Assembly (NCBI GenBank): GCA_964373715.1
Contig: CAYJVR010000002.1
Span: 118,521-182,520 of the forward strand
Source: an uncultured Planctomycetia bacterium
Lineage (GTDB): Bacteria > Omnitrophota > Gorgyraeia > 1-14-0-20-64-10
Direction: 5' to 3'
Length of the DNA: 64,000 bases
Shown here one piece after another: positions 1-64,000 of the stretch; positions within the stretch are counted from its first letter, which is position 1; every line of letters starts with the position of its first letter. Below the pieces are notes generated by a model. That model was not told the origin of the DNA. It did no database searches and worked only from the letters and a program-made list of their open reading frames with translations. Position numbers and translations under genes: made by a program.

Positions 1-38
1 AAACGGAACCCGCACCCGAAGCCAAAAATTGCCATCCG

Positions 39-2168
39 TTGTTTTGCCCTAGGTCCGTCGCTGTCATCGGGGCGTCCAGCGAGGGAGGGACGGTCGGCCA
101 TGCCATTTTAAGGAATATCGTCGCGGGCCGGTTCACCGGGCCCGTTTATCCGGTCAACCCGAAGAGAGAAGAGATCGGCGGCCTGCGCTGTTATCCGTCC
201 GTCGCAGCCGTCCCCGGCGACGTGGATTTAGCCGTTGTCATCGTCAAAGCCTCCTTTGTCACTGATGTTGTGGAGCAATGCGGCCGGAAGGGGGTCAAGG
301 GGGTGATCGTTATTTCGGCCGGCTTCAAGGAAGTCGGGAAAGAAGGGGCCGCTTTGGAGGAGAAGGTTAAAGAAGCCGCCGCCCGCCACCGTATGGTCCT
401 CGTCGGCCCTAACTGCCTGGGGTTGATCAATACCGACCCGGCGGTTCGGCTGAACGCCACCTTCGGCAGGGAGATGCCGGCCGGCGGGAATATAGCGTTC
501 GTTTCCCAGAGCGGCGCTTTGTGCACGGCAGTTCTCGAGTACGCCAAAACCGAGGGGGTCGGTTTTTCCAAGATGGTCAGTATGGGCAACAAGGCCGGAG
601 TGACCGAGGTGGATCTTCTGCTGGTTTTAAAGGATGATCCCCAGACAAAGGTTATCCTGCTCTACGCGGAGGATTTATCGGAAGGCAGACGTTTCATTGA
701 TGTGGCGCGGGACATCACGGGAGAGGGGGACAGCCGCAAACCGATCATCGCCATTAAGTCGGGCCGGACGCCGCAGGGAGCTCGGGCCGCTTCGTCGCAT
801 ACCGGGTCATTGGCAGGCAGTGATGAGGTTTACGACGCGATCTTCGCGCAAGCCGGTGTCCTGCGGGTGGATTCGGTGGATGAGCTTTTTGATTATGCCC
901 GGGCCTTCGCGGACCAGCCGCTGCCGAAAGGGAACAGAGTGGCAATTATCACAAACGCGGGCGGACCCGGCATTATGGCGACCGACGCTTGCGTCCGCTA
1001 TGGGTTGGAATTAGCGAAACTCAGGGAGGAGACAATCGCCGCCATGCGGCCGCATCTGCCGCCGACCGCTTCCCTGTCGAACCCTATTGATTTGATCGGA
1101 GACGCCCGGGAGGACCGTTACGAGGTGGTGCTGAAGGCGGTGGTGAAAGACCCGAACGTGGACTGCGTCATAACGTTGGCCACCCCGCAGGCGATGACCG
1201 ATCTGGATAAAATTGCTCAAGTGGTAGGCCGCGCGGCCAAAGGGCTGGAGAAACCGATGCTGGCCTGCTTCATGGGGGTCATGGATCTTTCCTCTGGGGT
1301 GAATGCCTTGAAGGCCGAAAAGGTTCCTCATTACCGGTTCCCGGAAACGGCGGTCCGGGCCATGGCTCAGATGAGCCGGTATTCGCAGTGGATCGCCCGG
1401 CCGCGCACGCAGGTGAAACGGTTTCCGGTCGATAAAAAACAAGCCGAAGAGATCATTGCCCGGGCATATGGCCAGGGGCGGCAGACGCTCAATCAGGCGG
1501 AGTCTCTCGATATCCTTAAGCTTTACGGTTTCCCGGCCCCTGCTTTTTTGACCGCGCATACCTCCGCTGAAGCGGCGGCCGGTTCCCAGAAAGTCGGTTT
1601 TCCTCTGGCGATGAAGATACTTTCCGCCGACATTCTGCATAAGGTGGATGTCGGCGGCGTGCGGCTTGATCTGAAGAGTTCCGCTGAAGCCGGGATCGCT
1701 TTCGACGAGATGACCTGTAACGTCAAGAGATTAAGGCCTGACGCCAGGCTGGAGGGGGTTTTGCTCCAGGAGATGGTCCCGAAGGGCATTGAAATGATCT
1801 TAGGGATCAAGCGGGACCCGCGTTTCGGGCCTCTGCTCATGTTTGGTTTGGGCGGGATCTACGTTGAGGTTTTCCGGGACATCACGTTCCGGCTTGCGCC
1901 GATCAGAGAACTTGGGGCCCGCCGCATGATTGAGTCCATACGGGCGCGCAAAATTCCGGAAGAGTTCCGTGGTCAGCCGCCGGCCGACACAGAGAAACTG
2001 GCGGAATGCATAGAGAGGCTCTCCCAACTGGCGCTGGATTTGGAAGGGGTGGAAGAGCTGGATATCAACCCGCTGATCGTTTATCCGAAGGGGCAGGGGG
2101 TTCGTGTCGCGGACGCCAGAATTTTGCTCGCCTCCCCGCGCCTTGCGCCGGGAACAAACCGTTTGTAG
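39..2168 (+). CDS. Acetyl-CoA synthetase (ADP-forming), fused alpha/beta subunits (CoA-binding domain + succinyl-CoA-synthetase-like domain + ATP-grasp). Possibly 5'-partial: no in-frame stop between position 3 and the TTG at 39.
   Basis: N-terminal CoA-binding motif SVAVIGAS..G, PNCLG, FVSQSG, and a C-terminal ATP-grasp region (ESLDILKLYGFP...). Domain order is typical of ACD/AcdAB fusions. Confidence 0.8.
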   Translation: MFCPRSVAVIGASSEGGTVGHAILRNIVAGRFTGPVYPVNPKREEIGGLRCYPSVAAVPGDVDLAVVIVKASFVTDVVEQCGRKGVKGVIVISAGFKEVGKEGAALEEKVKEAAARHRMVLVGPNCLGLINTDPAVRLNATFGREMPAGGNIAFVSQSGALCTAVLEYAKTEGVGFSKMVSMGNKAGVTEVDLLLVLKDDPQTKVILLYAEDLSEGRRFIDVARDITGEGDSRKPIIAIKSGRTPQGARAASSHTGSLAGSDEVYDAIFAQAGVLRVDSVDELFDYARAFADQPLPKGNRVAIITNAGGPGIMATDACVRYGLELAKLREETIAAMRPHLPPTASLSNPIDLIGDAREDRYEVVLKAVVKDPNVDCVITLATPQAMTDLDKIAQVVGRAAKGLEKPMLACFMGVMDLSSGVNALKAEKVPHYRFPETAVRAMAQMSRYSQWIARPRTQVKRFPVDKKQAEEIIARAYGQGRQTLNQAESLDILKLYGFPAPAFLTAHTSAEAAAGSQKVGFPLAMKILSADILHKVDVGGVRLDLKSSAEAGIAFDEMTCNVKRLRPDARLEGVLLQEMVPKGIEMILGIKRDPRFGPLLMFGLGGIYVEVFRDITFRLAPIRELGARRMIESIRARKIPEEFRGQPPADTEKLAECIERLSQLALDLEGVEELDINPLIVYPKGQGVRVADARILLASPRLAPGTNRL

Positions 2169-2177
2169 AATACAGCC

Positions 2178-3206
2178 ATGGCAATTTCGAAACCAAAGAT
2201 CGCTTTCTTTGAGACCGAGCCCTGGGAAAGAGCGGTCATCCGGAGCGGCCCTTTAAAATCAGAGGCACGCTTGGTTTTTTATTCCAAGCCCATTCATGAA
2301 ATTCCGCAGAAGGAAATCGCCGGGATGGATGCCGTCTCCGTCTTCATCTATTCCCGTCTGGATGCCCGGATCCTTAAAAAGATGCCCCGGTTGAAGCTTG
2401 TGGCCACCCGTTCCACAGGTTACGACCACATAGATTTGAAAACTGCGCGCCGGAAAGGGATCGTCGTGGCGAATGTCCCTTCCTACGGCGAGAACACGGT
2501 GGCGGAGCACACCTTCGCGCTGATCTTGTCCCTCTCCAGGAACGTCCATAAGGCCTATATGAGGACCTCAAGAGGGGATTTCTCGCTCGATGGGCTTCAG
2601 GGGTTCGATCTCAAGGGGAAAATCTTAGGAGTCGTCGGAGCCGGCCACATCGGCCTTCACGTGATCAAGATGGCCAAAGGTTTTGGCATGGAGGTGGTGG
2701 CGTTCGATGTCCGGCGCCAGTTGTTTTTGTCGGAGGTGCTTGATTTCCGGTATGCCGCGTTTGAAGAACTGCTCAAAGTTTCTGATATCGTCACGCTCCA
2801 CACCCCGTACAGCCTCGCCACCCACCATCTGATCAACCGCCGGACGATCCAGCAGATGAAGAGGTGGGCTCTGCTAATCAACACCGCACGAGGCGCTCTC
2901 GTGGAAACGGACGCCCTCGTCTGGGCCCTGGATGAGGGGATTATCGCCGGCGCCGCCCTCGATGTGCTCGAGGGGGAGGATCTGATCAAAGAGGAGCGGC
3001 AGCTTTTGGCCGCCGATTTCTCAAAGGAGAAACTGATTACCGCTCTCAAAAACCATATTCTCCTTCATAGGGAAAACGTGGTCATTACCCCGCACGTCGC
3101 CTTTAATTCGAAAGAGGTCCTCCGCCGGATTGTTGACACGACGGTTATTAACATCCGGCAGTTTTTCCGGGGAACTCCTGCCAACGTTGTAAATCCCGCC
3201 CCTTAG
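2178..3206 (+). CDS. D-isomer-specific 2-hydroxyacid dehydrogenase (D-lactate / phosphoglycerate dehydrogenase family)
   Basis: NAD-binding GVVGAGHIG motif, a catalytic-loop-like region (NTARGALVET), and a His-containing ITPHVAF motif. Confidence 0.8.
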   Translation: MAISKPKIAFFETEPWERAVIRSGPLKSEARLVFYSKPIHEIPQKEIAGMDAVSVFIYSRLDARILKKMPRLKLVATRSTGYDHIDLKTARRKGIVVANVPSYGENTVAEHTFALILSLSRNVHKAYMRTSRGDFSLDGLQGFDLKGKILGVVGAGHIGLHVIKMAKGFGMEVVAFDVRRQLFLSEVLDFRYAAFEELLKVSDIVTLHTPYSLATHHLINRRTIQQMKRWALLINTARGALVETDALVWALDEGIIAGAALDVLEGEDLIKEERQLLAADFSKEKLITALKNHILLHRENVVITPHVAFNSKEVLRRIVDTTVINIRQFFRGTPANVVNPAP

Positions 3207-3302
3207 GGGTTCCAGAAATTCACAGTCTCTATGATCCCGGTCATACACCGGGCCCACCCTATTTCTGTAAACTTCTATCCAGAGAAAGAAAGGGCCACTA
3301 TT

Positions 3303-3908
3303 ATGGTTCGGTGGGATGAAGGGATCGAGAGGGATCATGATATTTTGACGCATCAAGTCGATGCGCTGGAAGCGGCCCTGGCGGTGGATGTCACGGACGA
3401 GGACCGGAGAGTTGTGCTGGCATGGATTGTTCAGACCCTGTGGCCGGCTTTAGAGCTGCACCTGAGAAAAGAGGAGGAGGTCCTTTTCCCGGCGGTCCAT
3501 CGCCTGATCGGCGAGAATGCCGGGGCGGTTACCTTGATGCAGGAGGAACACAAAGAATTAAGAGATGCGCACCGGCGCTTGGCGGAACTGCTTCAGGTCT
3601 ATGAACACACAAATTGGGACGGGATCCGGCTGGCCGCCGAGTCGCTGATGGAAAGGTTGGAAGACCACAGGAAAAAAGAAAAGCGCCTCGTCCTGGATGT
3701 TCTGGAATACAGTTTAAAATCCAAAGAGCTGAAAGATCTTGTCAAGGAACTGGAAGAGGTAGCCCGCCGCGCCCACGAAGAGGAGGGGTGGCCCGCCACT
3801 ATTTTGTACAACAAAAGGGCCGTCAGTCCTCCCGGGCGCGGTTTAAATGTTCCGGATGAAATAGGGTATGGAAGCGTTTCCCATGAAATAACAGCGGAGA
3901 AGCCATGA
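3303..3908 (+). CDS. Hemerythrin-like (HHE cation-binding domain) protein. The ORF track starts it at 3231; I prefer the internal ATG at 3303.
   Basis: LELHLRKEEEVLFP motif and H/E-rich helices. Its stop overlaps the nirK start (ATGA at 3905-3908). Confidence 0.65.
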   Translation: MVRWDEGIERDHDILTHQVDALEAALAVDVTDEDRRVVLAWIVQTLWPALELHLRKEEEVLFPAVHRLIGENAGAVTLMQEEHKELRDAHRRLAELLQVYEHTNWDGIRLAAESLMERLEDHRKKEKRLVLDVLEYSLKSKELKDLVKELEEVARRAHEEEGWPATILYNKRAVSPPGRGLNVPDEIGYGSVSHEITAEKP

Positions 3909-4957
3909 AAGAAAAAAGGTTCTGGTTCGGGATAGCCGTAATGGCGATGAGTGCGGCGGGTATTGTTGGCTTAAGTTGTTCGGAGGTTTCGGCGGAGGTC
4001 TGGAAGCGTGAAAAGGCCCAGTTGACCTACGCCCCGGAAGTTCCCCCTCCGATCACCCGAAAGAGCCCAGCGATCGTGGAGGTCTACTTGGATTCCAGCG
4101 TCAATGTTGCCGAAATAGGTCCAAACGCTCAATATCAGTTTTGGGGGTTTAACGGCCATGTCCCCGGTCCGTTCATCCGGACGAGAGTGGGGGACATGCT
4201 CGAGGTGCATGTCAGCAACACCGACGTTAGCGGGATGCCTCACAATGTGGATTTCCACGCGGTGACGGGGCCCGGAGGTGGGGCGAAAGTCACCACGGTT
4301 GTCGAGGGGGAGAAGCGGACGGTCTGGTTCAAGATGCTCCATCCAGGGCTGTATGTTTATCACTGCGCCGCCCCTCCTGTGATGGACCATATCGCCAACG
4401 GGATGTACGGCCTGATTCTGGTGGAGCCCAAAGGAGGGCTTCCGAAGGTGGACAAGGAATTTTACGTCCTGCAGAGCGAGTTTTACACCAAAGACCCGGC
4501 GGAAGGCCAGGAGCTTCTCGAATTTTCGCATGACAACGGCGTTTTGGAGCATCCCCGATTTGTCGTGTTCAACGGCCGGGAAGGGTCTTTGACGAACGAA
4601 GGAACACTTAAGGCAAAAACAGGGGATAAGGTCAGGATCTATTTCGGCAACGCGGGCCCGAACCTCATCTCCTCGTTCCATGTGATTGGTGAGATTTTCG
4701 ACAATGTCTACCGAGAAGGGGATCTCGTCAGCCAGCCAGCCCACAGTGTACAGACGACGCTCGTGCCGGCGGGAGGGGCCACGGTGGTGGACTTCGGACT
4801 GGAGGTTCCTGGAACATACACTTTGGTGGACCACGCTATCTTCCGGATAGGCAAAGGGGCGGTCGGTTTCTTGGAAGCGGAGGGAAAACCCCGGCATGAC
4901 ATCTATGCGACCGAAGATGATCCGGAGCCGTGCGAAGGGTGTCTTGTCCATCCTTAA
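3905..4957 (+). CDS. nirK: Copper-containing nitrite reductase NirK (two-domain multicopper oxidase)
   Basis: Signal peptide; type-1/type-2 Cu ligand motifs HNVDFHA and YVYHCAAPPVMDHIANGMYG. Length of about 350 aa. Confidence 0.9.
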   Translation: MKEKRFWFGIAVMAMSAAGIVGLSCSEVSAEVWKREKAQLTYAPEVPPPITRKSPAIVEVYLDSSVNVAEIGPNAQYQFWGFNGHVPGPFIRTRVGDMLEVHVSNTDVSGMPHNVDFHAVTGPGGGAKVTTVVEGEKRTVWFKMLHPGLYVYHCAAPPVMDHIANGMYGLILVEPKGGLPKVDKEFYVLQSEFYTKDPAEGQELLEFSHDNGVLEHPRFVVFNGREGSLTNEGTLKAKTGDKVRIYFGNAGPNLISSFHVIGEIFDNVYREGDLVSQPAHSVQTTLVPAGGATVVDFGLEVPGTYTLVDHAIFRIGKGAVGFLEAEGKPRHDIYATEDDPEPCEGCLVHP

Positions 4958-4978
4958 ATGGAGGGGTAGGAGGACCGC

Positions 4979-5476
4979 ATGATTGAGTGGGACAGCCAGC
5001 TGAGGCAGGAACATGACGACCTGGACGCGCAGGTCAAACTGCTGGAGCAGGCGTTGGCAGGCAAGAATGGCCCTCAATCCCGATGGGGGGCTCTCTCCCA
5101 CCTGGTAATCCGGAGTCTTGGGCCGCATCTCGAACTCCATCTGAGGAAAGAGGAGCAGGTGCTGTTTCCTGCTCTTGAAAAGATCGCGGGAGGAGAGATC
5201 GAGGAGGTCCGGAAGCTGATTGAACAGCACCAGCAGTTGAGGGCCACTTTGAGGGAATTGGCGGACCAGCTGTCCGAGCCGCGCCGGGAGAATATCAATT
5301 GGCGGCAGGTAAGTGAATCCGGTGAAAAATTCATGCGGGCTCTCGGAGAACACGAACGCCAGGAAGAGCATATGCTCAAAGATGTTCTCGAAGCCAGCTT
5401 GAAACCGAGAGAGCTCATGAAGCTCGCGGAGGGGTTTCACCAGGTAACGTGGAAAGCTTTTCAGGAGGAGTTGTAG
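4979..5476 (+). CDS. Hemerythrin-like (HHE domain) protein, paralog of 3303-3908
   Basis: LELHLRKEEQVLFP, shared with the upstream hemerythrin-like ORF; directly follows nirK. Confidence 0.7.
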   Translation: MIEWDSQLRQEHDDLDAQVKLLEQALAGKNGPQSRWGALSHLVIRSLGPHLELHLRKEEQVLFPALEKIAGGEIEEVRKLIEQHQQLRATLRELADQLSEPRRENINWRQVSESGEKFMRALGEHERQEEHMLKDVLEASLKPRELMKLAEGFHQVTWKAFQEEL

Positions 5477-5480
5477 CGCC

Positions 5481-5753
5481 ATGCGTATCGTTGTAGCGAT
5501 TGCCGGGCCCGGGGGTTTTGCTCCCAAGACGGCAAGCCGTTTGAAGCAGAAATTAGTTCAGCGCGGATTAGGGGTTCAGCTTCTCAAAAGGAAAGAGGAG
5601 AAGGTTTCTCCGGAGACGGACGTGGTTTTGCTTTCCTGCTCGAATGAAGATGTCAACGGTTTGGCTCAGTGGATCGAGAGCGAATGGAACGAGCAATGGA
5701 ACGGATGGTTTGCTTTGAATAGGAAAAAACAGAAAGGAGTAGAACAGGCTTAA
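5481..5753 (+). CDS. Hypothetical small protein (90 aa)
   Basis: ORF 5 nt downstream of the second hemerythrin gene; no recognisable motif. Confidence 0.3.
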   Translation: MRIVVAIAGPGGFAPKTASRLKQKLVQRGLGVQLLKRKEEKVSPETDVVLLSCSNEDVNGLAQWIESEWNEQWNGWFALNRKKQKGVEQA

Positions 5754-6619
5754 GCTTTTATGCCAATGTTTTTAAAGACGGCTTCCACAGACCGGGAGCG
5801 GTTGAGAACGTAGAAATGCAAACCTGGGACCCCCGCCTTTAAAAGCCCTTCGCAAAGTTTCGTCGCCAGCTCGATTCCGTACCGCACCGCCCCCTCGTCG
5901 TCGTTCTCGTATTTCTTCAGGTCTTTATCCACCGCGGGCGGGATTGTCGAACCACAGAGCGAGGCGAAGCGCCTGACCTGTTGGGAAGAAAGGATCGGCA
6001 GGATGCCGGGCACGATCGGCGCGGTGATGCCCGCCCTGCGCGCGTGCTCCAGAAAATCGAAGAAATAAGCGTTGTCGAAGAAAAGCTGCGTGATGACGAC
6101 GCAGCCGCCCGCCGCAAGCTTCTTTTTAAGATAGGTGATATCGGCTGCCCGGTCTTTTGCCTCCGGATGGACCTCGGGGAACCCGGTCACCGCGATGGAG
6201 AACCAGGGGTCTTTTCGGATCTCTTGGATCAGTTCGACGGATGATGTGAATCCGTCCGGATGGGGCTTGAAGTCAGGCTGGTCTTTCGGAGGGTCCCCCC
6301 GCAGTGCCAGGATGTTGCAAACCCCCATCTCTTTGAGCCTCGTTAAATTCGCTCGGATGCTTCCTCTCGATTCCCCGACGATATTCAAATGGCACATCGT
6401 TTCGACGCGGGACCTGTTCTTCAGGCGGTCGCAGAGTTCGAGCGTAAGGTCCCGCGTCGAGCCGGCCGCGCCGTAGGTCATCGAGAAAAAGGCAGGTTTG
6501 AACCGCTTGAGTTCTTCGACCGTGTCGAACAGTTTCTCTGACGCGTCCGGGGTTTTCGGCGGAAACAGTTCGAATGAAATCTCCGGTTTTCCTGAGAGGT
6601 AGAGTTGATCGAGGCGCAT
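5750..6619 (-). CDS. metF: 5,10-methylenetetrahydrofolate reductase
   Basis: N-terminal SFELFPPKT, MTYGAAGSTR and ALRGDPP motifs characteristic of MetF. Confidence 0.85.
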   Translation of the reverse strand: MRLDQLYLSGKPEISFELFPPKTPDASEKLFDTVEELKRFKPAFFSMTYGAAGSTRDLTLELCDRLKNRSRVETMCHLNIVGESRGSIRANLTRLKEMGVCNILALRGDPPKDQPDFKPHPDGFTSSVELIQEIRKDPWFSIAVTGFPEVHPEAKDRAADITYLKKKLAAGGCVVITQLFFDNAYFFDFLEHARRAGITAPIVPGILPILSSQQVRRFASLCGSTIPPAVDKDLKKYENDDEGAVRYGIELATKLCEGLLKAGVPGLHFYVLNRSRSVEAVFKNIGIKA

Positions 6620-6627
6620 GAGGGGGA

Positions 6628-7077
6628 TTATTTCGGATCTTGGGCGGAACAGGTTTTCTTCATCCGCCGGACGGAACGGACGATGGAGAAGGTGATGCCG
6701 CCGAAAAGAATGTAAGGGGTGCTCAGCAGAAGACCTAAGGAAAGCCCGAATCCGTTTCTCAAGCTGGCGGCGGCGGACGGGTCAGTTTGTCCGGCGGCCA
6801 CCTCTGTGCACATCGGGCACGCGATCGCCGCCCCCGCCATAAGAATAACCAGGGCAAAAACAGATAAAACAAGGCGGGTAACGCCCGCCAGAAATCTGCC
6901 TGCGGGGATGTCTCCGAGGGACGTAGGTCGCCGCGAACGGGCATGGATTCCCGAAGGGAAGAGTGAGCGAGACCTTCGAGCGCAGTCCGGAGCGCAGGGC
7001 CGGACAAGCGACCTGAGGAGATATTCCCGCAGGCAGATTTCAGTGACCGTTGTTTTTTCCCGAGGATGTTTCATTGC
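6628..7077 (-). CDS. Hypothetical small membrane protein with a CPMC motif at the distal end of the cox operon; start uncertain
   Basis: C-terminal hydrophobic segments (LVLSVFALVILMAGAAIACPMC, LSLGLLLSTPYILFGG). The N-terminal part of the ORF overlaps DUF420 and may not be real. Confidence 0.25.
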   Translation of the reverse strand, partial: AMKHPREKTTVTEICLREYLLRSLVRPCAPDCARRSRSLFPSGIHARSRRPTSLGDIPAGRFLAGVTRLVLSVFALVILMAGAAIACPMCTEVAAGQTDPSAAASLRNGFGLSLGLLLSTPYILFGGITFSIVRSVRRMKKTCSAQDPK

Positions 7078-7493
7078 CATTTCACCTGGTACAGCATCCA
7101 GTATACGACAACTCCGGTCACAGAGACATAAAGCCACAGCGGAAAAGTCCAGCGGGCGATTTTCTTATGGTCCGCGAACCGGTTACGGAGGGCCAGGTAG
7201 AGGGTTCGCAGGATCAGAGGGACGATTAAAGCGGCAAGGATTGTGTGCGTGATCAGGATGAAAAAATAGACCAGCCGGATGACTCCGGTCCCCTGAAAGC
7301 GGGTTGCCCCGTGAATGAAATGGTACGTCAGGTATGAGATGAGGAACAGCACCGAGACCAGGAATGCCGAACCCATCAGGTATCGGTGGAGCTGGATCCG
7401 GCCGCCGCGGATGGAGAGGTATCCTGCCGCCAGCAGCAGCGCGCAGGAGCCGTTGAGTAAAGCGTTGAGATGAGGAAGATGAGCCAGGCTCAA
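7071..7493 (-). CDS. DUF420-family membrane protein (typically associated with cytochrome oxidase)
   Basis: Four predicted TM helices and a His-rich HFIHG motif; sits in the cox operon. The family assignment is from memory. Confidence 0.7.
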   Translation of the reverse strand: MSLAHLPHLNALLNGSCALLLAAGYLSIRGGRIQLHRYLMGSAFLVSVLFLISYLTYHFIHGATRFQGTGVIRLVYFFILITHTILAALIVPLILRTLYLALRNRFADHKKIARWTFPLWLYVSVTGVVVYWMLYQVKWQ

Positions 7494-7738
7494 CGAAGGA
7501 TCTCGTTTGCCTCAAGGATAAGCGCTTGCACAGAGGCCGGATCGGAAGAGTCATAGGCGCCGACAATTTTTTCTTCCTGATCAACAAGGACGAACCGGAT
7601 GTTGTGCATAAGAGGGTCCTTCCTTTCCGGCATCTCGGAGACAGCCGCGGTTGCCGTCCGAGGAGAAAAACCGGCGCATAACGCGAAGGAGAACAGTCCT
7701 GCGAGCACCGCGATCGCCGGCAAATGATGCTTCCGCAT
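7490..7738 (-). CDS. Small secreted protein resembling only the C-terminal part of SCO1/SenC
   Basis: Signal peptide, then HNIRFVLVDQEEKIVGAY, which resembles the SCO C-terminal His + 'YLIDP.G.I' motif. It has no CxxxC and no room for a thioredoxin fold. Confidence 0.45.
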   Translation of the reverse strand: MRKHHLPAIAVLAGLFSFALCAGFSPRTATAAVSEMPERKDPLMHNIRFVLVDQEEKIVGAYDSSDPASVQALILEANEILR

Positions 7739-8035
7739 TTAGATATGGATCAGTGTCAGCCCCAGAAAAATCAGGAGGCCGGCCAGCCCGAGAAGGAAAA
7801 ACGGGAAGACCGCAACGGCCCATATCGGTATGAATTTCTCGAACTTCATATGCATGAAATAAAGGCCGACCAGGGCCGTCTTTACCAGCGAGATTCCGAG
7901 GATGATGAGGGCGATCCCTGTCCTGGAGATCGGCAGATAGGAGACAAACGTTCCTGCCGCCAGCAGTGCGATAAGAAAAGCCCAGATGACGAGGTACTTT
8001 CCGTAGTTTGGAACCGCGTGTGTTTCAGTGCTCAT
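7739..8035 (-). CDS. Cytochrome c oxidase subunit IV (prokaryotic CoxD/CtaF-like small subunit)
   Basis: 98 aa, three TM helices, position right after coxC, with an ATGA overlap. Confidence 0.7.
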   Translation of the reverse strand: MSTETHAVPNYGKYLVIWAFLIALLAAGTFVSYLPISRTGIALIILGISLVKTALVGLYFMHMKFEKFIPIWAVAVFPFFLLGLAGLLIFLGLTLIHI

Positions 8036-8619
8036 ATGAGGTACACCATGGGGAATAGAAAGATCCAGACGACATCCACGAAGTGCCAGTACAGCCCCGA
8101 GAGCTCAACGAGGTGGCCTTTCCTTTCGAAAAAATCCCTTTTCAGCGTCAGCGACAAAACCCACAGGTTTGCCAGAGCGCCGATCAGGACGTGCAGGCCG
8201 TGGATGCCGGTCAGCGTGAAGTAAACATCCCAGAACAGCCCCGTTCCAGGTAGGTGGCCGTGGTGGAACTTGACCGAATACTCGTAGCCCTTTACCCCGA
8301 GGAAGGCGCAGCCGAGCAGGATTGTCGCCAACAGAAACATCCGGAGTCTCCCGGTATCTCTGCGGTGCACCGCGGCCACAGACAGAGCCATGGTCATCGA
8401 GCTCGAAAGCAGGATAAAGGTGTTCACTGCCGCCGCCGGGACGTTCAATTCGTCGGCTGGATGGGGCCAGTGTGTGCCGGCGCGCAGCACGATATAGGCT
8501 CCCAAAAGACCGGCAAAGAACATGACCTCGGAGGCAAGGAACACCCACATCCCCAGCTTGGCGGTAGGAATGCCGGTTTGAGTTGTTTCCATCGAGTTTA
8601 CGGCTATGGTTGAACTCAT
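8032..8619 (-). CDS. ctaE: Cytochrome c oxidase subunit III
   Basis: GMWVFLASEVMFF, FTLTGIHGLHV and YWHFVDVVWIFLF motifs. Confidence 0.9.
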   Translation of the reverse strand: MSSTIAVNSMETTQTGIPTAKLGMWVFLASEVMFFAGLLGAYIVLRAGTHWPHPADELNVPAAAVNTFILLSSSMTMALSVAAVHRRDTGRLRMFLLATILLGCAFLGVKGYEYSVKFHHGHLPGTGLFWDVYFTLTGIHGLHVLIGALANLWVLSLTLKRDFFERKGHLVELSGLYWHFVDVVWIFLFPMVYLI

Positions 8620-8620
8620 T

Positions 8621-10414
8621 TTAGATCACCTTATCGAGTGTCATCGTTATTAGGATAACAGGCAGATACATGATTGAAGCAAGAAAAAGCCTCCGGGCCG
8701 ACACGTTGGATCGGGTCCAGGCGATTGCCAATCCAAAACCGAGGAAGGTCAGCCCACTGATCAGAGCGGTGAGAAAGTAAAGCCAGCCGGCTAGCCCGAA
8801 TGCCGCCGGCATGAGGCTGACCGGGATCAGTGCGAGCAGGTAAAGAACGATTTGCCGGCTTGTCAGATCTCCATCCGGATCCACGATCGGAAGCATCTTG
8901 AAATCGGCTTTCGCGTAATCTTCCCGGTAGGCCCAAGCGATCGCGAGAAAATGGGGAAGCTGCCAGAGGAAGAGGATCGAAAAAAGTATCCAGGCTTCTA
9001 TGCCGAAGGAGTTTCTTACCGCCGCCCAGCCGATCAGTGGAGGGATGGCGCCGGGAACCGCTCCCGCCAAAGTGCAGAGGGGGGATACCGATTTCATCGG
9101 CGTGTAAATGAACAAGTAGGACCCCGCTGTCAGCGCGGCCAGCCCGCCGGCAAGGGGGTTTGCCCCGAGAGAAAGGATCAAAAAGCCGGCAATCGAAAGC
9201 CCTATGCCGAAAACCAGCGCCGACCGGGGACTGAGGAGCCCCGAGGGCAGAGGGCGATGTTTCGTCCGATCCATCCGGCCATCTGCTTCCCGTTCCATCC
9301 ATTGGTTGAGGGCTCCGGAGCCTCCGCCGACCAAAGCCGTTCCGAAAAAAACGGCCAGCAGGAGGTGGGCGTTAAAAGAGGCCAACGGTGCGGCGAAGAA
9401 AAATCCAAGCAGGCTCGTCAGGACGGCCAAAAAGGTCAGCCTTGGTTTGGTCAGTTCGAGATAAGCGCGCAGAGGCCTGCCCGTCATGAGTGTGGGCTGA
9501 AGCGGCCGGACGATAAAACGGTAGACGGAGGTGGCTAATACGGCGCAGGCGGCCAGAAGGAGGGCCCCTACCGCCACATGTGCGGTGGCTGCTCCGACTG
9601 CGGCCCCCTGAGCAAAGGTGGTTATTCCTAAGATAATCTGAGCCATCAGAAGCCAGGGAAGCAGGCGGGCCGTTCCCTGAAGAAGCCTGTTTCGGCGGTA
9701 CTGCCGCAGGGTTGTCCCGGCAGTCCAGAGGATGCAGGCGGCCGCCGCGAAAGCCCCAGCGGCGTGGGCGCCGATAAGATCCGGCAGCCAGCCGACATGC
9801 CGGAGCGCAGCGCCCAGAATAAGTTGGAGGTAGACCGCCGCTGTGGTGAGAACAGCCATTTTTGCCAACTTCCGGCCTTCTTTTGAAGGCTGCAGGACCA
9901 TCCTTTCAGACAGCCAGGCAGGGGACAGTGCTGTCGCCAGTATAACGAGCGTCGCGAAGAATGCTTGTCCCAGGCAGGCATGCGCTATCGAAATTTCATG
10001 AGGCAGCTGCAGAAGAACGGTCAATCCGCCCAGGATCCCCTGGAAGACCACCAGGGCGAAAGAAACCAGCGCCAGCCAGCGGATAGTGCGGCGCCGTTCA
10101 AGAAAGAGAATACAGAGGGTTTGGGTCAGCGTCAGCAGGCCTACCGTGGCGGCGATCACCCGGTGGCTGTGCTCGAAACGGATTCCTCCCACCATCGGAG
10201 GGAAGAGGCTCCCGTAAGAAAGGGGCCAATCCGGGACGGCCAATCCGGAGTCGGTGGAGGTCACAAGCCCTCCCGCCATGACCAGGATGAACCCGGCTGC
10301 CGCTGTTAACAGGGAGAACCGGTACAGAAAAAAGGAACCGCTTCTGCGCGGCTGAGAAACGGATGTCCGGCTGGAATCTTTCGTGAGTTCTGTTGTTGCC
10401 CGCGTGCTGCTCAC
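8621..10414 (-). CDS. Fused heme A synthase (CtaA/COX15) and protoheme IX farnesyltransferase (CtaB/CyoE). The true start is probably the GTG at 10414 that overlaps the coxA stop; the 815-aa ORF in the track is an artefactual 5' extension.
   Basis: N-terminal half: GGLVTSTDSGLAVPDWPL plus multiple His-containing TM helices (CtaA). C-terminal half: YLELTKPRLTFL, GGGSGALNQWMEREADGRMDRTKHRPL, PPLIGWAAV (UbiA/CtaB). GTGA overlap with the coxA stop. Confidence 0.85.
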   Translation of the reverse strand: MSSTRATTELTKDSSRTSVSQPRRSGSFFLYRFSLLTAAAGFILVMAGGLVTSTDSGLAVPDWPLSYGSLFPPMVGGIRFEHSHRVIAATVGLLTLTQTLCILFLERRRTIRWLALVSFALVVFQGILGGLTVLLQLPHEISIAHACLGQAFFATLVILATALSPAWLSERMVLQPSKEGRKLAKMAVLTTAAVYLQLILGAALRHVGWLPDLIGAHAAGAFAAAACILWTAGTTLRQYRRNRLLQGTARLLPWLLMAQIILGITTFAQGAAVGAATAHVAVGALLLAACAVLATSVYRFIVRPLQPTLMTGRPLRAYLELTKPRLTFLAVLTSLLGFFFAAPLASFNAHLLLAVFFGTALVGGGSGALNQWMEREADGRMDRTKHRPLPSGLLSPRSALVFGIGLSIAGFLILSLGANPLAGGLAALTAGSYLFIYTPMKSVSPLCTLAGAVPGAIPPLIGWAAVRNSFGIEAWILFSILFLWQLPHFLAIAWAYREDYAKADFKMLPIVDPDGDLTSRQIVLYLLALIPVSLMPAAFGLAGWLYFLTALISGLTFLGFGLAIAWTRSNVSARRLFLASIMYLPVILITMTLDKVI

Positions 10415-12156
10415 CGAGGAGGGTTCCCCGAGGGTTTTTCCGTCTGGAGCTGCCAGTCCTTCTTCATTCCGGGCACGGAATATTCGTACGGCCCGCAATA
10501 AACGGTGACCGGCCCCGTGAAGTTGCCGTGAGGCGGGGGGGAAGGGGTGATCCATTCCAAAGTTGTGGCTTCCCAAGGGTTTTCCCCGGCCTTCTCCCCG
10601 CGGATCAGGCTCCAGAAGAAGTTCACCATGAAGATAAGCTGGGATGCCATCAGGCAGAAGGCGCCGATGCTCATGAGCTGGTTTAAATCTTTGAAATGGA
10701 CGAGGCCGGTGTACTGGGTATAGTCGTAAATCCGGCGCGGCATGCCGCCCATCCCTAAGACGAACATCGGGAACATCACCATATTGAAGAAGATGAAGGT
10801 CGGCCAGAAATGGATTTTCCCGAGCAGGTCGTTCATTTTCCGGCCGAACATCTTCGGATACCAGAAGGTAATGCCGGCAAAGGCGCCGAAAAGAGAACCG
10901 CCGAACAGGACGTAATGGAGATGTCCCACCACGAAATAGGTGTCGTGCAGGTACATATCCACCGGCGCGGAGCCCAAGAAAATGCCGGTTAATCCGCCGA
11001 TAACAAACATGGAGATGAATCCCAGCGCATGCAGCATCGGCGTAGTTATCCGGATGGAACCTCTCCAAAGCGTTGCCAGCCAGCTGAATACCTTGATGCC
11101 GGTCGGTACCGCAATCAGCATTGTCGAAATCATGAAGGTTGTGCCCAGCGCGGGATTCATTCCTGTCTGGAACATATGATGCGCCCAGACGAGGAACCCG
11201 ACGGCACCGATGCCCACTGCCGAGTAGGCGATCGCTTTGTATCCGAAGATCGGCTTTCGCGCGAAAGTCGGAAGGATGTCGGATATGAATCCCATCGCCG
11301 GAAGGATCATGATGTAAACAGCCGGGTGGGAGTAGAACCAGAAAAGGTGCTGCCAGAGAATAGGCTGTCCGCCCGCGTGGGCCGTCAGAGGATCGCCGTT
11401 AATGATCATGCCGGCGGGGAGGAAAAAGCTGGTCCCGAGCGTCCGGTCCAGCAGCAGCAGGATCATGGCCGAAGCGAGCACCGGCGTCGCCAGCACGGTC
11501 AGGATCGCCGTGGTGAACAAGGCCCAGATGGAGATCGGCATCCTGTGGAAGCTCATTCCGGGAGCCCTGTGGTTGATGATTGTGGCGATATAGTTGACGC
11601 CGCCGAAGATCGAAGAGAAACCGAGCAGGATTACGCCGGACACCCAGCAGGTTTGCCCCATTCCAGATGTCTCTTTCAAACCGCTTAAGGGCGGATAAGC
11701 GGTCCATCCGGTCGCTGCTGCCCCCCCTTCCACGAAAAAGCCGAACAGGACGATAGCCGCCGCGGGAACAAACATCCAGAAGGAAAGCATGTTCAGCCTC
11801 GGGAAGGCCATATCCGCGGCGCCGATCTTCAGCGGGATCAGGTAGTTGCCGAAGGCTCCCACCAAAAGGGGAATAATCCCGAAAAAGATCATGATCGAGC
11901 CGTGCATCGTAAAGAGCATGTTGTAGTATTCAGGCACCATCACTCCGCCCGGCATTCCTTCTGGGGCGATCTTTTCCATAAAACCCAACGGGGCGCCCGG
12001 CCAGCCCAGCTGCCAGCGCATCAGCATCGCCAGCAGGCCTCCCACCACCATGAACAGGAGGGAACTGATGAGGAACTGGATACCGATGACCTTGTGGTCG
12101 GTGGAGAAGATGTACTTCCGGATAAAACCGGGTTTCTGATGAGATGCGCTACTCAT
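10411..12156 (-). CDS. ctaD: Cytochrome c oxidase subunit I (heme-copper oxidase catalytic subunit)
   Basis: HGSIMIFF, WAHHMF, GGLTGI and HDTYFVVGHLHYVL motifs; 12 or more TM helices. Confidence 0.95.
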   Translation of the reverse strand: MSSASHQKPGFIRKYIFSTDHKVIGIQFLISSLLFMVVGGLLAMLMRWQLGWPGAPLGFMEKIAPEGMPGGVMVPEYYNMLFTMHGSIMIFFGIIPLLVGAFGNYLIPLKIGAADMAFPRLNMLSFWMFVPAAAIVLFGFFVEGGAAATGWTAYPPLSGLKETSGMGQTCWVSGVILLGFSSIFGGVNYIATIINHRAPGMSFHRMPISIWALFTTAILTVLATPVLASAMILLLLDRTLGTSFFLPAGMIINGDPLTAHAGGQPILWQHLFWFYSHPAVYIMILPAMGFISDILPTFARKPIFGYKAIAYSAVGIGAVGFLVWAHHMFQTGMNPALGTTFMISTMLIAVPTGIKVFSWLATLWRGSIRITTPMLHALGFISMFVIGGLTGIFLGSAPVDMYLHDTYFVVGHLHYVLFGGSLFGAFAGITFWYPKMFGRKMNDLLGKIHFWPTFIFFNMVMFPMFVLGMGGMPRRIYDYTQYTGLVHFKDLNQLMSIGAFCLMASQLIFMVNFFWSLIRGEKAGENPWEATTLEWITPSPPPHGNFTGPVTVYCGPYEYSVPGMKKDWQLQTEKPSGNPPR

Positions 12157-12811
12157 TTGCCTTGGTCTCCCTCAGCCAAGCTTCAAAATCGATCAAAGGT
12201 TCCGTCTTCACAAATCCCTTCATGCGGTAGTGGCCCAGGCCGCATAATTCGGCGCACCGGATTTCGAATTCCCCAGCCTGCGTCGCTTCAATCCAGACCT
12301 CATTGTTCATGCCCGGCACGGCGTCCTGTTTGATCCTCAGCTCGGGTACGAAAAAGCTGTGGATGACGTCTTTCGATTTCACGTGGACCAGGACAGGCAC
12401 GCCGACAGGCAGGTGGAGCTGGTTGATCGTCGCGATGTCATCCTCCGTGTTGAACTGGCTGTCGGGACCGGGGTACCGGACGTTCCAGACGAATTGCTCG
12501 CCCAGGAGCTCTATTTGCAGAGAGGTTGCCGGCGCGAATCTCGGGTACCGGATTTCGGCCCATACCTTCTGGCTGGCGACGGTCAGCAGCAGCAGAATGA
12601 CGGCCGGTATCGCTGTCCAGACCACCTCAATCAGCGTGTTTCCGTGGAGGTACTGGGCTTTTTTCCCCGGTTTGGCCCGGTAGATCAGGACAAAGGCGAG
12701 CAAGACTCCCTGAACCAGGAAGAAAAAGAAGCCGGTAATCCAGACGATGACCCAGAAAAGCTGGTCAACCTGGTGGCCGTAGCTGGAAACATTCGGAGGA
12801 AGCCAATTCAT
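12149..12811 (-). CDS. ctaC: Cytochrome c oxidase subunit II (CuA; no fused cytochrome c domain)
   Basis: Two N-terminal TM helices and a CuA site (HSFFVPELRIKQDAVPG...CAELCGLGHYRM). Confidence 0.9.
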   Translation of the reverse strand: MNWLPPNVSSYGHQVDQLFWVIVWITGFFFFLVQGVLLAFVLIYRAKPGKKAQYLHGNTLIEVVWTAIPAVILLLLTVASQKVWAEIRYPRFAPATSLQIELLGEQFVWNVRYPGPDSQFNTEDDIATINQLHLPVGVPVLVHVKSKDVIHSFFVPELRIKQDAVPGMNNEVWIEATQAGEFEIRCAELCGLGHYRMKGFVKTEPLIDFEAWLRETKANE

Positions 12812-12838
12812 GGAGGCGGTATCGGTCCTTGTATTGGC

Positions 12839-13594
12839 TTACTGGGCGGCCTTGAAGGCAAACGATACCTGCTTCGTTTCTCCGTCCGCCACCGTGACCG
12901 ACTGGGTCTGCGCGCCGAGCTTCTCGTGCCATGCCGAGACCGTGTAGGTGCCGGCCGGAAGGTTTGCCAAGCTGAACGATCCGTTCGCGTCCGAAACGGC
13001 GAAAAACGGGTTGGTTGTCACCACCGCGTGAGCGTTCATCCAGGGGTGAACGTTGCACTTGAAGGAGATACCCTCCGGCTGATCGAAACTTTTGGAGATC
13101 TTCATTCCCTTTGTCGGTTGGGCGATGTTGAATTTTTTGTTGAGCTTCGGCTGGCAGTTAACGTTATGGAGGGTCGGGTCGTTGTTCACAATCTCCAGCG
13201 GTTGGCCGGCCTGGATCGCAAAAACGTGCGGTTGGTAAACACAGCCGGTTTGGTTCAGCACGACCGGGGTCTTCGGGGCGGGGTAGGTCCCAGGAGCGAT
13301 CCCTTCCTTAATGTAGATGACGACGTTCTGGAGCTTTCCGCCATTGGCCAGCATCGATTCCTCCAAAACTGGGTCCTTGTGCTGCTGCTGGCAAGCCGGG
13401 TCGGCGTTCATCTTGATCTTCTGCATCGCGGGAGCGGTTCCATCAAAGGTGACTGTTCCGTTGAGGGATGAGGTTCCCGTCGCGGCGCGGGCTTCGGTCG
13501 CGGAACCGGCAGCCAATGCGGTCCCGGCGGCCAGTGCCAGCGCAAAAACAGTAAACCCGAACATGCTGAAACCGGACTTCGAAAGATTTCCCAT
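12839..13594 (-). CDS. Secreted cupredoxin (type-1 blue copper) protein with a C-terminal Ig-like / carboxypeptidase-regulatory-like domain
   Basis: Signal peptide; upstream His (LHNVN) plus a C-x2-H-x2-M motif (CNVHPWM); C-terminal SDANGSFSLANLPAGTYTVSAW beta-sandwich signature. Confidence 0.65.
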   Translation of the reverse strand: MGNLSKSGFSMFGFTVFALALAAGTALAAGSATEARAATGTSSLNGTVTFDGTAPAMQKIKMNADPACQQQHKDPVLEESMLANGGKLQNVVIYIKEGIAPGTYPAPKTPVVLNQTGCVYQPHVFAIQAGQPLEIVNNDPTLHNVNCQPKLNKKFNIAQPTKGMKISKSFDQPEGISFKCNVHPWMNAHAVVTTNPFFAVSDANGSFSLANLPAGTYTVSAWHEKLGAQTQSVTVADGETKQVSFAFKAAQ

Positions 13595-13652
13595 GTGAAT
13601 ATCTCCTTAAGTTTTTAGACAGTTATAAGCGCGTGCTCAAGAGGGTAAAACG

Positions 13653-15089
13653 TTACTTCAAGATGAAATTGACCCAGTTCGAGTTGGAGCGGCGGCGTCC
13701 CTGTTCCTGGTTTCCGCCGTCCCAGACCGTCAAGCCGATCAGCGTTGCTTCGCGGGAATCCAGAGCGACCCTGTCTTTTAATGAGGATTGCAATGGACGC
13801 TTCAAGAGCAGCGTCCACTGCCCGTCCGCGTAAGAGGCCTCCGCCGTAAGGGTTTCTCCCTGGGTTTTACCCGTTTCCAAGTCTGCTGTTCCCTGAACGA
13901 CAGCTTCCGATGCCCCGTTTTTACCGGCGGACCAGTAGCTGACATCGAGAGAAGGGGCGTCCTGGGAAGCTGGCCAGCTGCGCAGGGATCCGACGGTCCA
14001 TTTCATCGCCCGATTCGGCATAAGAATAATGCCGAGCGCGTCCGGGGGCGTCTGGCGGCTTTCGTCCGGATCATCCCACTGAAGACGAAAGATAACCGCC
14101 TCCTCATTGTACATCGCCTGGACGGAAACCGCATTCACGCGGACAGGCTCGATCTGCCCTTCCTTGTAGAGCTGGTTGCTCATCTGCAGGTCGGTGCGGG
14201 AAACCTGGCTCCACACCGGGTCTTGCGCTGTTTCCGGCAGACGCTGGCTCCGTTTCGCCTCTATCGTGCGGTTCCAGAGAGGGGCCTTCTGCAGGGAATT
14301 TACGTAATAGGCCAAAGCCCAGGCATCCTCTTTCGAGGAGATCGCGTCGGCGTAGGAGGGCATCGGGGTTCCGTCAATGCCGGTCATGATTCTCGTGACA
14401 ATCTCTTTCGGGCTTGATCCCCCCCTGTAGTTCCAGCCCTGCGTCAGGTTGGCGGGACGGATCGAGTTGCCCCAGTTATCCACCAGGGTCGCGGCGGACG
14501 GCCCGTCGCCGCGGCCGGCATTGCCGTGGCAGGAGGCGCATCCCAGCTGGGTGTACGACTCCTTCCCTTTGGCGATGCCGGCTTTTTCGGGACCGGGATC
14601 ATTCCCAAAGTTGACGACTTCCGGTTTAGAGTTCTCTTCCAGGAAGACGGGGGCCAGGCTTTTAACGAAATACACAAGCTGCCAGCGGGTTTCTTCCGGA
14701 AGCCTTTGGAATTCCGGCATCCGGCTGCCCGGCAGGCCGTTGGTGATCGTGTTAAAGAGGTCCTGGTCGGTCGGGACCGTGCCGCTGGCGGTGGTCCGGA
14801 ACTTGAAAACCCCTTCCGCGATATTTCTCGGTTTTGGGTCCATTTGCGCGGCGTCGGGGCCGTTCCCGGTGCCGGTTTCTCCGTGACAGCGGGTGCAGTT
14901 GGCGGCAAACGCCTCTTTGCCGGCCGCCAGATCGGGCGCCGGTTTGACGGGTGCCGTATCGGCGTAAGAGGGAATACTGCCGCTTGTCAGGATAAGCCAC
15001 GCGCACAGGCCGGCGAAGGCCACCGCGGCCAAGCAGGAAGGCTTTCGCGCCATTCCCCGATTCGATTTTAGGAAAATTGCAGGATTCAT
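13653..15089 (-). CDS. Dihaem cytochrome c fused to an EB_dh-like (ethylbenzene-dehydrogenase-type haem-binding / DOMON-like) domain; first gene of the oxidase operon
   Basis: Signal peptide/TM; two CxxCH sites (CTRCH, CASCH); C-terminal about 200 aa with YWSAG...TVWDGGNQEQG resembling the EB_dh fold. Confidence 0.7.
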   Translation of the reverse strand: MNPAIFLKSNRGMARKPSCLAAVAFAGLCAWLILTSGSIPSYADTAPVKPAPDLAAGKEAFAANCTRCHGETGTGNGPDAAQMDPKPRNIAEGVFKFRTTASGTVPTDQDLFNTITNGLPGSRMPEFQRLPEETRWQLVYFVKSLAPVFLEENSKPEVVNFGNDPGPEKAGIAKGKESYTQLGCASCHGNAGRGDGPSAATLVDNWGNSIRPANLTQGWNYRGGSSPKEIVTRIMTGIDGTPMPSYADAISSKEDAWALAYYVNSLQKAPLWNRTIEAKRSQRLPETAQDPVWSQVSRTDLQMSNQLYKEGQIEPVRVNAVSVQAMYNEEAVIFRLQWDDPDESRQTPPDALGIILMPNRAMKWTVGSLRSWPASQDAPSLDVSYWSAGKNGASEAVVQGTADLETGKTQGETLTAEASYADGQWTLLLKRPLQSSLKDRVALDSREATLIGLTVWDGGNQEQGRRRSNSNWVNFILK

Positions 15090-15209
15090 GGAAAGAGCCC
15101 CATTCTAACCGATTGAAAAGCCCCTTTCAAGCTCAAGACAGGGAAGTTTCTCACAAATCTTTTTTCTGGAAGGTAGAATACGTTTTGACCGGAACAAAAG
15201 GGGAGACCT

Positions 15210-16910
15210 ATGCGTTACGGAAAGCGAATTGCCGTCGTGCTGCTGATCCTTATCGGTTTAGGGATCTACCACAATAGCCTCCGCAATCCTCTTTTTTGGG
15301 ATGACGAAGAGACGATCACCAAGAACGTTTTTGTCCAATCGGCGCGCTACATCCCTGAGATCTTCCGAAATTCTTACCACGCCGGTTCCGGTATCACGGT
15401 AGCCTTTTACCGCCCCCTGACCTCGCTGACTTTTTTGCTGGATTATCACCTCTGGAAACTCAAACCGTTCGGCTACCATTTGAGCAATATTCTGCTGCAT
15501 ACCGGGAATGCCATCCTGATTTTCCTCCTTTTCGGGATGATTTTCCGAAAAAAGAGGGTCGCCTTCCTTTCGGCGCTGCTTTTCCTGGTCCATCCTCTGA
15601 ACAGCGAAGCGGTGAATTACGTTTCCAACAGGACCGACCTGCTGATGCTCTTTTTCTTCCTCCTTTCCTTTTGGAGTTATGTGGCCTACCGCCGGGAAGG
15701 TAAGATCCCTCTGCTGGCGCTTTGTTTCGCGGGTTACATCTGTTCGGTCCTTTCGAAGGAGATGGGTCTGGTTCTGCCGCTGTTTCTTTTGGCTTACGAA
15801 AGGATTGTCCATAAGCCTCTGGAGGTTTCCGCGCTTGCCGTGCGGACGGGCGGGACCACCGGGCGGGGAAAGATGAAGAAAATACGCCGTCTGGAGGCGA
15901 AAAAAAAGAGGTCGCTGTGGCCGATATTCCTGGTTTTCGCCGTGCTCGTTATCGGCTATGCCGTGCTGCGGCTGACCGTTCTCAACTTCACGAATGCCAA
16001 CCTGATTACCGGCGGGCCCGGCAAAATACCGTTCCATAAAGATCCGGTTGTTCGGTTTCTCACCGTATCAAAAGGGTTTGCCATCTATCTGAGGCTGTTC
16101 TTTCTGCCTATAAACCTCCACATGGAGTATGACCGTCCCGTCATCCTTTCCAGATGGGATCTCTCCGGATGGCTGGCCGTAGCGATTTTCTGCGCCGCCG
16201 CGGCTTTGCTGTTTTGGTGGGGCAGGAAGGCAAGGGATCCGAAAGTGCTCTTCGGTGCGTCCTGGTTTTGTATCGGGCTCCTGCCTGTTTCAGGAATCAT
16301 CGTTCCGATGAACAACACGGTCAGCGAACATTACGTTTACCTGTCGTCAGCCGGGTTCTTTCTCTGCGTCTCTGTCGCGGCGGTTAATCTCTATGAGCAG
16401 CTCCGCCTTCGATGGGCCCGTGCCGTGACGATTTCGGCGGGCATTCTCCTGGTTGTTTTGTTGGGCGCGATGACATTCCGGCAAAACCGGATTTGGTCCG
16501 ACCCCCGAGAGTTTTTTCTCCATATCACAAGAGTAACGACAGGTTCTTTCCGCGCGAACAATAACGCCGGCATGGAATATTGGAAACGGGGCGACATGAA
16601 AAAAGCGGAGGAATACTTCAGGCGTTCGATGGAGATAAATCCCAATTACGCCGTTGCCGTTAATAACGTCGGCTACATTGAGGACACGCATGGGAACCTG
16701 GAAAAAGCGGAACAGCTGTACGTGAGAGCGGTTTGGCTGGATCCCACGTATTTATTGGCGAAAAGAAACCTCGCCAATCTTTACATCCGGATGAAAAAGT
16801 ACAAGCAAGCGACAGAACAGATTCAGGATATCCTCAGGCGGTATCCTTACGACCAGCAGGCACGGGATCTGCTGAAGTACATCCCGTCCAAGCCGCCTTC
16901 AAGCGGCTGA
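15210..16910 (+). CDS. Polytopic membrane protein with C-terminal TPR repeats (TMTC/PMT-like; DUF1736-type)
   Basis: About 10 TM helices in the N-terminal 400 aa. TPR-like repeats in the last 120 aa (AEEYFRRSMEINPNYAVAVNNVGYI..., AEQLYVRAVWLDPTYLLAKRNLANLY). Confidence 0.7.
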   Translation: MRYGKRIAVVLLILIGLGIYHNSLRNPLFWDDEETITKNVFVQSARYIPEIFRNSYHAGSGITVAFYRPLTSLTFLLDYHLWKLKPFGYHLSNILLHTGNAILIFLLFGMIFRKKRVAFLSALLFLVHPLNSEAVNYVSNRTDLLMLFFFLLSFWSYVAYRREGKIPLLALCFAGYICSVLSKEMGLVLPLFLLAYERIVHKPLEVSALAVRTGGTTGRGKMKKIRRLEAKKKRSLWPIFLVFAVLVIGYAVLRLTVLNFTNANLITGGPGKIPFHKDPVVRFLTVSKGFAIYLRLFFLPINLHMEYDRPVILSRWDLSGWLAVAIFCAAAALLFWWGRKARDPKVLFGASWFCIGLLPVSGIIVPMNNTVSEHYVYLSSAGFFLCVSVAAVNLYEQLRLRWARAVTISAGILLVVLLGAMTFRQNRIWSDPREFFLHITRVTTGSFRANNNAGMEYWKRGDMKKAEEYFRRSMEINPNYAVAVNNVGYIEDTHGNLEKAEQLYVRAVWLDPTYLLAKRNLANLYIRMKKYKQATEQIQDILRRYPYDQQARDLLKYIPSKPPSSG

Positions 16911-16915
16911 AAACC

Positions 16916-18160
16916 TCAGCTGCCAATCAGTTTTGCCAGAGACGCGGTCAGCACGCCCAGATAAGTTCCAACGCAATTTCCAAGGATTGCCATTAACAGG
17001 GCGGCCGTCGCCAGCTTGGGATGATACGTTGCCCCGACGATCGGGCCGGAGATGACTCCTCCAATGCTTGCTTGGGAGGCGGAAGCGATCAGTCCGAGCG
17101 GCGCCCGAAGAAAATAGCCGCCGATCAGCAGAAACATCCCATGGATTCCGATCCAAACCAATCCCAACGACAGGAAGACCGGCGTTTCGAAGATAGCCCT
17201 GAGGTTGCCCCGAGCCCCGATCGAGGTGAGCAGAAGGAAAAGGAGGAACGTTCCCGTCCGGGAGAGAAGCGGTGTTTTAAGGGATGCGATCGGCAACAAA
17301 GAAATGAAAATTCCAGCCGAGGTAATCAGCAGGATTGTCCATGTGGAAGAGGTGATCACCTGGCCGACCGTTGGCAACCAACCCGCCACGCTCTGCGCTC
17401 CTAATGACACCCCTACGCTTAACAAAATAACAACTGTGATTTGAGAGATTAGGGCAAAGGGCGGCCCCATCCGAGCATCGTCAGGAGGCGGCGCGGGCAA
17501 GGTGTCCCGCCCTAAGGCGGGACGAGCGCTGCCGGATGTCGAAGTGAGGACCGCCTCGCTGGGGCGGTCCGAATGGTGATCGGACGGGGCGCCCGATGAC
17601 CTCGACATCCAGCGGTCCCAGCGGTTTTGCTGGCTTGATCCCCAAATCAGCAGCGCCATCCAGCTATACGTTATCAGCGCGTCCACCACGATCACCGGGC
17701 CCATGAGAGAATCGGAAGTACCGAGGGCTTCCTTTACTGCTACCAGATTTGCCGATCCTCCGATCCAGGTGGCCGAAAGGGCTCCAATGGCGGCCCACGA
17801 GCCGGACGGAAGGATCCCTTTATGGAACTGGAAGCTGATAAGTCCGCCGACGATTGTCCCGGCAGCCCCCAAGCCCATAAGCAAAAACGATAATCGGCCC
17901 AGACGGACGATTCCTTTTAGGTCGGCAGGGATGAGCAGCAGAAGCAGGCAGACCGGCAGCAGGTGGCGCGAGAAAAAAGGGTAAAGCGGGTTCGACAACG
18001 GCAGCCAACCGGCCGTTGCGGCGGCCATCGGGATCATATAGCACCAAAACGGTAAAGGAAGAAAGCCGAAGAGCCGGGCTGTAAAGGGATGTTTTTCCAG
18101 TTGGTAAAGAACCGCCACCAGTCCGGTCAGGATGGCCAAGAGAGCGAAAGGGGAGGTCAT
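16916..18160 (-). CDS. DUF819-family integral membrane protein
   Basis: More than 10 TM helices with a central Pro/Ser-rich loop; last gene of the peptide-recycling operon. Family recalled from similar YjcL/DUF819 architectures. Confidence 0.6.
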   Translation of the reverse strand: MTSPFALLAILTGLVAVLYQLEKHPFTARLFGFLPLPFWCYMIPMAAATAGWLPLSNPLYPFFSRHLLPVCLLLLLIPADLKGIVRLGRLSFLLMGLGAAGTIVGGLISFQFHKGILPSGSWAAIGALSATWIGGSANLVAVKEALGTSDSLMGPVIVVDALITYSWMALLIWGSSQQNRWDRWMSRSSGAPSDHHSDRPSEAVLTSTSGSARPALGRDTLPAPPPDDARMGPPFALISQITVVILLSVGVSLGAQSVAGWLPTVGQVITSSTWTILLITSAGIFISLLPIASLKTPLLSRTGTFLLFLLLTSIGARGNLRAIFETPVFLSLGLVWIGIHGMFLLIGGYFLRAPLGLIASASQASIGGVISGPIVGATYHPKLATAALLMAILGNCVGTYLGVLTASLAKLIGS

Positions 18161-19269
18161 TTCGGTTGGCGGCTCAAAAAGGAACCGGCTCCGGCCGCGT
18201 CGCTGCGGACGGTTAAGACAGGGCCTTTTGCGGTGAAGCCGGGCGAGCAGGCGGGAGAGCGGACGAGAAATGCCGAATCGAGGTCGATGAACCGGAACGA
18301 ATTCGTTCCGCAGGCCAGATGGACGGAAGGAGAAAGCCCCAGCGCTGATTCGGCCATGCAGCCGATCATGAGACCGGTTGCTCCCCTTTTTGCCGCCCGG
18401 ATGATCTCCAGGGCGCCCAGAAGTCCTGATTTTGCCAGTTTAACGTTTACGACAGCCACCGTTTTTTTCCGGATCAGCTGTTTGGCTTCAGCGACACTGC
18501 GCGCTGACTCATCGGCCGCCACCGGTATGCCTGTTTTCCTCTGGACCTCGGCGAGCCCTTCCCTGTTTGAGCGGTGGACCGGCTGCTCAAACAGCCGTAT
18601 GGGGACTCGTTCCTTTCGCAGGGAGAGGCAAAGATTTTCCGCCTCCCGGACGCTGAACCCCTGGTTTCCGTCCATCAGGAGGTCGGCTTTTGGAAGAGCC
18701 CGGTGGACGGCGATCACCCGGCGGAGATCCTCTTCCGGATCTCTGCCGGCAACTTTAATTTTGAAATGCCGGAATCCCATCTGGTACGCTCTTTGCGCAA
18801 ACCGTACCGCTTCGGAAGATTTCCAGGCCGATACGGTCAGGCAGGTCCGGACGCAGGAGATTTTTTTGTGCCTGGGTTCTCCGGATTTAGCGGCAAGCCA
18901 GCGCCACAAAGGGATCCGCCGGTGCCGCGTCCAGGCATCCAGCAGTGCGCATTCGAGCGCCCCGGCCGCAGCCGGGTGATCAGCGGAGATTTCCCATGCC
19001 CGTGTGATTAATTGCTCGATCGCGGAAATTGGCCTGCCGGCGAACTCTTTTTTAGTCCGCAGCAAGACCGCCGTCATTGCGGACGGGGTTTCCAAAGGCC
19101 AGGCCAGCGATGAGGAAGCTTCTCCGTAGCCGGTTGAGCCGTCCTTAAGGCGGACTGTGATGAGAAGGTTCCGGCTGATGTTTTTTTCTCCCAGCGAGGT
19201 GATGAACGGCCGGCGCATAGGCACGTTCAGCGGTGTCAGGTTAATCTGTGAAATGAGGGAAGAGGTCAT
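18157..19269 (-). CDS. L-Ala-D/L-Glu epimerase (enolase superfamily, MR/MLE family dipeptide epimerase)
   Basis: KIKVAG...DGNQGF...DES (metal ligands) and VNVKLAKSGL motifs of MLE-type epimerases. Confidence 0.8.
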   Translation of the reverse strand: MTSSLISQINLTPLNVPMRRPFITSLGEKNISRNLLITVRLKDGSTGYGEASSSLAWPLETPSAMTAVLLRTKKEFAGRPISAIEQLITRAWEISADHPAAAGALECALLDAWTRHRRIPLWRWLAAKSGEPRHKKISCVRTCLTVSAWKSSEAVRFAQRAYQMGFRHFKIKVAGRDPEEDLRRVIAVHRALPKADLLMDGNQGFSVREAENLCLSLRKERVPIRLFEQPVHRSNREGLAEVQRKTGIPVAADESARSVAEAKQLIRKKTVAVVNVKLAKSGLLGALEIIRAAKRGATGLMIGCMAESALGLSPSVHLACGTNSFRFIDLDSAFLVRSPACSPGFTAKGPVLTVRSDAAGAGSFLSRQPK

Positions 19270-20317
19270 CGCTTACCGGGCTCGTCTGGGTTTCCCCCAG
19301 GGGTTCATCGGGGTTCTGGGCCGGCGGTTCATCAAGGTAAGTCCCATAGGAGATTTTCCGGACGCGAGTTTCTTTTTGAAGGCGCTCTGAAAGAAGGATT
19401 CGACGCACTCGCTGGCCGGTGCCCGGCCCCTCGATCACCTGGCCGTCTCCGATATAGAGCATCACATGAGTTACCTTTTGCGGGTCTGCCGGATCGTGCA
19501 AAAAGACGAGATCTCCCGGGGAAAGTTTTTCCGGCGGGATCGCGCGCGCCTGCATCCATTGTTCATGGGCATCCCGCGGGATTTCCAGGGCGTTTGCCTG
19601 ATAGACGAGACCGATGAGCCCCGAACAGTCTACCGTTCTTTGGGGGGGAGCCGAGACCTGCGGGTTATGGGCGGACCGGCCGCCCCAGTAGTAGGGGTCG
19701 TTTAAAAAAAGGCGCGCTGTTTTAACGAGTCTGCCGCGGAACGTTTCAATATCCTGCTGGGTTTCCGTCAATTTATTTAGAAGGGTGATTTCTTCCCGGC
19801 GGATCCAGCCTTCAGAATCATCCAGAAGGCGCAGTTTCCACCAGCCTCGTTTTTCTTCGTTGATTCCAACGAGATAGGTGCCCAGGGACAGAATGAAACA
19901 GATCTCGGCGTTGTCCGCAGGGTTTTTCCGGACCGTTCCTGATTTGGCGGTCACAACGATGTTTGGGAGCCATCTGTCGTCCGGATCGTCGGGTATAATG
20001 GCGGGAAGCCTGACCCATCCGGGGTATCCTTGCCAGCGTTCATGGTGGGTCCATTCCGCCTGGCCCTCCGCCTCGACGCGTCCCCAGCCGGATTTTCTCT
20101 CCAGCAGAAGGACCCTGTCTCCGTAAAGAAGCTGGCTTTCTTCGAGCGGATCATGATCGAGAGTCAGTCCGGGCGGGCCCGGCTCCTTCCGCAGATCGGC
20201 GACCGGGACGTTTACCCGGGACCATTCCTGTTCTATCTCCGGTGCTGCGTGGACGAGACAGATCGCGAGAAGGATAAAAATTAAACCGAAGATCGGGGCG
20301 GAACGCATATCTTCCAT
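19241..20317 (-). CDS. NlpC/P60 (C40) cell-wall peptidase with N-terminal SH3b-like domains (YkfC-like gamma-D-Glu-L-diamino acid endopeptidase)
   Basis: Signal peptide; C-terminal DCSGLIGLVY...H...HVMLYIG catalytic Cys/His signature. Confidence 0.8.
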   Translation of the reverse strand: MEDMRSAPIFGLIFILLAICLVHAAPEIEQEWSRVNVPVADLRKEPGPPGLTLDHDPLEESQLLYGDRVLLLERKSGWGRVEAEGQAEWTHHERWQGYPGWVRLPAIIPDDPDDRWLPNIVVTAKSGTVRKNPADNAEICFILSLGTYLVGINEEKRGWWKLRLLDDSEGWIRREEITLLNKLTETQQDIETFRGRLVKTARLFLNDPYYWGGRSAHNPQVSAPPQRTVDCSGLIGLVYQANALEIPRDAHEQWMQARAIPPEKLSPGDLVFLHDPADPQKVTHVMLYIGDGQVIEGPGTGQRVRRILLSERLQKETRVRKISYGTYLDEPPAQNPDEPLGETQTSPVSDDLFPHFTD

Positions 20318-20329
20318 TATAATAGGAGC

Positions 20330-21154
20330 GTGCGATTACGAGTCTTTTTCTGTTGCATGGCGGCGGCCTTAAGCCTCACCGCGGCCGTTACAACCTCTGC
20401 GGCGTTCCTGACGGTATCGTCCGCCGTTGCGGAAGCCGCCTCTATCGAGCAGTTTTCCAATGAGGAAGTGATCCTTCTTCACTCCATTCTGGGGCTGCTC
20501 AAACCCTTGGTTGAGGAGCGAAAAAAAGCCGGCACGGCCCCTCTGCTGACCTTCAAAGAGCTCTACGCCCCCTTGAAACCCGAGCAGCGCGTTTTTCTCG
20601 ACCAAATCCGGGCTTTGGAACCCAAGAACCTGGGCGGCGCCAGCCGCAAATTACCACTGCCGTCATCGGAGGACCGGTTCATTCGGCTCGATAACCAAAT
20701 GGTTTTGCGTGACGGTACAGCGACAGCGATAGACACGCAGTATCTTCCGGATATGGTTTACCGGGATTATCAGCGGATGATGGTTGCCATGGAACAGGAA
20801 CTCGGCAAGCGGCTCCTGGTGGAGTCCGGCTACAGATCCCCCGCCTATCAACTCTACCTTTTCCTCTTTTATATACCGAAGCACGATTACTCGATCCGGG
20901 AAACCAACCGGCACGTCGCTCTTCCCGGCTGCAGCGAGCATGGGAGCCCGAGTTGCCAGGCGATCGATTTCATCACGCCGAACGGAATTAATGGGGAAGA
21001 GCGGATCGAAGAATTTGAAGAGATTCAGGAGTACACCTGGCTTCTCAACAGGGGCAAAGAGTTCGGTTTCCACCTGTCTTATCCTCGGGGCGGTCCGTCG
21101 GCCTACGAACCGTGGCACTGGAGTTGGTCCGGCACCGAGGCAAAATCTCCGTGA
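20330..21154 (+). CDS. Peptidase M15 (VanY-like D-Ala-D-Ala / LD-carboxypeptidase)
   Basis: SGYRSPAYQ and SEHGSPSCQAIDF zinc-binding motifs (H-x6-D ... H). Confidence 0.75.
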   Translation: MRLRVFFCCMAAALSLTAAVTTSAAFLTVSSAVAEAASIEQFSNEEVILLHSILGLLKPLVEERKKAGTAPLLTFKELYAPLKPEQRVFLDQIRALEPKNLGGASRKLPLPSSEDRFIRLDNQMVLRDGTATAIDTQYLPDMVYRDYQRMMVAMEQELGKRLLVESGYRSPAYQLYLFLFYIPKHDYSIRETNRHVALPGCSEHGSPSCQAIDFITPNGINGEERIEEFEEIQEYTWLLNRGKEFGFHLSYPRGGPSAYEPWHWSWSGTEAKSP

Positions 21155-22548
21155 CCGGCGGCAACGGGAAAGGTCCTTTAGTCGAAGACGCGATCGCCGC
21201 GACGCAATCCCGCAAGGGGTCCTTGCGCCGGTCTCTGGGGCTTCTGGACGCGACCGCCTTGGTGGTTGGATGCACCATCGGCGTGGGAGTTTTCAGGGCC
21301 GCGGCGTCGGTGGCGAAACATCTCCATTCCAGCGGTCTTATCTTTCTGGTTTGGGTGGCGGGGGGCTTGATCTGCTTCTGCGGAGCCCTCTGTTACGCTG
21401 AACTCGGAGCCGCTTATCCGAAAGCGGGCGGGGATTATGTTTATTTGACGAAAGCGTACGGCAGGATCGCCGGTTTCCTTTTTGGCTGGACGAAGCTGTT
21501 TATTGAACGGATCGGCACGATTGCGATACTCGGGTTTGTCTTCGCCGAATATCTGGGGTTTCTTTTCCATTTCAGCCAGCAGGAGACGAAGGTGATGGCG
21601 ACCGCCGCGATCATCTTCCTCACAGCCGCCAACGCCATAGGTGTTCATGTCGGCAAGAGGATACAGAATTTTCTTACCGTCTTAAAGGTGCTTGCCCTGA
21701 CGGCCATTATTGTGGTCGGTTTGGCCGCAGGGAAAGGGAGCGTCGACCTTCTCCAGCCGGTTTGGCCGTCCCAGCCGGAGAGGGGACTGCTCGCCTCTTT
21801 CGGTGTGGCGCTGGTTTTTGTTCTCTGGACTTACGGCGGTTGGGCCGACTCGACTTATCTGGCGGAGGAGATCAAGCAGCCGGAAAAGAACATTCCCCTT
21901 TCAATGCTGTGGGGATTGGCGCTGATTACCGGGCTCTATCTGATTGTGAACATGGTCTACATGCTCTATATCCCTTTGGCTGAAATGCCCCAAAGGCCTT
22001 TGGTAGCCGCGGAGGTGATGCAGGCGGCCCTTGGCCCGATAGGGGGGAAGGTTACCTCTCTTATGGTGGCCTGTTCGGCTTTCGGGGCGCTCAACGGGAT
22101 GATCATTACCAGCAGCCGGATACTTCTGGCGGTTGGAAGGGACCATCCTCTTTTCGGGCAGCTGGCCCATATCCATCCGCAGTTTGCCACGCCCATCTGG
22201 GCGCTGACGTTTAACACGGTTGTGGCCTCTCTTCTGGTTTGGTTGGGCACATTCGAGCAGATCGTGACCTATTCTACCGTCGTCATCTCCGTTTTTTTCG
22301 CGATGGGCGCTTTTGCTGTTATTCTGCTGCGCTTGAAAGAGCCGAAAACACCGAGACCTTACCGGGTGTGGGGATATCCGGTCACGCCGCTTATTTTCGT
22401 GGCGGCGACCGCTGTTTTTATCGTGGACGTGGCGGTGATGGAGCCGAAAGCGGCGGTTTTCGGTTTTGGGCTGCTGGTTTTGGGTTTTCCTCTGTATGTC
22501 TGGTCGCAGGCGTTAAGAGGGGCAGGGGGCGGGAGTTGGGGGGCATAA
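21112..22548 (+). CDS. APC-family amino acid permease
   Basis: LLDATALVVGCTIGVGVF N-terminal signature and 12 TM helices. Confidence 0.8.
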   Translation: MALELVRHRGKISVTGGNGKGPLVEDAIAATQSRKGSLRRSLGLLDATALVVGCTIGVGVFRAAASVAKHLHSSGLIFLVWVAGGLICFCGALCYAELGAAYPKAGGDYVYLTKAYGRIAGFLFGWTKLFIERIGTIAILGFVFAEYLGFLFHFSQQETKVMATAAIIFLTAANAIGVHVGKRIQNFLTVLKVLALTAIIVVGLAAGKGSVDLLQPVWPSQPERGLLASFGVALVFVLWTYGGWADSTYLAEEIKQPEKNIPLSMLWGLALITGLYLIVNMVYMLYIPLAEMPQRPLVAAEVMQAALGPIGGKVTSLMVACSAFGALNGMIITSSRILLAVGRDHPLFGQLAHIHPQFATPIWALTFNTVVASLLVWLGTFEQIVTYSTVVISVFFAMGAFAVILLRLKEPKTPRPYRVWGYPVTPLIFVAATAVFIVDVAVMEPKAAVFGFGLLVLGFPLYVWSQALRGAGGGSWGA

Positions 22549-23327
22549 TGAGGCGGCGGGCGAGGGTCAGTGGCCGGATTTCAGGGATGGCCCTCCTTCA
22601 AATCCTTCTGATGTTTTTCCCGTGCCCCGTGTCTCTTGCCCCGGATTTTACTGCCTCGGCCTACGCGGCCATCATCTCTGCGCAGGAGTTTGCCCGTCTG
22701 CGTGAGCAGATGGTCAAAACGCAGATCGAGAAACGCGGTGTTCGGGATTCCCGCGTCTTAAGCGCGATAAGGAAAGTGCCGCGGCATCTTTTTGTGCCCG
22801 AGACGTTCCGCAGCGTTGCTTACATGGACCAACCTCTGCCTATCGGCGAGGAGCAGACGATTTCCCAGCCGTATATTGTCGCGCTGATGACTGAGCTGGC
22901 CGAGATCACAGAGGGGGAAAAGGTCCTCGAAGTCGGGACGGGGTCCGGTTATCAGGCCGCTGTTTTACTGGAGATGACCAAAAGGGTCTATTCGATCGAG
23001 ATCAACCCGAAACTGGCCGAATTCGCGAGGAAGAATCTCAGGAAGGCCGGCTACAGCCGGGTCAGAACTATTGTGGGGGACGGTTATCAGGGTTGGCCGG
23101 AGGCGGAGCCTTTCGACGCGATCCTTGTCACAGCCGCGCCGGACCATATTCCGCAGCCGCTTTTGGACCAGCTTGCGGAGGGAGGGGTGCTGGTGATCCC
23201 GGTCGGCCGCAGTCGGAGCGTCCAGACGCTGACGAAGATCCGAAAAAAAGAAGGGGAGATCATCACCGAAAGGTCTCAGCTCGTTTCTTTCGTTCCTTTG
23301 ATCCGCAAGAGAGGCAGGTTGCAATAG
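22548..23327 (+). CDS. pcm: Protein-L-isoaspartate O-methyltransferase with an N-terminal signal peptide
   Basis: ISQPYIVALM and LEVGTGSGYQAA (SAM motif I) plus GGVLVIPVG. The N-terminus MALLQILLMFFPCPVSLAPDFTASAYA looks like a cleavable signal. The ATG overlaps the permease stop by 1 nt. Confidence 0.85.
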   Translation: MRRRARVSGRISGMALLQILLMFFPCPVSLAPDFTASAYAAIISAQEFARLREQMVKTQIEKRGVRDSRVLSAIRKVPRHLFVPETFRSVAYMDQPLPIGEEQTISQPYIVALMTELAEITEGEKVLEVGTGSGYQAAVLLEMTKRVYSIEINPKLAEFARKNLRKAGYSRVRTIVGDGYQGWPEAEPFDAILVTAAPDHIPQPLLDQLAEGGVLVIPVGRSRSVQTLTKIRKKEGEIITERSQLVSFVPLIRKRGRLQ

Positions 23328-23370
23328 GCCTCGCTGTTTTTTGCCGTTTGAAACGCAGGAGGATACCGTG

Positions 23371-24363
23371 ATGAACCGCCGCGTTCTCTTTAGTGCCGTT
23401 CTTTTTTCGCCTCTCTTTCTTGGGGGGTCTGCGCCTGGTGTTGGAACTCCGTTTGAAAGGGCCTTTGAACTGACCTATGAAGTCCACGTGGATTCGATAC
23501 CTTCTTCCGCCAAGGAACTCAGGGTCTGGATTCCTCTGGCCGCGTCGGATGATCGGCAGAAGATCAGCAAACGGGTCATTAAGACCTCCGTTCCGTACAG
23601 GGTGACGAGAGAAAAAGAAAACGGCAACGACGTTCTTTATCTGGATATACGCAACCCGCTGCCGGCCTCGCTGGATTTGACGGTCGAGTATGAGGTGGAT
23701 GTGCGGGGTCAACGGGTTCTCTTGAAAGCCGCGCGGTCGGGGTCCTCATCGCTGAATCGCCGGATGGGTTTCTACCTGAAGCCGACCCGTTTTATGGTGA
23801 TTGACGACCGGATCAAATCCCTCGCGCAGTCGGTGACGAACGGCGCTGTTACTCCGGCCCAGAAGGCTGAGCGGATATACAACTACGTGATTGAACGGAT
23901 GAGTTACGACAAGGAGATTCCGGGTTGGGGAAAGGGAGACACGTTGAGGGCCTGCGAGGTCGGGGCGGGCAACTGCACCGATTTCCACTCCCTCTTTATC
24001 TCATTAGCCCGCGCTTCCGGCATCCCCGCCCAGTTTCAGATCGGGCTGCCTTTGCCGGATAAACAGGAAGGGGAGATTCCGGGTTATCACTGCTGGGCCC
24101 TGTTTTATCTGGAGGGGGTTGGTTGGGTGCCTGTGGACGCGTCGGAAGCGTGGAAGCATCGCGAAAAAGCAGGATATTTTTTCGGGACCTATGATCCTAA
24201 TAGGCTGGCGGTCAGTACCGGGCGGGACATTCAGCTGAGGCCATCGCCCGCCAATGGGCCGCTGAATATCTTTTTCTTCCCGCACGTCGAGCTCGATGGA
24301 AAACAGGTGGAAAAGGAAAAAATAAAAACGAAGTTCAAGTTCAAGAACATCGTAAAAAGCTGA
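23371..24363 (+). CDS. Secreted transglutaminase-like cysteine protease superfamily protein
   Basis: AGGAGG RBS 8 nt upstream of the ATG at 23371; signal peptide; GNCTDFHSLFISLARASGIPA core with downstream His/Asp. Confidence 0.75.
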   Translation: MNRRVLFSAVLFSPLFLGGSAPGVGTPFERAFELTYEVHVDSIPSSAKELRVWIPLAASDDRQKISKRVIKTSVPYRVTREKENGNDVLYLDIRNPLPASLDLTVEYEVDVRGQRVLLKAARSGSSSLNRRMGFYLKPTRFMVIDDRIKSLAQSVTNGAVTPAQKAERIYNYVIERMSYDKEIPGWGKGDTLRACEVGAGNCTDFHSLFISLARASGIPAQFQIGLPLPDKQEGEIPGYHCWALFYLEGVGWVPVDASEAWKHREKAGYFFGTYDPNRLAVSTGRDIQLRPSPANGPLNIFFFPHVELDGKQVEKEKIKTKFKFKNIVKS

Positions 24364-24379
24364 ACAAAAGGAGATCAGA

Positions 24380-24556
24380 ATGAGTAACCGGACCCTGTTG
24401 GCCGCGCTTCTTGGAATAAGCGCAGTGACCGTGTTAGCCTCCGGCTGTCATACGATGGAAGCGCACAAGAAAGACGACGCCTGCTGCGCGCCGACCCAAA
24501 CGCAACAGCCAGTATCTGGGCATGAGCATGGCGGTAAAGAGCATGGCGGCAATTAA
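24380..24556 (+). CDS. Small (58 aa) Cys/His-rich putative lipoprotein; below the 60-aa cutoff, so absent from the supplied ORF track
   Basis: AAAGGAG RBS at 24366-24372, ATG at 24380, signal peptide + LASGC lipobox-like site, then DACCAP...GHEHGGKEHGGN. Confidence 0.4.
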   Translation: MSNRTLLAALLGISAVTVLASGCHTMEAHKKDDACCAPTQTQQPVSGHEHGGKEHGGN

Positions 24557-24584
24557 CTGTATGATAAAAAAGGAGGCACTATTG

Positions 24585-24998
24585 ATGAACCGGTTTGTCA
24601 TTCTTTTGTTCGTGGTTCTGGGCTTGACTGTAATTCCCGCAGGGCTTTCTTTCTGCGCCGAACCCTCCGCCGAGCAGCTCAGGGAGACGATCCGGCAGTA
24701 CATCCAGAAGCAGGAGCAGGCCACCGGCGGTTTTACCGTCTCTGACCCAAAGGAGAAAGGCATGCTCAGAACGCTGTCGCTCATCCAGGTGCATGAGAGG
24801 GTCGGCAAAACGGGGGATTACTATTACTCCTGCACAGACATGCAGGATAGTGCCTCCGGGGATAAGCTGGATCTTGATTTTGATATTTCAGACGGAGGAA
24901 AAGAGCTGAAGGTTGTAGCTGTCCGGATCCATAAGGACAACGGCAAACCCCGCTACACCTACGGTGACAACGATCAGCTGATTTCTCTTTCCGAGTAA
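24585..24998 (+). CDS. Small secreted hypothetical protein (137 aa)
   Basis: AAAAAGGAGG RBS, ATG at 24585, signal peptide MNRFVILLFVVLGLTVIPAGLSFCAEP. Confidence 0.5.
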   Translation: MNRFVILLFVVLGLTVIPAGLSFCAEPSAEQLRETIRQYIQKQEQATGGFTVSDPKEKGMLRTLSLIQVHERVGKTGDYYYSCTDMQDSASGDKLDLDFDISDGGKELKVVAVRIHKDNGKPRYTYGDNDQLISLSE

Positions 24999-25012
24999 GA
25001 GGGTCTAGAGGG

Positions 25013-26563
25013 ATGCCCACGGCGACAACAGAAAAAAAGGTCCATATTCCGCCGATGGACCGGCACAACCAGGAGCTTGTTTCCAACGTTCACCCGTCCG
25101 ATTGGGTGAATCCGGAACCTTCCGGGCGCTACCATCTGGTTGTGATCGGAGCCGGCTCCGGAGGGATTGTCACGGCTGCCGGCGCCGCAGGTTTGGGGGC
25201 TAGGGTGGCCCTGATCGAGAAGCAGTTTCTGGGAGGGGACTGCCTGAATGCTGGCTGCGTCCCCTCCAAGTGCGTCATTCGGGCTGGCCGCGCTTTTGCC
25301 GACGTCCGGGATGCCGGCCAGTTCGGCATCCGTGTTCACGGCGTCGCCGAGGCGGATTTCCCGGCAGTGATGGAGCGTATGCGCCGGTTGCGCGCCCAGA
25401 TCAGCCATCACGATTCGGCAAAACACCTGCAAAGCCAGGGGATAGACGTTTACCTGGGAGCCGCGAGGTTCAGCGGCCCGGATACCGTGGAGGTGGGCGG
25501 TAAAACCCTCCGCTTTAAGAAGGGGGTGATCGCCACCGGCGCCCGGGCCGCCGATCCGACGATCCCGGGATTGGCGGAAGCAGGCTATCTGACCAACGAA
25601 ACGGTATTCTCTCTCACCGAACGCCCAGGCCACCTGGCGGTGATCGGCGGCGGGCCGATCGGCTGCGAGCTGGCGCAGGCGTTCCAGCGTTTGGGCTGCC
25701 GGGTGGCGATATTTCATACAGGCAATCACATCTTGAACCGGGAGGATGCCGACGCGGCCGGGATTGTCCAGCAGGTTTTCCTGCGGGAAGGAATACAGAT
25801 GGTTTTAAACGCCAAGATCCTCGGCGTTGATAAGAAAGGTTCGGAGAAAGCGATCCGGTTCGAGTCCGGCGGAAGGCCGGGATCTCTGGTATTTGACGAG
25901 ATTTTGGTCGGTGTCGGCCGGACGCCGAACGTCGAGGGGTTGAATCTGGACGCGGCCGGCGTTAAATGCGATAAGAAGAACGGAGTTGTTGTCAGCGACC
26001 GCTTGCAGACCGCAAACCCAAAAATCTACGCTGTCGGCGACGTTTGCATGGCCTATAAATTCACTCATGCCGCCGATGCCGCCGCCCGGATTGCGATAGA
26101 GAACACGCTGTTTCCGAATCTGGGGTTTATCGGCAATAAGAAACTCTCCGGTCTGGTGATGCCCTGGTGCACCTACACCGACCCGGAGATTGCCCATGTC
26201 GGCATGTACGAGAGGGACGCCCAGGGGAAAGGGATTCCGGTCGCAACCTTCGTTAAGAAATTCAGCGCGGTCGACCGGGCCGTCGTCGACGGAGAGCAGG
26301 ACGGCTTTGTGAAGGTTCACGTCCGCAAGGGGACCGACAAGATCCTCGGGGCCACGGTCGTGGCCAGGCACGCCGGGGAGATGATGAACGAGATTTCCTT
26401 GGCGGTCGTCAAAGGGATCGGCTTGGGGGCTCTTTCAGGAGTGATTCATCCTTATCCGACCCAGGCGGAGGCGATCCGGCAGCTTGGTGATGCTTATAAC
26501 GCGACCTTATTGACCCCTCGGGCGAAAAGCCTGCTGGCCGCATGGCTCAAATTCGCACGGTAA
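25013..26563 (+). CDS. Class I pyridine nucleotide-disulfide oxidoreductase (mercuric-reductase-like / dihydrolipoamide-dehydrogenase-like; no NmerA domain, no C-terminal Cys pair)
   Basis: FAD GxGxxG (VVIGAGSGG), redox-active disulfide GGDCLNAGCVPSK, NAD site VIGGGPIGCE, dimerisation-domain HPYPTQAE. Confidence 0.85.
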   Translation: MPTATTEKKVHIPPMDRHNQELVSNVHPSDWVNPEPSGRYHLVVIGAGSGGIVTAAGAAGLGARVALIEKQFLGGDCLNAGCVPSKCVIRAGRAFADVRDAGQFGIRVHGVAEADFPAVMERMRRLRAQISHHDSAKHLQSQGIDVYLGAARFSGPDTVEVGGKTLRFKKGVIATGARAADPTIPGLAEAGYLTNETVFSLTERPGHLAVIGGGPIGCELAQAFQRLGCRVAIFHTGNHILNREDADAAGIVQQVFLREGIQMVLNAKILGVDKKGSEKAIRFESGGRPGSLVFDEILVGVGRTPNVEGLNLDAAGVKCDKKNGVVVSDRLQTANPKIYAVGDVCMAYKFTHAADAAARIAIENTLFPNLGFIGNKKLSGLVMPWCTYTDPEIAHVGMYERDAQGKGIPVATFVKKFSAVDRAVVDGEQDGFVKVHVRKGTDKILGATVVARHAGEMMNEISLAVVKGIGLGALSGVIHPYPTQAEAIRQLGDAYNATLLTPRAKSLLAAWLKFAR

Positions 26564-26589
26564 GACCATCTCATGGAAGAGGATAAGAA

Positions 26590-27237
26590 ATGCGGTTTTT
26601 AAAGAAGGTACTTCTTATCGGATTGATTGCCGTGGTCGCCTATTTCGGCTGGAAATACCGGGCTAGCATCAGCCCGGAGGCGATCCGGGGCTGGATCTCC
26701 CGATTCGGATTGGCCGCCCCTTTTATTTATGTGGCGCTCTACGCGCTCAACACGGTCACCCTCCTGCCGCCGATAGCGATCCTGTCGTTCACGGCGGGTC
26801 TTGCGTTCGGGAAGGTGGTCGGTTTTGCGGCGCTGATGGCCGGAGCGATGACCGGAAGCACGGTCACCTTCTTCATTTCCCGGAAGCTCGGCCGGAGTTT
26901 CGTGGAAAAGCGCCTTCAGGGGAAGTTCAAATCGCTCGATGAAAAGATGGAGAAAAAAGGGTTCGCCACGGTGCTTTTTTTCCGGGCCGTGCCGATTGTT
27001 CCCTATGAGGTGCTGAACTACGTTCCCGGTCTTTCCCGTATCCGGTTCCGAGATTATTTCCTCGGAACTTTCCTTGGATTGATCCCCGGGGTTGGAATTT
27101 CGGTCTTTTTAGGAGATTCTTTAGCGACGATCAAATCAAACCCGAAAAATTTTATCATCGGTTTGGCGGCGATGGGTGTGATAATTGCCGTTCCCATCCT
27201 CTATCTGAAATTCAGGAAGAAACCGGAATCCCCCTGA
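26590..27237 (+). CDS. TVP38/TMEM64 (DedA-related, SNARE-associated) membrane protein
   Basis: Re-entrant helix pattern (LPPIAILSFTAGLAFG...FFRAVPIVPYEVLNYVPG) typical of the family. Confidence 0.75.
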   Translation: MRFLKKVLLIGLIAVVAYFGWKYRASISPEAIRGWISRFGLAAPFIYVALYALNTVTLLPPIAILSFTAGLAFGKVVGFAALMAGAMTGSTVTFFISRKLGRSFVEKRLQGKFKSLDEKMEKKGFATVLFFRAVPIVPYEVLNYVPGLSRIRFRDYFLGTFLGLIPGVGISVFLGDSLATIKSNPKNFIIGLAAMGVIIAVPILYLKFRKKPESP

Positions 27238-27278
27238 TATAATCAAAGAACCTTGATGGTTCAGCTCCGGAGCAGACA

Positions 27279-28130
27279 ATGAAAATGAAATTTACAGCGT
27301 GGATGTCGGCCGGAATTCTCTGCGGTTTAAGCGCCGTGCTTCCCACGGTGCACGCGGCGCAGTTCAGCCACACGCAGTTGGACGAAGTCCTCAAAACGTA
27401 CGTGAAAGACGGCCGGGTGGATTACAAAGCTTTGAAGATGAGGCAGGTGCGTGCCGACAGCGCGGGGCCGTTGTCCGACTACGTTGATTCTTTGGGCCGC
27501 GTGCCGCAGGCCGACTACGACGCCTGGAGCGAGACCGACAAAATCGCTTTCTGGATCAACGCCTACAACGCGATCACGCTTCAAATAGTTCTGAACCATT
27601 ACCCGATCACAAAGATGCTTATTCCGGCCGGGATCCCGTTCCCGACCAACAGCATCCGGCAGATCCCGGGCCAGTGGGACAAGATCACCCATAACATCAT
27701 GGGCAGGAAGATGACGCTGAACGACATCGAGCATGGGACGCTGCGGAAACTGTTCAAAGAACCGAGGATCCACATGGCCCTCGTCTGTGCGGCGAAAGGA
27801 TGCCCCCCTCTGCGCGGCGAAGCCTATGAAGGGAGCCGGTTGAGCGAACAACTGGATGACCAGGCCCGCGCCTATCTCTCCAGTCCCGCGGGATTCAAGC
27901 TGGACACCGTCCGCAAGAAGGTTTCTCTCTCCGCGATTTTCCAGTGGTTTTCGGAGGATTTCCTGAATGTTTACGGAGACCCGAAAGAGCCGAAATGGCT
28001 GGCCGATAAAAAACGGGTTGTTATCGCTTTTGCGTCCAAATACGTTGGTCCGCAGGAGCGGGAATTCCTGAAAAAAGAGAATTACCAAGTGTCCTTTCTA
28101 TCGTATGATTGGAGCCTGAATGAGCAGTAA
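27279..28130 (+). CDS. Secreted DUF547-domain protein
   Basis: Signal peptide; FWINAYNAITLQ and ALVCAAKGCPPL motifs match what I remember of DUF547. Confidence 0.65.
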   Translation: MKMKFTAWMSAGILCGLSAVLPTVHAAQFSHTQLDEVLKTYVKDGRVDYKALKMRQVRADSAGPLSDYVDSLGRVPQADYDAWSETDKIAFWINAYNAITLQIVLNHYPITKMLIPAGIPFPTNSIRQIPGQWDKITHNIMGRKMTLNDIEHGTLRKLFKEPRIHMALVCAAKGCPPLRGEAYEGSRLSEQLDDQARAYLSSPAGFKLDTVRKKVSLSAIFQWFSEDFLNVYGDPKEPKWLADKKRVVIAFASKYVGPQEREFLKKENYQVSFLSYDWSLNEQ

Positions 28131-28176
28131 AAATTCACAGTCGGCTGGCTTGTGACCTGAAGGAGGCGGTTTTTCG

Positions 28177-30831
28177 ATGGAATTGACCGAGAGGAGCACC
28201 GTTTCCCTGCCCAAAACCGTCGAGTGGCAGAAAGAGGGCGTTCATATTTTTCTTGATCCTGAGACGCCTCACTGGCTAGCGGCTGATTCCAGAGGGGCGC
28301 AGATCATGAGCTGGGCCAGGGGAGAGATGCCGGTCGGCCGGATCATTCAGCGTTATTCGGAGGCGCACGGGCTCGATACGGCGAAGAGCTGGCTTCACGT
28401 GACCGATTTTCTCTCCGCCCTTCTGCGCTCCGGTTTCGCCCGGACTGAACTGGTCGCCCGGGCTCCTTACCTCGGACGAGCCGCCTACGCCCGCCCGACC
28501 GGCTTAAAGGAGCTCTGGTTCCATACCAACAACATCTGCAATCTCTCTTGCTCCCATTGTCTTGTCAGTTCCGCCCCCTGGGTGCAGGACTGGGGCCTGC
28601 CGACAGACCGGTTCCTTTCTCTCGTGGATGAGGCGATCGAGCTGGGGGTGGACAGATTTTACTTCACCGGCGGCGAGCCGTTCATGCGCAAGGATATCTT
28701 TCATCTGATCCGCACCGTTACCGAGACGAAGGGTTGCGAGCTGATCATCCTGACCAACGCTACGCTGTTGAAAGGGGAGAAAGCGGAAGGGGTCAAAACC
28801 CTCAATCGCCAGAAGGTCCGGTTCCAGGTCAGCGTGGACGGCGCCTCCCCTGAAACCAACGATCCGATTCGAGGCAAGGGGTCGTTCCAGTCGGCGGTGG
28901 AGGGGTTAAGATACCTGGCTTCGCTCGGGTTCGAGACTTCCATCACAACGGCGGTGACCGGCACCAACCTGCAGGACCTGTTGGGGATCACCCGGCTTGC
29001 CCGGGAACTCGGCGTCAAAACCCAGCATTTGATGTGGCTCCATAAGCGGGGACGGATAGTGGGCCGGGAGGAGGTGGCTGCACCTGCTGCTGTGGCTGTC
29101 GCCGCCGGCGGGAACGGTTCCAAATCCCCCGGTTGGGCCGATGGCCATCAGAGAAAAATGAAAGCCTTTTCAGGTCAGACCGAGCTTGGATTTCCGGAAT
29201 CGCAGCAGCTCATTGATGCGGTCCGGAAGGTAAAGGTTTTGGCGGATGAGCTGGGTGTCACGGTGGACAACCTCGAGTCGATCAAATTGAGGGTCAACTC
29301 CCGTCCCGGTGTAAAGTACGACTTAGGAAATGCCTGCTGGGATTCTCTCTGCATCTATTCGGACGGGAAGGTGTATCCTTCCGCGGCGATGGCCAATTTC
29401 AAGCCGCTTATGCTGGGCTCGCTGAAAGAAACCCCCTCTTTAAAAGAGATTTGGCAGCGGTCTCCGGTCGCCGAAGCGTTCCGGCAGGCCTCCGTCAACC
29501 GGAAGGCTCACCTGGCCGATGATCCGCTTCGCTACCTCACAGGCGGTGGAGATTCGGAGCACAGTTTCTTTTTTAACTTAAACGGCGATTCGGAATCCGG
29601 GACGATTGCTCCCGAGAAGATCCTCGACATTCTGTCGGGTCCCGACCCGTACTACCCGGTTTATCAGGCGATGATCCAGGATGCGATCTGGGAAATCGTT
29701 CTGCACAAACGGGACGCGGTCAACCGGAAGTCTGGCTACGATGCCCCGCGCGTCCTGCACGCGATGGGGGACGGAGCGATACACTGCGCTACCGACGATT
29801 TGGCGATCACTGGAGAGATCGATGTGAGGACCCTGCACTCTAACTGTGTTCTCGCGTTCGACGTGGACAAGCCGAGAAAGATGGTGCGGGAGTTTTACGG
29901 CAAGGCGGCCGAAACGCCGCAGGCCGAGCTTTGCTGTCCCACGAAGTTCGACGATTCCGCGATCGCCCACATCCCGAAAGATGTGATCGACCGGTTCTAC
30001 GGCTGCGGTTCTCCGGTCACCTCCGGCAATTTGAAAGAGGGAGAGACCTTTTTGGATCTTGGCTCGGGCGCCGGGATAGACTGCTTCATTGCCGCCAAGC
30101 TCGTCGGCCCGAAGGGCAAGGTGCTCGGGATCGATATGACCGATCAGATGCTGAAGGTAGCTGAAGAAAACAAGCCGATCGTCGCAAAGAATCTCGGCTA
30201 TGACGTGGTGGAGTTCCGAAAAGGATTTCTCGAGACGGTTCCGGCTGACTCAAAAAGCGTTGATCTGATTACCTCCAACTGCGTGATCAATCTTTCGCCG
30301 GACAAACCGAAGGTTTTCTCCGAGATCTGGCGGATCTTGAAGGACAACGGACGGACCGTGATCGCCGATATTGTCTCCGACCGGCCGGTGCCGGCCCATC
30401 TGAAGGTCAATCCCCAGTTGTGGGGCGAGTGCACCGTGGGGGCTCTGACCGAAGAGGAATTCCTGGCCCATCTTCAGGAAGCCGGTTTCTACGGCCTCTC
30501 GGTCTTGAAGAAGGTCTACTGGAAATCGATCGACGGCTACGATTTTTACTCGGTCACGGTGGCCGGCTACAAGTTCGAAAAGACGGCCGGCTGCACGTTC
30601 ATCGGGCAGAGGGCGATTTATCTGGGCCCGATGAAATCGGTCATGGACGAGGAAGGGCACCTGTTCCCCCGGGATGTGGAGGTGGAGGTTTGCACCGACA
30701 CCGCGGCGAAGCTCTCGAAGCCGCCGTACGCCGGCTCGTTCACTGTGATCCAACCGGACGCTCAGCGGATCTCTGTGACCGCGAACATGCAGTCTGCCGA
30801 TAGCGGCTGCGGTCCCGCAGGCTGCTGCTGA
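28177..30831 (+). CDS. Four-part fusion: PqqD-like RRE + radical SAM + SPASM/twitch-like Cys cluster + ArsM-type As(III) SAM methyltransferase, with a C-terminal Cys-rich tail (CGPAGCC)
   Basis: Residues 20-85 are PqqD/RRE-like (IFLDPETPHWLAADSRGAQIMSWARGE...DFLSALLRSG). CNLSCSHC (CxxxCxxC) + FTGGEP. NACWDSLCIYSDGKVYPS (SPASM-like). ArsM hallmarks FYGCGSP, LDLGSGAGIDCF, ITSNCVINLSPDKPKVF and WGECTVGAL. The last 12 aa are SADSGCGPAGCC. Its stop overlaps the arsR start (TGATG). Confidence 0.85.
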   Translation: MELTERSTVSLPKTVEWQKEGVHIFLDPETPHWLAADSRGAQIMSWARGEMPVGRIIQRYSEAHGLDTAKSWLHVTDFLSALLRSGFARTELVARAPYLGRAAYARPTGLKELWFHTNNICNLSCSHCLVSSAPWVQDWGLPTDRFLSLVDEAIELGVDRFYFTGGEPFMRKDIFHLIRTVTETKGCELIILTNATLLKGEKAEGVKTLNRQKVRFQVSVDGASPETNDPIRGKGSFQSAVEGLRYLASLGFETSITTAVTGTNLQDLLGITRLARELGVKTQHLMWLHKRGRIVGREEVAAPAAVAVAAGGNGSKSPGWADGHQRKMKAFSGQTELGFPESQQLIDAVRKVKVLADELGVTVDNLESIKLRVNSRPGVKYDLGNACWDSLCIYSDGKVYPSAAMANFKPLMLGSLKETPSLKEIWQRSPVAEAFRQASVNRKAHLADDPLRYLTGGGDSEHSFFFNLNGDSESGTIAPEKILDILSGPDPYYPVYQAMIQDAIWEIVLHKRDAVNRKSGYDAPRVLHAMGDGAIHCATDDLAITGEIDVRTLHSNCVLAFDVDKPRKMVREFYGKAAETPQAELCCPTKFDDSAIAHIPKDVIDRFYGCGSPVTSGNLKEGETFLDLGSGAGIDCFIAAKLVGPKGKVLGIDMTDQMLKVAEENKPIVAKNLGYDVVEFRKGFLETVPADSKSVDLITSNCVINLSPDKPKVFSEIWRILKDNGRTVIADIVSDRPVPAHLKVNPQLWGECTVGALTEEEFLAHLQEAGFYGLSVLKKVYWKSIDGYDFYSVTVAGYKFEKTAGCTFIGQRAIYLGPMKSVMDEEGHLFPRDVEVEVCTDTAAKLSKPPYAGSFTVIQPDAQRISVTANMQSADSGCGPAGCC

Positions 30832-31142
30832 TGAAGAAAAGCCTCACCCAGCATGAGGCGGCGGAGCTGTTCAAGGCGCTGGCGGATGAGACCCGCTTGA
30901 GGATCTTGCGGATCCTGTTCGAGAGGGAGCACTGCGTGACCGACCTGATGACCGAGCTGAAGCTCGCGCAGTCCTATGTGTCGCACCACTTAAAGATACT
31001 GAAAACCGCCGGGTTGATTGACTCCCGGAGGGAAGGGCATAAGATCTACTACGCCCTTTTGCCGCAGGTGAAGCAGGGATTGTCGGACGCGAAACAGGAG
31101 TCGCTCGACTTAGGTTGCTGCGAAGTGACGTTCAAGGAGTAA
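30831..31142 (+). CDS. arsR: ArsR/SmtB-family metalloregulatory repressor
   Basis: HTH (CVTDLMTELKLAQSYVSHHLKILKTAGL) and a C-terminal Cys pair (LDLGCCEV) typical of As(III)-sensing ArsR variants. Translationally coupled to the upstream gene. Confidence 0.85.
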   Translation: MKKSLTQHEAAELFKALADETRLRILRILFEREHCVTDLMTELKLAQSYVSHHLKILKTAGLIDSRREGHKIYYALLPQVKQGLSDAKQESLDLGCCEVTFKE

Positions 31143-31164
31143 TTTTTTTTGGTTTTAATAATCG

Positions 31165-31180
31165 AACCATGTTGATGGTT
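31165..31180. promoter_or_regulatory. Perfect inverted repeat AACCAT-N4-ATGGTT between arsR and the PiT gene (candidate operator)
   Basis: AACCATGTTGATGGTT lies 20 nt upstream of the PiT RBS, in an AT-rich spacer. Confidence 0.3.
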
Positions 31181-31199
31181 TGATTAAAAAGGAGAAGAG

Positions 31200-32312
31200 A
31201 TGACGGCTCTTTTTCTGATTGCGGCGGTTCTTTTCCTTGCCTACACCAACGGGGCGAACGATAACTTCAAGGGGGTTGCCACACTTTTCGGCAGCAAAAC
31301 GGCCGATTACCGTAAAGCGCTTGCTTGGGCGACCGTCACCACTTTTGCCGGCTGTCTTGCCGCGATCTGGGTTTCTCAGGGGTTGATCAAGGCTTTCAGC
31401 GGAAAGGGGATCGTGCCTGCCGCGATGACGACCGATCCGAGATTTTTGTTGGCCGTCGGTTTTGGCGCTGCCCTAACCGTTTTCTTGGCAACGCTGCTCG
31501 GATTCCCGATTTCAACGACCCATGCGCTGACCGGCGCTCTGGTGGGGGCCGGGTGGATGTTGGTTGGGTCCCAGGTGAATGTGGGGAAATTGGGCCAAAG
31601 TTTCTTCCTGCCTCTGGCGTTAAGCCCTGTTGTATCTTTGGCGATTACAACAGTTTTGTATCCCTCCCTCCGGTTTATCCGGCAGACGGTCGGCGTGACG
31701 AAACAGTTGTGTCTTTGCATCGGGCCGGTCCGTGAGCCGGTTCTTGTCCGGACTGACGGGACCATGGTGATGAAAGCGACCGGGTCCGAGCTGTCGGTCG
31801 GGGAACTGAAGAACTGCGTTGAGCAGTACCAAGGGGTCCTTCTCGGCGTTGATTTCCAGCGGGTGATCGATTTTTTTCATTACCTTTCGGCCGGGGCCGT
31901 CGGTTTTGCGCGCGGGTTGAACGACGCGCCCAAGATCGTGGCCATCCTCATCACCGCCCAAGCTCTGCGCATTGGGACGAGGGAAGCCCTTCTGCTTGTC
32001 GCGGTTGCGATGGCCGCTGGCGGCATTCTGAGCGCCAAGAAGGTGGCGCAGACGATGAGCCAGCGGATCACAGCGATGAACCACGGCCAGGGATTCACAG
32101 CGAATTTGGTCACCAGCGTCCTTGTCTCGATGGCTTCCCGCTTTGCGTTGCCGGTTTCAACGACGCATGTTTCCTGCGGCGCCCTTTTCGGTATCGGTTT
32201 GGTCAACCGGAATGCCAACGTCGGTGTCATCCGGAACATCCTGCTTTCCTGGCTGATCACCCTTCCTGTCGCGGCGGGTGTGGCGGCCTCTCTCTATTGG
32301 CTACAGCGGTAG
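31200..32312 (+). CDS. PiT-family inorganic phosphate (and arsenate) transporter
   Basis: Duplicated GANDxxK/N signature (NGANDNFKG; ARGLNDAPKIVA), about 10 TM helices, and a large central loop. Confidence 0.85.
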   Translation: MTALFLIAAVLFLAYTNGANDNFKGVATLFGSKTADYRKALAWATVTTFAGCLAAIWVSQGLIKAFSGKGIVPAAMTTDPRFLLAVGFGAALTVFLATLLGFPISTTHALTGALVGAGWMLVGSQVNVGKLGQSFFLPLALSPVVSLAITTVLYPSLRFIRQTVGVTKQLCLCIGPVREPVLVRTDGTMVMKATGSELSVGELKNCVEQYQGVLLGVDFQRVIDFFHYLSAGAVGFARGLNDAPKIVAILITAQALRIGTREALLLVAVAMAAGGILSAKKVAQTMSQRITAMNHGQGFTANLVTSVLVSMASRFALPVSTTHVSCGALFGIGLVNRNANVGVIRNILLSWLITLPVAAGVAASLYWLQR

Positions 32313-32381
32313 GCGAGTACGAGCGGAGAAATTCCAGCGCCTCTTTTTGCCCTCATTTATGATTTCCGTCATATAAATGGT

Positions 32382-32410
32382 TTGACTTCAATCTTATAAT
32401 TGGTCATTAT
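32382..32410 (+). promoter_or_regulatory. Promoter-like element upstream of the porin gene (TTGACT-N17-CATTAT)
   Basis: AT-rich island in an otherwise GC-rich window; -35 TTGACT at 32382-32387 and a -10-like CATTAT at 32405-32410. Confidence 0.3.
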
Positions 32411-32430
32411 TCAACCTATTGAGGTAAATC

Positions 32431-33723
32431 ATGAAAAATATGCGTGGCCGTATGGCGTTGTGGATGGCTGGGGTCTTCTTTGTATCTTATGCTGTTCCCG
32501 TGCAGGCGTCGGAGATGGACATCCTGCTGAGGAAGTTGGTGGAGAAGAAGGTTTTGACCGAGCAGGAGGCGCAGGAAGTCCGTGGCGAGGTGGAGCAGGA
32601 AGTTGCCCGGTCCGCCAAATTCGAGAAGGAAGACGTCAAGGAAACCGTCAAGAAGATACCCGGAGGGACCTGGCTCGAGAAAACGAAATGGGCCGGCGAC
32701 CTGCGCCTGCGGCACGAGAGCCAACTGCGGGAGCCCGCGGCCGACCGGCATCGGGAACGATTCCGCTTGAGGTTCGGTTTCACGACGAAACCGTGGGACC
32801 AGATGGAGGTGGGTGTCCGGCTGGCTACCGGCGCCAGCGGTGATCCGGTTTCCACCAACCAGAGTTTTACCGGCACTTTCGACAAAAAAGCGGTTTTCAT
32901 TGACCGGGCGTACGCGAAATACACGCCGTGGCCCTGGTTCAATCTTGTTGGCGGCAAGATGGAGATACCGTTCGACACTGCCACGGAGATTTTTTGGGAC
33001 GGGGACCTGACGCCGGAAGGGGTGGCCGTTCAGTTCAAGACGCCGGAACCCCTGCCGTTTTTTAAAGAAACTTTTCCGACCAAACTGTTTGCCAACGTCG
33101 GGGCGTTTCAGATTTCGGAGCTCAGCGACGACGCCGGGGATCCGGCAATGTTTGGTTTCCAGGTTGGGAAAGAGACAGGGTTGCCCCGCGGGTTGGTGTG
33201 GACCTCTTCCATCGGTTATTATGACATCACCGCGGTCAGGGGAAAGAGGACTTCTGACATTACTCAGGTGAGCGCTCCCAGCGGCAACTCGACCGATGGT
33301 CCGGTCGCAGCGCCGGTCTACCGGTACGATTTCAACCCGCTCGATATCCAGGGGAAGCTGCTGATTCCGGATATCCTCGGCCAGCAGGTGGTGCTGATCG
33401 GGGATTTTGTCCATAACCCGGTTGCGGAGGATGATAACGGCGCCTGGCAGGCGGGCATCAAGGTGGGGAAGGTGACCGAGAAGATGGGGAGCTGGGAATC
33501 TTCCTACTACTACAAAAGAGTTGAACCGGACGCGATTTTCGGGGCGATCACCGATTCCGATTTTGGCGCCGGCGGATCGAACCATCACGGGCACCGAGTC
33601 GGCCTGCGGGTCGGTTTGAGCAAATGGACTGAGGCCGGCATCACTTATTACCGCACCGATGAGATCGAAGGGGCCCAGAACAAGGTGGATACTCTGCAGG
33701 TGGACGCTTCTGTAAAATACTGA
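32431..33723 (+). CDS. Putative outer-membrane porin (beta-barrel with an N-terminal coiled-coil segment)
   Basis: Signal peptide, charged coiled-coil N-terminus, alternating hydrophobic beta-strand pattern, C-terminal aromatic (…DASVKY). AT-rich promoter-like region upstream. Confidence 0.6.
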   Translation: MKNMRGRMALWMAGVFFVSYAVPVQASEMDILLRKLVEKKVLTEQEAQEVRGEVEQEVARSAKFEKEDVKETVKKIPGGTWLEKTKWAGDLRLRHESQLREPAADRHRERFRLRFGFTTKPWDQMEVGVRLATGASGDPVSTNQSFTGTFDKKAVFIDRAYAKYTPWPWFNLVGGKMEIPFDTATEIFWDGDLTPEGVAVQFKTPEPLPFFKETFPTKLFANVGAFQISELSDDAGDPAMFGFQVGKETGLPRGLVWTSSIGYYDITAVRGKRTSDITQVSAPSGNSTDGPVAAPVYRYDFNPLDIQGKLLIPDILGQQVVLIGDFVHNPVAEDDNGAWQAGIKVGKVTEKMGSWESSYYYKRVEPDAIFGAITDSDFGAGGSNHHGHRVGLRVGLSKWTEAGITYYRTDEIEGAQNKVDTLQVDASVKY

Positions 33724-33799
33724 GCGGGTCACCCTGTTTTTTTGCGAGCCGGGGAGTGAACAACTCCCCTGTTTTGTTTTGAAGTAGAATAGTGGAATC

Positions 33800-34855
33800 A
33801 TGCTGATGCGCCGCGGATTGTGGATAACAGTTATTGCGCTCGCTGGGTTTATCTCAATCGTGAGCCCCGCCGCCGCTTCTTCGAAGCAGGAAACGGTCAT
33901 TGAAGCGGGCGCGTTCTCGAACGGTTTGCCGGCCGGTTTTCCGGAGGGGTGGGAGCTTGTGCCGGCTAAAACCTCGGGGAAACGAACCCTTTACCAGCTT
34001 GTCCGTGAAGGGGAAATCGTTGTCTTAAAAGCGGTCAGCCAAGCAGCCTCCTCCGGCCTGATGCGGGTGGTCTCTTTAAATCCCCGGGATTACCCGATTA
34101 TCCAGTGGCGCTGGAAAGTGGAGGATCTCCTCCGCAGAAGTGATATTTTCCGTAAAAATGGAGACGATTTTTCTGCCCGGCTCTTTCTTTCTTTTGAAAC
34201 AGATCCCTCCAAGGCGGGATGGAGGGAAAGAATTTACATCCAGGCCGGCCGGCTTCTTTACGGGGATTACCCTCTGGCGGAAGGGCTCAACTATGTCTGG
34301 GCCAGCCGCGAGCCTGAGGGAACTATGACTTCCAGTCCGTACACCGAGAGGCTCAAAACAGTTGTTATCGAGAGCGGCAGCGGCAAGCTGAACACGTGGG
34401 TGGTGGAGGAACGGAATTTTTATGAGGACTACAAAAAGGCTTTCGGGCAGGAGCCGCCCGCTCTTTACAGCGTGGCGGTGATGACGGATACCGATAATAC
34501 CGGCGGGACGGCGGTGGCTTATTACGGGGATATCCTCTTCAGTAAAGAGCCGTTGAAAAGCGTGATGGAGGGGCAGCCGAGATATGGTACGATCACCGAG
34601 AGTTCTTCACTTCCAGGCATTCAGGGGACCGCCATCATCTCAAAAAATATTGACCAGCGAGGCCGCCGCGTTAGAGCGCTGGGGGGGATTGCCCTCCTGG
34701 CGGCGGCCCTCTTGTTGGTGTTGGGAGTCCCTTCCTGGCCGGTATGGAAGATTATCATCGTGATCAGCTTTTCGTGCGGCGGGTTGTTCATGCTTTTCGA
34801 GGCCTTCAGCGGGTGGTGTGTGCTGCGCGCCTGCGGCATAAAAACCCCCGTATAG
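33800..34855 (+). CDS. Secreted DUF3047-like domain protein with a C-terminal YgaP/DUF2892-like two-helix membrane anchor
   Basis: Signal peptide. C-terminal LGGIALLAAALLLVLG...SFSCGGLFMLFEAFSGWCVLRACG matches the Gx-W-C...R-x-CG pattern of DUF2892. The DUF3047 assignment is from memory. Confidence 0.55.
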   Translation: MLMRRGLWITVIALAGFISIVSPAAASSKQETVIEAGAFSNGLPAGFPEGWELVPAKTSGKRTLYQLVREGEIVVLKAVSQAASSGLMRVVSLNPRDYPIIQWRWKVEDLLRRSDIFRKNGDDFSARLFLSFETDPSKAGWRERIYIQAGRLLYGDYPLAEGLNYVWASREPEGTMTSSPYTERLKTVVIESGSGKLNTWVVEERNFYEDYKKAFGQEPPALYSVAVMTDTDNTGGTAVAYYGDILFSKEPLKSVMEGQPRYGTITESSSLPGIQGTAIISKNIDQRGRRVRALGGIALLAAALLLVLGVPSWPVWKIIIVISFSCGGLFMLFEAFSGWCVLRACGIKTPV

Positions 34856-34869
34856 GAAACCTTAGATTA

Positions 34870-36393
34870 GTGAGAGTTGTCATTATCGGCGCGGGCATCG
34901 GCGGGTTGGCTTGCGGGATCCGTCTGGCGTCGCGCGGTTATCAGGTCACGATCCTTGAAAAGAACGAGATAGCCGGCGGGCGATGCAACCGCTATCAGGA
35001 AAAGGGTTTTACGTTCGACACCGGGCCGACCCTTTTCATGATGACCGACACCCTTGAAGAGCTTTTTCGGTATGCCGGCCGAAAGATGTCCGATTACGTG
35101 ACCCTGTGCCGGATTGATCCCGCCTACAGAATCACCTATTCCGATGGCCAAACTCTTGAGTTCACCGATAGGATGAAGATTCTGGAGGAGGAGATCCGGA
35201 AATTCGGCCCCCGTGAGCTTCAGGGATTCTACCGGTACGCGGCCCAGAACGGCGAATCGTACAGGCACCTGCGGGCGAAGTTCATCGACAAACCGCTGGA
35301 GGTTCCCTCCCAGTGGGCTGATTTAGAGTCGCTTGGCCTGCTGGCCCGGCTGAAGCCTTGGAGAGATGTCCTTTCGGTGGCCAAACGGCACTTTGATTCT
35401 CCCCACCTGCGGATGGCGTTCAGCTTTCACACGCTCTATCTGGGGATTTCCCCGCAGGCAGCCCCGTCCATGTACACCATGCTTCCTTATATTGATCTCG
35501 TGCAGGGGGTCCATTACCCTCTCGGTGGGATGTCCCAGATTCCGGCGGCTTTAACGCGCCTCTTCGGCGAGCTCGGAGGAGAGATACGGTATGGCGTCGA
35601 GGTCGAGCAGATCGTCACCAGTTCGGGCCGTGTCAGGGAGGTGCTTCTGCACGATGAGAGAACCGTCCCTGCCGACGTCGTCGTTTCGAACGTTGATATG
35701 CCGGTCACGATGAACCGTTTCCTGAAGCACCAGCCGATGTCCGGCCACAAGCGGCGCGTCCTCAAGATGAAAAGGGGCTGTTCCGCCGCCGTTTTTCTCT
35801 TGGGGCTCGACAAGGCCTATCCGCAGTTGTCCCACCATAACCTCTATTTGCCGATGGTTTTTGAGAGATCTCTTCATGAGTTGTTTGATCTGGGGCAAAT
35901 CCCTCAAGAACCGGCCTTTTATCTGTGTGCGCCTGCAAGAACGGATGCGGCGATGGCACCAAAGGGGTCCGAGAGCGTCATGATTTTAGTACCTTGTCCG
36001 AATGAGGAGGTGCTGCCGGATGTCGGCGCGCAGATGCCCCTGTTACGTGAGAAACTTTTGAACCTTTTGGACCGAACGTTTTTGCCGGATATCCGGCGCC
36101 ATATCATTGTCGATAAAACTCTGCCTCCCTCCTGGTATGGGCGGCGCTACGCGTTGGCCGGTTCGGCCACATTCGGTTTCTTGCCGACATTTTTCCAGTC
36201 AGCGATGTTCCGGCCCCAGAGGCGGTCTCCGGACGTCCGGGGCCTTTACTATGCCGGGGCCAGCACCCATCCGGGCAACGGAATCCCGATCGTTTTAATC
36301 GCCGGCCGATTTGCCGCTGAGGCTATTGTTGAAGATTTTGGTTCGGTGCGCCATGTCCTCCCTTCTGTCCGAAACGTTACGCCAATCGGTTGA
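34870..36393 (+). CDS. Phytoene-desaturase-family (CrtI/CrtN/CrtP-like) FAD-dependent oxidoreductase, copy 1; likely GTG start at 34870
   Basis: VVIIGAGIGGLACGIRLA...ILEKNEIAGGR dinucleotide-binding fold; C-terminal GAGTHPG-like motif (YYAGASTHPGNGIP). Confidence 0.8.
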   Translation: MRVVIIGAGIGGLACGIRLASRGYQVTILEKNEIAGGRCNRYQEKGFTFDTGPTLFMMTDTLEELFRYAGRKMSDYVTLCRIDPAYRITYSDGQTLEFTDRMKILEEEIRKFGPRELQGFYRYAAQNGESYRHLRAKFIDKPLEVPSQWADLESLGLLARLKPWRDVLSVAKRHFDSPHLRMAFSFHTLYLGISPQAAPSMYTMLPYIDLVQGVHYPLGGMSQIPAALTRLFGELGGEIRYGVEVEQIVTSSGRVREVLLHDERTVPADVVVSNVDMPVTMNRFLKHQPMSGHKRRVLKMKRGCSAAVFLLGLDKAYPQLSHHNLYLPMVFERSLHELFDLGQIPQEPAFYLCAPARTDAAMAPKGSESVMILVPCPNEEVLPDVGAQMPLLREKLLNLLDRTFLPDIRRHIIVDKTLPPSWYGRRYALAGSATFGFLPTFFQSAMFRPQRRSPDVRGLYYAGASTHPGNGIPIVLIAGRFAAEAIVEDFGSVRHVLPSVRNVTPIG

Positions 36394-37819
36394 CCTCAAC
36401 GGCGGTTCGGCCGCGCAGGCTGTTTCCGGCGCCCGGGCCGCTTTTGAAAGATGGAGATCCCTGTCTATCCGCCAGCGTGCGGCCTATCTGTTCACACTGC
36501 GCCGCCGGATCGCCGCCCAAGCGGAATCTCTCTCTCAGCTAATTGCCGAAGAGAACGGGAAGCCGGTCCTCGAAGCGTTAGGGGCGGAGGTTTTCGGGTC
36601 TCTGGAAGCTCTCGGCGTCCTTTTGTCGGAGGGGGAGAAATGGCTTGCTCCCGAAAATATCCGGATGACTTTTTTTGACCGGTTCCGTGGAGTGCGCCGA
36701 AGACAGCTCTTTTATGAACCGTTCGGTGTTATCGGGATCATAGGCACCTGGAATTACCCTCTTTTGATCAACATGAGGCAGATTACCAGCGCTTTATTTG
36801 CCGGCAACACCGTTGTCTGGAAACCGTCGGAACTTTCGCTGAATCTCGCCGTTCGTCTGCAGTCTCTTTTCGAGGAAGCCGGTTTCCCCGAGGGGGTCTT
36901 CACCCTCCTTCCCGGGGATAGCCGGGCCGGAGAGGCCCTTATTAAGGCGGGATGCGATAAGGTCATTTTTACCGGCCATGGGAAGACCGGCCGCAGGATT
37001 CTTGCTGCGTTGGCTGAACAGGCGGTGCCCTCGGTTATGGAGCTCTCCGGGGCGGACGCCGCTTTGGTTTGCGAGGATGCCGATCTTCCACTTGCCGTGA
37101 AAGGCCTGGCCTGGGGCGCGATGACCAACGCGGGGCAGTCCTGTGTCGCCAGCCGGCGCATTATCGTTCATCAGACTGTTTACCCTGTTTTCGCGGATGC
37201 CTTTCTCAAGATTGTCCGCGCCTTAAAGATCGGCGACCCGAAGAATCCGGACACGGAGGTTGGGCCGCTGAGGACGCAGGCGCAGGCGGATCTTTTGGAG
37301 GAGTTGATCCGGGATGCCGTCGGTAAAGGGGCCGTTGTATTGGCGGGCGGACGCCGATTGAACAATCCCGGAGGTGTTTTTTTTGAGCCGGCGGTTTTGA
37401 CAGGGGTAAACGATTCCATGACCATTGTCCGGGAAGAATTCTTCGGTCCGGTGGTTCTGTTATTTTCCGCCCGGGATGAGGGGGAGATGGTTGCGTTTGC
37501 CAACAACTCTCCGTACGGATTGGGCGCCAGCGTTTGGACCAGGGATCGCCGCCGCGGCCAGCGCCTCGCTTCCCGGTTGGAGTCGGGGATTGTTTGGGTC
37601 AATGAAGCCCTTTTTTCGGCCGGAGACGGTCGTCTTCCTTTCGGCGGCGTCAAAGGGTCTGGTTTCGGGCGGGTGGGCGGAGCGGAGGGTTTAAGGCAGA
37701 TGGCCCGCGTGAAATGCGTTGAGGAGGCGTCGCCTCAGGGGTTCCGTCCCCACTATTTCCCTTATGGCGCTGAGAAATATAAGCAGCTTTCCAAAATCAT
37801 CCGCTGGAGGCATCGGTGA
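36353..37819 (+). CDS. NAD(P)-dependent aldehyde dehydrogenase
   Basis: GTWNYPL, VVWKPSE, catalytic ELSGADAALV (Glu), GQSCVA (Cys) and EEFFGPV motifs. Confidence 0.85.
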   Translation: MSSLLSETLRQSVDLNGGSAAQAVSGARAAFERWRSLSIRQRAAYLFTLRRRIAAQAESLSQLIAEENGKPVLEALGAEVFGSLEALGVLLSEGEKWLAPENIRMTFFDRFRGVRRRQLFYEPFGVIGIIGTWNYPLLINMRQITSALFAGNTVVWKPSELSLNLAVRLQSLFEEAGFPEGVFTLLPGDSRAGEALIKAGCDKVIFTGHGKTGRRILAALAEQAVPSVMELSGADAALVCEDADLPLAVKGLAWGAMTNAGQSCVASRRIIVHQTVYPVFADAFLKIVRALKIGDPKNPDTEVGPLRTQAQADLLEELIRDAVGKGAVVLAGGRRLNNPGGVFFEPAVLTGVNDSMTIVREEFFGPVVLLFSARDEGEMVAFANNSPYGLGASVWTRDRRRGQRLASRLESGIVWVNEALFSAGDGRLPFGGVKGSGFGRVGGAEGLRQMARVKCVEEASPQGFRPHYFPYGAEKYKQLSKIIRWRHR

Positions 37820-37868
37820 CCCCACCACCTGTTTTCTCGGTGATGGGCAGGTTAAAGGAGGTGGTGGG

Positions 37869-39398
37869 GTGAGCCGTATCGCTGTGGTTGGAGGCGGACT
37901 TGCCGGTTTGGCCGCCGCTATCCGCTGCGCCCACGCGGGGCATGAAGTGACTCTGTTTGAGAAGAACGACCGGGCGGGGGGGAAGATGAACGTGATCGAG
38001 GAACGAGGGTTCCTTTTCGACACCGGCCCCACCATTATGACGATGCCGCAGAATCTGAACCGGTTGTTTGCCTCGGTAGGCCGGCGGCGGGAGGATTACA
38101 TTCCGCTCGTTCCGCTTGATCCCCAGTGGCGGGCTTTTTTCGAGGACGGGAAGGTGATCAACGTTTGGGGGAACCGGGGAAAAATGACCGAAGAGATCCG
38201 CCGGTTTTCGAGCAAAGATGCCGATTCGTACGCCCGGTTCCGGGAATATGCGCAAAGGATGTACGGGTTTGCGGAGAGGTTCTTCTTCTGGCGTTCGGTG
38301 AGCAATCTGAACGACCTGCTGGCGATGAACGGCCTGATGGGTATGGAGAGCATGAAAATCCTGTGGCAGATAGATCCGCTAGCGACCGTTTCAAACGCGA
38401 TTGACCGGCATTTCCAGGAGCCTCATGTGCGGCAGATCTTAGAGCATTTCATGCAGTACGTTGGTTCGGACCCGCACCGGGTCCCGGCGTTCCTGACGGC
38501 CATTCACCATATCCAGATGGAGTTCGGTGTCTGGTACCCGATGGGGGGCATGAATCGGATTGCCGCCGGCCTGACCCGGCTGGCGAATGATCTCGGCGTG
38601 AAGATTGTCCTTAACGCCCAGATCAGCCGGATCGTAACCGAAGGATTCCGTGTCCGAGGTGTGGAACTCCAGGGAGAGATGGTTCCGGCCGATGCGGTCC
38701 TTGCCAATTCGAACTTTGTTCGTTCCCACAAAGAGCTTCTGCCGGCGACCGCCACAAAACGACGCATTGAGAATAACCCTAAAAGGTATGAACCGGCCTG
38801 TTCGGGGATCGTGATCTATTTTGGGGTGGACCGGAAATATGATTCTCTCTGGCACCACGACTTCTTTTTTTCAAAGGATCCGAAACGGGAATTTGAGGAC
38901 ATCTACCGAAGGAAAATCCCGACGCAGGACCCGACGCTGTGCGTCTGCGCCCCTTCCCGGACCGACGCCTCCGTGGCTCCGCCCGGCTGCGAAAACGTTT
39001 ACGTGCTGGTGCATACTCCATACCTGCAGGGAAAAGAAAACTGGGAGACCCTCTACCGGCCGTACAGAGACCTGATCGTCCGGAAGCTGGAGAGGTGCGG
39101 GCTGACCGATTTCCGGAAACACATCGTAGTGGAGAAGTGGATGACGCCGGTGGATTTGGAGCAGCGGTACCGGGTGGACCGAGGGGCAATCTATGGGATC
39201 GCCAGCCACGGCCGGTTCCGGGGAGGGTTTAAACCTTCCAACCGGTCGAAAGATTTTTCGAATCTCTACTTCTGCGGAGGCAGCGTTAATCCCGGCCCCG
39301 GTGTCCCGATGGCGCTCATGTCGGGGCAGATTGCCGCCGACTGCGTTCTTGAGGACATCGGTTCGGTTCGTGCCTTCCGGCAGCCTAGTTTGGTTTAA
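37869..39398 (+). CDS. Phytoene-desaturase-family FAD-dependent oxidoreductase, copy 2; likely GTG start at 37869, preceded by AAAGGAGG
   Basis: IAVVGGGLAGLAAA...LFEKNDRAGGK; C-terminal YFCGGSVNPGPGVP. Confidence 0.8.
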   Translation: MSRIAVVGGGLAGLAAAIRCAHAGHEVTLFEKNDRAGGKMNVIEERGFLFDTGPTIMTMPQNLNRLFASVGRRREDYIPLVPLDPQWRAFFEDGKVINVWGNRGKMTEEIRRFSSKDADSYARFREYAQRMYGFAERFFFWRSVSNLNDLLAMNGLMGMESMKILWQIDPLATVSNAIDRHFQEPHVRQILEHFMQYVGSDPHRVPAFLTAIHHIQMEFGVWYPMGGMNRIAAGLTRLANDLGVKIVLNAQISRIVTEGFRVRGVELQGEMVPADAVLANSNFVRSHKELLPATATKRRIENNPKRYEPACSGIVIYFGVDRKYDSLWHHDFFFSKDPKREFEDIYRRKIPTQDPTLCVCAPSRTDASVAPPGCENVYVLVHTPYLQGKENWETLYRPYRDLIVRKLERCGLTDFRKHIVVEKWMTPVDLEQRYRVDRGAIYGIASHGRFRGGFKPSNRSKDFSNLYFCGGSVNPGPGVPMALMSGQIAADCVLEDIGSVRAFRQPSLV

Positions 39399-39404
39399 AA
39401 AACG

Positions 39405-40508
39405 GTGTCAGCCAACCTTTACACCCATCCTCCGTCGAGGTTGTTGTACGCTCAGGTCAGGGAAGATCCCGATGTGGATCTTCAAGCTCTGCGTATTGTT
39501 CCCGACGACAAGGTGCTGGCCGTCACCTCCGGCGGCTGCACCGCGCTGACCCTGCTGGCGGAAGGGCCGAAGGAGCTCCTCTGCGTCGATTTCAACCCCG
39601 CCCAGAATTACCTGCTCGAGCTTAAACTGGCGGCGATCCGCAGTCTGCCCCTGGTTGAATGCCGATCTTTCCTCGGGGCCCGTAAAGGAGGCGGACGGTT
39701 GGCCGCGTACCGGTCCCTGACCGGAGCGCTTTCACCGCTGACCCGGGTCTTTTGGGACAAGAACCCCCAGAGGATCGAGGAGGGGGTCCTTTACGCGGGC
39801 GCCACCGAAGCGATGGTGAAATGGATGAGGCGCCTTGTCTTTGGGTTTGTCCATTCTCCCGAGACGTTAAGGCCTTTGCTTAAACAGAGAGATACGCAGG
39901 CCCAAACCGATTTTTACAAGAATGTTTGGAACAATAAACGGTGGCAAGGTGTAATGAAACTGGCTTTCCATCCGCTGATGTTCAAAGTTGTTTACGGGCG
40001 CCGGTTTCTTCAACGGCTCGGCGAGGAAGATCTTACCAGTTTGTGGATGCAGAAGATCGAGCATGCCTTCACAGATATCCCGGTCCGAAACAACTATTTT
40101 CTTTCCCAGTTATTTTGGGGAAGGTTCCTTCCCGGAGAAGAAGGGCTGCCGCCCTATCTGCGTGAAGGGGTCTTCGAGCGGGTCCGGGCGAACGCCGGCC
40201 GTTTGAAATGGGTGACGGGCGATCTTATCACTGTTTTAGGAAGCGTTCCTCTGGGGCGTTACACCAGGATGACCCTTTCCAACGCTTTTGAGTGGATTCC
40301 AAAAATGAGGACAAAAGAGGCGTTTGAGTCTCTGTCCTGGGCTCTCGCACCCGGCGGGAAGGCGGTTGTGCGGCACCTGCTGGGCGTGACCCCTCTGCCG
40401 GCCGGCGTTGATTTGCGGGAGCTCAAAGAAGTCAGCGATCGGCTGACAGTCCAGGAAAGGGCATTCCTTTACAGCCGGGTATCGGTTTATGAAAGGACCC
40501 GGCAATGA
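39405..40508 (+). CDS. DUF3419 / BtaA-like protein (family of SAM:diacylglycerol 3-amino-3-carboxypropyl transferase)
   Basis: N-terminal LLYAQVREDPDVDLQAL...VLAVTSGGCTAL matches the YAQVWEDP...SAGCN signature I recall for BtaA/DUF3419. Confidence 0.6.
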   Translation: MSANLYTHPPSRLLYAQVREDPDVDLQALRIVPDDKVLAVTSGGCTALTLLAEGPKELLCVDFNPAQNYLLELKLAAIRSLPLVECRSFLGARKGGGRLAAYRSLTGALSPLTRVFWDKNPQRIEEGVLYAGATEAMVKWMRRLVFGFVHSPETLRPLLKQRDTQAQTDFYKNVWNNKRWQGVMKLAFHPLMFKVVYGRRFLQRLGEEDLTSLWMQKIEHAFTDIPVRNNYFLSQLFWGRFLPGEEGLPPYLREGVFERVRANAGRLKWVTGDLITVLGSVPLGRYTRMTLSNAFEWIPKMRTKEAFESLSWALAPGGKAVVRHLLGVTPLPAGVDLRELKEVSDRLTVQERAFLYSRVSVYERTRQ

Positions 40509-41461
40509 CGGCTGTTGTTTCGCGCAGGTGGTTAGGCCCGCTGTGCAGGTGGCTCTGGTATCTGTCCCTCTCTTATTTATGGCTTGGCCTGATGTTCCTC
40601 CTGTTCATCCATCAGGCGACCTCTTTTTTCTGGTGGGGTTTGCCAGCGGCCGTCATTTTTTGGAGATTGGCGAAAGCTCTGTCGCCGCATTCTTTCGGAA
40701 CCTTCGGCAAATGGACGGTCCATTTTCTCTGCGCGTTTTTGCTTATCGGCGGGCAAGTTCTCCTATGGCGTTACGGCTATTTTTTCCGGGATCCGGAAAG
40801 GGTAATCCCTTCCCGGCCGGCTATCCTGGCTCCGGCGGATGGTTTTATCGTTTATATCCGGCCGGTCAGCGAGGGGATGGTTCCTCTGGCCATCAAGAAC
40901 AAGGTGCCGATCCGGTTGGAGGAGATCCTCAAGATGGAGAGTCCCATCGGGGAAAGCGTGATCGTCGGGATCTTCATGACGCCGATGAGCGTCCACATCA
41001 ACCGGTCCCCGATCAACGGTGTTATCCAGGAGAGGGCCTACTTTACGGGGGAGCCGATGCGCTCGATGCTGCCGATGGGTCTTCGCACGATGTTTCTTCG
41101 AAAACCTTTTGAAGCGGGGTCGGAGCATATTCTCCGGAATGAGAGGGAGACCCTGTTGATCCGAGGAGATTTCCCGGTTTTGCTGACCCGTATTGCCGAC
41201 CCTTTCGTGGATAAGATTGTGACCTGGAAAACCATCGGAGAGACGGTCCGGCAGGGTGAACGGCTGGGGCTCATCAAGATGGGTTCCCAAACGGATCTGG
41301 TGTTTCCTTCCCGGATGAACGGCAAGCCGGTCCGCGTTTATGTCAAAGAGGGACAGTATGTGTATGCCGGCAGCACCATTCTCGCCGATTACGATGGCGC
41401 TGCCCTCGCACACCACCCTCTCCCCCTGCTAGGGGGAGAGGATAAAGGTGAGGGGGTATGA
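40505..41461 (+). CDS. Phosphatidylserine-decarboxylase-like (pyruvoyl-dependent) enzyme with N-terminal TM segments
   Basis: Three N-terminal TM helices; FMTPMSVHINRSP.NG and LIKMGSQTD (the G-S-T/Q self-cleavage region) resemble PSD family motifs. ATGA overlap with the upstream gene. Confidence 0.65.
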   Translation: MTAVVSRRWLGPLCRWLWYLSLSYLWLGLMFLLFIHQATSFFWWGLPAAVIFWRLAKALSPHSFGTFGKWTVHFLCAFLLIGGQVLLWRYGYFFRDPERVIPSRPAILAPADGFIVYIRPVSEGMVPLAIKNKVPIRLEEILKMESPIGESVIVGIFMTPMSVHINRSPINGVIQERAYFTGEPMRSMLPMGLRTMFLRKPFEAGSEHILRNERETLLIRGDFPVLLTRIADPFVDKIVTWKTIGETVRQGERLGLIKMGSQTDLVFPSRMNGKPVRVYVKEGQYVYAGSTILADYDGAALAHHPLPLLGGEDKGEGV

Positions 41462-43395
41462 TCTCCGTCATCATCCCGACGCTGAACGAAGAGGCAACCC
41501 TTCAGGCAACGCTCGATTCAGTTGCGGCCAACCAGGCGGATTATGAAGTAATCGTCGTGGATGCCGGCAGCAGCGACAAAACGGCGGAGATTGCGCACGG
41601 CGCCGGCGCTCGCCTTCTGGTGAGCCCCCGGCGACATCGGGCGGCCCAGATGAATTTTGGGGCGAAGGAGGCGAAAGGGGAGATACTGTTCTTCCTCCAC
41701 GCCGATACCCGGATTCCTACCGCCGCTTTGAAACGGATCGAGCAGGCGCTTGCGCGGGCGGACATGGTTGGCGGCGGGTTCCGTCGTTATTTCGATTCAA
41801 AGTCGCTGTTTTTGAGAGCCAGTTGCTGGGTGGCCGGGATCCGGTGCCGGGTCTCGGGGCTGTTCTTGGGGGACCAGGGGATATTCATCCGGCGCAGTCT
41901 CTTTGAAAAATTGGGCGGTTTCCGGGAGCTGGATTTCTTTGAGGATGTGGATCTCTGCCGTCGGATGAAGGAATTTGGACGGGTGGCGACCCTGGGTCCG
42001 CCGGTTCTTTCATCGGCCCGCCGGTTCGAGCGTTTTGGGCCGGTGGCCACGACCTTCACGGACCTCTCTTTATCGCTGAGGTACATAAAAGGGGAAGATC
42101 CGAACGGTTTAGCCGCAGAATTGAGGGGTGAGTTCACGTCCGGCGAAAAGATATCGGCCATCATCCCGACACTCAATGAAGAAGAGTCATTGCCCCGCCT
42201 GCTTTCCCAGGTTTGCGGAAAAGTTGAGGAGGTGATCGTCGTTGATGGGGGGTCTTCGGACGGCACAGTGGAAGCCGCTCGGCATTTTCCGGTCAAGGTC
42301 ATCCTCTCCGCGAGGGGGAGGGCTTTTCAGATGAATACGGGGGCGTCAGCCGCTTCAGGGGATCTCCTCTGGTTTCTCCACGCTGATACCCAGCTGCCGT
42401 CCAATTGGCGCGGGCAGATGGCCTCTGCTTTGAGAAAGCCATCCGTTATTGGAGGGGGATTCCGAGTGGTGATTGATGCCTCCGGCATCGGGTACCGTTT
42501 TCTCGATTTATGGGGGCGGTTGCGCACCGGCATCCAAGGGTCTTTCTATGGAGACCAGGGGATCTTTGTGCGTCGCGGATTCTTTGAATCGTTAGGAGGG
42601 TTTGACGACCGTCCTGTTTTGGAAGATTTGGATTTCTCAACGAGGATGTCACGGCGGGCCAGGGTAAAAATTCTTGCCGGGCCTATAAAAACGTCGGCCA
42701 GACGCTGGCAATCCCAGGGCTGGTGGTCCACCGTGTTGCAGCACTGCCGGTACGCTGTTTCTTACCTGTTTAGCCCGAAAGCCGGTTCTGCGGCCGTTTT
42801 GATCGTTATGGCAAAAGCCCCTGTTCCCGGTCAGGTGAAGACCCGGCTTATTCCGGCTTTAAACCCGGAACAGGCCGCTCAGATTGCCGAAAGGCTTTTG
42901 AGGGAAACAGCGGTTCTTGTCCATCAGGTGGAGGGGATCCGCCCCGTTATTGCCGTTTCCCCTCCGGAGGGAATGGAGCGGGTGAAAGAGGTCCTTTCTT
43001 TTCCGGCGAGATTGATTCCTCAGCCGGAAGGGGATCTTGGGATCCGTTTGACCCGGTTATTCCAGGAGACTTTTGATTCCGGCGCCCAGGCGGTGCTGGT
43101 GTTGGGGGCCGATCACCCGAATCTTCCGCAAGAGTATCTGGCGCAGGCGGTAGCGGAGTTAAGAAAAAGAGGGGACCGGGTTGTGTTCGGGCCGACCGAG
43201 GATGGCGGATATTATCTGGTCGGGATGAAAAGGCCGCACCCCGAGCTGTTTGCCGGGATAACCTGGAGCACCTCTGAGGTCTTGCGCCAAACCCTGGGAA
43301 AGGCGAAGACCTCTGGAGTTTCTGTAAAGCTATTACCTTCCTGGTACGATTTGGATCGGCCTGAGGATTTGGCCCGGTTAGCCGTTGTGACTTGA
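41458..43395 (+). CDS. Triple fusion: GT2 glycosyltransferase + GT2 glycosyltransferase + DUF2064 (MobA-like nucleotidyltransferase fold)
   Basis: Two copies of the IS(V/A)IIPTLNEE...(L)FLHADT GT-A signature at residues 1-210 and 220-440. C-terminal LIVMAKAPVPGQVKTRLIP...GADHPNL...EDGGYYLVG resembles DUF2064. ATGA overlap with the upstream gene. Confidence 0.8.
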   Translation: MISVIIPTLNEEATLQATLDSVAANQADYEVIVVDAGSSDKTAEIAHGAGARLLVSPRRHRAAQMNFGAKEAKGEILFFLHADTRIPTAALKRIEQALARADMVGGGFRRYFDSKSLFLRASCWVAGIRCRVSGLFLGDQGIFIRRSLFEKLGGFRELDFFEDVDLCRRMKEFGRVATLGPPVLSSARRFERFGPVATTFTDLSLSLRYIKGEDPNGLAAELRGEFTSGEKISAIIPTLNEEESLPRLLSQVCGKVEEVIVVDGGSSDGTVEAARHFPVKVILSARGRAFQMNTGASAASGDLLWFLHADTQLPSNWRGQMASALRKPSVIGGGFRVVIDASGIGYRFLDLWGRLRTGIQGSFYGDQGIFVRRGFFESLGGFDDRPVLEDLDFSTRMSRRARVKILAGPIKTSARRWQSQGWWSTVLQHCRYAVSYLFSPKAGSAAVLIVMAKAPVPGQVKTRLIPALNPEQAAQIAERLLRETAVLVHQVEGIRPVIAVSPPEGMERVKEVLSFPARLIPQPEGDLGIRLTRLFQETFDSGAQAVLVLGADHPNLPQEYLAQAVAELRKRGDRVVFGPTEDGGYYLVGMKRPHPELFAGITWSTSEVLRQTLGKAKTSGVSVKLLPSWYDLDRPEDLARLAVVT

Positions 43396-43454
43396 GACGC
43401 GATTTGCGGTAAAATAACGGATGAAACTGTCAGGAGAGAAGAGATTCGAGAACG

Positions 43455-43781
43455 ATGGGAATGCCGAATAAACCCCCGCGGCTTCGAGATCCGAGAATCG
43501 CGGCGGTCGTCAATCAAAACGGATGCACCGGCTGTGAAGCCTGCCTGACTGTCTGTCCGGTGGATTCTATTGAGTTTGTGCCTGGCGTGGAATACTCCGG
43601 TTTATTAAAAATGGTGGAGATAGATCTGGATCGCTGCATCGGCTGCGGGCTGTGCCCGAAAATTTGCCCGTGGGACACCATATCGATGGTCGACTACAAA
43701 GAGGCGCGTCCGATAGCGGAATCCCTCACGATCCGCAGCATTGTGCCGGGGCAAAAGCCCGGCGTCTCTTCCCCTGTTTAA
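43455..43781 (+). CDS. 2[4Fe-4S] ferredoxin
   Basis: CTGCEACLTVCP and CIGCGLCPKICP cluster-binding motifs. Confidence 0.8.
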   Translation: MGMPNKPPRLRDPRIAAVVNQNGCTGCEACLTVCPVDSIEFVPGVEYSGLLKMVEIDLDRCIGCGLCPKICPWDTISMVDYKEARPIAESLTIRSIVPGQKPGVSSPV

Positions 43782-43793
43782 AAGGAAAATGCA

Positions 43794-44267
43794 ATGGCCG
43801 CGACGTATGTCACAAAAGCGGGTCTTGAAAAACTCCAGCAGCAGTTGAAGGATCTTACTGATCACAAGAGGCGCCTTTCCGCGGAGGTGGGCAAAGCAAG
43901 GGAGTTGGGTGATTTGCGGGAAAACGCCGAGTACCATGCCGCCCGGGAGCGCCTCGGACAAATACTCGATAAGATCGCCGTACTCCAGGAAAAACTCCAG
44001 CATGTGGAAATCGTGGACACCTCCACACTTCAGAAGGGTATCGCGATCATCGGAACCCGCGTGACGGTCAAGGATCTCAGCAGCTCGCAGGAAGAGACTT
44101 ACGAATTGGTGGGGGCTGAAGAGTCGGATCCGGCCGCCGGTAAGATCTCGGTCCTTTCTCCTCTGGGTAAAGCTTTTCTCGGGCATAAGGTCAACGAGAA
44201 GGTGACAGCCGCCCTCCCGGGAGGAGCCTTTTCCTACCAGATCCTTTCCATAGAGCCGGTTGGATAA
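43794..44267 (+). CDS. greA: Transcription elongation factor GreA
   Basis: LTKAGLEKLQQQL coiled-coil N-terminus, RENAEYHAAR motif, and an FKBP-like C-terminal domain. Confidence 0.9.
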   Translation: MAATYVTKAGLEKLQQQLKDLTDHKRRLSAEVGKARELGDLRENAEYHAARERLGQILDKIAVLQEKLQHVEIVDTSTLQKGIAIIGTRVTVKDLSSSQEETYELVGAEESDPAAGKISVLSPLGKAFLGHKVNEKVTAALPGGAFSYQILSIEPVG

Positions 44268-45477
44268 ACAAAAGAGACAAGTCCGTTTTCTCATTTACGG
44301 GGCCGGTTTCCTTCGGGCTGCCGGCGTCGGCCTTCTCGGGGTCCTGTTCGCGCTCTACCTCTCTTTGGGGGGTCTCCATGCGGCCCAGATCGGAATCCTC
44401 GTTGCCGTAGGGATAGCGGGAAATGCCTGCGGCACTTTTTTTGTCAGTTTTTGGGCTGACCGGTTGGGCCGCCGAAACACCCTTATGGTTTTAGCCGGAT
44501 GCGCGTCGGCCGGCGGCATAGGCTTAAGCCTCTTCCCTGGGTTCCTTCCTCTGGCGCTCGTTTGCTTTTTCGGGATGGTCAACGCTTTCGGAAGGGAAAG
44601 GGGAGCTCTTTACACGCTGGAACAGGCGATTTTGCCCGGGATGGTTGACGATCAGCACCGGACGCAGGCGCTTGCTTGGTACAACGTCATTCTTGATGCA
44701 GGTCTTGCAGTCGGTTCTCTGCTTGGGGGGCTCCCTGTTTTTTTGAGGCAAAATGCCGCTTTTTCGGAAATCGTTTCTTACCAGGCGGCTTTTTTTCTCT
44801 ACACGGCGACGGGGTTGATAAGCCTGCTTCTTTATTCGAGGCTGACTTCCTGCGCCGAGATCCATGAGCCGGCCGGATGGCGTAAAATCTCTCCCGAATC
44901 CAAAAAGGTCGTCACCCGGATCAGCCTCCTGTTCGGGCTGGACAGTTTCGGCGGAGGGTTCCTTCCCGGCACACTGCTTGCCTACTGGTTTTTTAAGAGG
45001 TTCGGTCTGCACGAAAAGGATCTGGCGATGCTTTTCTTTCTCGCCCATGTGGCCAACGCTTTCTCTTATCCGGCGGCCGCTTGGTTGTCTCGCCGGATTG
45101 GTTTGGTCAAGACGATGGTGTTTACCCACATCCCCTCGCATTGCTGTCTCTTAGCGCTTCCTTTTGCGCCGACGGCGGCTGCGGCGGTTGCGTTGTTCCT
45201 GGTCCGGGAATGCCTGGTGGAAATGGACCTCCCCACACGCCAGTCGTACGTTATGGCGGTTGTTGATCCCTCCGAAAGGACGGTCGCCTCCGGAGTGACA
45301 AATTTGACCCGCTTGACCGCTTGGGCGATATCCCCCAGCTTGGCCGGTTTCGCCATCGGATCGCTGGGATTAAATTTCCCTCTTTTTTTCGGAGGCGGGA
45401 TTAAGATTATTTATGACCTGGCCCTTTTTAATTCTTTCCGCCACATAAAACCTCCGGAAGAAAAAGAGAGACGGTAG
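44260..45477 (+). CDS. MFS transporter
   Basis: 12 TM helices; DRLGRR motif between TM2 and TM3. Confidence 0.75.
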   Translation: MDKQKRQVRFLIYGAGFLRAAGVGLLGVLFALYLSLGGLHAAQIGILVAVGIAGNACGTFFVSFWADRLGRRNTLMVLAGCASAGGIGLSLFPGFLPLALVCFFGMVNAFGRERGALYTLEQAILPGMVDDQHRTQALAWYNVILDAGLAVGSLLGGLPVFLRQNAAFSEIVSYQAAFFLYTATGLISLLLYSRLTSCAEIHEPAGWRKISPESKKVVTRISLLFGLDSFGGGFLPGTLLAYWFFKRFGLHEKDLAMLFFLAHVANAFSYPAAAWLSRRIGLVKTMVFTHIPSHCCLLALPFAPTAAAAVALFLVRECLVEMDLPTRQSYVMAVVDPSERTVASGVTNLTRLTAWAISPSLAGFAIGSLGLNFPLFFGGGIKIIYDLALFNSFRHIKPPEEKERR

Positions 45478-45482
45478 AGGCG

Positions 45483-45863
45483 ATGCTGACGGTGATCTTG
45501 GACGGCGAGAATGTTTTGAGGGCTTTAGGGTTGGTGCGGGGTTCGGACCTGACCAAGGCGGAGGAGTTCCTCCAGAGGCTCGAGATGGCCGCCTCCTCCA
45601 AGGATTGGGAGGTGACGGTCATCTTTGACGGCCCGCAGAGATATCTTCCCAGGGAATCGGGCCTGATGGTGGTCCGTTACGCCCCCGGCGGGAAGACGGC
45701 CGATTCGGTGATCGAGGCGATGGTTTACCGGATTCCCGACAGGTCCTCCGTTGTTGTTGTGACTCGCGACCGGGCTGAAGAGAATCTGGTCCTCGGGCTC
45801 GGCGCCCGGGTTTGGCCGCCCGGTCGGCTTGCCGAGGAATTAGAAAGGCCCGAGAACTGGTGA
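45483..45863 (+). CDS. NYN/YacP-like (DUF188-type) small nuclease-fold protein
   Basis: ILDGENVL...VIFDG...ADSVIE...VVVVTRD pattern reminiscent of YacP/NYN domains. Confidence 0.45.
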   Translation: MLTVILDGENVLRALGLVRGSDLTKAEEFLQRLEMAASSKDWEVTVIFDGPQRYLPRESGLMVVRYAPGGKTADSVIEAMVYRIPDRSSVVVVTRDRAEENLVLGLGARVWPPGRLAEELERPENW

Positions 45864-45871
45864 AATTGGTG

Positions 45872-46705
45872 ATGGAACTGACGGTAGTGTTTCGATTTTT
45901 TCTGCTTCTGGCGGGTTTTCTCGGCCTTCTCTACTGGGTGGGGATCCCGTTCCTGGAGAGAAGCAGCATCTACTATCCGACAAAACCGATCGACAATACG
46001 CCCGCCGCGGCGGACATTCCGTTCGATAGCGTCACATTCCCGGCCGAGGACGGGATCCGCCTTTCCGGCTGGTGGATGCCCGCTCCGGAAGGGGTCCTCG
46101 CGCGAGGAACGGTCCTCTTTTTTCATGGGAATGCGGGCAACATCAGCCATCGGCTTGATCACGCGGTACTGATCCACCGGCTCGGGTTTCATCAGCTCTT
46201 TTTTGATTACCGCGGTTACGGGGAAAGCGCCGGTTCCCCTTCGGAAAAAGGCCTGTACCGGGACGCGCTCGGGGCGGTCCGGTACCTGGAGAAACGCACA
46301 GAGGTTGATTCGAAGCGCCTCGTCTATTACGGGGAATCTCTCGGAGCGGCGGTCGCGGTTGACCTGGCAGCGAGGCGTTTGCCGGCCGTCCTCGTGCTGG
46401 AGGCTTCGTTTTCTTCGGTTCCGGAGATGGCAAAGAGGTATTATCCCTGGCTGCCGGTATGGCTCCTGCGGAGCCGTTATGATAACCTGTCTAAGATCAG
46501 GAAAATTACATGCCCAACCCTTATTTTTCACAGCCGGGACGATGAGATTGTCCCTCTGGAGCATTCCAACCGGCTGATCGAGGCGTCGGGGGCCTCCGTC
46601 TCTCGGCGGGAGGTTCTTCGGGGCGGGCACAATGAGGCATTCCTTCTGGAGATGCGCAGGATTTCAGAAGAGCTGGACCGTTTTTTCAGGGACGTTGGAT
46701 TTTAA
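45872..46705 (+). CDS. Alpha/beta hydrolase (S9/BAAT-like) with an N-terminal TM anchor
   Basis: HGNAGN oxyanion region, nucleophile elbow GESLG, downstream Asp (HSRDDEIVP) and His (GGHNEA). Confidence 0.75.
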   Translation: MELTVVFRFFLLLAGFLGLLYWVGIPFLERSSIYYPTKPIDNTPAAADIPFDSVTFPAEDGIRLSGWWMPAPEGVLARGTVLFFHGNAGNISHRLDHAVLIHRLGFHQLFFDYRGYGESAGSPSEKGLYRDALGAVRYLEKRTEVDSKRLVYYGESLGAAVAVDLAARRLPAVLVLEASFSSVPEMAKRYYPWLPVWLLRSRYDNLSKIRKITCPTLIFHSRDDEIVPLEHSNRLIEASGASVSRREVLRGGHNEAFLLEMRRISEELDRFFRDVGF

Positions 46706-46730
46706 GACGATTGGAGAGGAGGGTTTTCGC

Positions 46731-47279
46731 ATGGGATGGGTTCTTCTGGCATTAACGGTTATTGTCGTTCTCTGGGCCATTTCTAGCTACAACGGTTTTG
46801 TGCAGATGAATGTCCGGGCAGACAGTTCGTGGTCCGATATGGATGTTCAGATGAAACGCCGCTATGATCTGATCCCGAATTTGGTGGAAACGGTCAAGGG
46901 GTACGCCTCGCACGAACAGAAGGTTTTCCAGCAGGTGACCGAGGCCCGGTCCAAAGCGATGCAGGCGGGCACCCCTGAAGTGAAAGGCCAGGCCGAGGTC
47001 GGCCTGACTGGAGCGTTAAAGAGCCTCTTTGCCGTGGCGGAGGCCTATCCCCAGTTAAGGGCCAGCGAGAATTTCCAGGGTCTGCAGAGGTCTCTTGCCG
47101 AGATTGAGGAGGCAATCCAGAACTCGAGGCGGTATTACAACGCCGTTGTCCGGGATTTCAACACGAAACTCGGCGTGATTCCCGACAGCGTCATCGGCTC
47201 TCTTGCCGGCTTCAAGAAGAGGGAATTTTTTCAGCTGGATAGCTCCGAGGAACGCAAGAACGTCAAGGTGTCCTTTTAA
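46731..47279 (+). CDS. lemA: LemA-family membrane protein
   Basis: GGAGG RBS, N-terminal TM helix, DVQMKRRYDLIPNLVETVKGYASHE and AVAEAYPQLRASENFQ signatures. Confidence 0.8.
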   Translation: MGWVLLALTVIVVLWAISSYNGFVQMNVRADSSWSDMDVQMKRRYDLIPNLVETVKGYASHEQKVFQQVTEARSKAMQAGTPEVKGQAEVGLTGALKSLFAVAEAYPQLRASENFQGLQRSLAEIEEAIQNSRRYYNAVVRDFNTKLGVIPDSVIGSLAGFKKREFFQLDSSEERKNVKVSF

Positions 47280-47295
47280 TAACGGAGTGTGAGTT

Positions 47296-47931
47296 ATGGC
47301 AACGAATAGAACGTTAAATCGGATTGAAGAGCGCATGGCCGGTTTAGAACCTGGAACAATCCGGTATGAGGCGCTCGAAGCAGCGAAGCGGTTTAAAAAT
47401 TCCTGGATCGATTTGGGCCGTTTGCTGTGGACCGTCTACCGGGAGAAGAAATTCAAGGAATGGGGGTATTTAAGTTTTGACGCCTACTGCGCGAAAGAGG
47501 TGGGGATACGGTCGGCGACGGCGAAGAAACTCCTCCAATCCTATTATTTCCTGGAGAAGGAGGAACCCTCCGTTTTGAGGAAGCTTCAGGAGGAGCCTCC
47601 GGCCAAGTTGCCGCAGGCCGATTCGGTTAACATGCTGCGGCTTTTGAAAAACAGGCAGAATGTTCCGGCCGACGATTACCAGCAGGTACGCAGCTACGTT
47701 TTGGAAAAGGGTGGAGAGGCGCAGGAGGTGCGCAGGGAGATCCGCTCTCTCCTCGAGGAATTACAGCCCGATCCTCAGGCCGCCCGCGCGGCGCGCCGGA
47801 CCAGTTCGATCCGCAGGGCGATCGGCACGCTGAGGTCGCTGAAGGTTGAATTCGAAGAGTCGAAACTTCTGCCGGTCAAACTCCTGGCGGAAATCGATGC
47901 GTTGGCCAAGAAACTGGAAGAGGTTCTTTGA
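47296..47931 (+). CDS. Hypothetical protein (211 aa, helical, charged)
   Basis: Clean ORF with coding-like composition directly after lemA; no recognisable motif. Confidence 0.45.
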   Translation: MATNRTLNRIEERMAGLEPGTIRYEALEAAKRFKNSWIDLGRLLWTVYREKKFKEWGYLSFDAYCAKEVGIRSATAKKLLQSYYFLEKEEPSVLRKLQEEPPAKLPQADSVNMLRLLKNRQNVPADDYQQVRSYVLEKGGEAQEVRREIRSLLEELQPDPQAARAARRTSSIRRAIGTLRSLKVEFEESKLLPVKLLAEIDALAKKLEEVL

Positions 47932-48036
47932 GAAGGATCAGCTGTAGCCGGGATTTCCTTTAACGGGTATTTTCCCGGAGGATTTTATTGATTTCGTTGT
48001 ATTCTGATGCAAACGGGGGGTGCTGAAGGGACTGCT

Positions 48037-49290
48037 ATGAAACCGATCGGACTCAAACGCGGTTACAGGACTCCTTTTGTCAAGATGGGCCGGGAGTACT
48101 CCCGGTCCAACGCGGTGGATCTGTCGGTGGTTTTGATCAACGGGATGATCGAAAAAAAGGATTTTCCCGTCGAGAAGATCCAGCATGTGATCTGGGGGAT
48201 GGTTGTTGCCGACCCGAACATCTACTCGGTCGCGCGGGAAGCGGTGCTCGGTTCCCGCCTCGATAACCGGGTGGAAGCCTACAGCGTTTCCAGAGCCTGC
48301 GCCACCTCTCTCCAAGCGGCGGTCAACGCCGTTTCCTTTTACAACACTTTCCCCGATGAACCCTCCGTCACATTGGTCGGCGGAGTCGAATCTTTTTCCG
48401 CCGCCCGGCCGGTTTTGACGGACAAGGCGTCATTCTTCTTCAAGACGTGGGCCGGCAAAGAGCCAATCTCGAGCAAGCTGCCGGTTCTTTTCAGCACACC
48501 GCCGTGGGAGCTCCTGCCTGTTCCTCCGTCGGCGAAGGAGTATTCCACGGGGCTGACGATGGGGGAACACTGCGAGTTGATGGTCAAGCAGTTCAAGATT
48601 TCCAGGCACCGGCAGGACCAGCTTGCTTTTCAGTCCCATAGGAATGCCGCCGCCGCGTGCGATTATATCCGCCCTCAGTTGATTTTTGTCGGAAAGGCGA
48701 ACCGGGACACGATCATCCGGGACGACACCTCGGTGGAGGCTCTCGCGCAGCTGCAGCCCTCTTTTGACCGCAGCTCGAGCGGCACGATTACGGCCGGCAA
48801 CGCAAGCCCCTTTACCGATGGTGCCGCGGCTCTCTGCGTCGTGTCTCCCTCGCTGGAAAGTCAAATTCCGCCGGATGCCTACATGGCCGATTTTGAGTTC
48901 GTCGGTGTGGAGCCGAAGGAGGGCCTGCTCATGGGTCCGGGCAAGGCGATGTTGCGCCTTCTTCAAAGAAACCGTTTGCGGTGGAATGACTTGGACTACA
49001 TTGAGGTGCACGAGGCTTTCGCCGGCCAGGTTTTGTGCAACGTGGATGCCGTCAACAGCCCAATTTACAGGCAGAAAGTTTATGAGGTCGACTACGATGC
49101 CGGTACCCTCGATGAAGGAAAGCTCAACCCCTGGGGATCTTCGATCTCTTATGGGCATCCTTTCGGGGCGACTGGCGCCAGGATGCTGAACCAGGCTGTT
49201 ACCTATCTCAAAGAGAAAAAAAGAGAGAGGGCGCTGTTGGGCGTTTGTACTGCCGGCGGGCTGGCGGGCGCGGCGTTGGTCATCCGTTAA
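48037..49290 (+). CDS. Thiolase-family acetyl-CoA C-acyltransferase
   Basis: Active-site Cys in SRACATSLQA; C-terminal GHPFGATGARM and GLCTAGGLAGAALV motifs. Confidence 0.8.
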   Translation: MKPIGLKRGYRTPFVKMGREYSRSNAVDLSVVLINGMIEKKDFPVEKIQHVIWGMVVADPNIYSVAREAVLGSRLDNRVEAYSVSRACATSLQAAVNAVSFYNTFPDEPSVTLVGGVESFSAARPVLTDKASFFFKTWAGKEPISSKLPVLFSTPPWELLPVPPSAKEYSTGLTMGEHCELMVKQFKISRHRQDQLAFQSHRNAAAACDYIRPQLIFVGKANRDTIIRDDTSVEALAQLQPSFDRSSSGTITAGNASPFTDGAAALCVVSPSLESQIPPDAYMADFEFVGVEPKEGLLMGPGKAMLRLLQRNRLRWNDLDYIEVHEAFAGQVLCNVDAVNSPIYRQKVYEVDYDAGTLDEGKLNPWGSSISYGHPFGATGARMLNQAVTYLKEKKRERALLGVCTAGGLAGAALVIR

Positions 49291-49303
49291 CCACCCGCTT
49301 CCG

Positions 49304-49687
49304 ATGACTCTTCTGGAAAAGGTTTCCCTCTGGGGACCGGTTTTTCTTTACGTTTGTTTTATCTTCTGGCTCTCCTCCGCTCCTCGTGTGATCCCCGGGA
49401 TGGCCCGTTTCCCGTGGATGGACAAACCTCTGCATGCGGTGGAATATCTCCCTTTGGGGTTCCTCACGATCCGGGCTGCCGGCCTAACCTGGCCTCGCTG
49501 GCCGCTCGGCAGAATAGCCCTGTTGGGGTTTTTCTTTGCCTGTTTCATCGGAATGGCGGATGAATTTTACCAAAGGTTCACGCCGATGAGGTTTTCCTCC
49601 TCCCTCGATACCGCGGCTGATCTGGTCGGAGCCTCTCTCGGCCAGTTGGCCGGCTGGGCCCTTCTTTTCAGGAAAAATCGAGAGTAG
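49304..49687 (+). CDS. VanZ-like small membrane protein
   Basis: Four TM helices with DKPLHAVEY and MADEFYQRF motifs typical of the VanZ family. Confidence 0.6.
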   Translation: MTLLEKVSLWGPVFLYVCFIFWLSSAPRVIPGMARFPWMDKPLHAVEYLPLGFLTIRAAGLTWPRWPLGRIALLGFFFACFIGMADEFYQRFTPMRFSSSLDTAADLVGASLGQLAGWALLFRKNRE

Positions 49688-50387
49688 CCAACACCCCGTA
49701 ATGGTCGGAAGGATAAAAACCCGTAATGTCGGGCTGCTGGCAGACAATGTCACACCGGGAAGGGATACACCAACGGGCGGTTTCTTTGTGGAGAAAAAGA
49801 AAATCAATCCTTCTGTTAGGAAACCGGACGGAGTGCGATTGGATGAAAGGGTTCTGGTTGTCCCATGTGATTCCCGGATCTTCCGGATGAAGGCGGTAAA
49901 AGAGGTCCACGAACCGGTTTTCTCCCATCAACCGGATCGGTTCCTGATCCGGAGTCGCGTTGAAGTCGCCGCCCAAAAGGATCCGGTCTTCCCAGGGGGC
50001 GGCGGTCTTCAGCAGCTCCGTTACTTGGCCGAGGCGGGAGGCCTCGGCCTCCTCTTTCCACGACAGGTGCGTTGTTCCCACCCACAGATCCGCCGATCCG
50101 ACCTGCAGTCTTGCCAGCAGAACCCCTCTGAAGCCCTCTTCGAGCGGAGAGACGGTCCGGTAGGGGATGTGACGGTACTCCACGACCGGGAACCGGCTCA
50201 AGATTGCCAAGCCAGTCTCCGGCTCCTGCAGGCAGGTCGGATAATCGAGACTCTCGAGGAGCCCCGGGATTGTTGCTTCCTGGAGGCAGAGGATATCGGC
50301 CTTCAGGCGCCGGATCGCTTGCGCGAGGACAACCAGCCGTCCCTGGGGGCCGTATGTTCCCCAGCAGTTCAGAGTCAGAACATTCAT
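49668..50387 (-). CDS. Endonuclease/exonuclease/phosphatase (EEP) family protein
   Basis: LNCWG...LCLQE N-terminal motif, GGDFNATP and SDHYGV C-terminal motifs. Confidence 0.75.
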   Translation of the reverse strand: MNVLTLNCWGTYGPQGRLVVLAQAIRRLKADILCLQEATIPGLLESLDYPTCLQEPETGLAILSRFPVVEYRHIPYRTVSPLEEGFRGVLLARLQVGSADLWVGTTHLSWKEEAEASRLGQVTELLKTAAPWEDRILLGGDFNATPDQEPIRLMGENRFVDLFYRLHPEDPGITWDNQNPFIQSHSVRFPNRRIDFLFLHKETARWCIPSRCDIVCQQPDITGFYPSDHYGVLATLDFS

Positions 50388-50404
50388 TTCGGTGCGATAA
50401 TACC

Positions 50405-51562
50405 ATGTTTTCCCGACGAGCATTCTGGGATCTAACCCAAAACAAGCTGGCTCAAAAAAAGGAAGCCCTCCTCAAAGAGCCGGATCTCATTGATTTAACG
50501 GAGAGTAACCCAACCCGGTGCGGTCTTCTTCCACCGGTCGCCTTTTTGAAGGAATTGGCGGTTGCGGAGGCTCTTTCTTATGATCCGGATCCCAAAGGGG
50601 GTCTTGCCGCCAGGGAAGCGGTGGTTTCTATTTATGCCGCTAAGGGGGTCCGGATAGGCCTTCAACAGGTTCTTTTGACCTCCGGCACGAGCGAGGCGTA
50701 CGCCTATTTGTTGAAACTCTTGTGCGATCCGGCAGACGAGATTCTGGTCCCGTCGCCGAGCTACCCGCTGTTTGATTATTTAGCGGGTTTAAACGATGTT
50801 ACGCCGGTGAGCTATCCGCTGTGTTACGACGGCAGATGGAGGACCCGGGCGGTTGAAATAGAAAAGAGGATTACCGACCGGACGAAAGCGGTCGTTGCCG
50901 TTCATCCGAATAATCCCACAGGTTCCTGCCTCCGCCGCCAAGAAGCGGACGAGATCGCGTCGCTCTGCCGCCAGCGGCGGCTTCCGCTGATCGCGGATGA
51001 AGTTTTCGCCGAGTATCTCTATGAACCCTTGCCGGATCTGCCGCTCACGCTTGGCGGCGGAGAAGGGGCGCTTATTTTTTGCCTGGGAGGGTTATCCAAG
51101 TTCCTTGGGCTGCCCCAGATGAAGCTCGGCTGGATCGCGGCGACCGGTCCTGAGCCCCTCGTATCTGAAGCGCTGGCGAGGCTTGAGATGATCGCCGACA
51201 CCTACTTATCGGTGAACACGCCGGTGCAGATTGCTTCCACGAAGTGGCTGAGCAGTGCCGCGATTTTCCAGGAGCCGATCAGGAAGAGGATCTTTTCGAA
51301 CAGAAGGTGTTTGTCGGACCGGTTGTCTCGCGCTGGCGCCTGTTTGCTGGCTGCCGACGGGGGATGGAGCGCTGTTATGGAGATTCCGGGCTGTTTGGAG
51401 GATGAAGGACTTGTCTTAAGATGGCTTCAGGAGCGGCATCTGGTTGTTTATCCCGGCTATTTCTTTGATTTTGACCGCCCTGGTTTCTTTGTGCTGAGCC
51501 TGCTTCTTCCGGAGGCCTCTTTCGAGGAGGGGGTCCGCCGCCTCATTCAAGGTCTTCCTTGA
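50405..51562 (+). CDS. PLP-dependent aminotransferase (class I/II fold)
   Basis: DLTESNPT N-terminal region, NPTGS motif, and LSKFLGLPQMKLGW (Schiff-base Lys region). Confidence 0.8.
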   Translation: MFSRRAFWDLTQNKLAQKKEALLKEPDLIDLTESNPTRCGLLPPVAFLKELAVAEALSYDPDPKGGLAAREAVVSIYAAKGVRIGLQQVLLTSGTSEAYAYLLKLLCDPADEILVPSPSYPLFDYLAGLNDVTPVSYPLCYDGRWRTRAVEIEKRITDRTKAVVAVHPNNPTGSCLRRQEADEIASLCRQRRLPLIADEVFAEYLYEPLPDLPLTLGGGEGALIFCLGGLSKFLGLPQMKLGWIAATGPEPLVSEALARLEMIADTYLSVNTPVQIASTKWLSSAAIFQEPIRKRIFSNRRCLSDRLSRAGACLLAADGGWSAVMEIPGCLEDEGLVLRWLQERHLVVYPGYFFDFDRPGFFVLSLLLPEASFEEGVRRLIQGLP

Positions 51563-51599
51563 AGGGGGTGGCCGGCTGTTCTACAATAGAAAGAACGTT

Positions 51600-52571
51600 A
51601 TGCGGATCTATTCCCGAGGTTATAAGGATGGTTTTATCCGGTTTGCGCTGATTCAAGGCCTGCTTGCCGTCTCTGTTCTTGCGGCGGGGTTTTTTTTTGT
51701 CGTCAGCAGGCCTGCTCATCCACCGGTTTTAGAACAACCGCCAGCTGCGGCTGTTCCGGCGGTTCTCGAAAAAGGGGCTATTCCCGGGAATGTCCCGTGG
51801 CCTTTTATGCATGAACGGGGTTCTTATCAGGCCAAGATAGCCGAAACCGGTAAAGCTATTTGGGGCGCCGATTGGGAAACCACCGTTTCCACTCAAGAAG
51901 GCCAAACACGGATTGAGATTCTTGAGCAGGGGCAGGGCCAGCCGGTCCGCTACTCGGAGCCGATCCGGTGGGAGAAGAGGATGGTTTTATCCGCGAAGCC
52001 GGATTTTGCCGAACCCCCCGCCCTCTCCCCGGTTCTTTTTCAGTCCATTGAGGGGACCCGGTGGACCAGTCAGGGGCAGGTCTTAAGCCGGATGGATGTC
52101 CGCGTGGATCCCAGCCGGCAGAAGATCTCGTACATGGATGAGGAGACGGGTAAATCCAGGGTGACCAAGACCTTCGGCTGGACCCCGGAGTCTTTCCCGG
52201 ACGAGTTCCTGTTTCATTGGGCCCGCACTCTGCCGTTCGACCAGATTAAAAAAGGCTCTTCGGCCGGCGGGGATACGGTTCTTCCTCAGGGGCAGTGCAA
52301 CCTGATCCTTTCGCCCACCCGCCAGTTCAGGATCAATGCCAAACTGACTGGCCTGGAGGAGGTCAAAACCCCCGCGGGCACCTTCTCTTGCTATCGCGTG
52401 GAGCTGATTCCCCAGCTTTTCGGCCCGCTCAAGAAATTCGTTCCTAAGATGGCGCTTTGGTGCGTCGCTGATTGGCCCCATTACTGGGTTCGATACCAAG
52501 GGCCCGCCGGAGGGCCGGGATCTCCCCAGGCCATTATCGAGCTGGTCAAATTCGAGAGTTCTTCCGAATAA
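51600..52571 (+). CDS. Hypothetical exported/membrane-anchored protein (DUF3108-like)
   Basis: N-terminal TM helix; TPAGTFSCYRVELIP beta-rich C-terminal region. The family call is tentative. Confidence 0.45.
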   Translation: MRIYSRGYKDGFIRFALIQGLLAVSVLAAGFFFVVSRPAHPPVLEQPPAAAVPAVLEKGAIPGNVPWPFMHERGSYQAKIAETGKAIWGADWETTVSTQEGQTRIEILEQGQGQPVRYSEPIRWEKRMVLSAKPDFAEPPALSPVLFQSIEGTRWTSQGQVLSRMDVRVDPSRQKISYMDEETGKSRVTKTFGWTPESFPDEFLFHWARTLPFDQIKKGSSAGGDTVLPQGQCNLILSPTRQFRINAKLTGLEEVKTPAGTFSCYRVELIPQLFGPLKKFVPKMALWCVADWPHYWVRYQGPAGGPGSPQAIIELVKFESSSE

Positions 52572-52581
52572 CCCGCCTTAC

Positions 52582-52610
52582 CTTGACAAACTTCTTGGGA
52601 TATGGAATAC
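52582..52610 (+). promoter_or_regulatory. Sigma-70-like promoter (TTGACA-N17-AATACT) upstream of a long cspA 5' leader of about 150 nt
   Basis: TTGACA at 52582-52587 and AATACT at 52605-52610, with a 17-nt spacer. Confidence 0.4.
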
Positions 52611-52765
52611 TTTTAAAGTAGGAAGCAGTATGTGTAACCCGAGGTGCTTGAAACAATTGAAAGTGTCTAAAGATGGCCGTCGGTTTGTCTGCTGACGGTC
52701 GTTGTTGTTTACAGGGCCACGGGGACTCATCTCAACAAAGTTAAAGAAGGAGTCTCTACTCTAAG

Positions 52766-52972
52766 ATGCCAAAAGGAACAGTGAAGTGGTTCAGTGATCA
52801 AAAAGGTTACGGGTTTATCACTCCGGAGAATGGCAAGGACGTTTTTGTCCATTACAGCGCCATCAGCGGAGATGGATTCAAGACCCTTCGCGAAGGCGAA
52901 TCGGTCGAGTTCGAGATTACCCGTGGTCCCAAGGGGGAACAAGCTACAAACGTCAAGCGGTTGAGCGCGTAA
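52766..52972 (+). CDS. cspA: Cold-shock protein (CspA family)
   Basis: [15 protein letters not shown] and [11 protein letters not shown] motifs; 68 aa. Confidence 0.95.
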
Positions 52973-52994
52973 CTCCTGAATCACTCGCATCAAT

Positions 52995-53034
52995 AAAAGC
53001 GGGCCTTGGGGTTTCCTCAAGGCCCGCTTTACTT
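52995..53034 (+). terminator. Rho-independent terminator after cspA
   Basis: 13-bp stem AAAGCGGGCCTTG / CAAGGCCCGCTTT with a 9-nt loop, followed by ACTTTCGG. Confidence 0.55.
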
Positions 53035-53283
53035 TCGGCATTGCAGGGGGCTGGACAAATCCTCGATAGAGAGGTATGATGTGGTTCTGTTTGGATGGTG
53101 TGAGAAACCAATGAATCGTATAAACACGGTAAAAAAGATTTTTTATCGCCCTACCATTATGGCGGTTGCCATGTGGCGGAAGACGGACACGGTCCGTCTA
53201 GACCACGCATGCCGCCGATCATGGGTTTTTGAGGAGGTATTACCGGCCAGTTAGCGTTTCATTTAAACACGGCTCATCTCAAA

Positions 53284-53317
53284 GCCCATGATCGAGGTTC
53301 GATCGTGGGCTTTTTTG
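53284..53317 (+). terminator. Strong rho-independent terminator with no convincing upstream ORF
   Basis: 11-bp stem GCCCATGATCG / CGATCGTGGGC (one G-U), a 5-nt loop, then TTTTTTGTTG. Confidence 0.6.
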
Positions 53318-53353
53318 TTGTCCGGTTGGTTTTTCTAAAAAGGAGAAGAAACA

Positions 53354-53566
53354 ATGCAAACGATACGGGAAAGACCCAGGGCTCCGACCCTGTTGAAGGT
53401 GAAGAAAGATCCCGTAAAGCTGACGGCGCTTTTGTACCTGAAGGAGGCTGTTTTAGCCCAACGGTATGAGCAGTGCCCGGACTTTATCCGGATAGCTCAG
53501 GAGTTCGGCGCCCAGGAAATGGAAATCAATGAACTGCTGGAAGATCCCAGAAGAACACCGCGCTGA
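53354..53566 (+). CDS. Hypothetical small protein (70 aa)
   Basis: GGAG RBS upstream; no recognisable motif. Confidence 0.35.
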   Translation: MQTIRERPRAPTLLKVKKDPVKLTALLYLKEAVLAQRYEQCPDFIRIAQEFGAQEMEINELLEDPRRTPR

Positions 53567-53612
53567 CAGTGTCGGCGGTTTTTCTGAGGGAGGAGACTGC
53601 CTGCTGAAAAGG

Positions 53613-54479
53613 CTAGGCGGCGACGGCTTCTTCTGCCGGCGTCCGGTTCAGCCGGTTTTGCTGCTCGGCGGAGGGAAGCTGGATATCTCGGGCGAGCCGG
53701 AATGCCGCCAGCGTACGTATTGTCCAGTAAGTGATGTCGAACTCCCACCATTTCAGGCCGTGGGCGGCGGACCGGAGGAAGGCGTGGTGGTTATTGTGCC
53801 AACCCTCGCCGTAGGTCAAGAAAGCCACCCACCAGTTGTTGGTGGACTGATCTTCCGTGGCCCATGTCCGGTAACCCCATGTGTGGGCCGCCGAATTGAC
53901 AAGCCAGGTGCAGTGCCACATGAAGACGGTTCTCAGGAAGATGCCCCAGAGCACCATGGGCCAGCCTCCCCAGAGGTAAAGGACTATGCCCAGAATCGGC
54001 TGATAGATGCCGTGCGTGTCGTTCAGGAACCGGTAAACCCGGTCATTTGCCAAGTCGGGGGCGTAGTGCCGGTACTTTTCAAAGATATCGAGCCTCTCAT
54101 CGAAGGTGAAAAGCCATCCCATGTGGGCCCACCAGAAGCTTTTGGTCGGGCTGTGGGGATCGGTCGATTTATCCGAATCGGCGTGGTGAAGGCGGTGGAT
54201 TGCCACCCATTTGATCGGGCCGTTTTGGTACGCGAGACAGCCGAACAGGGCGAGAAGATACTCCAGGGGCTTCCACAAGCGGAAAGACCGGTGCGTCAAG
54301 AGGCGATGGTAGCATAGGCAAATGCCGAGGCCGCCGGTCAGCCACTGAAGCACGAAGAAGGCCCAAAATCCCTTCCACGTGAAGTTAAAAAGTGCCGTCG
54401 CTGCAATCACGTGAATAGCAATAAAGGCTATAATGCTGTCCCACTTGATTTTCAGGCGGTTTAGGTCTAGAGGCTGCAT
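53613..54479 (-). CDS. Acyl-CoA / acyl-lipid Δ9 fatty-acid desaturase
   Basis: Three His boxes (HRLLTHRSF, HRLHHADSDKSTDPH, HNNHHAF) and 4 TM helices. Confidence 0.85.
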   Translation of the reverse strand: MQPLDLNRLKIKWDSIIAFIAIHVIAATALFNFTWKGFWAFFVLQWLTGGLGICLCYHRLLTHRSFRLWKPLEYLLALFGCLAYQNGPIKWVAIHRLHHADSDKSTDPHSPTKSFWWAHMGWLFTFDERLDIFEKYRHYAPDLANDRVYRFLNDTHGIYQPILGIVLYLWGGWPMVLWGIFLRTVFMWHCTWLVNSAAHTWGYRTWATEDQSTNNWWVAFLTYGEGWHNNHHAFLRSAAHGLKWWEFDITYWTIRTLAAFRLARDIQLPSAEQQNRLNRTPAEEAVAA

Positions 54480-54530
54480 AACTATATGAGTGTACCATAT
54501 ATTCTCGTCGAGGGCAAAGGGTAAAACGGT

Positions 54531-54595
54531 TTGGTAATGGCCTCGTTTAACAGTTCCCCGAGGCGGAGCAAACTAGGCCATTACCAACGGTTTTT
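54531..54595 (+). other. Long hairpin (12-bp perfect stem, about 33-nt loop) followed by CGGTTTTT. Terminator or attenuator-like element with no plus-strand gene upstream.
   Basis: TTGGTAATGGCC at 54531-54542 pairs with GGCCATTACCAA at 54576-54587; a T-tract follows at 54590-54595. Confidence 0.35.
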
Positions 54596-54730
54596 GCCCG
54601 AATAATTTGGCTGGAAGCAAGGGGAGCGAAGGTGTAGATTAAGCCTCGTAAGGGGTGATTTGCGGCAGCCGGAGATATCCCGTCCTCTCCGGGATGGACA
54701 CCACGGTTTTTAACATAAGGAGAATGCAGG

Positions 54731-54952
54731 ATGGCTGCAGGATTCCCGATCTGTGCGCGCATAGTTCTCGGATGGGTTCTTCTTGCGGGTCAGTCTGTTA
54801 TTCCCACACCGAACCAGGCTCAGGTAGCCGCGACCCTCTCACAGTTGCCCGGTATCAGCCGGCTCTGCGATGAGGAGTTGTTTTCGGCGAGCCTGACGAT
54901 GAAAACAATAGAGGAGATCAAAGCGTCTCTCGCTGTCCTCCAATCAGCCTGA
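54731..54952 (+). CDS. Hypothetical small exported protein (73 aa)
   Basis: AAGGAG RBS 8 nt upstream of the ATG; signal-peptide-like N-terminus. Confidence 0.3.
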   Translation: MAAGFPICARIVLGWVLLAGQSVIPTPNQAQVAATLSQLPGISRLCDEELFSASLTMKTIEEIKASLAVLQSA

Positions 54953-54989
54953 TGATTTCCCATAATCCCGCTTCCTTGAATGAAACTTT

Positions 54990-56126
54990 ATGCGTGATTC
55001 CTTCCGGCTTACAGGATTAAGGTGGCGGGATGTACTCGTCATTGCCCTGACAGTGGCTTTAGCCTGGGGTTTAAGAGGTCAGCATGGGCATGAGAAGGGC
55101 TCCGCCTTGGTGGGAGCGATGGCCGGTTTGTGTTTTGCCGCAATTACCGGGGGGCCGCGCTGGGTTGGCTCGGCCGTGATCGGTTCTTTAAGTTTCGCAC
55201 TGGGTGGTTCCTTAAGCTACGGAAAGTTCATCCAGTTGGCTTACCAGGGGTCACGGGAAGCGATCCTGTCACTCTTTCTTATCGGGGTAGTCTGGGGAGG
55301 GTTGGGAGCCTTGGGTTTAGGGCTTGGCCTGGCATTGTCCCGGTATAAACTTTGGGAGCGCGGGATCATTGCCGGGGGCCTTCTTCTCGTTTGGTTTGTT
55401 GTGGACCGTCTGTTTTGGTTTCGTATGAGTGGCCCTAACGATTTGACGACCAGAGAGTTAATGGCTGGGGTTTTTCTCGGGGCGTGGCTTTTCTTGTGCG
55501 CTTATGTCGGGGTTTGGAGACAGGACAGGACCTCATTAAAACTCGCGGTGGCGGGTGCCATTGGATTTGGTTTTGGGTTTCCTTTGGCGGCCTGGGTCCA
55601 AGGGGTTTGTTCAACAATCGGTATTCCTGTGGATTGGTGGAAGGTGGCCGAACATTTGATCGGCCTGATTGGGGGAGCGAGCTTAGGGATCGCGGCCATG
55701 AGGATGCAGCCGACATGGACGCTTCCTTTGGCGGTTCGGCCTGCGGAAAGATGGTTGGCGGTGGCTTGGCTTTTGTGGGTTCTTCCAAGCTGGTTAATGG
55801 CCAATAACCTCGATTATTGGATTGATGAAAAGGGATGGCTTTCGCCGGCTATGGGGAGCTTCATTTGGATTCTGCTTTTTTCCGCTTTGGTTGTTTTTGC
55901 TTTATGGGGATGGCGGGAAATCCGGATGGGCCGAACGTTTGTCACTTCTTGGCCGCCGCGCCATCTGAAGATCCTGTTCCTCTCTTTTGTCTGGGTCACG
56001 ACTTTGATTGCGTGCGGAAAGACCGCCTTGATGGAAGGGGTGTTCCACTCTACGCCGATAGGTTTTATTCTTCTGGCCCTGTTGATCACCTATTTCATGC
56101 AGCCGGAACGATCGGTCCCCTCTTAA
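54990..56126 (+). CDS. Polytopic integral membrane protein of unknown function
   Basis: About 10 TM helices rich in Gly/Trp; no motif recognised. Confidence 0.55.
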   Translation: MRDSFRLTGLRWRDVLVIALTVALAWGLRGQHGHEKGSALVGAMAGLCFAAITGGPRWVGSAVIGSLSFALGGSLSYGKFIQLAYQGSREAILSLFLIGVVWGGLGALGLGLGLALSRYKLWERGIIAGGLLLVWFVVDRLFWFRMSGPNDLTTRELMAGVFLGAWLFLCAYVGVWRQDRTSLKLAVAGAIGFGFGFPLAAWVQGVCSTIGIPVDWWKVAEHLIGLIGGASLGIAAMRMQPTWTLPLAVRPAERWLAVAWLLWVLPSWLMANNLDYWIDEKGWLSPAMGSFIWILLFSALVVFALWGWREIRMGRTFVTSWPPRHLKILFLSFVWVTTLIACGKTALMEGVFHSTPIGFILLALLITYFMQPERSVPS

Positions 56127-56402
56127 CTTGGCAGACCGCTTCTCATGCTGATGGTGGTTTTAGCCCTCGGTATGATCATCCTTCTGGTTTTTCAGCCAAG
56201 AGCGTTGTTTGTTCTGCTTCTTTTGGCTCTTCTATTATGGGTGGGTCTTTTTTCATTCCGGATGTAAAATCTAACTTTAGATACGCCACTAACTTATTAC
56301 ACTATCTTGTTTTCTGGGCTTATGTCGGCTATGCTTAAAAGTGATGAAGGTTATTTAAAATTGATCTGTTATTAAGAAGATTAGATAAGGATTAATAAAT
56401 TA

Positions 56403-57020
56403 ATGGGAACCGAAGTCCTTACCGTTGAGGAAGTGGCGAAACTTCTGCACCTCCATACGATGACCGTTTACCGGTTGGCGAAGGAGGGGAAGCTTCCCGG
56501 GTTTAAAGTGGGAGGACGGTGGAGGTTCCAAAGGGGTGTTTTGGAGCAATGGATGGTGGATCGAGCCCAAGTGAGCCGCATGGAGGCTGAGGACCGACGC
56601 CTTAACATCAAGACAAGGGCGACTGTGAATAGCAAGGCCAAAATCCTTTTAGTGGATGATGAACCGGATATCGTTCAGATGGTGGGAACCCGCCTCAGGG
56701 CTGCCGGCTATCAGGTTGCCGTGGCGTATGACGGCCAGCAGGCGCTGGATGAAGTTAACCGGCAGCGACCGGATATGATCATTCTCGATGTCATGCTGCC
56801 GAAACTGGATGGATACAAAGCATGTCGACTGCTTAAATTTGACGAACGTTACAAGCAGATACCGATTCTCATCTTTACCGAGCGGGCGAATACGGAGGAT
56901 GTCAAATTAGCGACGGAGTGCGGGGCCAATGCTCATCTGGATAAACCGTTTGAACTGGACATTCTTCTTGGCATGTTGGAAAAGCTGATTTCGACATCCG
57001 GAAAAGTCGAACCGAGTTAA
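56403..57020 (+). CDS. Response regulator with an N-terminal excisionase/MerR-type HTH and a C-terminal receiver domain (reversed domain order)
   Basis: LTVEEVAKLLHLHTMTVYRLAKEGKLPGFKVGGRWRF HTH, then KILLVDDEPD...DMIILDVMLPKLDG...K receiver motifs. Confidence 0.8.
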   Translation: MGTEVLTVEEVAKLLHLHTMTVYRLAKEGKLPGFKVGGRWRFQRGVLEQWMVDRAQVSRMEAEDRRLNIKTRATVNSKAKILLVDDEPDIVQMVGTRLRAAGYQVAVAYDGQQALDEVNRQRPDMIILDVMLPKLDGYKACRLLKFDERYKQIPILIFTERANTEDVKLATECGANAHLDKPFELDILLGMLEKLISTSGKVEPS

Positions 57021-57039
57021 AAATCCGGCAGGAGATCCT

Positions 57040-58668
57040 ATGCGTGTCCATCGGGAAACCGGTTTGGGTTACTGGTTGAAGCGGCTTGAAGGCCAGCTGG
57101 ACGTTGAGGAGCTTATTATCGAATGCTGCCGAGCTTTGATAGAGCTTAGCTCGGCCGACAGGTGCTCGATCATGGTGCTGGATTCGCGCACCGAGGAGCT
57201 GGTTGTCCGCTGGGCTCAGGGGATTCGGGTGAAGCCCTATGGAACAACCCGTTTCCGCGTCGGAGAGGGACTGTGCGGGTGGGTGGCCCGTTCTCAGAAA
57301 CCTCTGTTCAGTTTTGACGCGTTGAAGGAGAAGCGTTTCATGCCGTTTCCGCCCGCTTCTCGGAAGTTCAAGCAGGTCAAATCTATCCACTGCATTCCTT
57401 TGGTTTACGAGAAGAGGACCATCGGTGTGATAAATCTCTCCAGTTTTTCCGCCAGCCCAAAGTTCCAGAAAGCCAAGGGACGGCTCTCCGAGCAGTTCTT
57501 GAACAGGCTTGCGCAAGTCATTGCCCAGGTAACCCTCCTTCGCGAGGTGGAAGCGAATTCTGACCGGTGGCGAAATATCGTTAAAACGGCGTCAGACGCC
57601 GTTTCCCAAGTGAGCCACGAGGTCCGAACTCCTTTGACGCTGGTGATGGAAGGGGCCCAGCAACTCCTGGATGGGTTCGGGGGGAATTTGACCGATGAAC
57701 AGCGGGAGCTCGTTGGGTTGCTTAAGATCCAGTCGGAGAGAATGCTCAAGCTTGTCACGGAACTTTTGGATCTTTCTAAAATTGAGGCGGGCCGGATGGC
57801 TATTCACCGCAAGCCGATCCATTTAACTGAAATCATTCAGGATGTCCGAAGACGCTACGAACCGCTCGTTGTGCCGCGCCGGATGGACCTCCGCCTTGGC
57901 AGGGTGCCCGCGGTTTACGGCGACAAGCTCCGGATCGGCCAGATCATCGAAAACTTGCTGATCAATGCCGTGAAATTCACCCCACCGGAAGGCTTGATCA
58001 CGGTTTCGCTTGAGGCGAAGGGGCGTTCGGCGGAAATAACCGTCGCCGATACCGGTGTTGGGATACCCAAAAAAGAGCAGAGACGGCTTTTTGAAAGGTT
58101 CTTCCAGCCTAAAACGCCGGACAACTTGAAGATGCGCGGAACTGGTTTGGGATTGGCGATCGTCAAGGAGATTGTGCAGATGCACGGAGGGACTGTCCGG
58201 GTGGATTCCCATCCCGGTAAGGGAACAAGCTTCATCGTTAGCCTACCTCTTTACACACCGGCGTTCGCGCTCACGGAGGAGTTCAGGCTGATGCGCGAGC
58301 AGGCTTCCCGCGAGGGTTCCGTGTTGGCCTGTCAGTTGTTCCAGGCGGATCTCCATACGATGGCGATGTGGCAGGAGACGAAGGAATTTTTGCAAAAGTA
58401 TGTTCCCAAGGAGGACAGGGTACTGATCAACCCGGATGGCGGACTTGTGGTGTTCTCCGTTATGGTGGACCCTAACGGTCTGCAGGCGATGCGGCGCCGT
58501 CTGGAGCAGGTTTCCAGCGATCATCCGGAATTTTTCCCGCCGGCCTTCGTCCGATGGGGATGGGCGCGGGTGCCTGAAGAGGGAACGGAGCTGCCGATGA
58601 TCCTGCAGTTGGCGAAAAGCAGGGCGGAAGAGAACCTGTTTATTCAGAAAACATCACTGAAGGTTTAG
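57040..58668 (+). CDS. Cytoplasmic GAF-domain sensor histidine kinase with a C-terminal extension of unknown function (about 130 aa)
   Basis: GAF-like N-terminus; H-box SHEVRTPLT; N/G boxes (NLLINAVKFT, DTGVGIP, GTGLGLAIVK). Confidence 0.85.
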   Translation: MRVHRETGLGYWLKRLEGQLDVEELIIECCRALIELSSADRCSIMVLDSRTEELVVRWAQGIRVKPYGTTRFRVGEGLCGWVARSQKPLFSFDALKEKRFMPFPPASRKFKQVKSIHCIPLVYEKRTIGVINLSSFSASPKFQKAKGRLSEQFLNRLAQVIAQVTLLREVEANSDRWRNIVKTASDAVSQVSHEVRTPLTLVMEGAQQLLDGFGGNLTDEQRELVGLLKIQSERMLKLVTELLDLSKIEAGRMAIHRKPIHLTEIIQDVRRRYEPLVVPRRMDLRLGRVPAVYGDKLRIGQIIENLLINAVKFTPPEGLITVSLEAKGRSAEITVADTGVGIPKKEQRRLFERFFQPKTPDNLKMRGTGLGLAIVKEIVQMHGGTVRVDSHPGKGTSFIVSLPLYTPAFALTEEFRLMREQASREGSVLACQLFQADLHTMAMWQETKEFLQKYVPKEDRVLINPDGGLVVFSVMVDPNGLQAMRRRLEQVSSDHPEFFPPAFVRWGWARVPEEGTELPMILQLAKSRAEENLFIQKTSLKV

Positions 58669-58681
58669 TCAATAAGAAAGG

Positions 58682-59110
58682 ATGGACACAGTGAAAAGGG
58701 TTAAGGTTTTGGTCATTGATGATGAAGAGGATGCTCGAAAGCTGTTGTGCAGACGCCTGCTTGCCAACCAAATTGATGCGATCGACGCCGCCGATGGGAT
58801 TACCGGTTTAGAGCTGGTCAAAAAGGAGAAGCCGGACCTTATTTTGCTTGACATCATGATGCCGAAAATGGACGGCCTGCAGTTTTATCAAGCGTTGAGG
58901 GAAGATCCGGAGACAAAAGATGTTCCGGGTATCTTTCTCACGGCTCTTTGCCAGGGGGAGACCATGGACCGCCACAGCTTGGAGCTTATCGCTCAGGCAA
59001 AACACGGGGTTGAGCTGGACGACAACTATCTTATTGTCGGCAAGCCCTATGAGCCTGAGGTTTTGATCGCGGCAATTCATAGCCTTGTTAATAAGAAAAG
59101 CAATCCTTAG
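58682..59110 (+). CDS. Single-domain (CheY-like) response regulator
   Basis: VLVIDDEED...LILLDIMMPKMDG...K receiver signature. Confidence 0.8.
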   Translation: MDTVKRVKVLVIDDEEDARKLLCRRLLANQIDAIDAADGITGLELVKKEKPDLILLDIMMPKMDGLQFYQALREDPETKDVPGIFLTALCQGETMDRHSLELIAQAKHGVELDDNYLIVGKPYEPEVLIAAIHSLVNKKSNP

Positions 59111-59123
59111 GGAGAACGTAAAA

Positions 59124-59519
59124 ATGGCCAAAAAAAGAATACTCCTGGTAGATGACGAACCGGATTTTGTCTGGATGACTAAATCCAGGCTGGAGGCAAA
59201 CAATTACGATGTCCATACCGCGTGTAACGGCAAAGAGGCTATTGAAAAGATTAAAGCGGAGAAACCCGAAGTCGTCCTGCTCGACATCTTTATCCCGGGG
59301 ACGGATGGTTTGGCGGTATTAAGAATGATTCGCAGGCACGACAAGAGGGTGCCCATCTATATAATCACCGCCTCTTCCAACCAGCAGAAATTTCTCGATG
59401 CGAAAAGATTTGGGGCATCCGGTTTCATCGTTAAAACCAGCAACTTCCAGAAGGAGATAGACAATATAACCAACATTCTGCGCCTTTCAGGAAAGTTCCA
59501 CGGTTCTTCCGATGCCTGA
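59124..59519 (+). CDS. Single-domain (CheY-like) response regulator
   Basis: ILLVDDEPD...VVLLDIFIPGTDG...K receiver signature; the ATG at 59124 is preferred over the track's 59085. Confidence 0.8.
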   Translation: MAKKRILLVDDEPDFVWMTKSRLEANNYDVHTACNGKEAIEKIKAEKPEVVLLDIFIPGTDGLAVLRMIRRHDKRVPIYIITASSNQQKFLDAKRFGASGFIVKTSNFQKEIDNITNILRLSGKFHGSSDA

Positions 59520-61992
59520 TAGAACCTTGCCCGACGGACGGTTTACCTTCCGGCTGATAGTCGGCATGTTTTTGGTGAGCTGTCTGGTTTTCGGCGGGTT
59601 GATTTGGCACGTTTTCCATTCCTACCGAGTGACGCGTCAAATAATCCGGCAGGAGATGCGGCTCAAAGAATTCGCCTGGGAGATCGTTTATCTGGATGAA
59701 GCCCTTACGATGTCTGCCCGGATTGCCGTTCTTACTCTGGAACCGGAGTGGATGGAGCGTTACTACCGCTTTGAGCAACAGTTTGACGAGGTAATTGAGG
59801 AAGCCCAAAAACTTGTCCCAGAGGTGAGGCACAACCAAGCTGTTTTACAAGCGGCGGGGACAAACGACAAACTTGTCGCCATGGAGCACAAAGCGATTAA
59901 AGAAGTTGAAGAGGGCCGTTTTGAGGAGGCGCAGGAAATATTATTTGGTGGCGCCTACGGCATTCAAAAAGAGATTTATGCCGACGCCGTCAAACGGTTT
60001 TCCGATCAGCTGAGGATCCGCGCTGAGGAGATACTTTCCGGCGAACACGACCGAGCCGTCTTCTCGATCGCCGTAATATCGGTACTTATTCCTCTGCTGT
60101 TTTTCGCGTGGACGGCCGTTCTTTTTGTGCTTCGCCGGTGGCAATTGGCTGTCCAGGAAAACAGCCGGCTGGCCGAACGCCGTCTCATGGAAAAGGAGGC
60201 GGCGAAAGAGGCCTTGGAAATGGATATCTCCGAACGCAAGAAGGCGGAAGAAGCCCTTCGGGAAAGCCAAACGCGTCTCCAACTGGTGGCGCATGCCACG
60301 AATGACGCGGTATGGGATTGGGATTTTCGGACAAACCAGGTGTGGTGGAACGACGGCATCTGCGCAATCTTCGGCTACCAGCCCAGCGAGGTGATTTCTG
60401 ATTCGGCGTGGTGGAAGGACCATATCCATTCGGGTGACCGGGATCAGGTGACCTCGGGCGTTCACGCCGCCATAGAAGGCCGGGGGGAATTCTGGTCGGC
60501 GGAATACCGTTTCCGCAGGGCAGACAACACCTACGCCTATGTCTATAACCGGGGGTATGTTGTGCGTGAAAGCTCCGGTAAAGCGATCCGGATGATCGGC
60601 GCTATTGTGGACATCAGCGATCGCAAACAGGTGGAAGAGCAGCTTCTTCATGACGCCTTCCATGATTTGGTCACAGGTTTGCCCAACCGGGCTCTGTTTA
60701 TAGACCGCCTCGGGCGTTCGATTGGCCGGGCTAAACGGAGAAGCGATTATCTGTTCGCGGTCCTTTTTATTGATGTGGACCGTTTTAAGGTGATCAACGA
60801 TAGTCTCGGCCACGCAGTGGGAGACCAGCTCTTGAAGACTATAACGGAGCGGCTGCTCTCCTCCCTGCGCCCGAGTGATACCCTGGCCCGTTTCGGCGGG
60901 GACAAATTCACCGTCCTCTTGGAAGATATCGGCGATGTGAACGACGCCACCCGTGTCGCCGACAGGATCCAGAAGGAACTGACGGTCCCGTTTAATCTAG
61001 GTAAGCAGGAAGTTTTCATCACGGTCAGTATTGGGATATCCCAAAGCGCCACCGGCTACGATCAGCCGGAGGATTTCTTAAGAGACGCCGAGACGGCGAT
61101 GTATCGGGCGAAAACCCTGGGCAGGGCTCGTTATCAGGTTTTCGATACAGAGATGCACGCCCGCGCTGTTTCTCTGCTGCAGATGGAGACCGATTTAAGG
61201 CGGGCGATAGAACGGAATGAATTTGAGGTTTATTACCAACCGATCATTTCTTTGAAAACAGGCCTCCTCAGCGGGTTTGAGTCGCTGGTCCGGTGGAGGC
61301 ATCCCCAGAGGGGAATCCTTCTGCCGTACGATTTCCTGCCGATCCTTCAGGAAATGGGCCTAATCATTCAGCTTGACCATCACGTTTTGATGGAATCCTG
61401 CCGCCAGATGAAAGAGTGGCAGAAAAAATTCCCCGCGTGCTCTTCGGTCAACATGAACGTTAATCTGTCCGCCAAACATTTCGCTCACCCGGGTTTCTCT
61501 GATTTTGTGGACCAAGTTCTCCAGGAAACCGGTTTGAACCCGAAAACGTTGAAATTGGAAATTCCGGAAAGCGGGATTATGGAGCACGCCGAATTTGTCG
61601 AGGTTGCCTTAGTCCAGCTGAAAGCGAAGAAGGTCAGTCTTTCGATCGATGATTTCGGAACGGGCAATTCCTCCCTGTCCGCGATTCACCGCTTCCCGAT
61701 CGAGACGCTTAAAATAGACCGTTCGTTTGTCTCCATGATGGACCAGAAGCAGGAAAACCTTGAGATCGTGCGTGCGATCATCGTCCTCGCGCATAACCTC
61801 AGCATGGATGTCGTGGCGGAAGGAATCGAGACTGAGCCGCAACTGGTCCTCTTAAGAGATTTGGGATGCGAGTACGGGCAGGGGTTCCTGTTCTCCAAAC
61901 CGGTCCCGTCAAAAACAGCGGAGGGTTTTCTCAGCCCTTCTCCGAAGCAGTTCATCGCTAAGACCAAGGCAAGTAACAGCCGTATCGCTTAA
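59512..61992 (+). CDS. Membrane-anchored sensor protein: periplasmic helical domain + PAS + degenerate GGDEF (GGDKF) + EAL (ESL variant). Likely a c-di-GMP phosphodiesterase.
   Basis: Two TM helices flank a 170-aa sensor region, followed by PAS; GGDEF region with RFGGDKFTVLL; EAL motifs ESLVRW, DDFGTGNSS, LKIDRSFV and EGIETEPQ. Confidence 0.85.
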   Translation: MPDRTLPDGRFTFRLIVGMFLVSCLVFGGLIWHVFHSYRVTRQIIRQEMRLKEFAWEIVYLDEALTMSARIAVLTLEPEWMERYYRFEQQFDEVIEEAQKLVPEVRHNQAVLQAAGTNDKLVAMEHKAIKEVEEGRFEEAQEILFGGAYGIQKEIYADAVKRFSDQLRIRAEEILSGEHDRAVFSIAVISVLIPLLFFAWTAVLFVLRRWQLAVQENSRLAERRLMEKEAAKEALEMDISERKKAEEALRESQTRLQLVAHATNDAVWDWDFRTNQVWWNDGICAIFGYQPSEVISDSAWWKDHIHSGDRDQVTSGVHAAIEGRGEFWSAEYRFRRADNTYAYVYNRGYVVRESSGKAIRMIGAIVDISDRKQVEEQLLHDAFHDLVTGLPNRALFIDRLGRSIGRAKRRSDYLFAVLFIDVDRFKVINDSLGHAVGDQLLKTITERLLSSLRPSDTLARFGGDKFTVLLEDIGDVNDATRVADRIQKELTVPFNLGKQEVFITVSIGISQSATGYDQPEDFLRDAETAMYRAKTLGRARYQVFDTEMHARAVSLLQMETDLRRAIERNEFEVYYQPIISLKTGLLSGFESLVRWRHPQRGILLPYDFLPILQEMGLIIQLDHHVLMESCRQMKEWQKKFPACSSVNMNVNLSAKHFAHPGFSDFVDQVLQETGLNPKTLKLEIPESGIMEHAEFVEVALVQLKAKKVSLSIDDFGTGNSSLSAIHRFPIETLKIDRSFVSMMDQKQENLEIVRAIIVLAHNLSMDVVAEGIETEPQLVLLRDLGCEYGQGFLFSKPVPSKTAEGFLSPSPKQFIAKTKASNSRIA

Positions 61993-62036
61993 GCCCTTTC
62001 TTTGCAGATTCGCCAGTTGATGGTGTCCCGCCGTTT

Positions 62037-62642
62037 TTACTCCTGAATGCTGATGGAGAGCATCTTAATCTCTTCCCGGGGCCGGTCATTCTGGTCTCGC
62101 GGCACCGAAACGATTGCTTCCACCACCTCCTGCCCCTGAACCACTTTGCCAAAAATCGCATGCTTGCCGTCCAGCCACGGCGTTGGAGCCAGCGTGATGA
62201 AGAACTGACTGCCGTTGGTGTTCGGGCCGGAGTTGGCCATGGAAAGTATCCCAGGGCTGTCGTGCTTGAGGCCCGAGCCGAATTCGTCGGCGAATGTATA
62301 GCCGGGCCCGCTGCGGCCGGTGCCGGTCGGGTCGCCCGTCTGAATCATGAAGCCCGGGATTATCCGGTGGAAGATGATGTTGTTATAGAAGCCCTGTTTG
62401 GCGAGTTTCACGAAATTAGCGACGGTCTGAGGAGCTTTATCGTTGTAGAGCTCAATGACAATCTTGCCTTTGGGTGTTTCGATAGTAGACACGGGATTTC
62501 TCACCTCAGTTTTAATCGGAGCAGCTATTTCTTCTTTCACAGGAGTTGCAACCGTAGTCGAAGCTGGAGATTTAGCCGGAGATGTAGCACATCCCAGACA
62601 GGCCAGCAGGCCGATAACGAACAGAGCAGTCCATCTGACCAT
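62037..62642 (-). CDS. Peptidyl-prolyl cis-trans isomerase (cyclophilin type), lipoprotein
   Basis: LLACLGCAT lipobox; [15 protein letters not shown] and GSQFFIT cyclophilin motifs. Confidence 0.85.
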
Positions 62643-62756
62643 TTTTCTTTAAGACTCCTTTTTTCAAACGGTACAGGTTAACCCCCCTCAAACGGGCCGT
62701 CCCTCCCGGCAGTCGATCACCGGAAGGGACGGTGGGAAACAGGAACCAACCCCAGC

Positions 62757-64000
62757 CTATGAGCAGCCTGAGGTTGCTCCGCAATTGAAACATTTGTAGC
62801 AACTGCCGGAACGGACCATCATGGAACCGCAGTCCGGGCAGGGCGGGGCGTCCACTTGGCCCTGGAACGCCTGCCGGCTCGGTTCCAGTTTAGAGGTGGT
62901 CCCCGCTGTTTGGCCCGGCGAGGTGATGTCCGCTTGTTTTGCCGCCAAATCGGTGACTGTGCTTGGCGGCTGCGGCTGTTTGTCGGCCGGCAGGAACCTA
63001 AGCGCCAACCAGCGGAAGATGTAGTCTAGGATAGACTGCGCGAACCGGATCTTCGGGTTTGAGGTGATCCCGGCCGGTTCGAACCGCATGTGGCTGAATT
63101 TCTTCACCAGGTCTTCTAATGGAACGCCGTATTGGAGCGCCAGCGAGATCGAGGTGGCGAAGGCGTCCAGCAAGCCGGAGATGACGGTTCCTTCTTTTGA
63201 CATCACGATGAAGATCTCGCCCGGTTTCCCGTCTTCGTACAGGCCGACCGTCACGTAGCCGTCGTGGCCGGCGATCGAAAACTTGTGCGTGATCGCGACC
63301 CGCTCGTCCGGGAGGTAGCGGCGTTTGGTTTTTAAGGCCCCGTTTGTCTGGGCCGCCGGATCCTTGGCCGCCTCTTTCATCAGCCCGTCATCCTTTTTGC
63401 CGGTCGAGAGGGGCTGGACTTTCTTGGATCCGTCCCGGTAGATCGCGATCGCTTTGACCCCATCCTTCCAGGCCTCGATGTAGGCCTGCATGATGTCATC
63501 CACAGTGGCTTCCGACGGGACGTTAACGGTCTTGGAGATTGCGCCGCTGATGAAGGGCTGAGTGGCCCCCATCATCCGGACGTGGCCCAAGTAGTGGATC
63601 GACCGGGTCCCTTTCATCGCTTTGAAGGCACAGTCAAAAACCGGCAGATGCTCCGGTTTGATCCCGGGGGCCCCTTCGATAGTCTCTTCCTTGTTGAGGT
63701 ATTCCACGATCGCCTGTGTTTGGGCGTCGGAATATCCGAGTTTTTTGAGGGCGCGCGGCACGGTGTTGTTGACGATCTTGATGAGTCCGCCTCCCACCAG
63801 TTTCTTGTATTTGATCAGCGCGATGTCCGGCTCGACGCCTGTGGTGTCGCAGTCCATCATGAAACCGATCGTGCCGGTGGGGGCCAGAACGGTTACCTGG
63901 GAATTGCGGACGCCGTACTCGGTCCCGAGCCGGAAAGCCTCTTCCCACGCGTGCGCTGCCGAGGCGAACATCTCTTCCGACACCATCCGGTCATCCACTT
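62757..64000 (-). CDS. nrdJ: Adenosylcobalamin-dependent (class II) ribonucleotide reductase, C-terminal part; the N-terminus lies beyond the window edge
   Basis: C-terminal zinc ribbon CPDCGSMMVRSGSCYKCFNCGATSG plus upstream RNR-like VLAPTGTIGFMMDCDTTGVEP. Confidence 0.75.
   Translation of the reverse strand, partial: VDDRMVSEEMFASAAHAWEEAFRLGTEYGVRNSQVTVLAPTGTIGFMMDCDTTGVEPDIALIKYKKLVGGGLIKIVNNTVPRALKKLGYSDAQTQAIVEYLNKEETIEGAPGIKPEHLPVFDCAFKAMKGTRSIHYLGHVRMMGATQPFISGAISKTVNVPSEATVDDIMQAYIEAWKDGVKAIAIYRDGSKKVQPLSTGKKDDGLMKEAAKDPAAQTNGALKTKRRYLPDERVAITHKFSIAGHDGYVTVGLYEDGKPGEIFIVMSKEGTVISGLLDAFATSISLALQYGVPLEDLVKKFSHMRFEPAGITSNPKIRFAQSILDYIFRWLALRFLPADKQPQPPSTVTDLAAKQADITSPGQTAGTTSKLEPSRQAFQGQVDAPPCPDCGSMMVRSGSCYKCFNCGATSGCS

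Follow-up and report, generated by a model that had tools for sequence, protein, structure and literature searches.

A GT2-GT2-DUF2064 fusion gene in an arsenic gene cluster of an uncultured Omnitrophota bacterium

Arsenosugar biosynthesis is characterised in the searchable literature only as far as the product of the ArsS enzyme, 5'-deoxy-5'-dimethylarsinoyl-adenosine, and no report was found there on the enzymes that make glycosides from it. ArsS makes DDMAA from DMAs(III) (PMC13598754; Cheng et al. 2021, referred to in PMC12159101). The standing candidates for the glycoside steps after ArsS are TIGR04283 and TIGR04282 (formerly 'rSAM/selenodomain-associated transferase 2 and 1'), two families which NCBIfam names as arsenosugar-cluster enzymes and which occur as separate genes in ArsS/ArsM clusters. 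Their candidacy and the 'arsenosugar' label derive from gene neighbourhood alone, and no biochemical report on any member of either family was found in the literature searched. Tandem GT-A domains on one chain are present in E. coli K4 chondroitin polymerase K4CP (2z86), P. multocida heparosan synthase 2 PmHS2 (8vh7) and LARGE1 (7zvj); in bifunctional tandem GT-A enzymes each domain carries out a different transfer.

The window analysed in this study is a stretch of 64,000 nucleotides from a metagenome-assembled Omnitrophota genome (GCA_964373715.1, contig CAYJVR010000002.1). It carries members of the same two families on a single chain, with TIGR04283 represented twice:

41458..43395, plus strand: whole ORF of the GT2(A)-GT2(B)-DUF2064(D) fusion, 645 aa, ATG start (ORF listing, Pfam and NCBIfam)
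41458..42141, plus strand: module A, aa 1-228, a GT-A glycosyltransferase from the solo (standalone) clade of TIGR04283 (230.5 bits)
42142..42795, plus strand: module B, aa 229-446, a GT-A glycosyltransferase from the TIGR04283 clade found in Omnitrophota G-D fusions (221.0 bits)
42796..43392, plus strand: module D, aa 447-645, TIGR04282/DUF2064, CofC/FbiD-like nucleotidyltransferase fold (205.0 bits)

The ORF listing gives the coordinates already proposed in the first-pass annotation, with no stop codon or frame change within them. The translation holds MISVIIPTLNEE and ISAIIPTLNEE together with LIVMAKAPVPGQVKTRL, as well as FLHADT, GGGF and LGGF, each occurring twice, and the pair FEDVDL and LEDLDF. 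The ATG lies in a 4-nt overlap (ATGA) with the stop of an upstream phosphatidylserine-decarboxylase-like (PSD-like) gene, and no family was matched in a Pfam scan of the antisense and overlapping ORFs of the region.

The composition of two GT2 modules and one DUF2064 module proposed earlier was confirmed by both Pfam and NCBIfam. The whole-protein NCBIfam scan returned TIGR04283 twice and TIGR04282 once, while Pfam placed Glycos_transf_2 (PF00535) in two stretches of the protein (E 6.9e-49) and DUF2064 (PF09837) at aa 489-605 (E 4.5e-31, 107.6 bits against a cut-off of 25.8). Scanned separately, A (model positions 1-218 of 221) and B (model positions 1-210 of 221) both exceed the NCBIfam equivalog cut-off of 182 bits for TIGR04283, and D exceeds the cut-off of 134 bits for TIGR04282. 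The likeness between A and B (42% identity over 209 aa, E 3e-50) is far above chance. Each module retains 51 of the 52 columns with a conservation of 85% or more across 233 further TIGR04283 domains; A deviates at I86 and B at A401. Both modules contain the family-invariant residues VVD-x-GS-x-D, Q-M-N, F-L-H-A-D, G-D-Q, E-D and S-x-R-R, among them D35, D40, Q64, N66, H81-A-D83, G138-D-Q, E162-D163 and R188-R189 in A and D263, D268, H308-A-D310, G365-D-Q, E389-D390 and R415-R416 in B. Neither half is thus a pseudo-domain stripped of its catalytic motifs, although the DxD motifs that the first-pass annotation proposed to confirm are absent in literal form from both halves; there the family has an invariant H-A-D, which is intact in each. 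Module B also has 19 of the 20 signature residues of the G-D clade, and the 20 columns that discriminate between the clades of A and B are concentrated at aa 112-137. Mean identity among four orthologues is 66.8% for A and 60.6% for B, and because A is as conserved as B both modules appear to be under purifying selection. Against the model for the mycofactocin glycosyltransferase MftF (TIGR03965), A scored 59.8 bits and B 50.7, both short of its equivalog cut-off of 280.

Module D was found to keep all 38 of its 38 conserved columns, including K461-T-R-L, G550-x-D552-x-P, D582-G-G-Y-Y and D631-x-D633. It has the fold of 3cgx, a DUF2064 protein of solved structure (sequence E 4e-22, 30% identity; TM 0.78, rmsd 1.9 A), and of the CofC/FbiD guanylyltransferases of F420 biosynthesis, with TM 0.78-0.83 to the 3-phosphoglycerate guanylyltransferase 7p97. 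In M. tuberculosis FbiD (6bwg) the aligned counterparts of its KTRL and GADHP motifs are AKTRL and QGDLP. Module D is not a CofC, as it reaches only 49.4 bits with TIGR03552 against an equivalog cut-off of 105; the likeness is one of fold and motifs only. The AF2 model of the fusion consists of three alpha/beta domains (mean pLDDT 92.6) and has no transmembrane segments in the modules; confidence dips near aa 221-230 and 430-450, which are the linkers, and the pTM of only 0.65 leaves the relative arrangement of the modules uncertain. The GT domains match the GT2 structures 6p61 (TM 0.80), WrtF, PcManGT and TarS/TarP. Searched as a whole chain with Foldseek, the fusion matched K4CP, PmHS2 and LARGE1 best (E 1e-18 to 1e-10), but with a TM of only 0.2-0.3, an rmsd of 17-21 A and 8-17% sequence identity, such that single domains superpose whereas the arrangement does not; for the K4CP/PmHS2 type the values are E 1e-18, TM 0.26-0.28 and rmsd 17-18 A. 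These enzymes lack a third nucleotidyltransferase-like module, and nothing in the fusion suggests polymerase activity.

Fused arrangements of the two families are widespread, with hundreds of clusters of G-D, D-G, g-D-G and G-G type (G, TIGR04283; D, TIGR04282). The pair is already catalogued and often fused, and in evolutionary terms the fusion is unremarkable; the recurrence of such fusions provides 'Rosetta stone' evidence that the two families act jointly. Separate genes are nevertheless the rule, in keeping with the first-pass annotation, since GT and DUF2064 were found as separate, mostly abutting genes in 31 of 41 species-representative loci and fused in only three, with the GT adjacent to D in 29. 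The two-domain G-D fusions of Omnitrophota (about 410-460 aa; P0005-P0045; loci L004, L005 and L010) are 53-63% identical to B-D of the window over their whole length, have rSAM-ArsM, PHO4 and ferredoxin neighbours as in the window, and lack module A. The g-D-G fusions of Planctomycetota and Desulfomonilaceae (about 670-720 aa) likewise combine two GT2 domains with DUF2064 in another order, their N-terminal GT2 belonging to a different, distant family (about 35 bits, about 25% identity). D-G fusions, G-G fusions (P0256, P0281 and P0313) and P0242, a G-D-G protein with two TIGR04283-like modules, also share the families and differ in order from G-G-D. Among the hits examined, the G-G-D order was found only in the P0001-P0004 group, a single cluster at 50% identity; it is a rare order confined to one small clade.

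That the window's source is a metagenome-assembled genome, and that the partners are separate, abutting genes in most sampled genomes, might suggest an assembly or frameshift artefact joining separate genes. We consider this vanishingly unlikely because one uninterrupted ORF of 642-647 aa is shared by four orthologues at 61-64% identity, recovered in separate projects with separate assemblers (the NCBI MAG of the window, Logan SRR27730039/37, NCBI GCA_023248015.1 and ENA ERZ978390), and because the linkers are ordered in the AF2 model. A protein identical to the 645-aa fusion is also on record in GCA_947085675.1. The three-module ORF is therefore a genuine fusion encoding one polypeptide, in which three GT-A-fold modules are predicted from their residues to be catalytically intact. 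The motif order common to the two halves and their mutual identity had led the first-pass annotation to propose an internal tandem duplication. However, A shares 56% identity with standalone TIGR04283 proteins from other phyla (range 53-61%, about 245 aa) and only 41% with B, while for B the identity to the GT of Omnitrophota G-D fusions is about 55%. In a tree of 84 domains A grouped with the solo clade in 100 of 100 bootstraps and B with the Omnitrophota G-D clade in 96 of 100, whereas A and B were sisters in none, and relatives having only B-D start precisely where B starts. A recent duplication within one gene is hence extremely improbable, and the two halves represent instead a fusion of two long-diverged paralogues. 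The comparison of sequences indicates that a standalone-type TIGR04283 gene (A) was fused in frame 5' of a pre-existing B-D fusion gene such as Omnitrophota commonly carry. Such fusions would arise readily, since abutting GT and D genes elsewhere are separated by no more than a stop codon and 6-12 nt. We hold this account of architecture and origin with high confidence.

The fusion gene comes last but one in an arsenic cluster whose genes all run in the same direction (25013-43781), with only a ferredoxin gene after it:

25013-26563, plus strand: FAD disulfide oxidoreductase (PRK06370, 814.7 bits)
26590-27237, plus strand: VTT/DedA protein (VTT_dom)
27279-28130, plus strand: DUF547 gene (DUF547)
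28177..30831, plus strand: fusion of radical SAM (weak SPASM) and ArsM-like arsenite methyltransferase, 884 aa (PF04055, PF13847, PRK11873 227.7 bits)
30831..31142, plus strand: ArsR-type HTH regulator, 103 aa (inferred from HTH_5 at the orthologous position in L002)
31200..32312, plus strand: PHO4-family phosphate (probable arsenate) transporter (PF01384, E 1e-62)
32431..40508, plus strand: inserted block of Porin_5, DUF3047, CrtI-family, aldehyde dehydrogenase, CrtI-family and DUF3419 (BtaA family) genes (Pfam/NCBIfam-type matches)
40505..41461, plus strand: PSD-like gene (PF02666, E 1e-36)
43455..43781, plus strand: 2x[4Fe-4S] ferredoxin (Fer4 families)

In this neighbourhood the association of TIGR04283 with ArsM, PHO4, the oxidoreductase, VTT and DUF547 that is seen in ArsS/ArsM clusters was recovered. 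The oxidoreductase-VTT-DUF547 trio also flanks the standalone TIGR04283 gene in canonical ArsS clusters (L007-L009 and L006), where standalone genes of the A type, of the same clade as module A, lie between ArsS and the trio; PHO4 recurs in the arsenosugar-type clusters L004, L006, L008 and L010. The canonical ArsS (TIGR04167, Radical_SAM plus DUF3641) has no homologue in the whole 64-kb window. Across the 41 loci an ArsS homologue was found within 10 kb in 22 and none within that distance in 19. The radical-SAM/ArsM fusion scores only 59.7 bits with TIGR04167 (cut-off 300) and its radical SAM domain is of a generic SPASM-like type; its translation contains CxxxCxxC and the ArsM motifs LCCP, YGCG, SNCVINL and WGEC. 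In L004 a fusion of this kind immediately precedes the G-D gene, and in L010 it lies about 2.4 kb upstream within the same cluster, with PHO4 and a GH1 gene between. From its position, it appears to stand in place of the canonical ArsS. The inserted block, with its lipid-metabolism-like genes, was found among TIGR04283 loci only in those of G-G-D type, and the Omnitrophota G-D loci lack the block and the PSD-like gene, which is directly upstream of G-G-D in all four loci. L061 and L062 also have the CrtI-AldDH-CrtI-DUF3419-PSD cassette, in these cases with no GT. The same cassette adjoins an rSAM-ArsM fusion in Elusimicrobiota too. A ferredoxin gene is downstream of G-G-D in L002, L056 and L057 and downstream of G-D in L005. 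No nucleosidase, phosphorylase or kinase able to supply ribose-1-phosphate was found in the window.

The NCBIfam names of both families, the presence of ArsM, ArsR and PHO4 in the window and the proximity of ArsS in 22 of the 41 loci link the fusion to arsenic, and a role in an organoarsenical glycoconjugate pathway is, judged from this gene context, reasonably probable. In the working model, the ArsM domain would methylate As(III) and the fused radical-SAM domain, replacing the missing ArsS, would make an adenosylated arsenical of the DDMAA type, an intermediate that is assumed. Loss of adenine would yield 5-arsenoribose-1-phosphate, to be activated with an NTP by D, a part suggested by its CofC/FbiD likeness, the KTRL motif and the Asp residues for metal binding. 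As inverting GT2 enzymes, A and B would then transfer the activated sugar to two different acceptors, or in two successive steps, to give beta-glycosides, and the fusion would hold the activated arsenical intermediate on one protein. Two different tasks for A and B are suggested by the clade-discriminating columns at aa 112-137 and by the bifunctional two-GT-A enzymes among the nearest folds. The sequence given in the first-pass annotation, nucleotidyl transfer followed by two glycosyl transfers, may be inferred in as much as it fits the folds and motifs. The specific chemistry of this model is tentative, while the explanation as a whole, a fused arsenosugar-type transferase of the above origin and working model, is one we favour with moderate confidence.

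The known arsenosugars have, to our knowledge, a single glycosidic bond only, which leaves the second GT without an obvious role. Possibly just one GT module is catalytic and the other serves as covalent dimer partner, scaffold or regulator, the fusion fixing a heterodimer; one bond would suffice for the known products, canonical clusters hold one TIGR04283 gene only, and a divergent extra TIGR04283-like gene in L010 has GTN for GDQ, so that degenerate paralogues exist in these clusters. We regard this as unlikely, since every invariant Asp, His, Glu, Gln and Arg is among the columns kept by each module, both modules score above the equivalog cut-off, each retains the signature residues of its own clade, and among orthologues the conservation of A is no lower than that of B. 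A somewhat stronger, though still doubtful, alternative is that the same architecture makes a product other than an arsenosugar, the TIGR04283/TIGR04282 pair building some other glycoconjugate that merely accompanies arsenic or redox-stress genes. Such a glycoconjugate might be a sugar linked to polyprenyl phosphate or to a lipid, or, by analogy with the chemistry of CofC/FbiD and GpgS, a conjugate of the phosphoglycerate or lactate type. By sequence, the GT modules match best in the PDB to the polyprenyl-phosphate glycosyltransferases DPMS and ArnC and to GpgS, and some relatives are fused to GT-C domains (PMT, GT87), so that other acceptors are possible; GT87/MptA and VTT/DedA genes adjoin relatives, and D resembles 3-phosphoglycerate and 2-phospholactate guanylyltransferases. 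The loci without nearby ArsS point the same way, as does the G-D gene of L005, which has no arsenic genes nearby. Against this stand the ArsM, ArsR and PHO4 genes of the window's own cluster, the 22 loci having ArsS within 10 kb and the standalone A-type genes that directly abut ArsS; moreover, DPMS and ArnC are membrane-bound, unlike the modules described here, which are free of transmembrane segments. The preferred reading of an arsenosugar-type transferase can also be extended, in a speculative and rather improbable form, to an undescribed organoarsenical pathway of Omnitrophota encoded by 25013-43781. The rSAM/SPASM-ArsM fusion would there take the place of ArsS, G-G-D would combine nucleotide activation with two distinct arsenoribosyl transfers (to a small polyol and a lipid, for example), the CrtI-AldDH-CrtI-BtaA-PSD genes would make or tailor the second acceptor, and the product might be a new arsenolipid or a compound derived from an arseno-amino acid.

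The G-G-D protein is a rare arrangement of a known enzyme pair, of which both families and many fusions are already catalogued. With its two GT modules of apparently diverged function it may offer a compact single-protein reagent for probing the chemistry that follows ArsS. The occurrence of the GT/DUF2064 pair without a canonical ArsS and next to a radical-SAM/ArsM fusion suggests that the pair can operate in such a setting, and widens the search space for organoarsenical glycoconjugate synthesis to include uncultured groundwater Omnitrophota.

The fusion gene was found near the 3' end of a co-directional cluster (25013-43781, +), with a ferredoxin gene after it. The annotated genes of the cluster are as follows:

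From 25013, + strand: FAD disulfide oxidoreductase
From 26590, + strand: VTT/DedA protein
From 27279, + strand: DUF547 protein
28177-30831, + strand: fusion of a radical-SAM part (weak SPASM) and an ArsM-like methyltransferase, 884 aa
From 30831, + strand: putative ArsR-type regulator
From 31200, + strand: PHO4 transporter
32431-40508, + strand: Porin_5, DUF3047, CrtI-family, aldehyde dehydrogenase, CrtI-family and DUF3419 (BtaA family) genes
40505-41461, + strand: PSD-like gene
41458-43395, + strand: GT2(A)-GT2(B)-DUF2064(D) fusion gene, a single ORF of 645 aa with an ATG start
From 43455, + strand: 2x[4Fe-4S] ferredoxin

The ATG of the fusion gene shares the sequence ATGA with the stop codon of the PSD-like gene and has a purine-rich stretch on its 5' side. 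Pfam matched two Glycos_transf_2 stretches, with DUF2064 at aa 489-605, and NCBIfam matched TIGR04283 twice and TIGR04282 once. Scored alone, module A (aa 1-228) and module B (aa 229-446) reached 230.5 and 221.0 bits against the curated TIGR04283 cut-off of 182, and module D (aa 447-645) reached 205.0 bits against the TIGR04282 cut-off of 134. All sequence tests thus place the protein in TIGR04283, twice over, and in TIGR04282. The CofC model (49 bits, cut-off 105) and the MftF model (approximately 50-60 bits, cut-off 280) did not assign it to either family. No Pfam family was matched by the antisense or overlapping ORFs at 41787-42302 (-), 43212-43517 (-), 40763-41416 (-) and 40489-41112 (+).

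All three modules were found to be intact in their conserved positions. The alignment of 241 TIGR04283 domains from the matches has 52 columns with conservation of at least 85% when the proteins of the order G-G-D (G, TIGR04283 glycosyltransferase; D, DUF2064) are left aside, and 51 of these columns are kept in A and likewise in B. The kept residues include D35, D40, Q64, N66, H81-A-D83, E162-D163 and R188-R189 in A and D263, D268, Q291, N293, H308-A-D310, E389-D390 and R415-R416 in B, with G-D-Q in each; in this family H-A-D stands at the position of the classical GT2 DxD. In module D all 38 conserved DUF2064 columns are kept, among them the motifs K461-T-R-L, G550-x-D552-x-P, D582-G-G-Y-Y and D631-x-D633. 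The AlphaFold2 model of the whole protein consists of three alpha/beta domains with a mean pLDDT of 92.6, and the dips in confidence are confined to the two linkers. The pTM of 0.65 makes the predicted mutual arrangement of the domains less certain. Module A has a pLDDT of approximately 95-97 despite an input of only 4 rows, which arose because MAFFT placed the standalone sequences on B and not on A. NCBI GCA_947085675.1 (contig CAMTXI010000002.1) contains an identical protein, and three further G-G-D orthologues from different projects (61-64% identity, 642-647 aa) are each one ORF ordered A-B-D. The GT2, GT2 and DUF2064 call of the first-pass annotation is therefore confirmed by the ORF, Pfam and NCBIfam at the coordinates it gave, all of its quoted motifs are present in the translation, and the two concerns that it raised, a pseudo-domain in one GT half and an assembly or frame artefact, are answered by the conserved columns and by the orthologues respectively.

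Modules A and B align with each other (42% identity, E 3e-50), and the first-pass annotation had read them as an internal tandem duplication. This origin was ruled out by the identities and by a bootstrapped tree. Thousands of proteins were returned by a search with module A alone, and the best 120, which were inspected, are all standalone proteins of approximately 245 aa with 53-61% identity, from Verrucomicrobia and others, many of them labelled "rSAM/selenodomain-associated transferase 2" or TIGR04283. Identity between A and B is only 41-42%, and B is approximately 55% identical to the GT of the Omnitrophota two-domain G-D fusions. Neighbour joining of 84 domains with 100 bootstraps placed A with the standalone clade in 100/100 replicates and B with the G-D clade in 96/100, and the two were sisters in 0/100. 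Twenty columns, clustered at aa 112-137, separate the standalone from the G-D clade; A carries the standalone-type residues and B the G-D-type. Together these identities, bootstraps and clade residues indicate that the protein is the product of a standalone-type gene joined to the 5' end of a pre-existing B-D fusion. Within the same variable segment, C123 (nt approximately 41824-41826) is a Cys that is 98% conserved in the standalone/A clade, and the position is Asp or Glu (>90%) in the G-D and D-G clades; it could affect the binding of a trivalent arsenical or of the acceptor.

Matches to the full-length query were mostly fusions, a share inflated by the fused query itself, against which multi-domain proteins score higher. 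The best 120 of a word-indexed search comprise 4 G-G-D, 42 G-D, 60 g-D-G (distant GT2, then DUF2064, then TIGR04283) and 13 D-G proteins, and one G-D protein with a split DUF2064 match. Among 1.84 billion 50%-identity representatives, scanned exhaustively, there were 76,711 matches at E <=0.001, and the best 150 were classified as 106 D-G, 24 G-D, 11 g-D-G, 3 G-G and 1 G-D-G with two TIGR04283-like modules; the only G-G-D among these 150 is the query's own cluster. Genome-contig matches of approximately 1250 nt were considered as G-D fusions and rejected after an ORF check of 41 species-representative loci. The GT and DUF2064 genes are separate in 31 of the 41, as the first-pass annotation had stated, and mostly abut, with a gap of one stop codon and 6-12 nt in five loci. 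Wukongibacter baidiensis DY30321 (locus L022) is a cultured organism in which the two genes are adjacent. The remaining loci have a fused G-D (two), a fused D-G (one) or one partner alone (seven). On these searches the G-G-D order is rare and the GT-DUF2064 fusion as such is common. Some relatives carry extra domains, namely PMT or GT87 (GT-C), pyridine-nucleotide disulfide oxidoreductase or rhodanese. Five matched proteins (P0313, P0314, P0261, P0301 and P0246) are larger fusion proteins from this system: G-G with a PMT-type GT-C (1048 aa), GT87 with DUF2064 and GT2 (876 aa), Pyr_redox_2 with DUF2064 and GT2 (831 aa), DUF2064 with GT2 and rhodanese (648 aa), and a protein of 1138 aa with approximately 470 N-terminal residues outside assigned domains.

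Genes for arsenic methylation, regulation and uptake share the cluster with the fusion gene. The 884-aa protein has CxxxCxxC in its radical-SAM part, all four ArsM Cys motifs (LCCP, YGCG, SNCVINL and WGEC) and a Cys-rich C-terminus, and scores 59.7 bits against TIGR04167 (ArsS; cut-off 300). No ArsS was found in the window, so the canonical ArsS neighbourhood is absent here, and the rSAM-ArsM fusion appears to stand in its place. The same fusion occurs in two Omnitrophota loci, directly upstream of the G-D gene in L004 and within the G-D cluster of L010 with PHO4 and GH1 genes between, and in an Elusimicrobiota contig (L062). Canonical clusters with a standalone A-type gene have the order ArsM, ArsS (Radical_SAM and DUF3641), TIGR04283, oxidoreductase, VTT and DUF547, with DUF2064 nearby, and a Phycisphaerales g-D-G locus has an identical gene set. 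Of the 41 representative loci, 22 have an ArsS homologue within 10 kb. Scanning 24400-44300 for promoters and terminators yielded counts of 5 (6.0 expected) and 33 (28.4 expected), with no excess over shuffled sequence. L010 also carries a divergent TIGR04283-like gene (1731-2582; 179.2 bits, just below the cut-off) and, immediately upstream of its G-D gene, a GH1 beta-glucosidase (8649-10019). The possibility that the divergent gene is module A in split form was rejected: it has only 35-38% identity to every clade and GTN for GDQ, and is therefore not orthologous to A.

The five genes preceding the fusion (CrtI-family, aldehyde dehydrogenase, CrtI-family, DUF3419 and PSD-like; 34744-41461, +) form a cassette that was found alongside G-G-D in every locus long enough to tell. 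Of the TIGR04283 loci compared, those with G-G-D are the only ones that carry the Porin-to-PSD block. Joint arrival of module A with the cassette was rejected, since the cassette occurs without a GT in two loci (L061, 7027-13477; L062, 2025-8384) and three loci (L007-L009) have A-type genes but no cassette; the link is positional only, and the cassette core is an independent module. No arsenic genes lie near it in L061, and in L062 its neighbours are another rSAM-ArsM fusion and a gene for an LMW phosphatase with an ArsC-like fold. When metagenomes were searched with the PSD-like protein, three distant loci were the only matches, none with other cluster genes. The chemistry of the cassette could run from aminocarboxypropyl transfer through decarboxylation and amine oxidation to aldehyde oxidation. 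For the aldehyde dehydrogenase gene and both CrtI-family genes, the listed ORFs (starting at 34744, 36311 and 37719) begin approximately 80-110 nt inside the gene upstream and exceed the called orthologues of the G-G-D locus L002 by 14-49 aa, so their true starts are probably further downstream.

Module D matched the DUF2064 structure 3cgx and, in fold, the 3-phosphoglycerate guanylyltransferase 7p97. Its KTRL and G-A-D-H-P correspond in alignment to AKTRL and Q-G-D-L-P of M. tuberculosis FbiD, in which the Asp of the latter motif is a metal ligand. Modules A and B resemble the inverting GT2 enzymes 6p61, WrtF, PcManGT and TarS/TarP. Whole-chain matches are the bifunctional K4CP, PmHS2 and LARGE1 with two GT-A domains, where the low TM implies that only individual domains superpose. 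The chain holds three intact-looking GT-A-fold modules, and the GT and DUF2064 families are strongly coupled in genomes. ArsS adenosylates DMAs(III) to 5'-deoxy-5'-dimethylarsinoyl-adenosine (DDMAA; PMC13598754), and PMC12159101 says the same (Cheng et al. 2021 as cited there). No functional study of TIGR04283 or DUF2064 was found in the literature searched, arsenosugar glycosyltransferases included.

The module, fold and motif matches, the genomic coupling and the arsenic genes point to a sequence in which D would act before A and B. Module D would activate a phospho-sugar with an NTP, most likely 5-arsenoribose-1-phosphate derived from a DDMAA-type intermediate via MTA-salvage-like enzymes. 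Modules A and B would then transfer the activated sugar with inversion to give beta-glycosides, either to a different acceptor each or as two steps in succession. The model is weakened by the missing ArsS and by the lack of a ribose-1-phosphate-forming enzyme in the window, and its use of two GTs by the fact that known arsenosugars have a single glycosidic bond. The likeness to polyprenyl-phosphate GTs and GpgS and the fusions with GT-C leave other acceptors open.

Elsewhere in the window, an amino-acid permease ORF (21112-22548, +) and a PCMT (isoaspartyl methyltransferase) ORF (22239-23327, +) overlap in different frames, and both domains are found in one 671-aa protein in the G-D-bearing relative L005; either a true split or a frameshift in one of the assemblies may account for the separation. 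The genes of a haem-copper oxidase cluster (8621-15089, -) include COX1, COX2 and one for a multihaem cytochrome c bearing an EB_dh domain. COX15/CtaA and UbiA/CtaB domains are combined in a further ORF of the cluster; this 814-aa ORF is probably over-extended, as its listed TTG start overlaps COX1.

The fusion protein adds a new architecture to an enzyme pair that is already catalogued and is often found fused. Its surroundings are more unusual than the fusion, because an rSAM-ArsM protein appears to replace ArsS there and because of the CrtI-AldDH-BtaA-PSD cassette. The value of the fusion lies in its Rosetta-stone evidence and in the convenient object that it offers for testing the late steps of arsenosugar-type biosynthesis.
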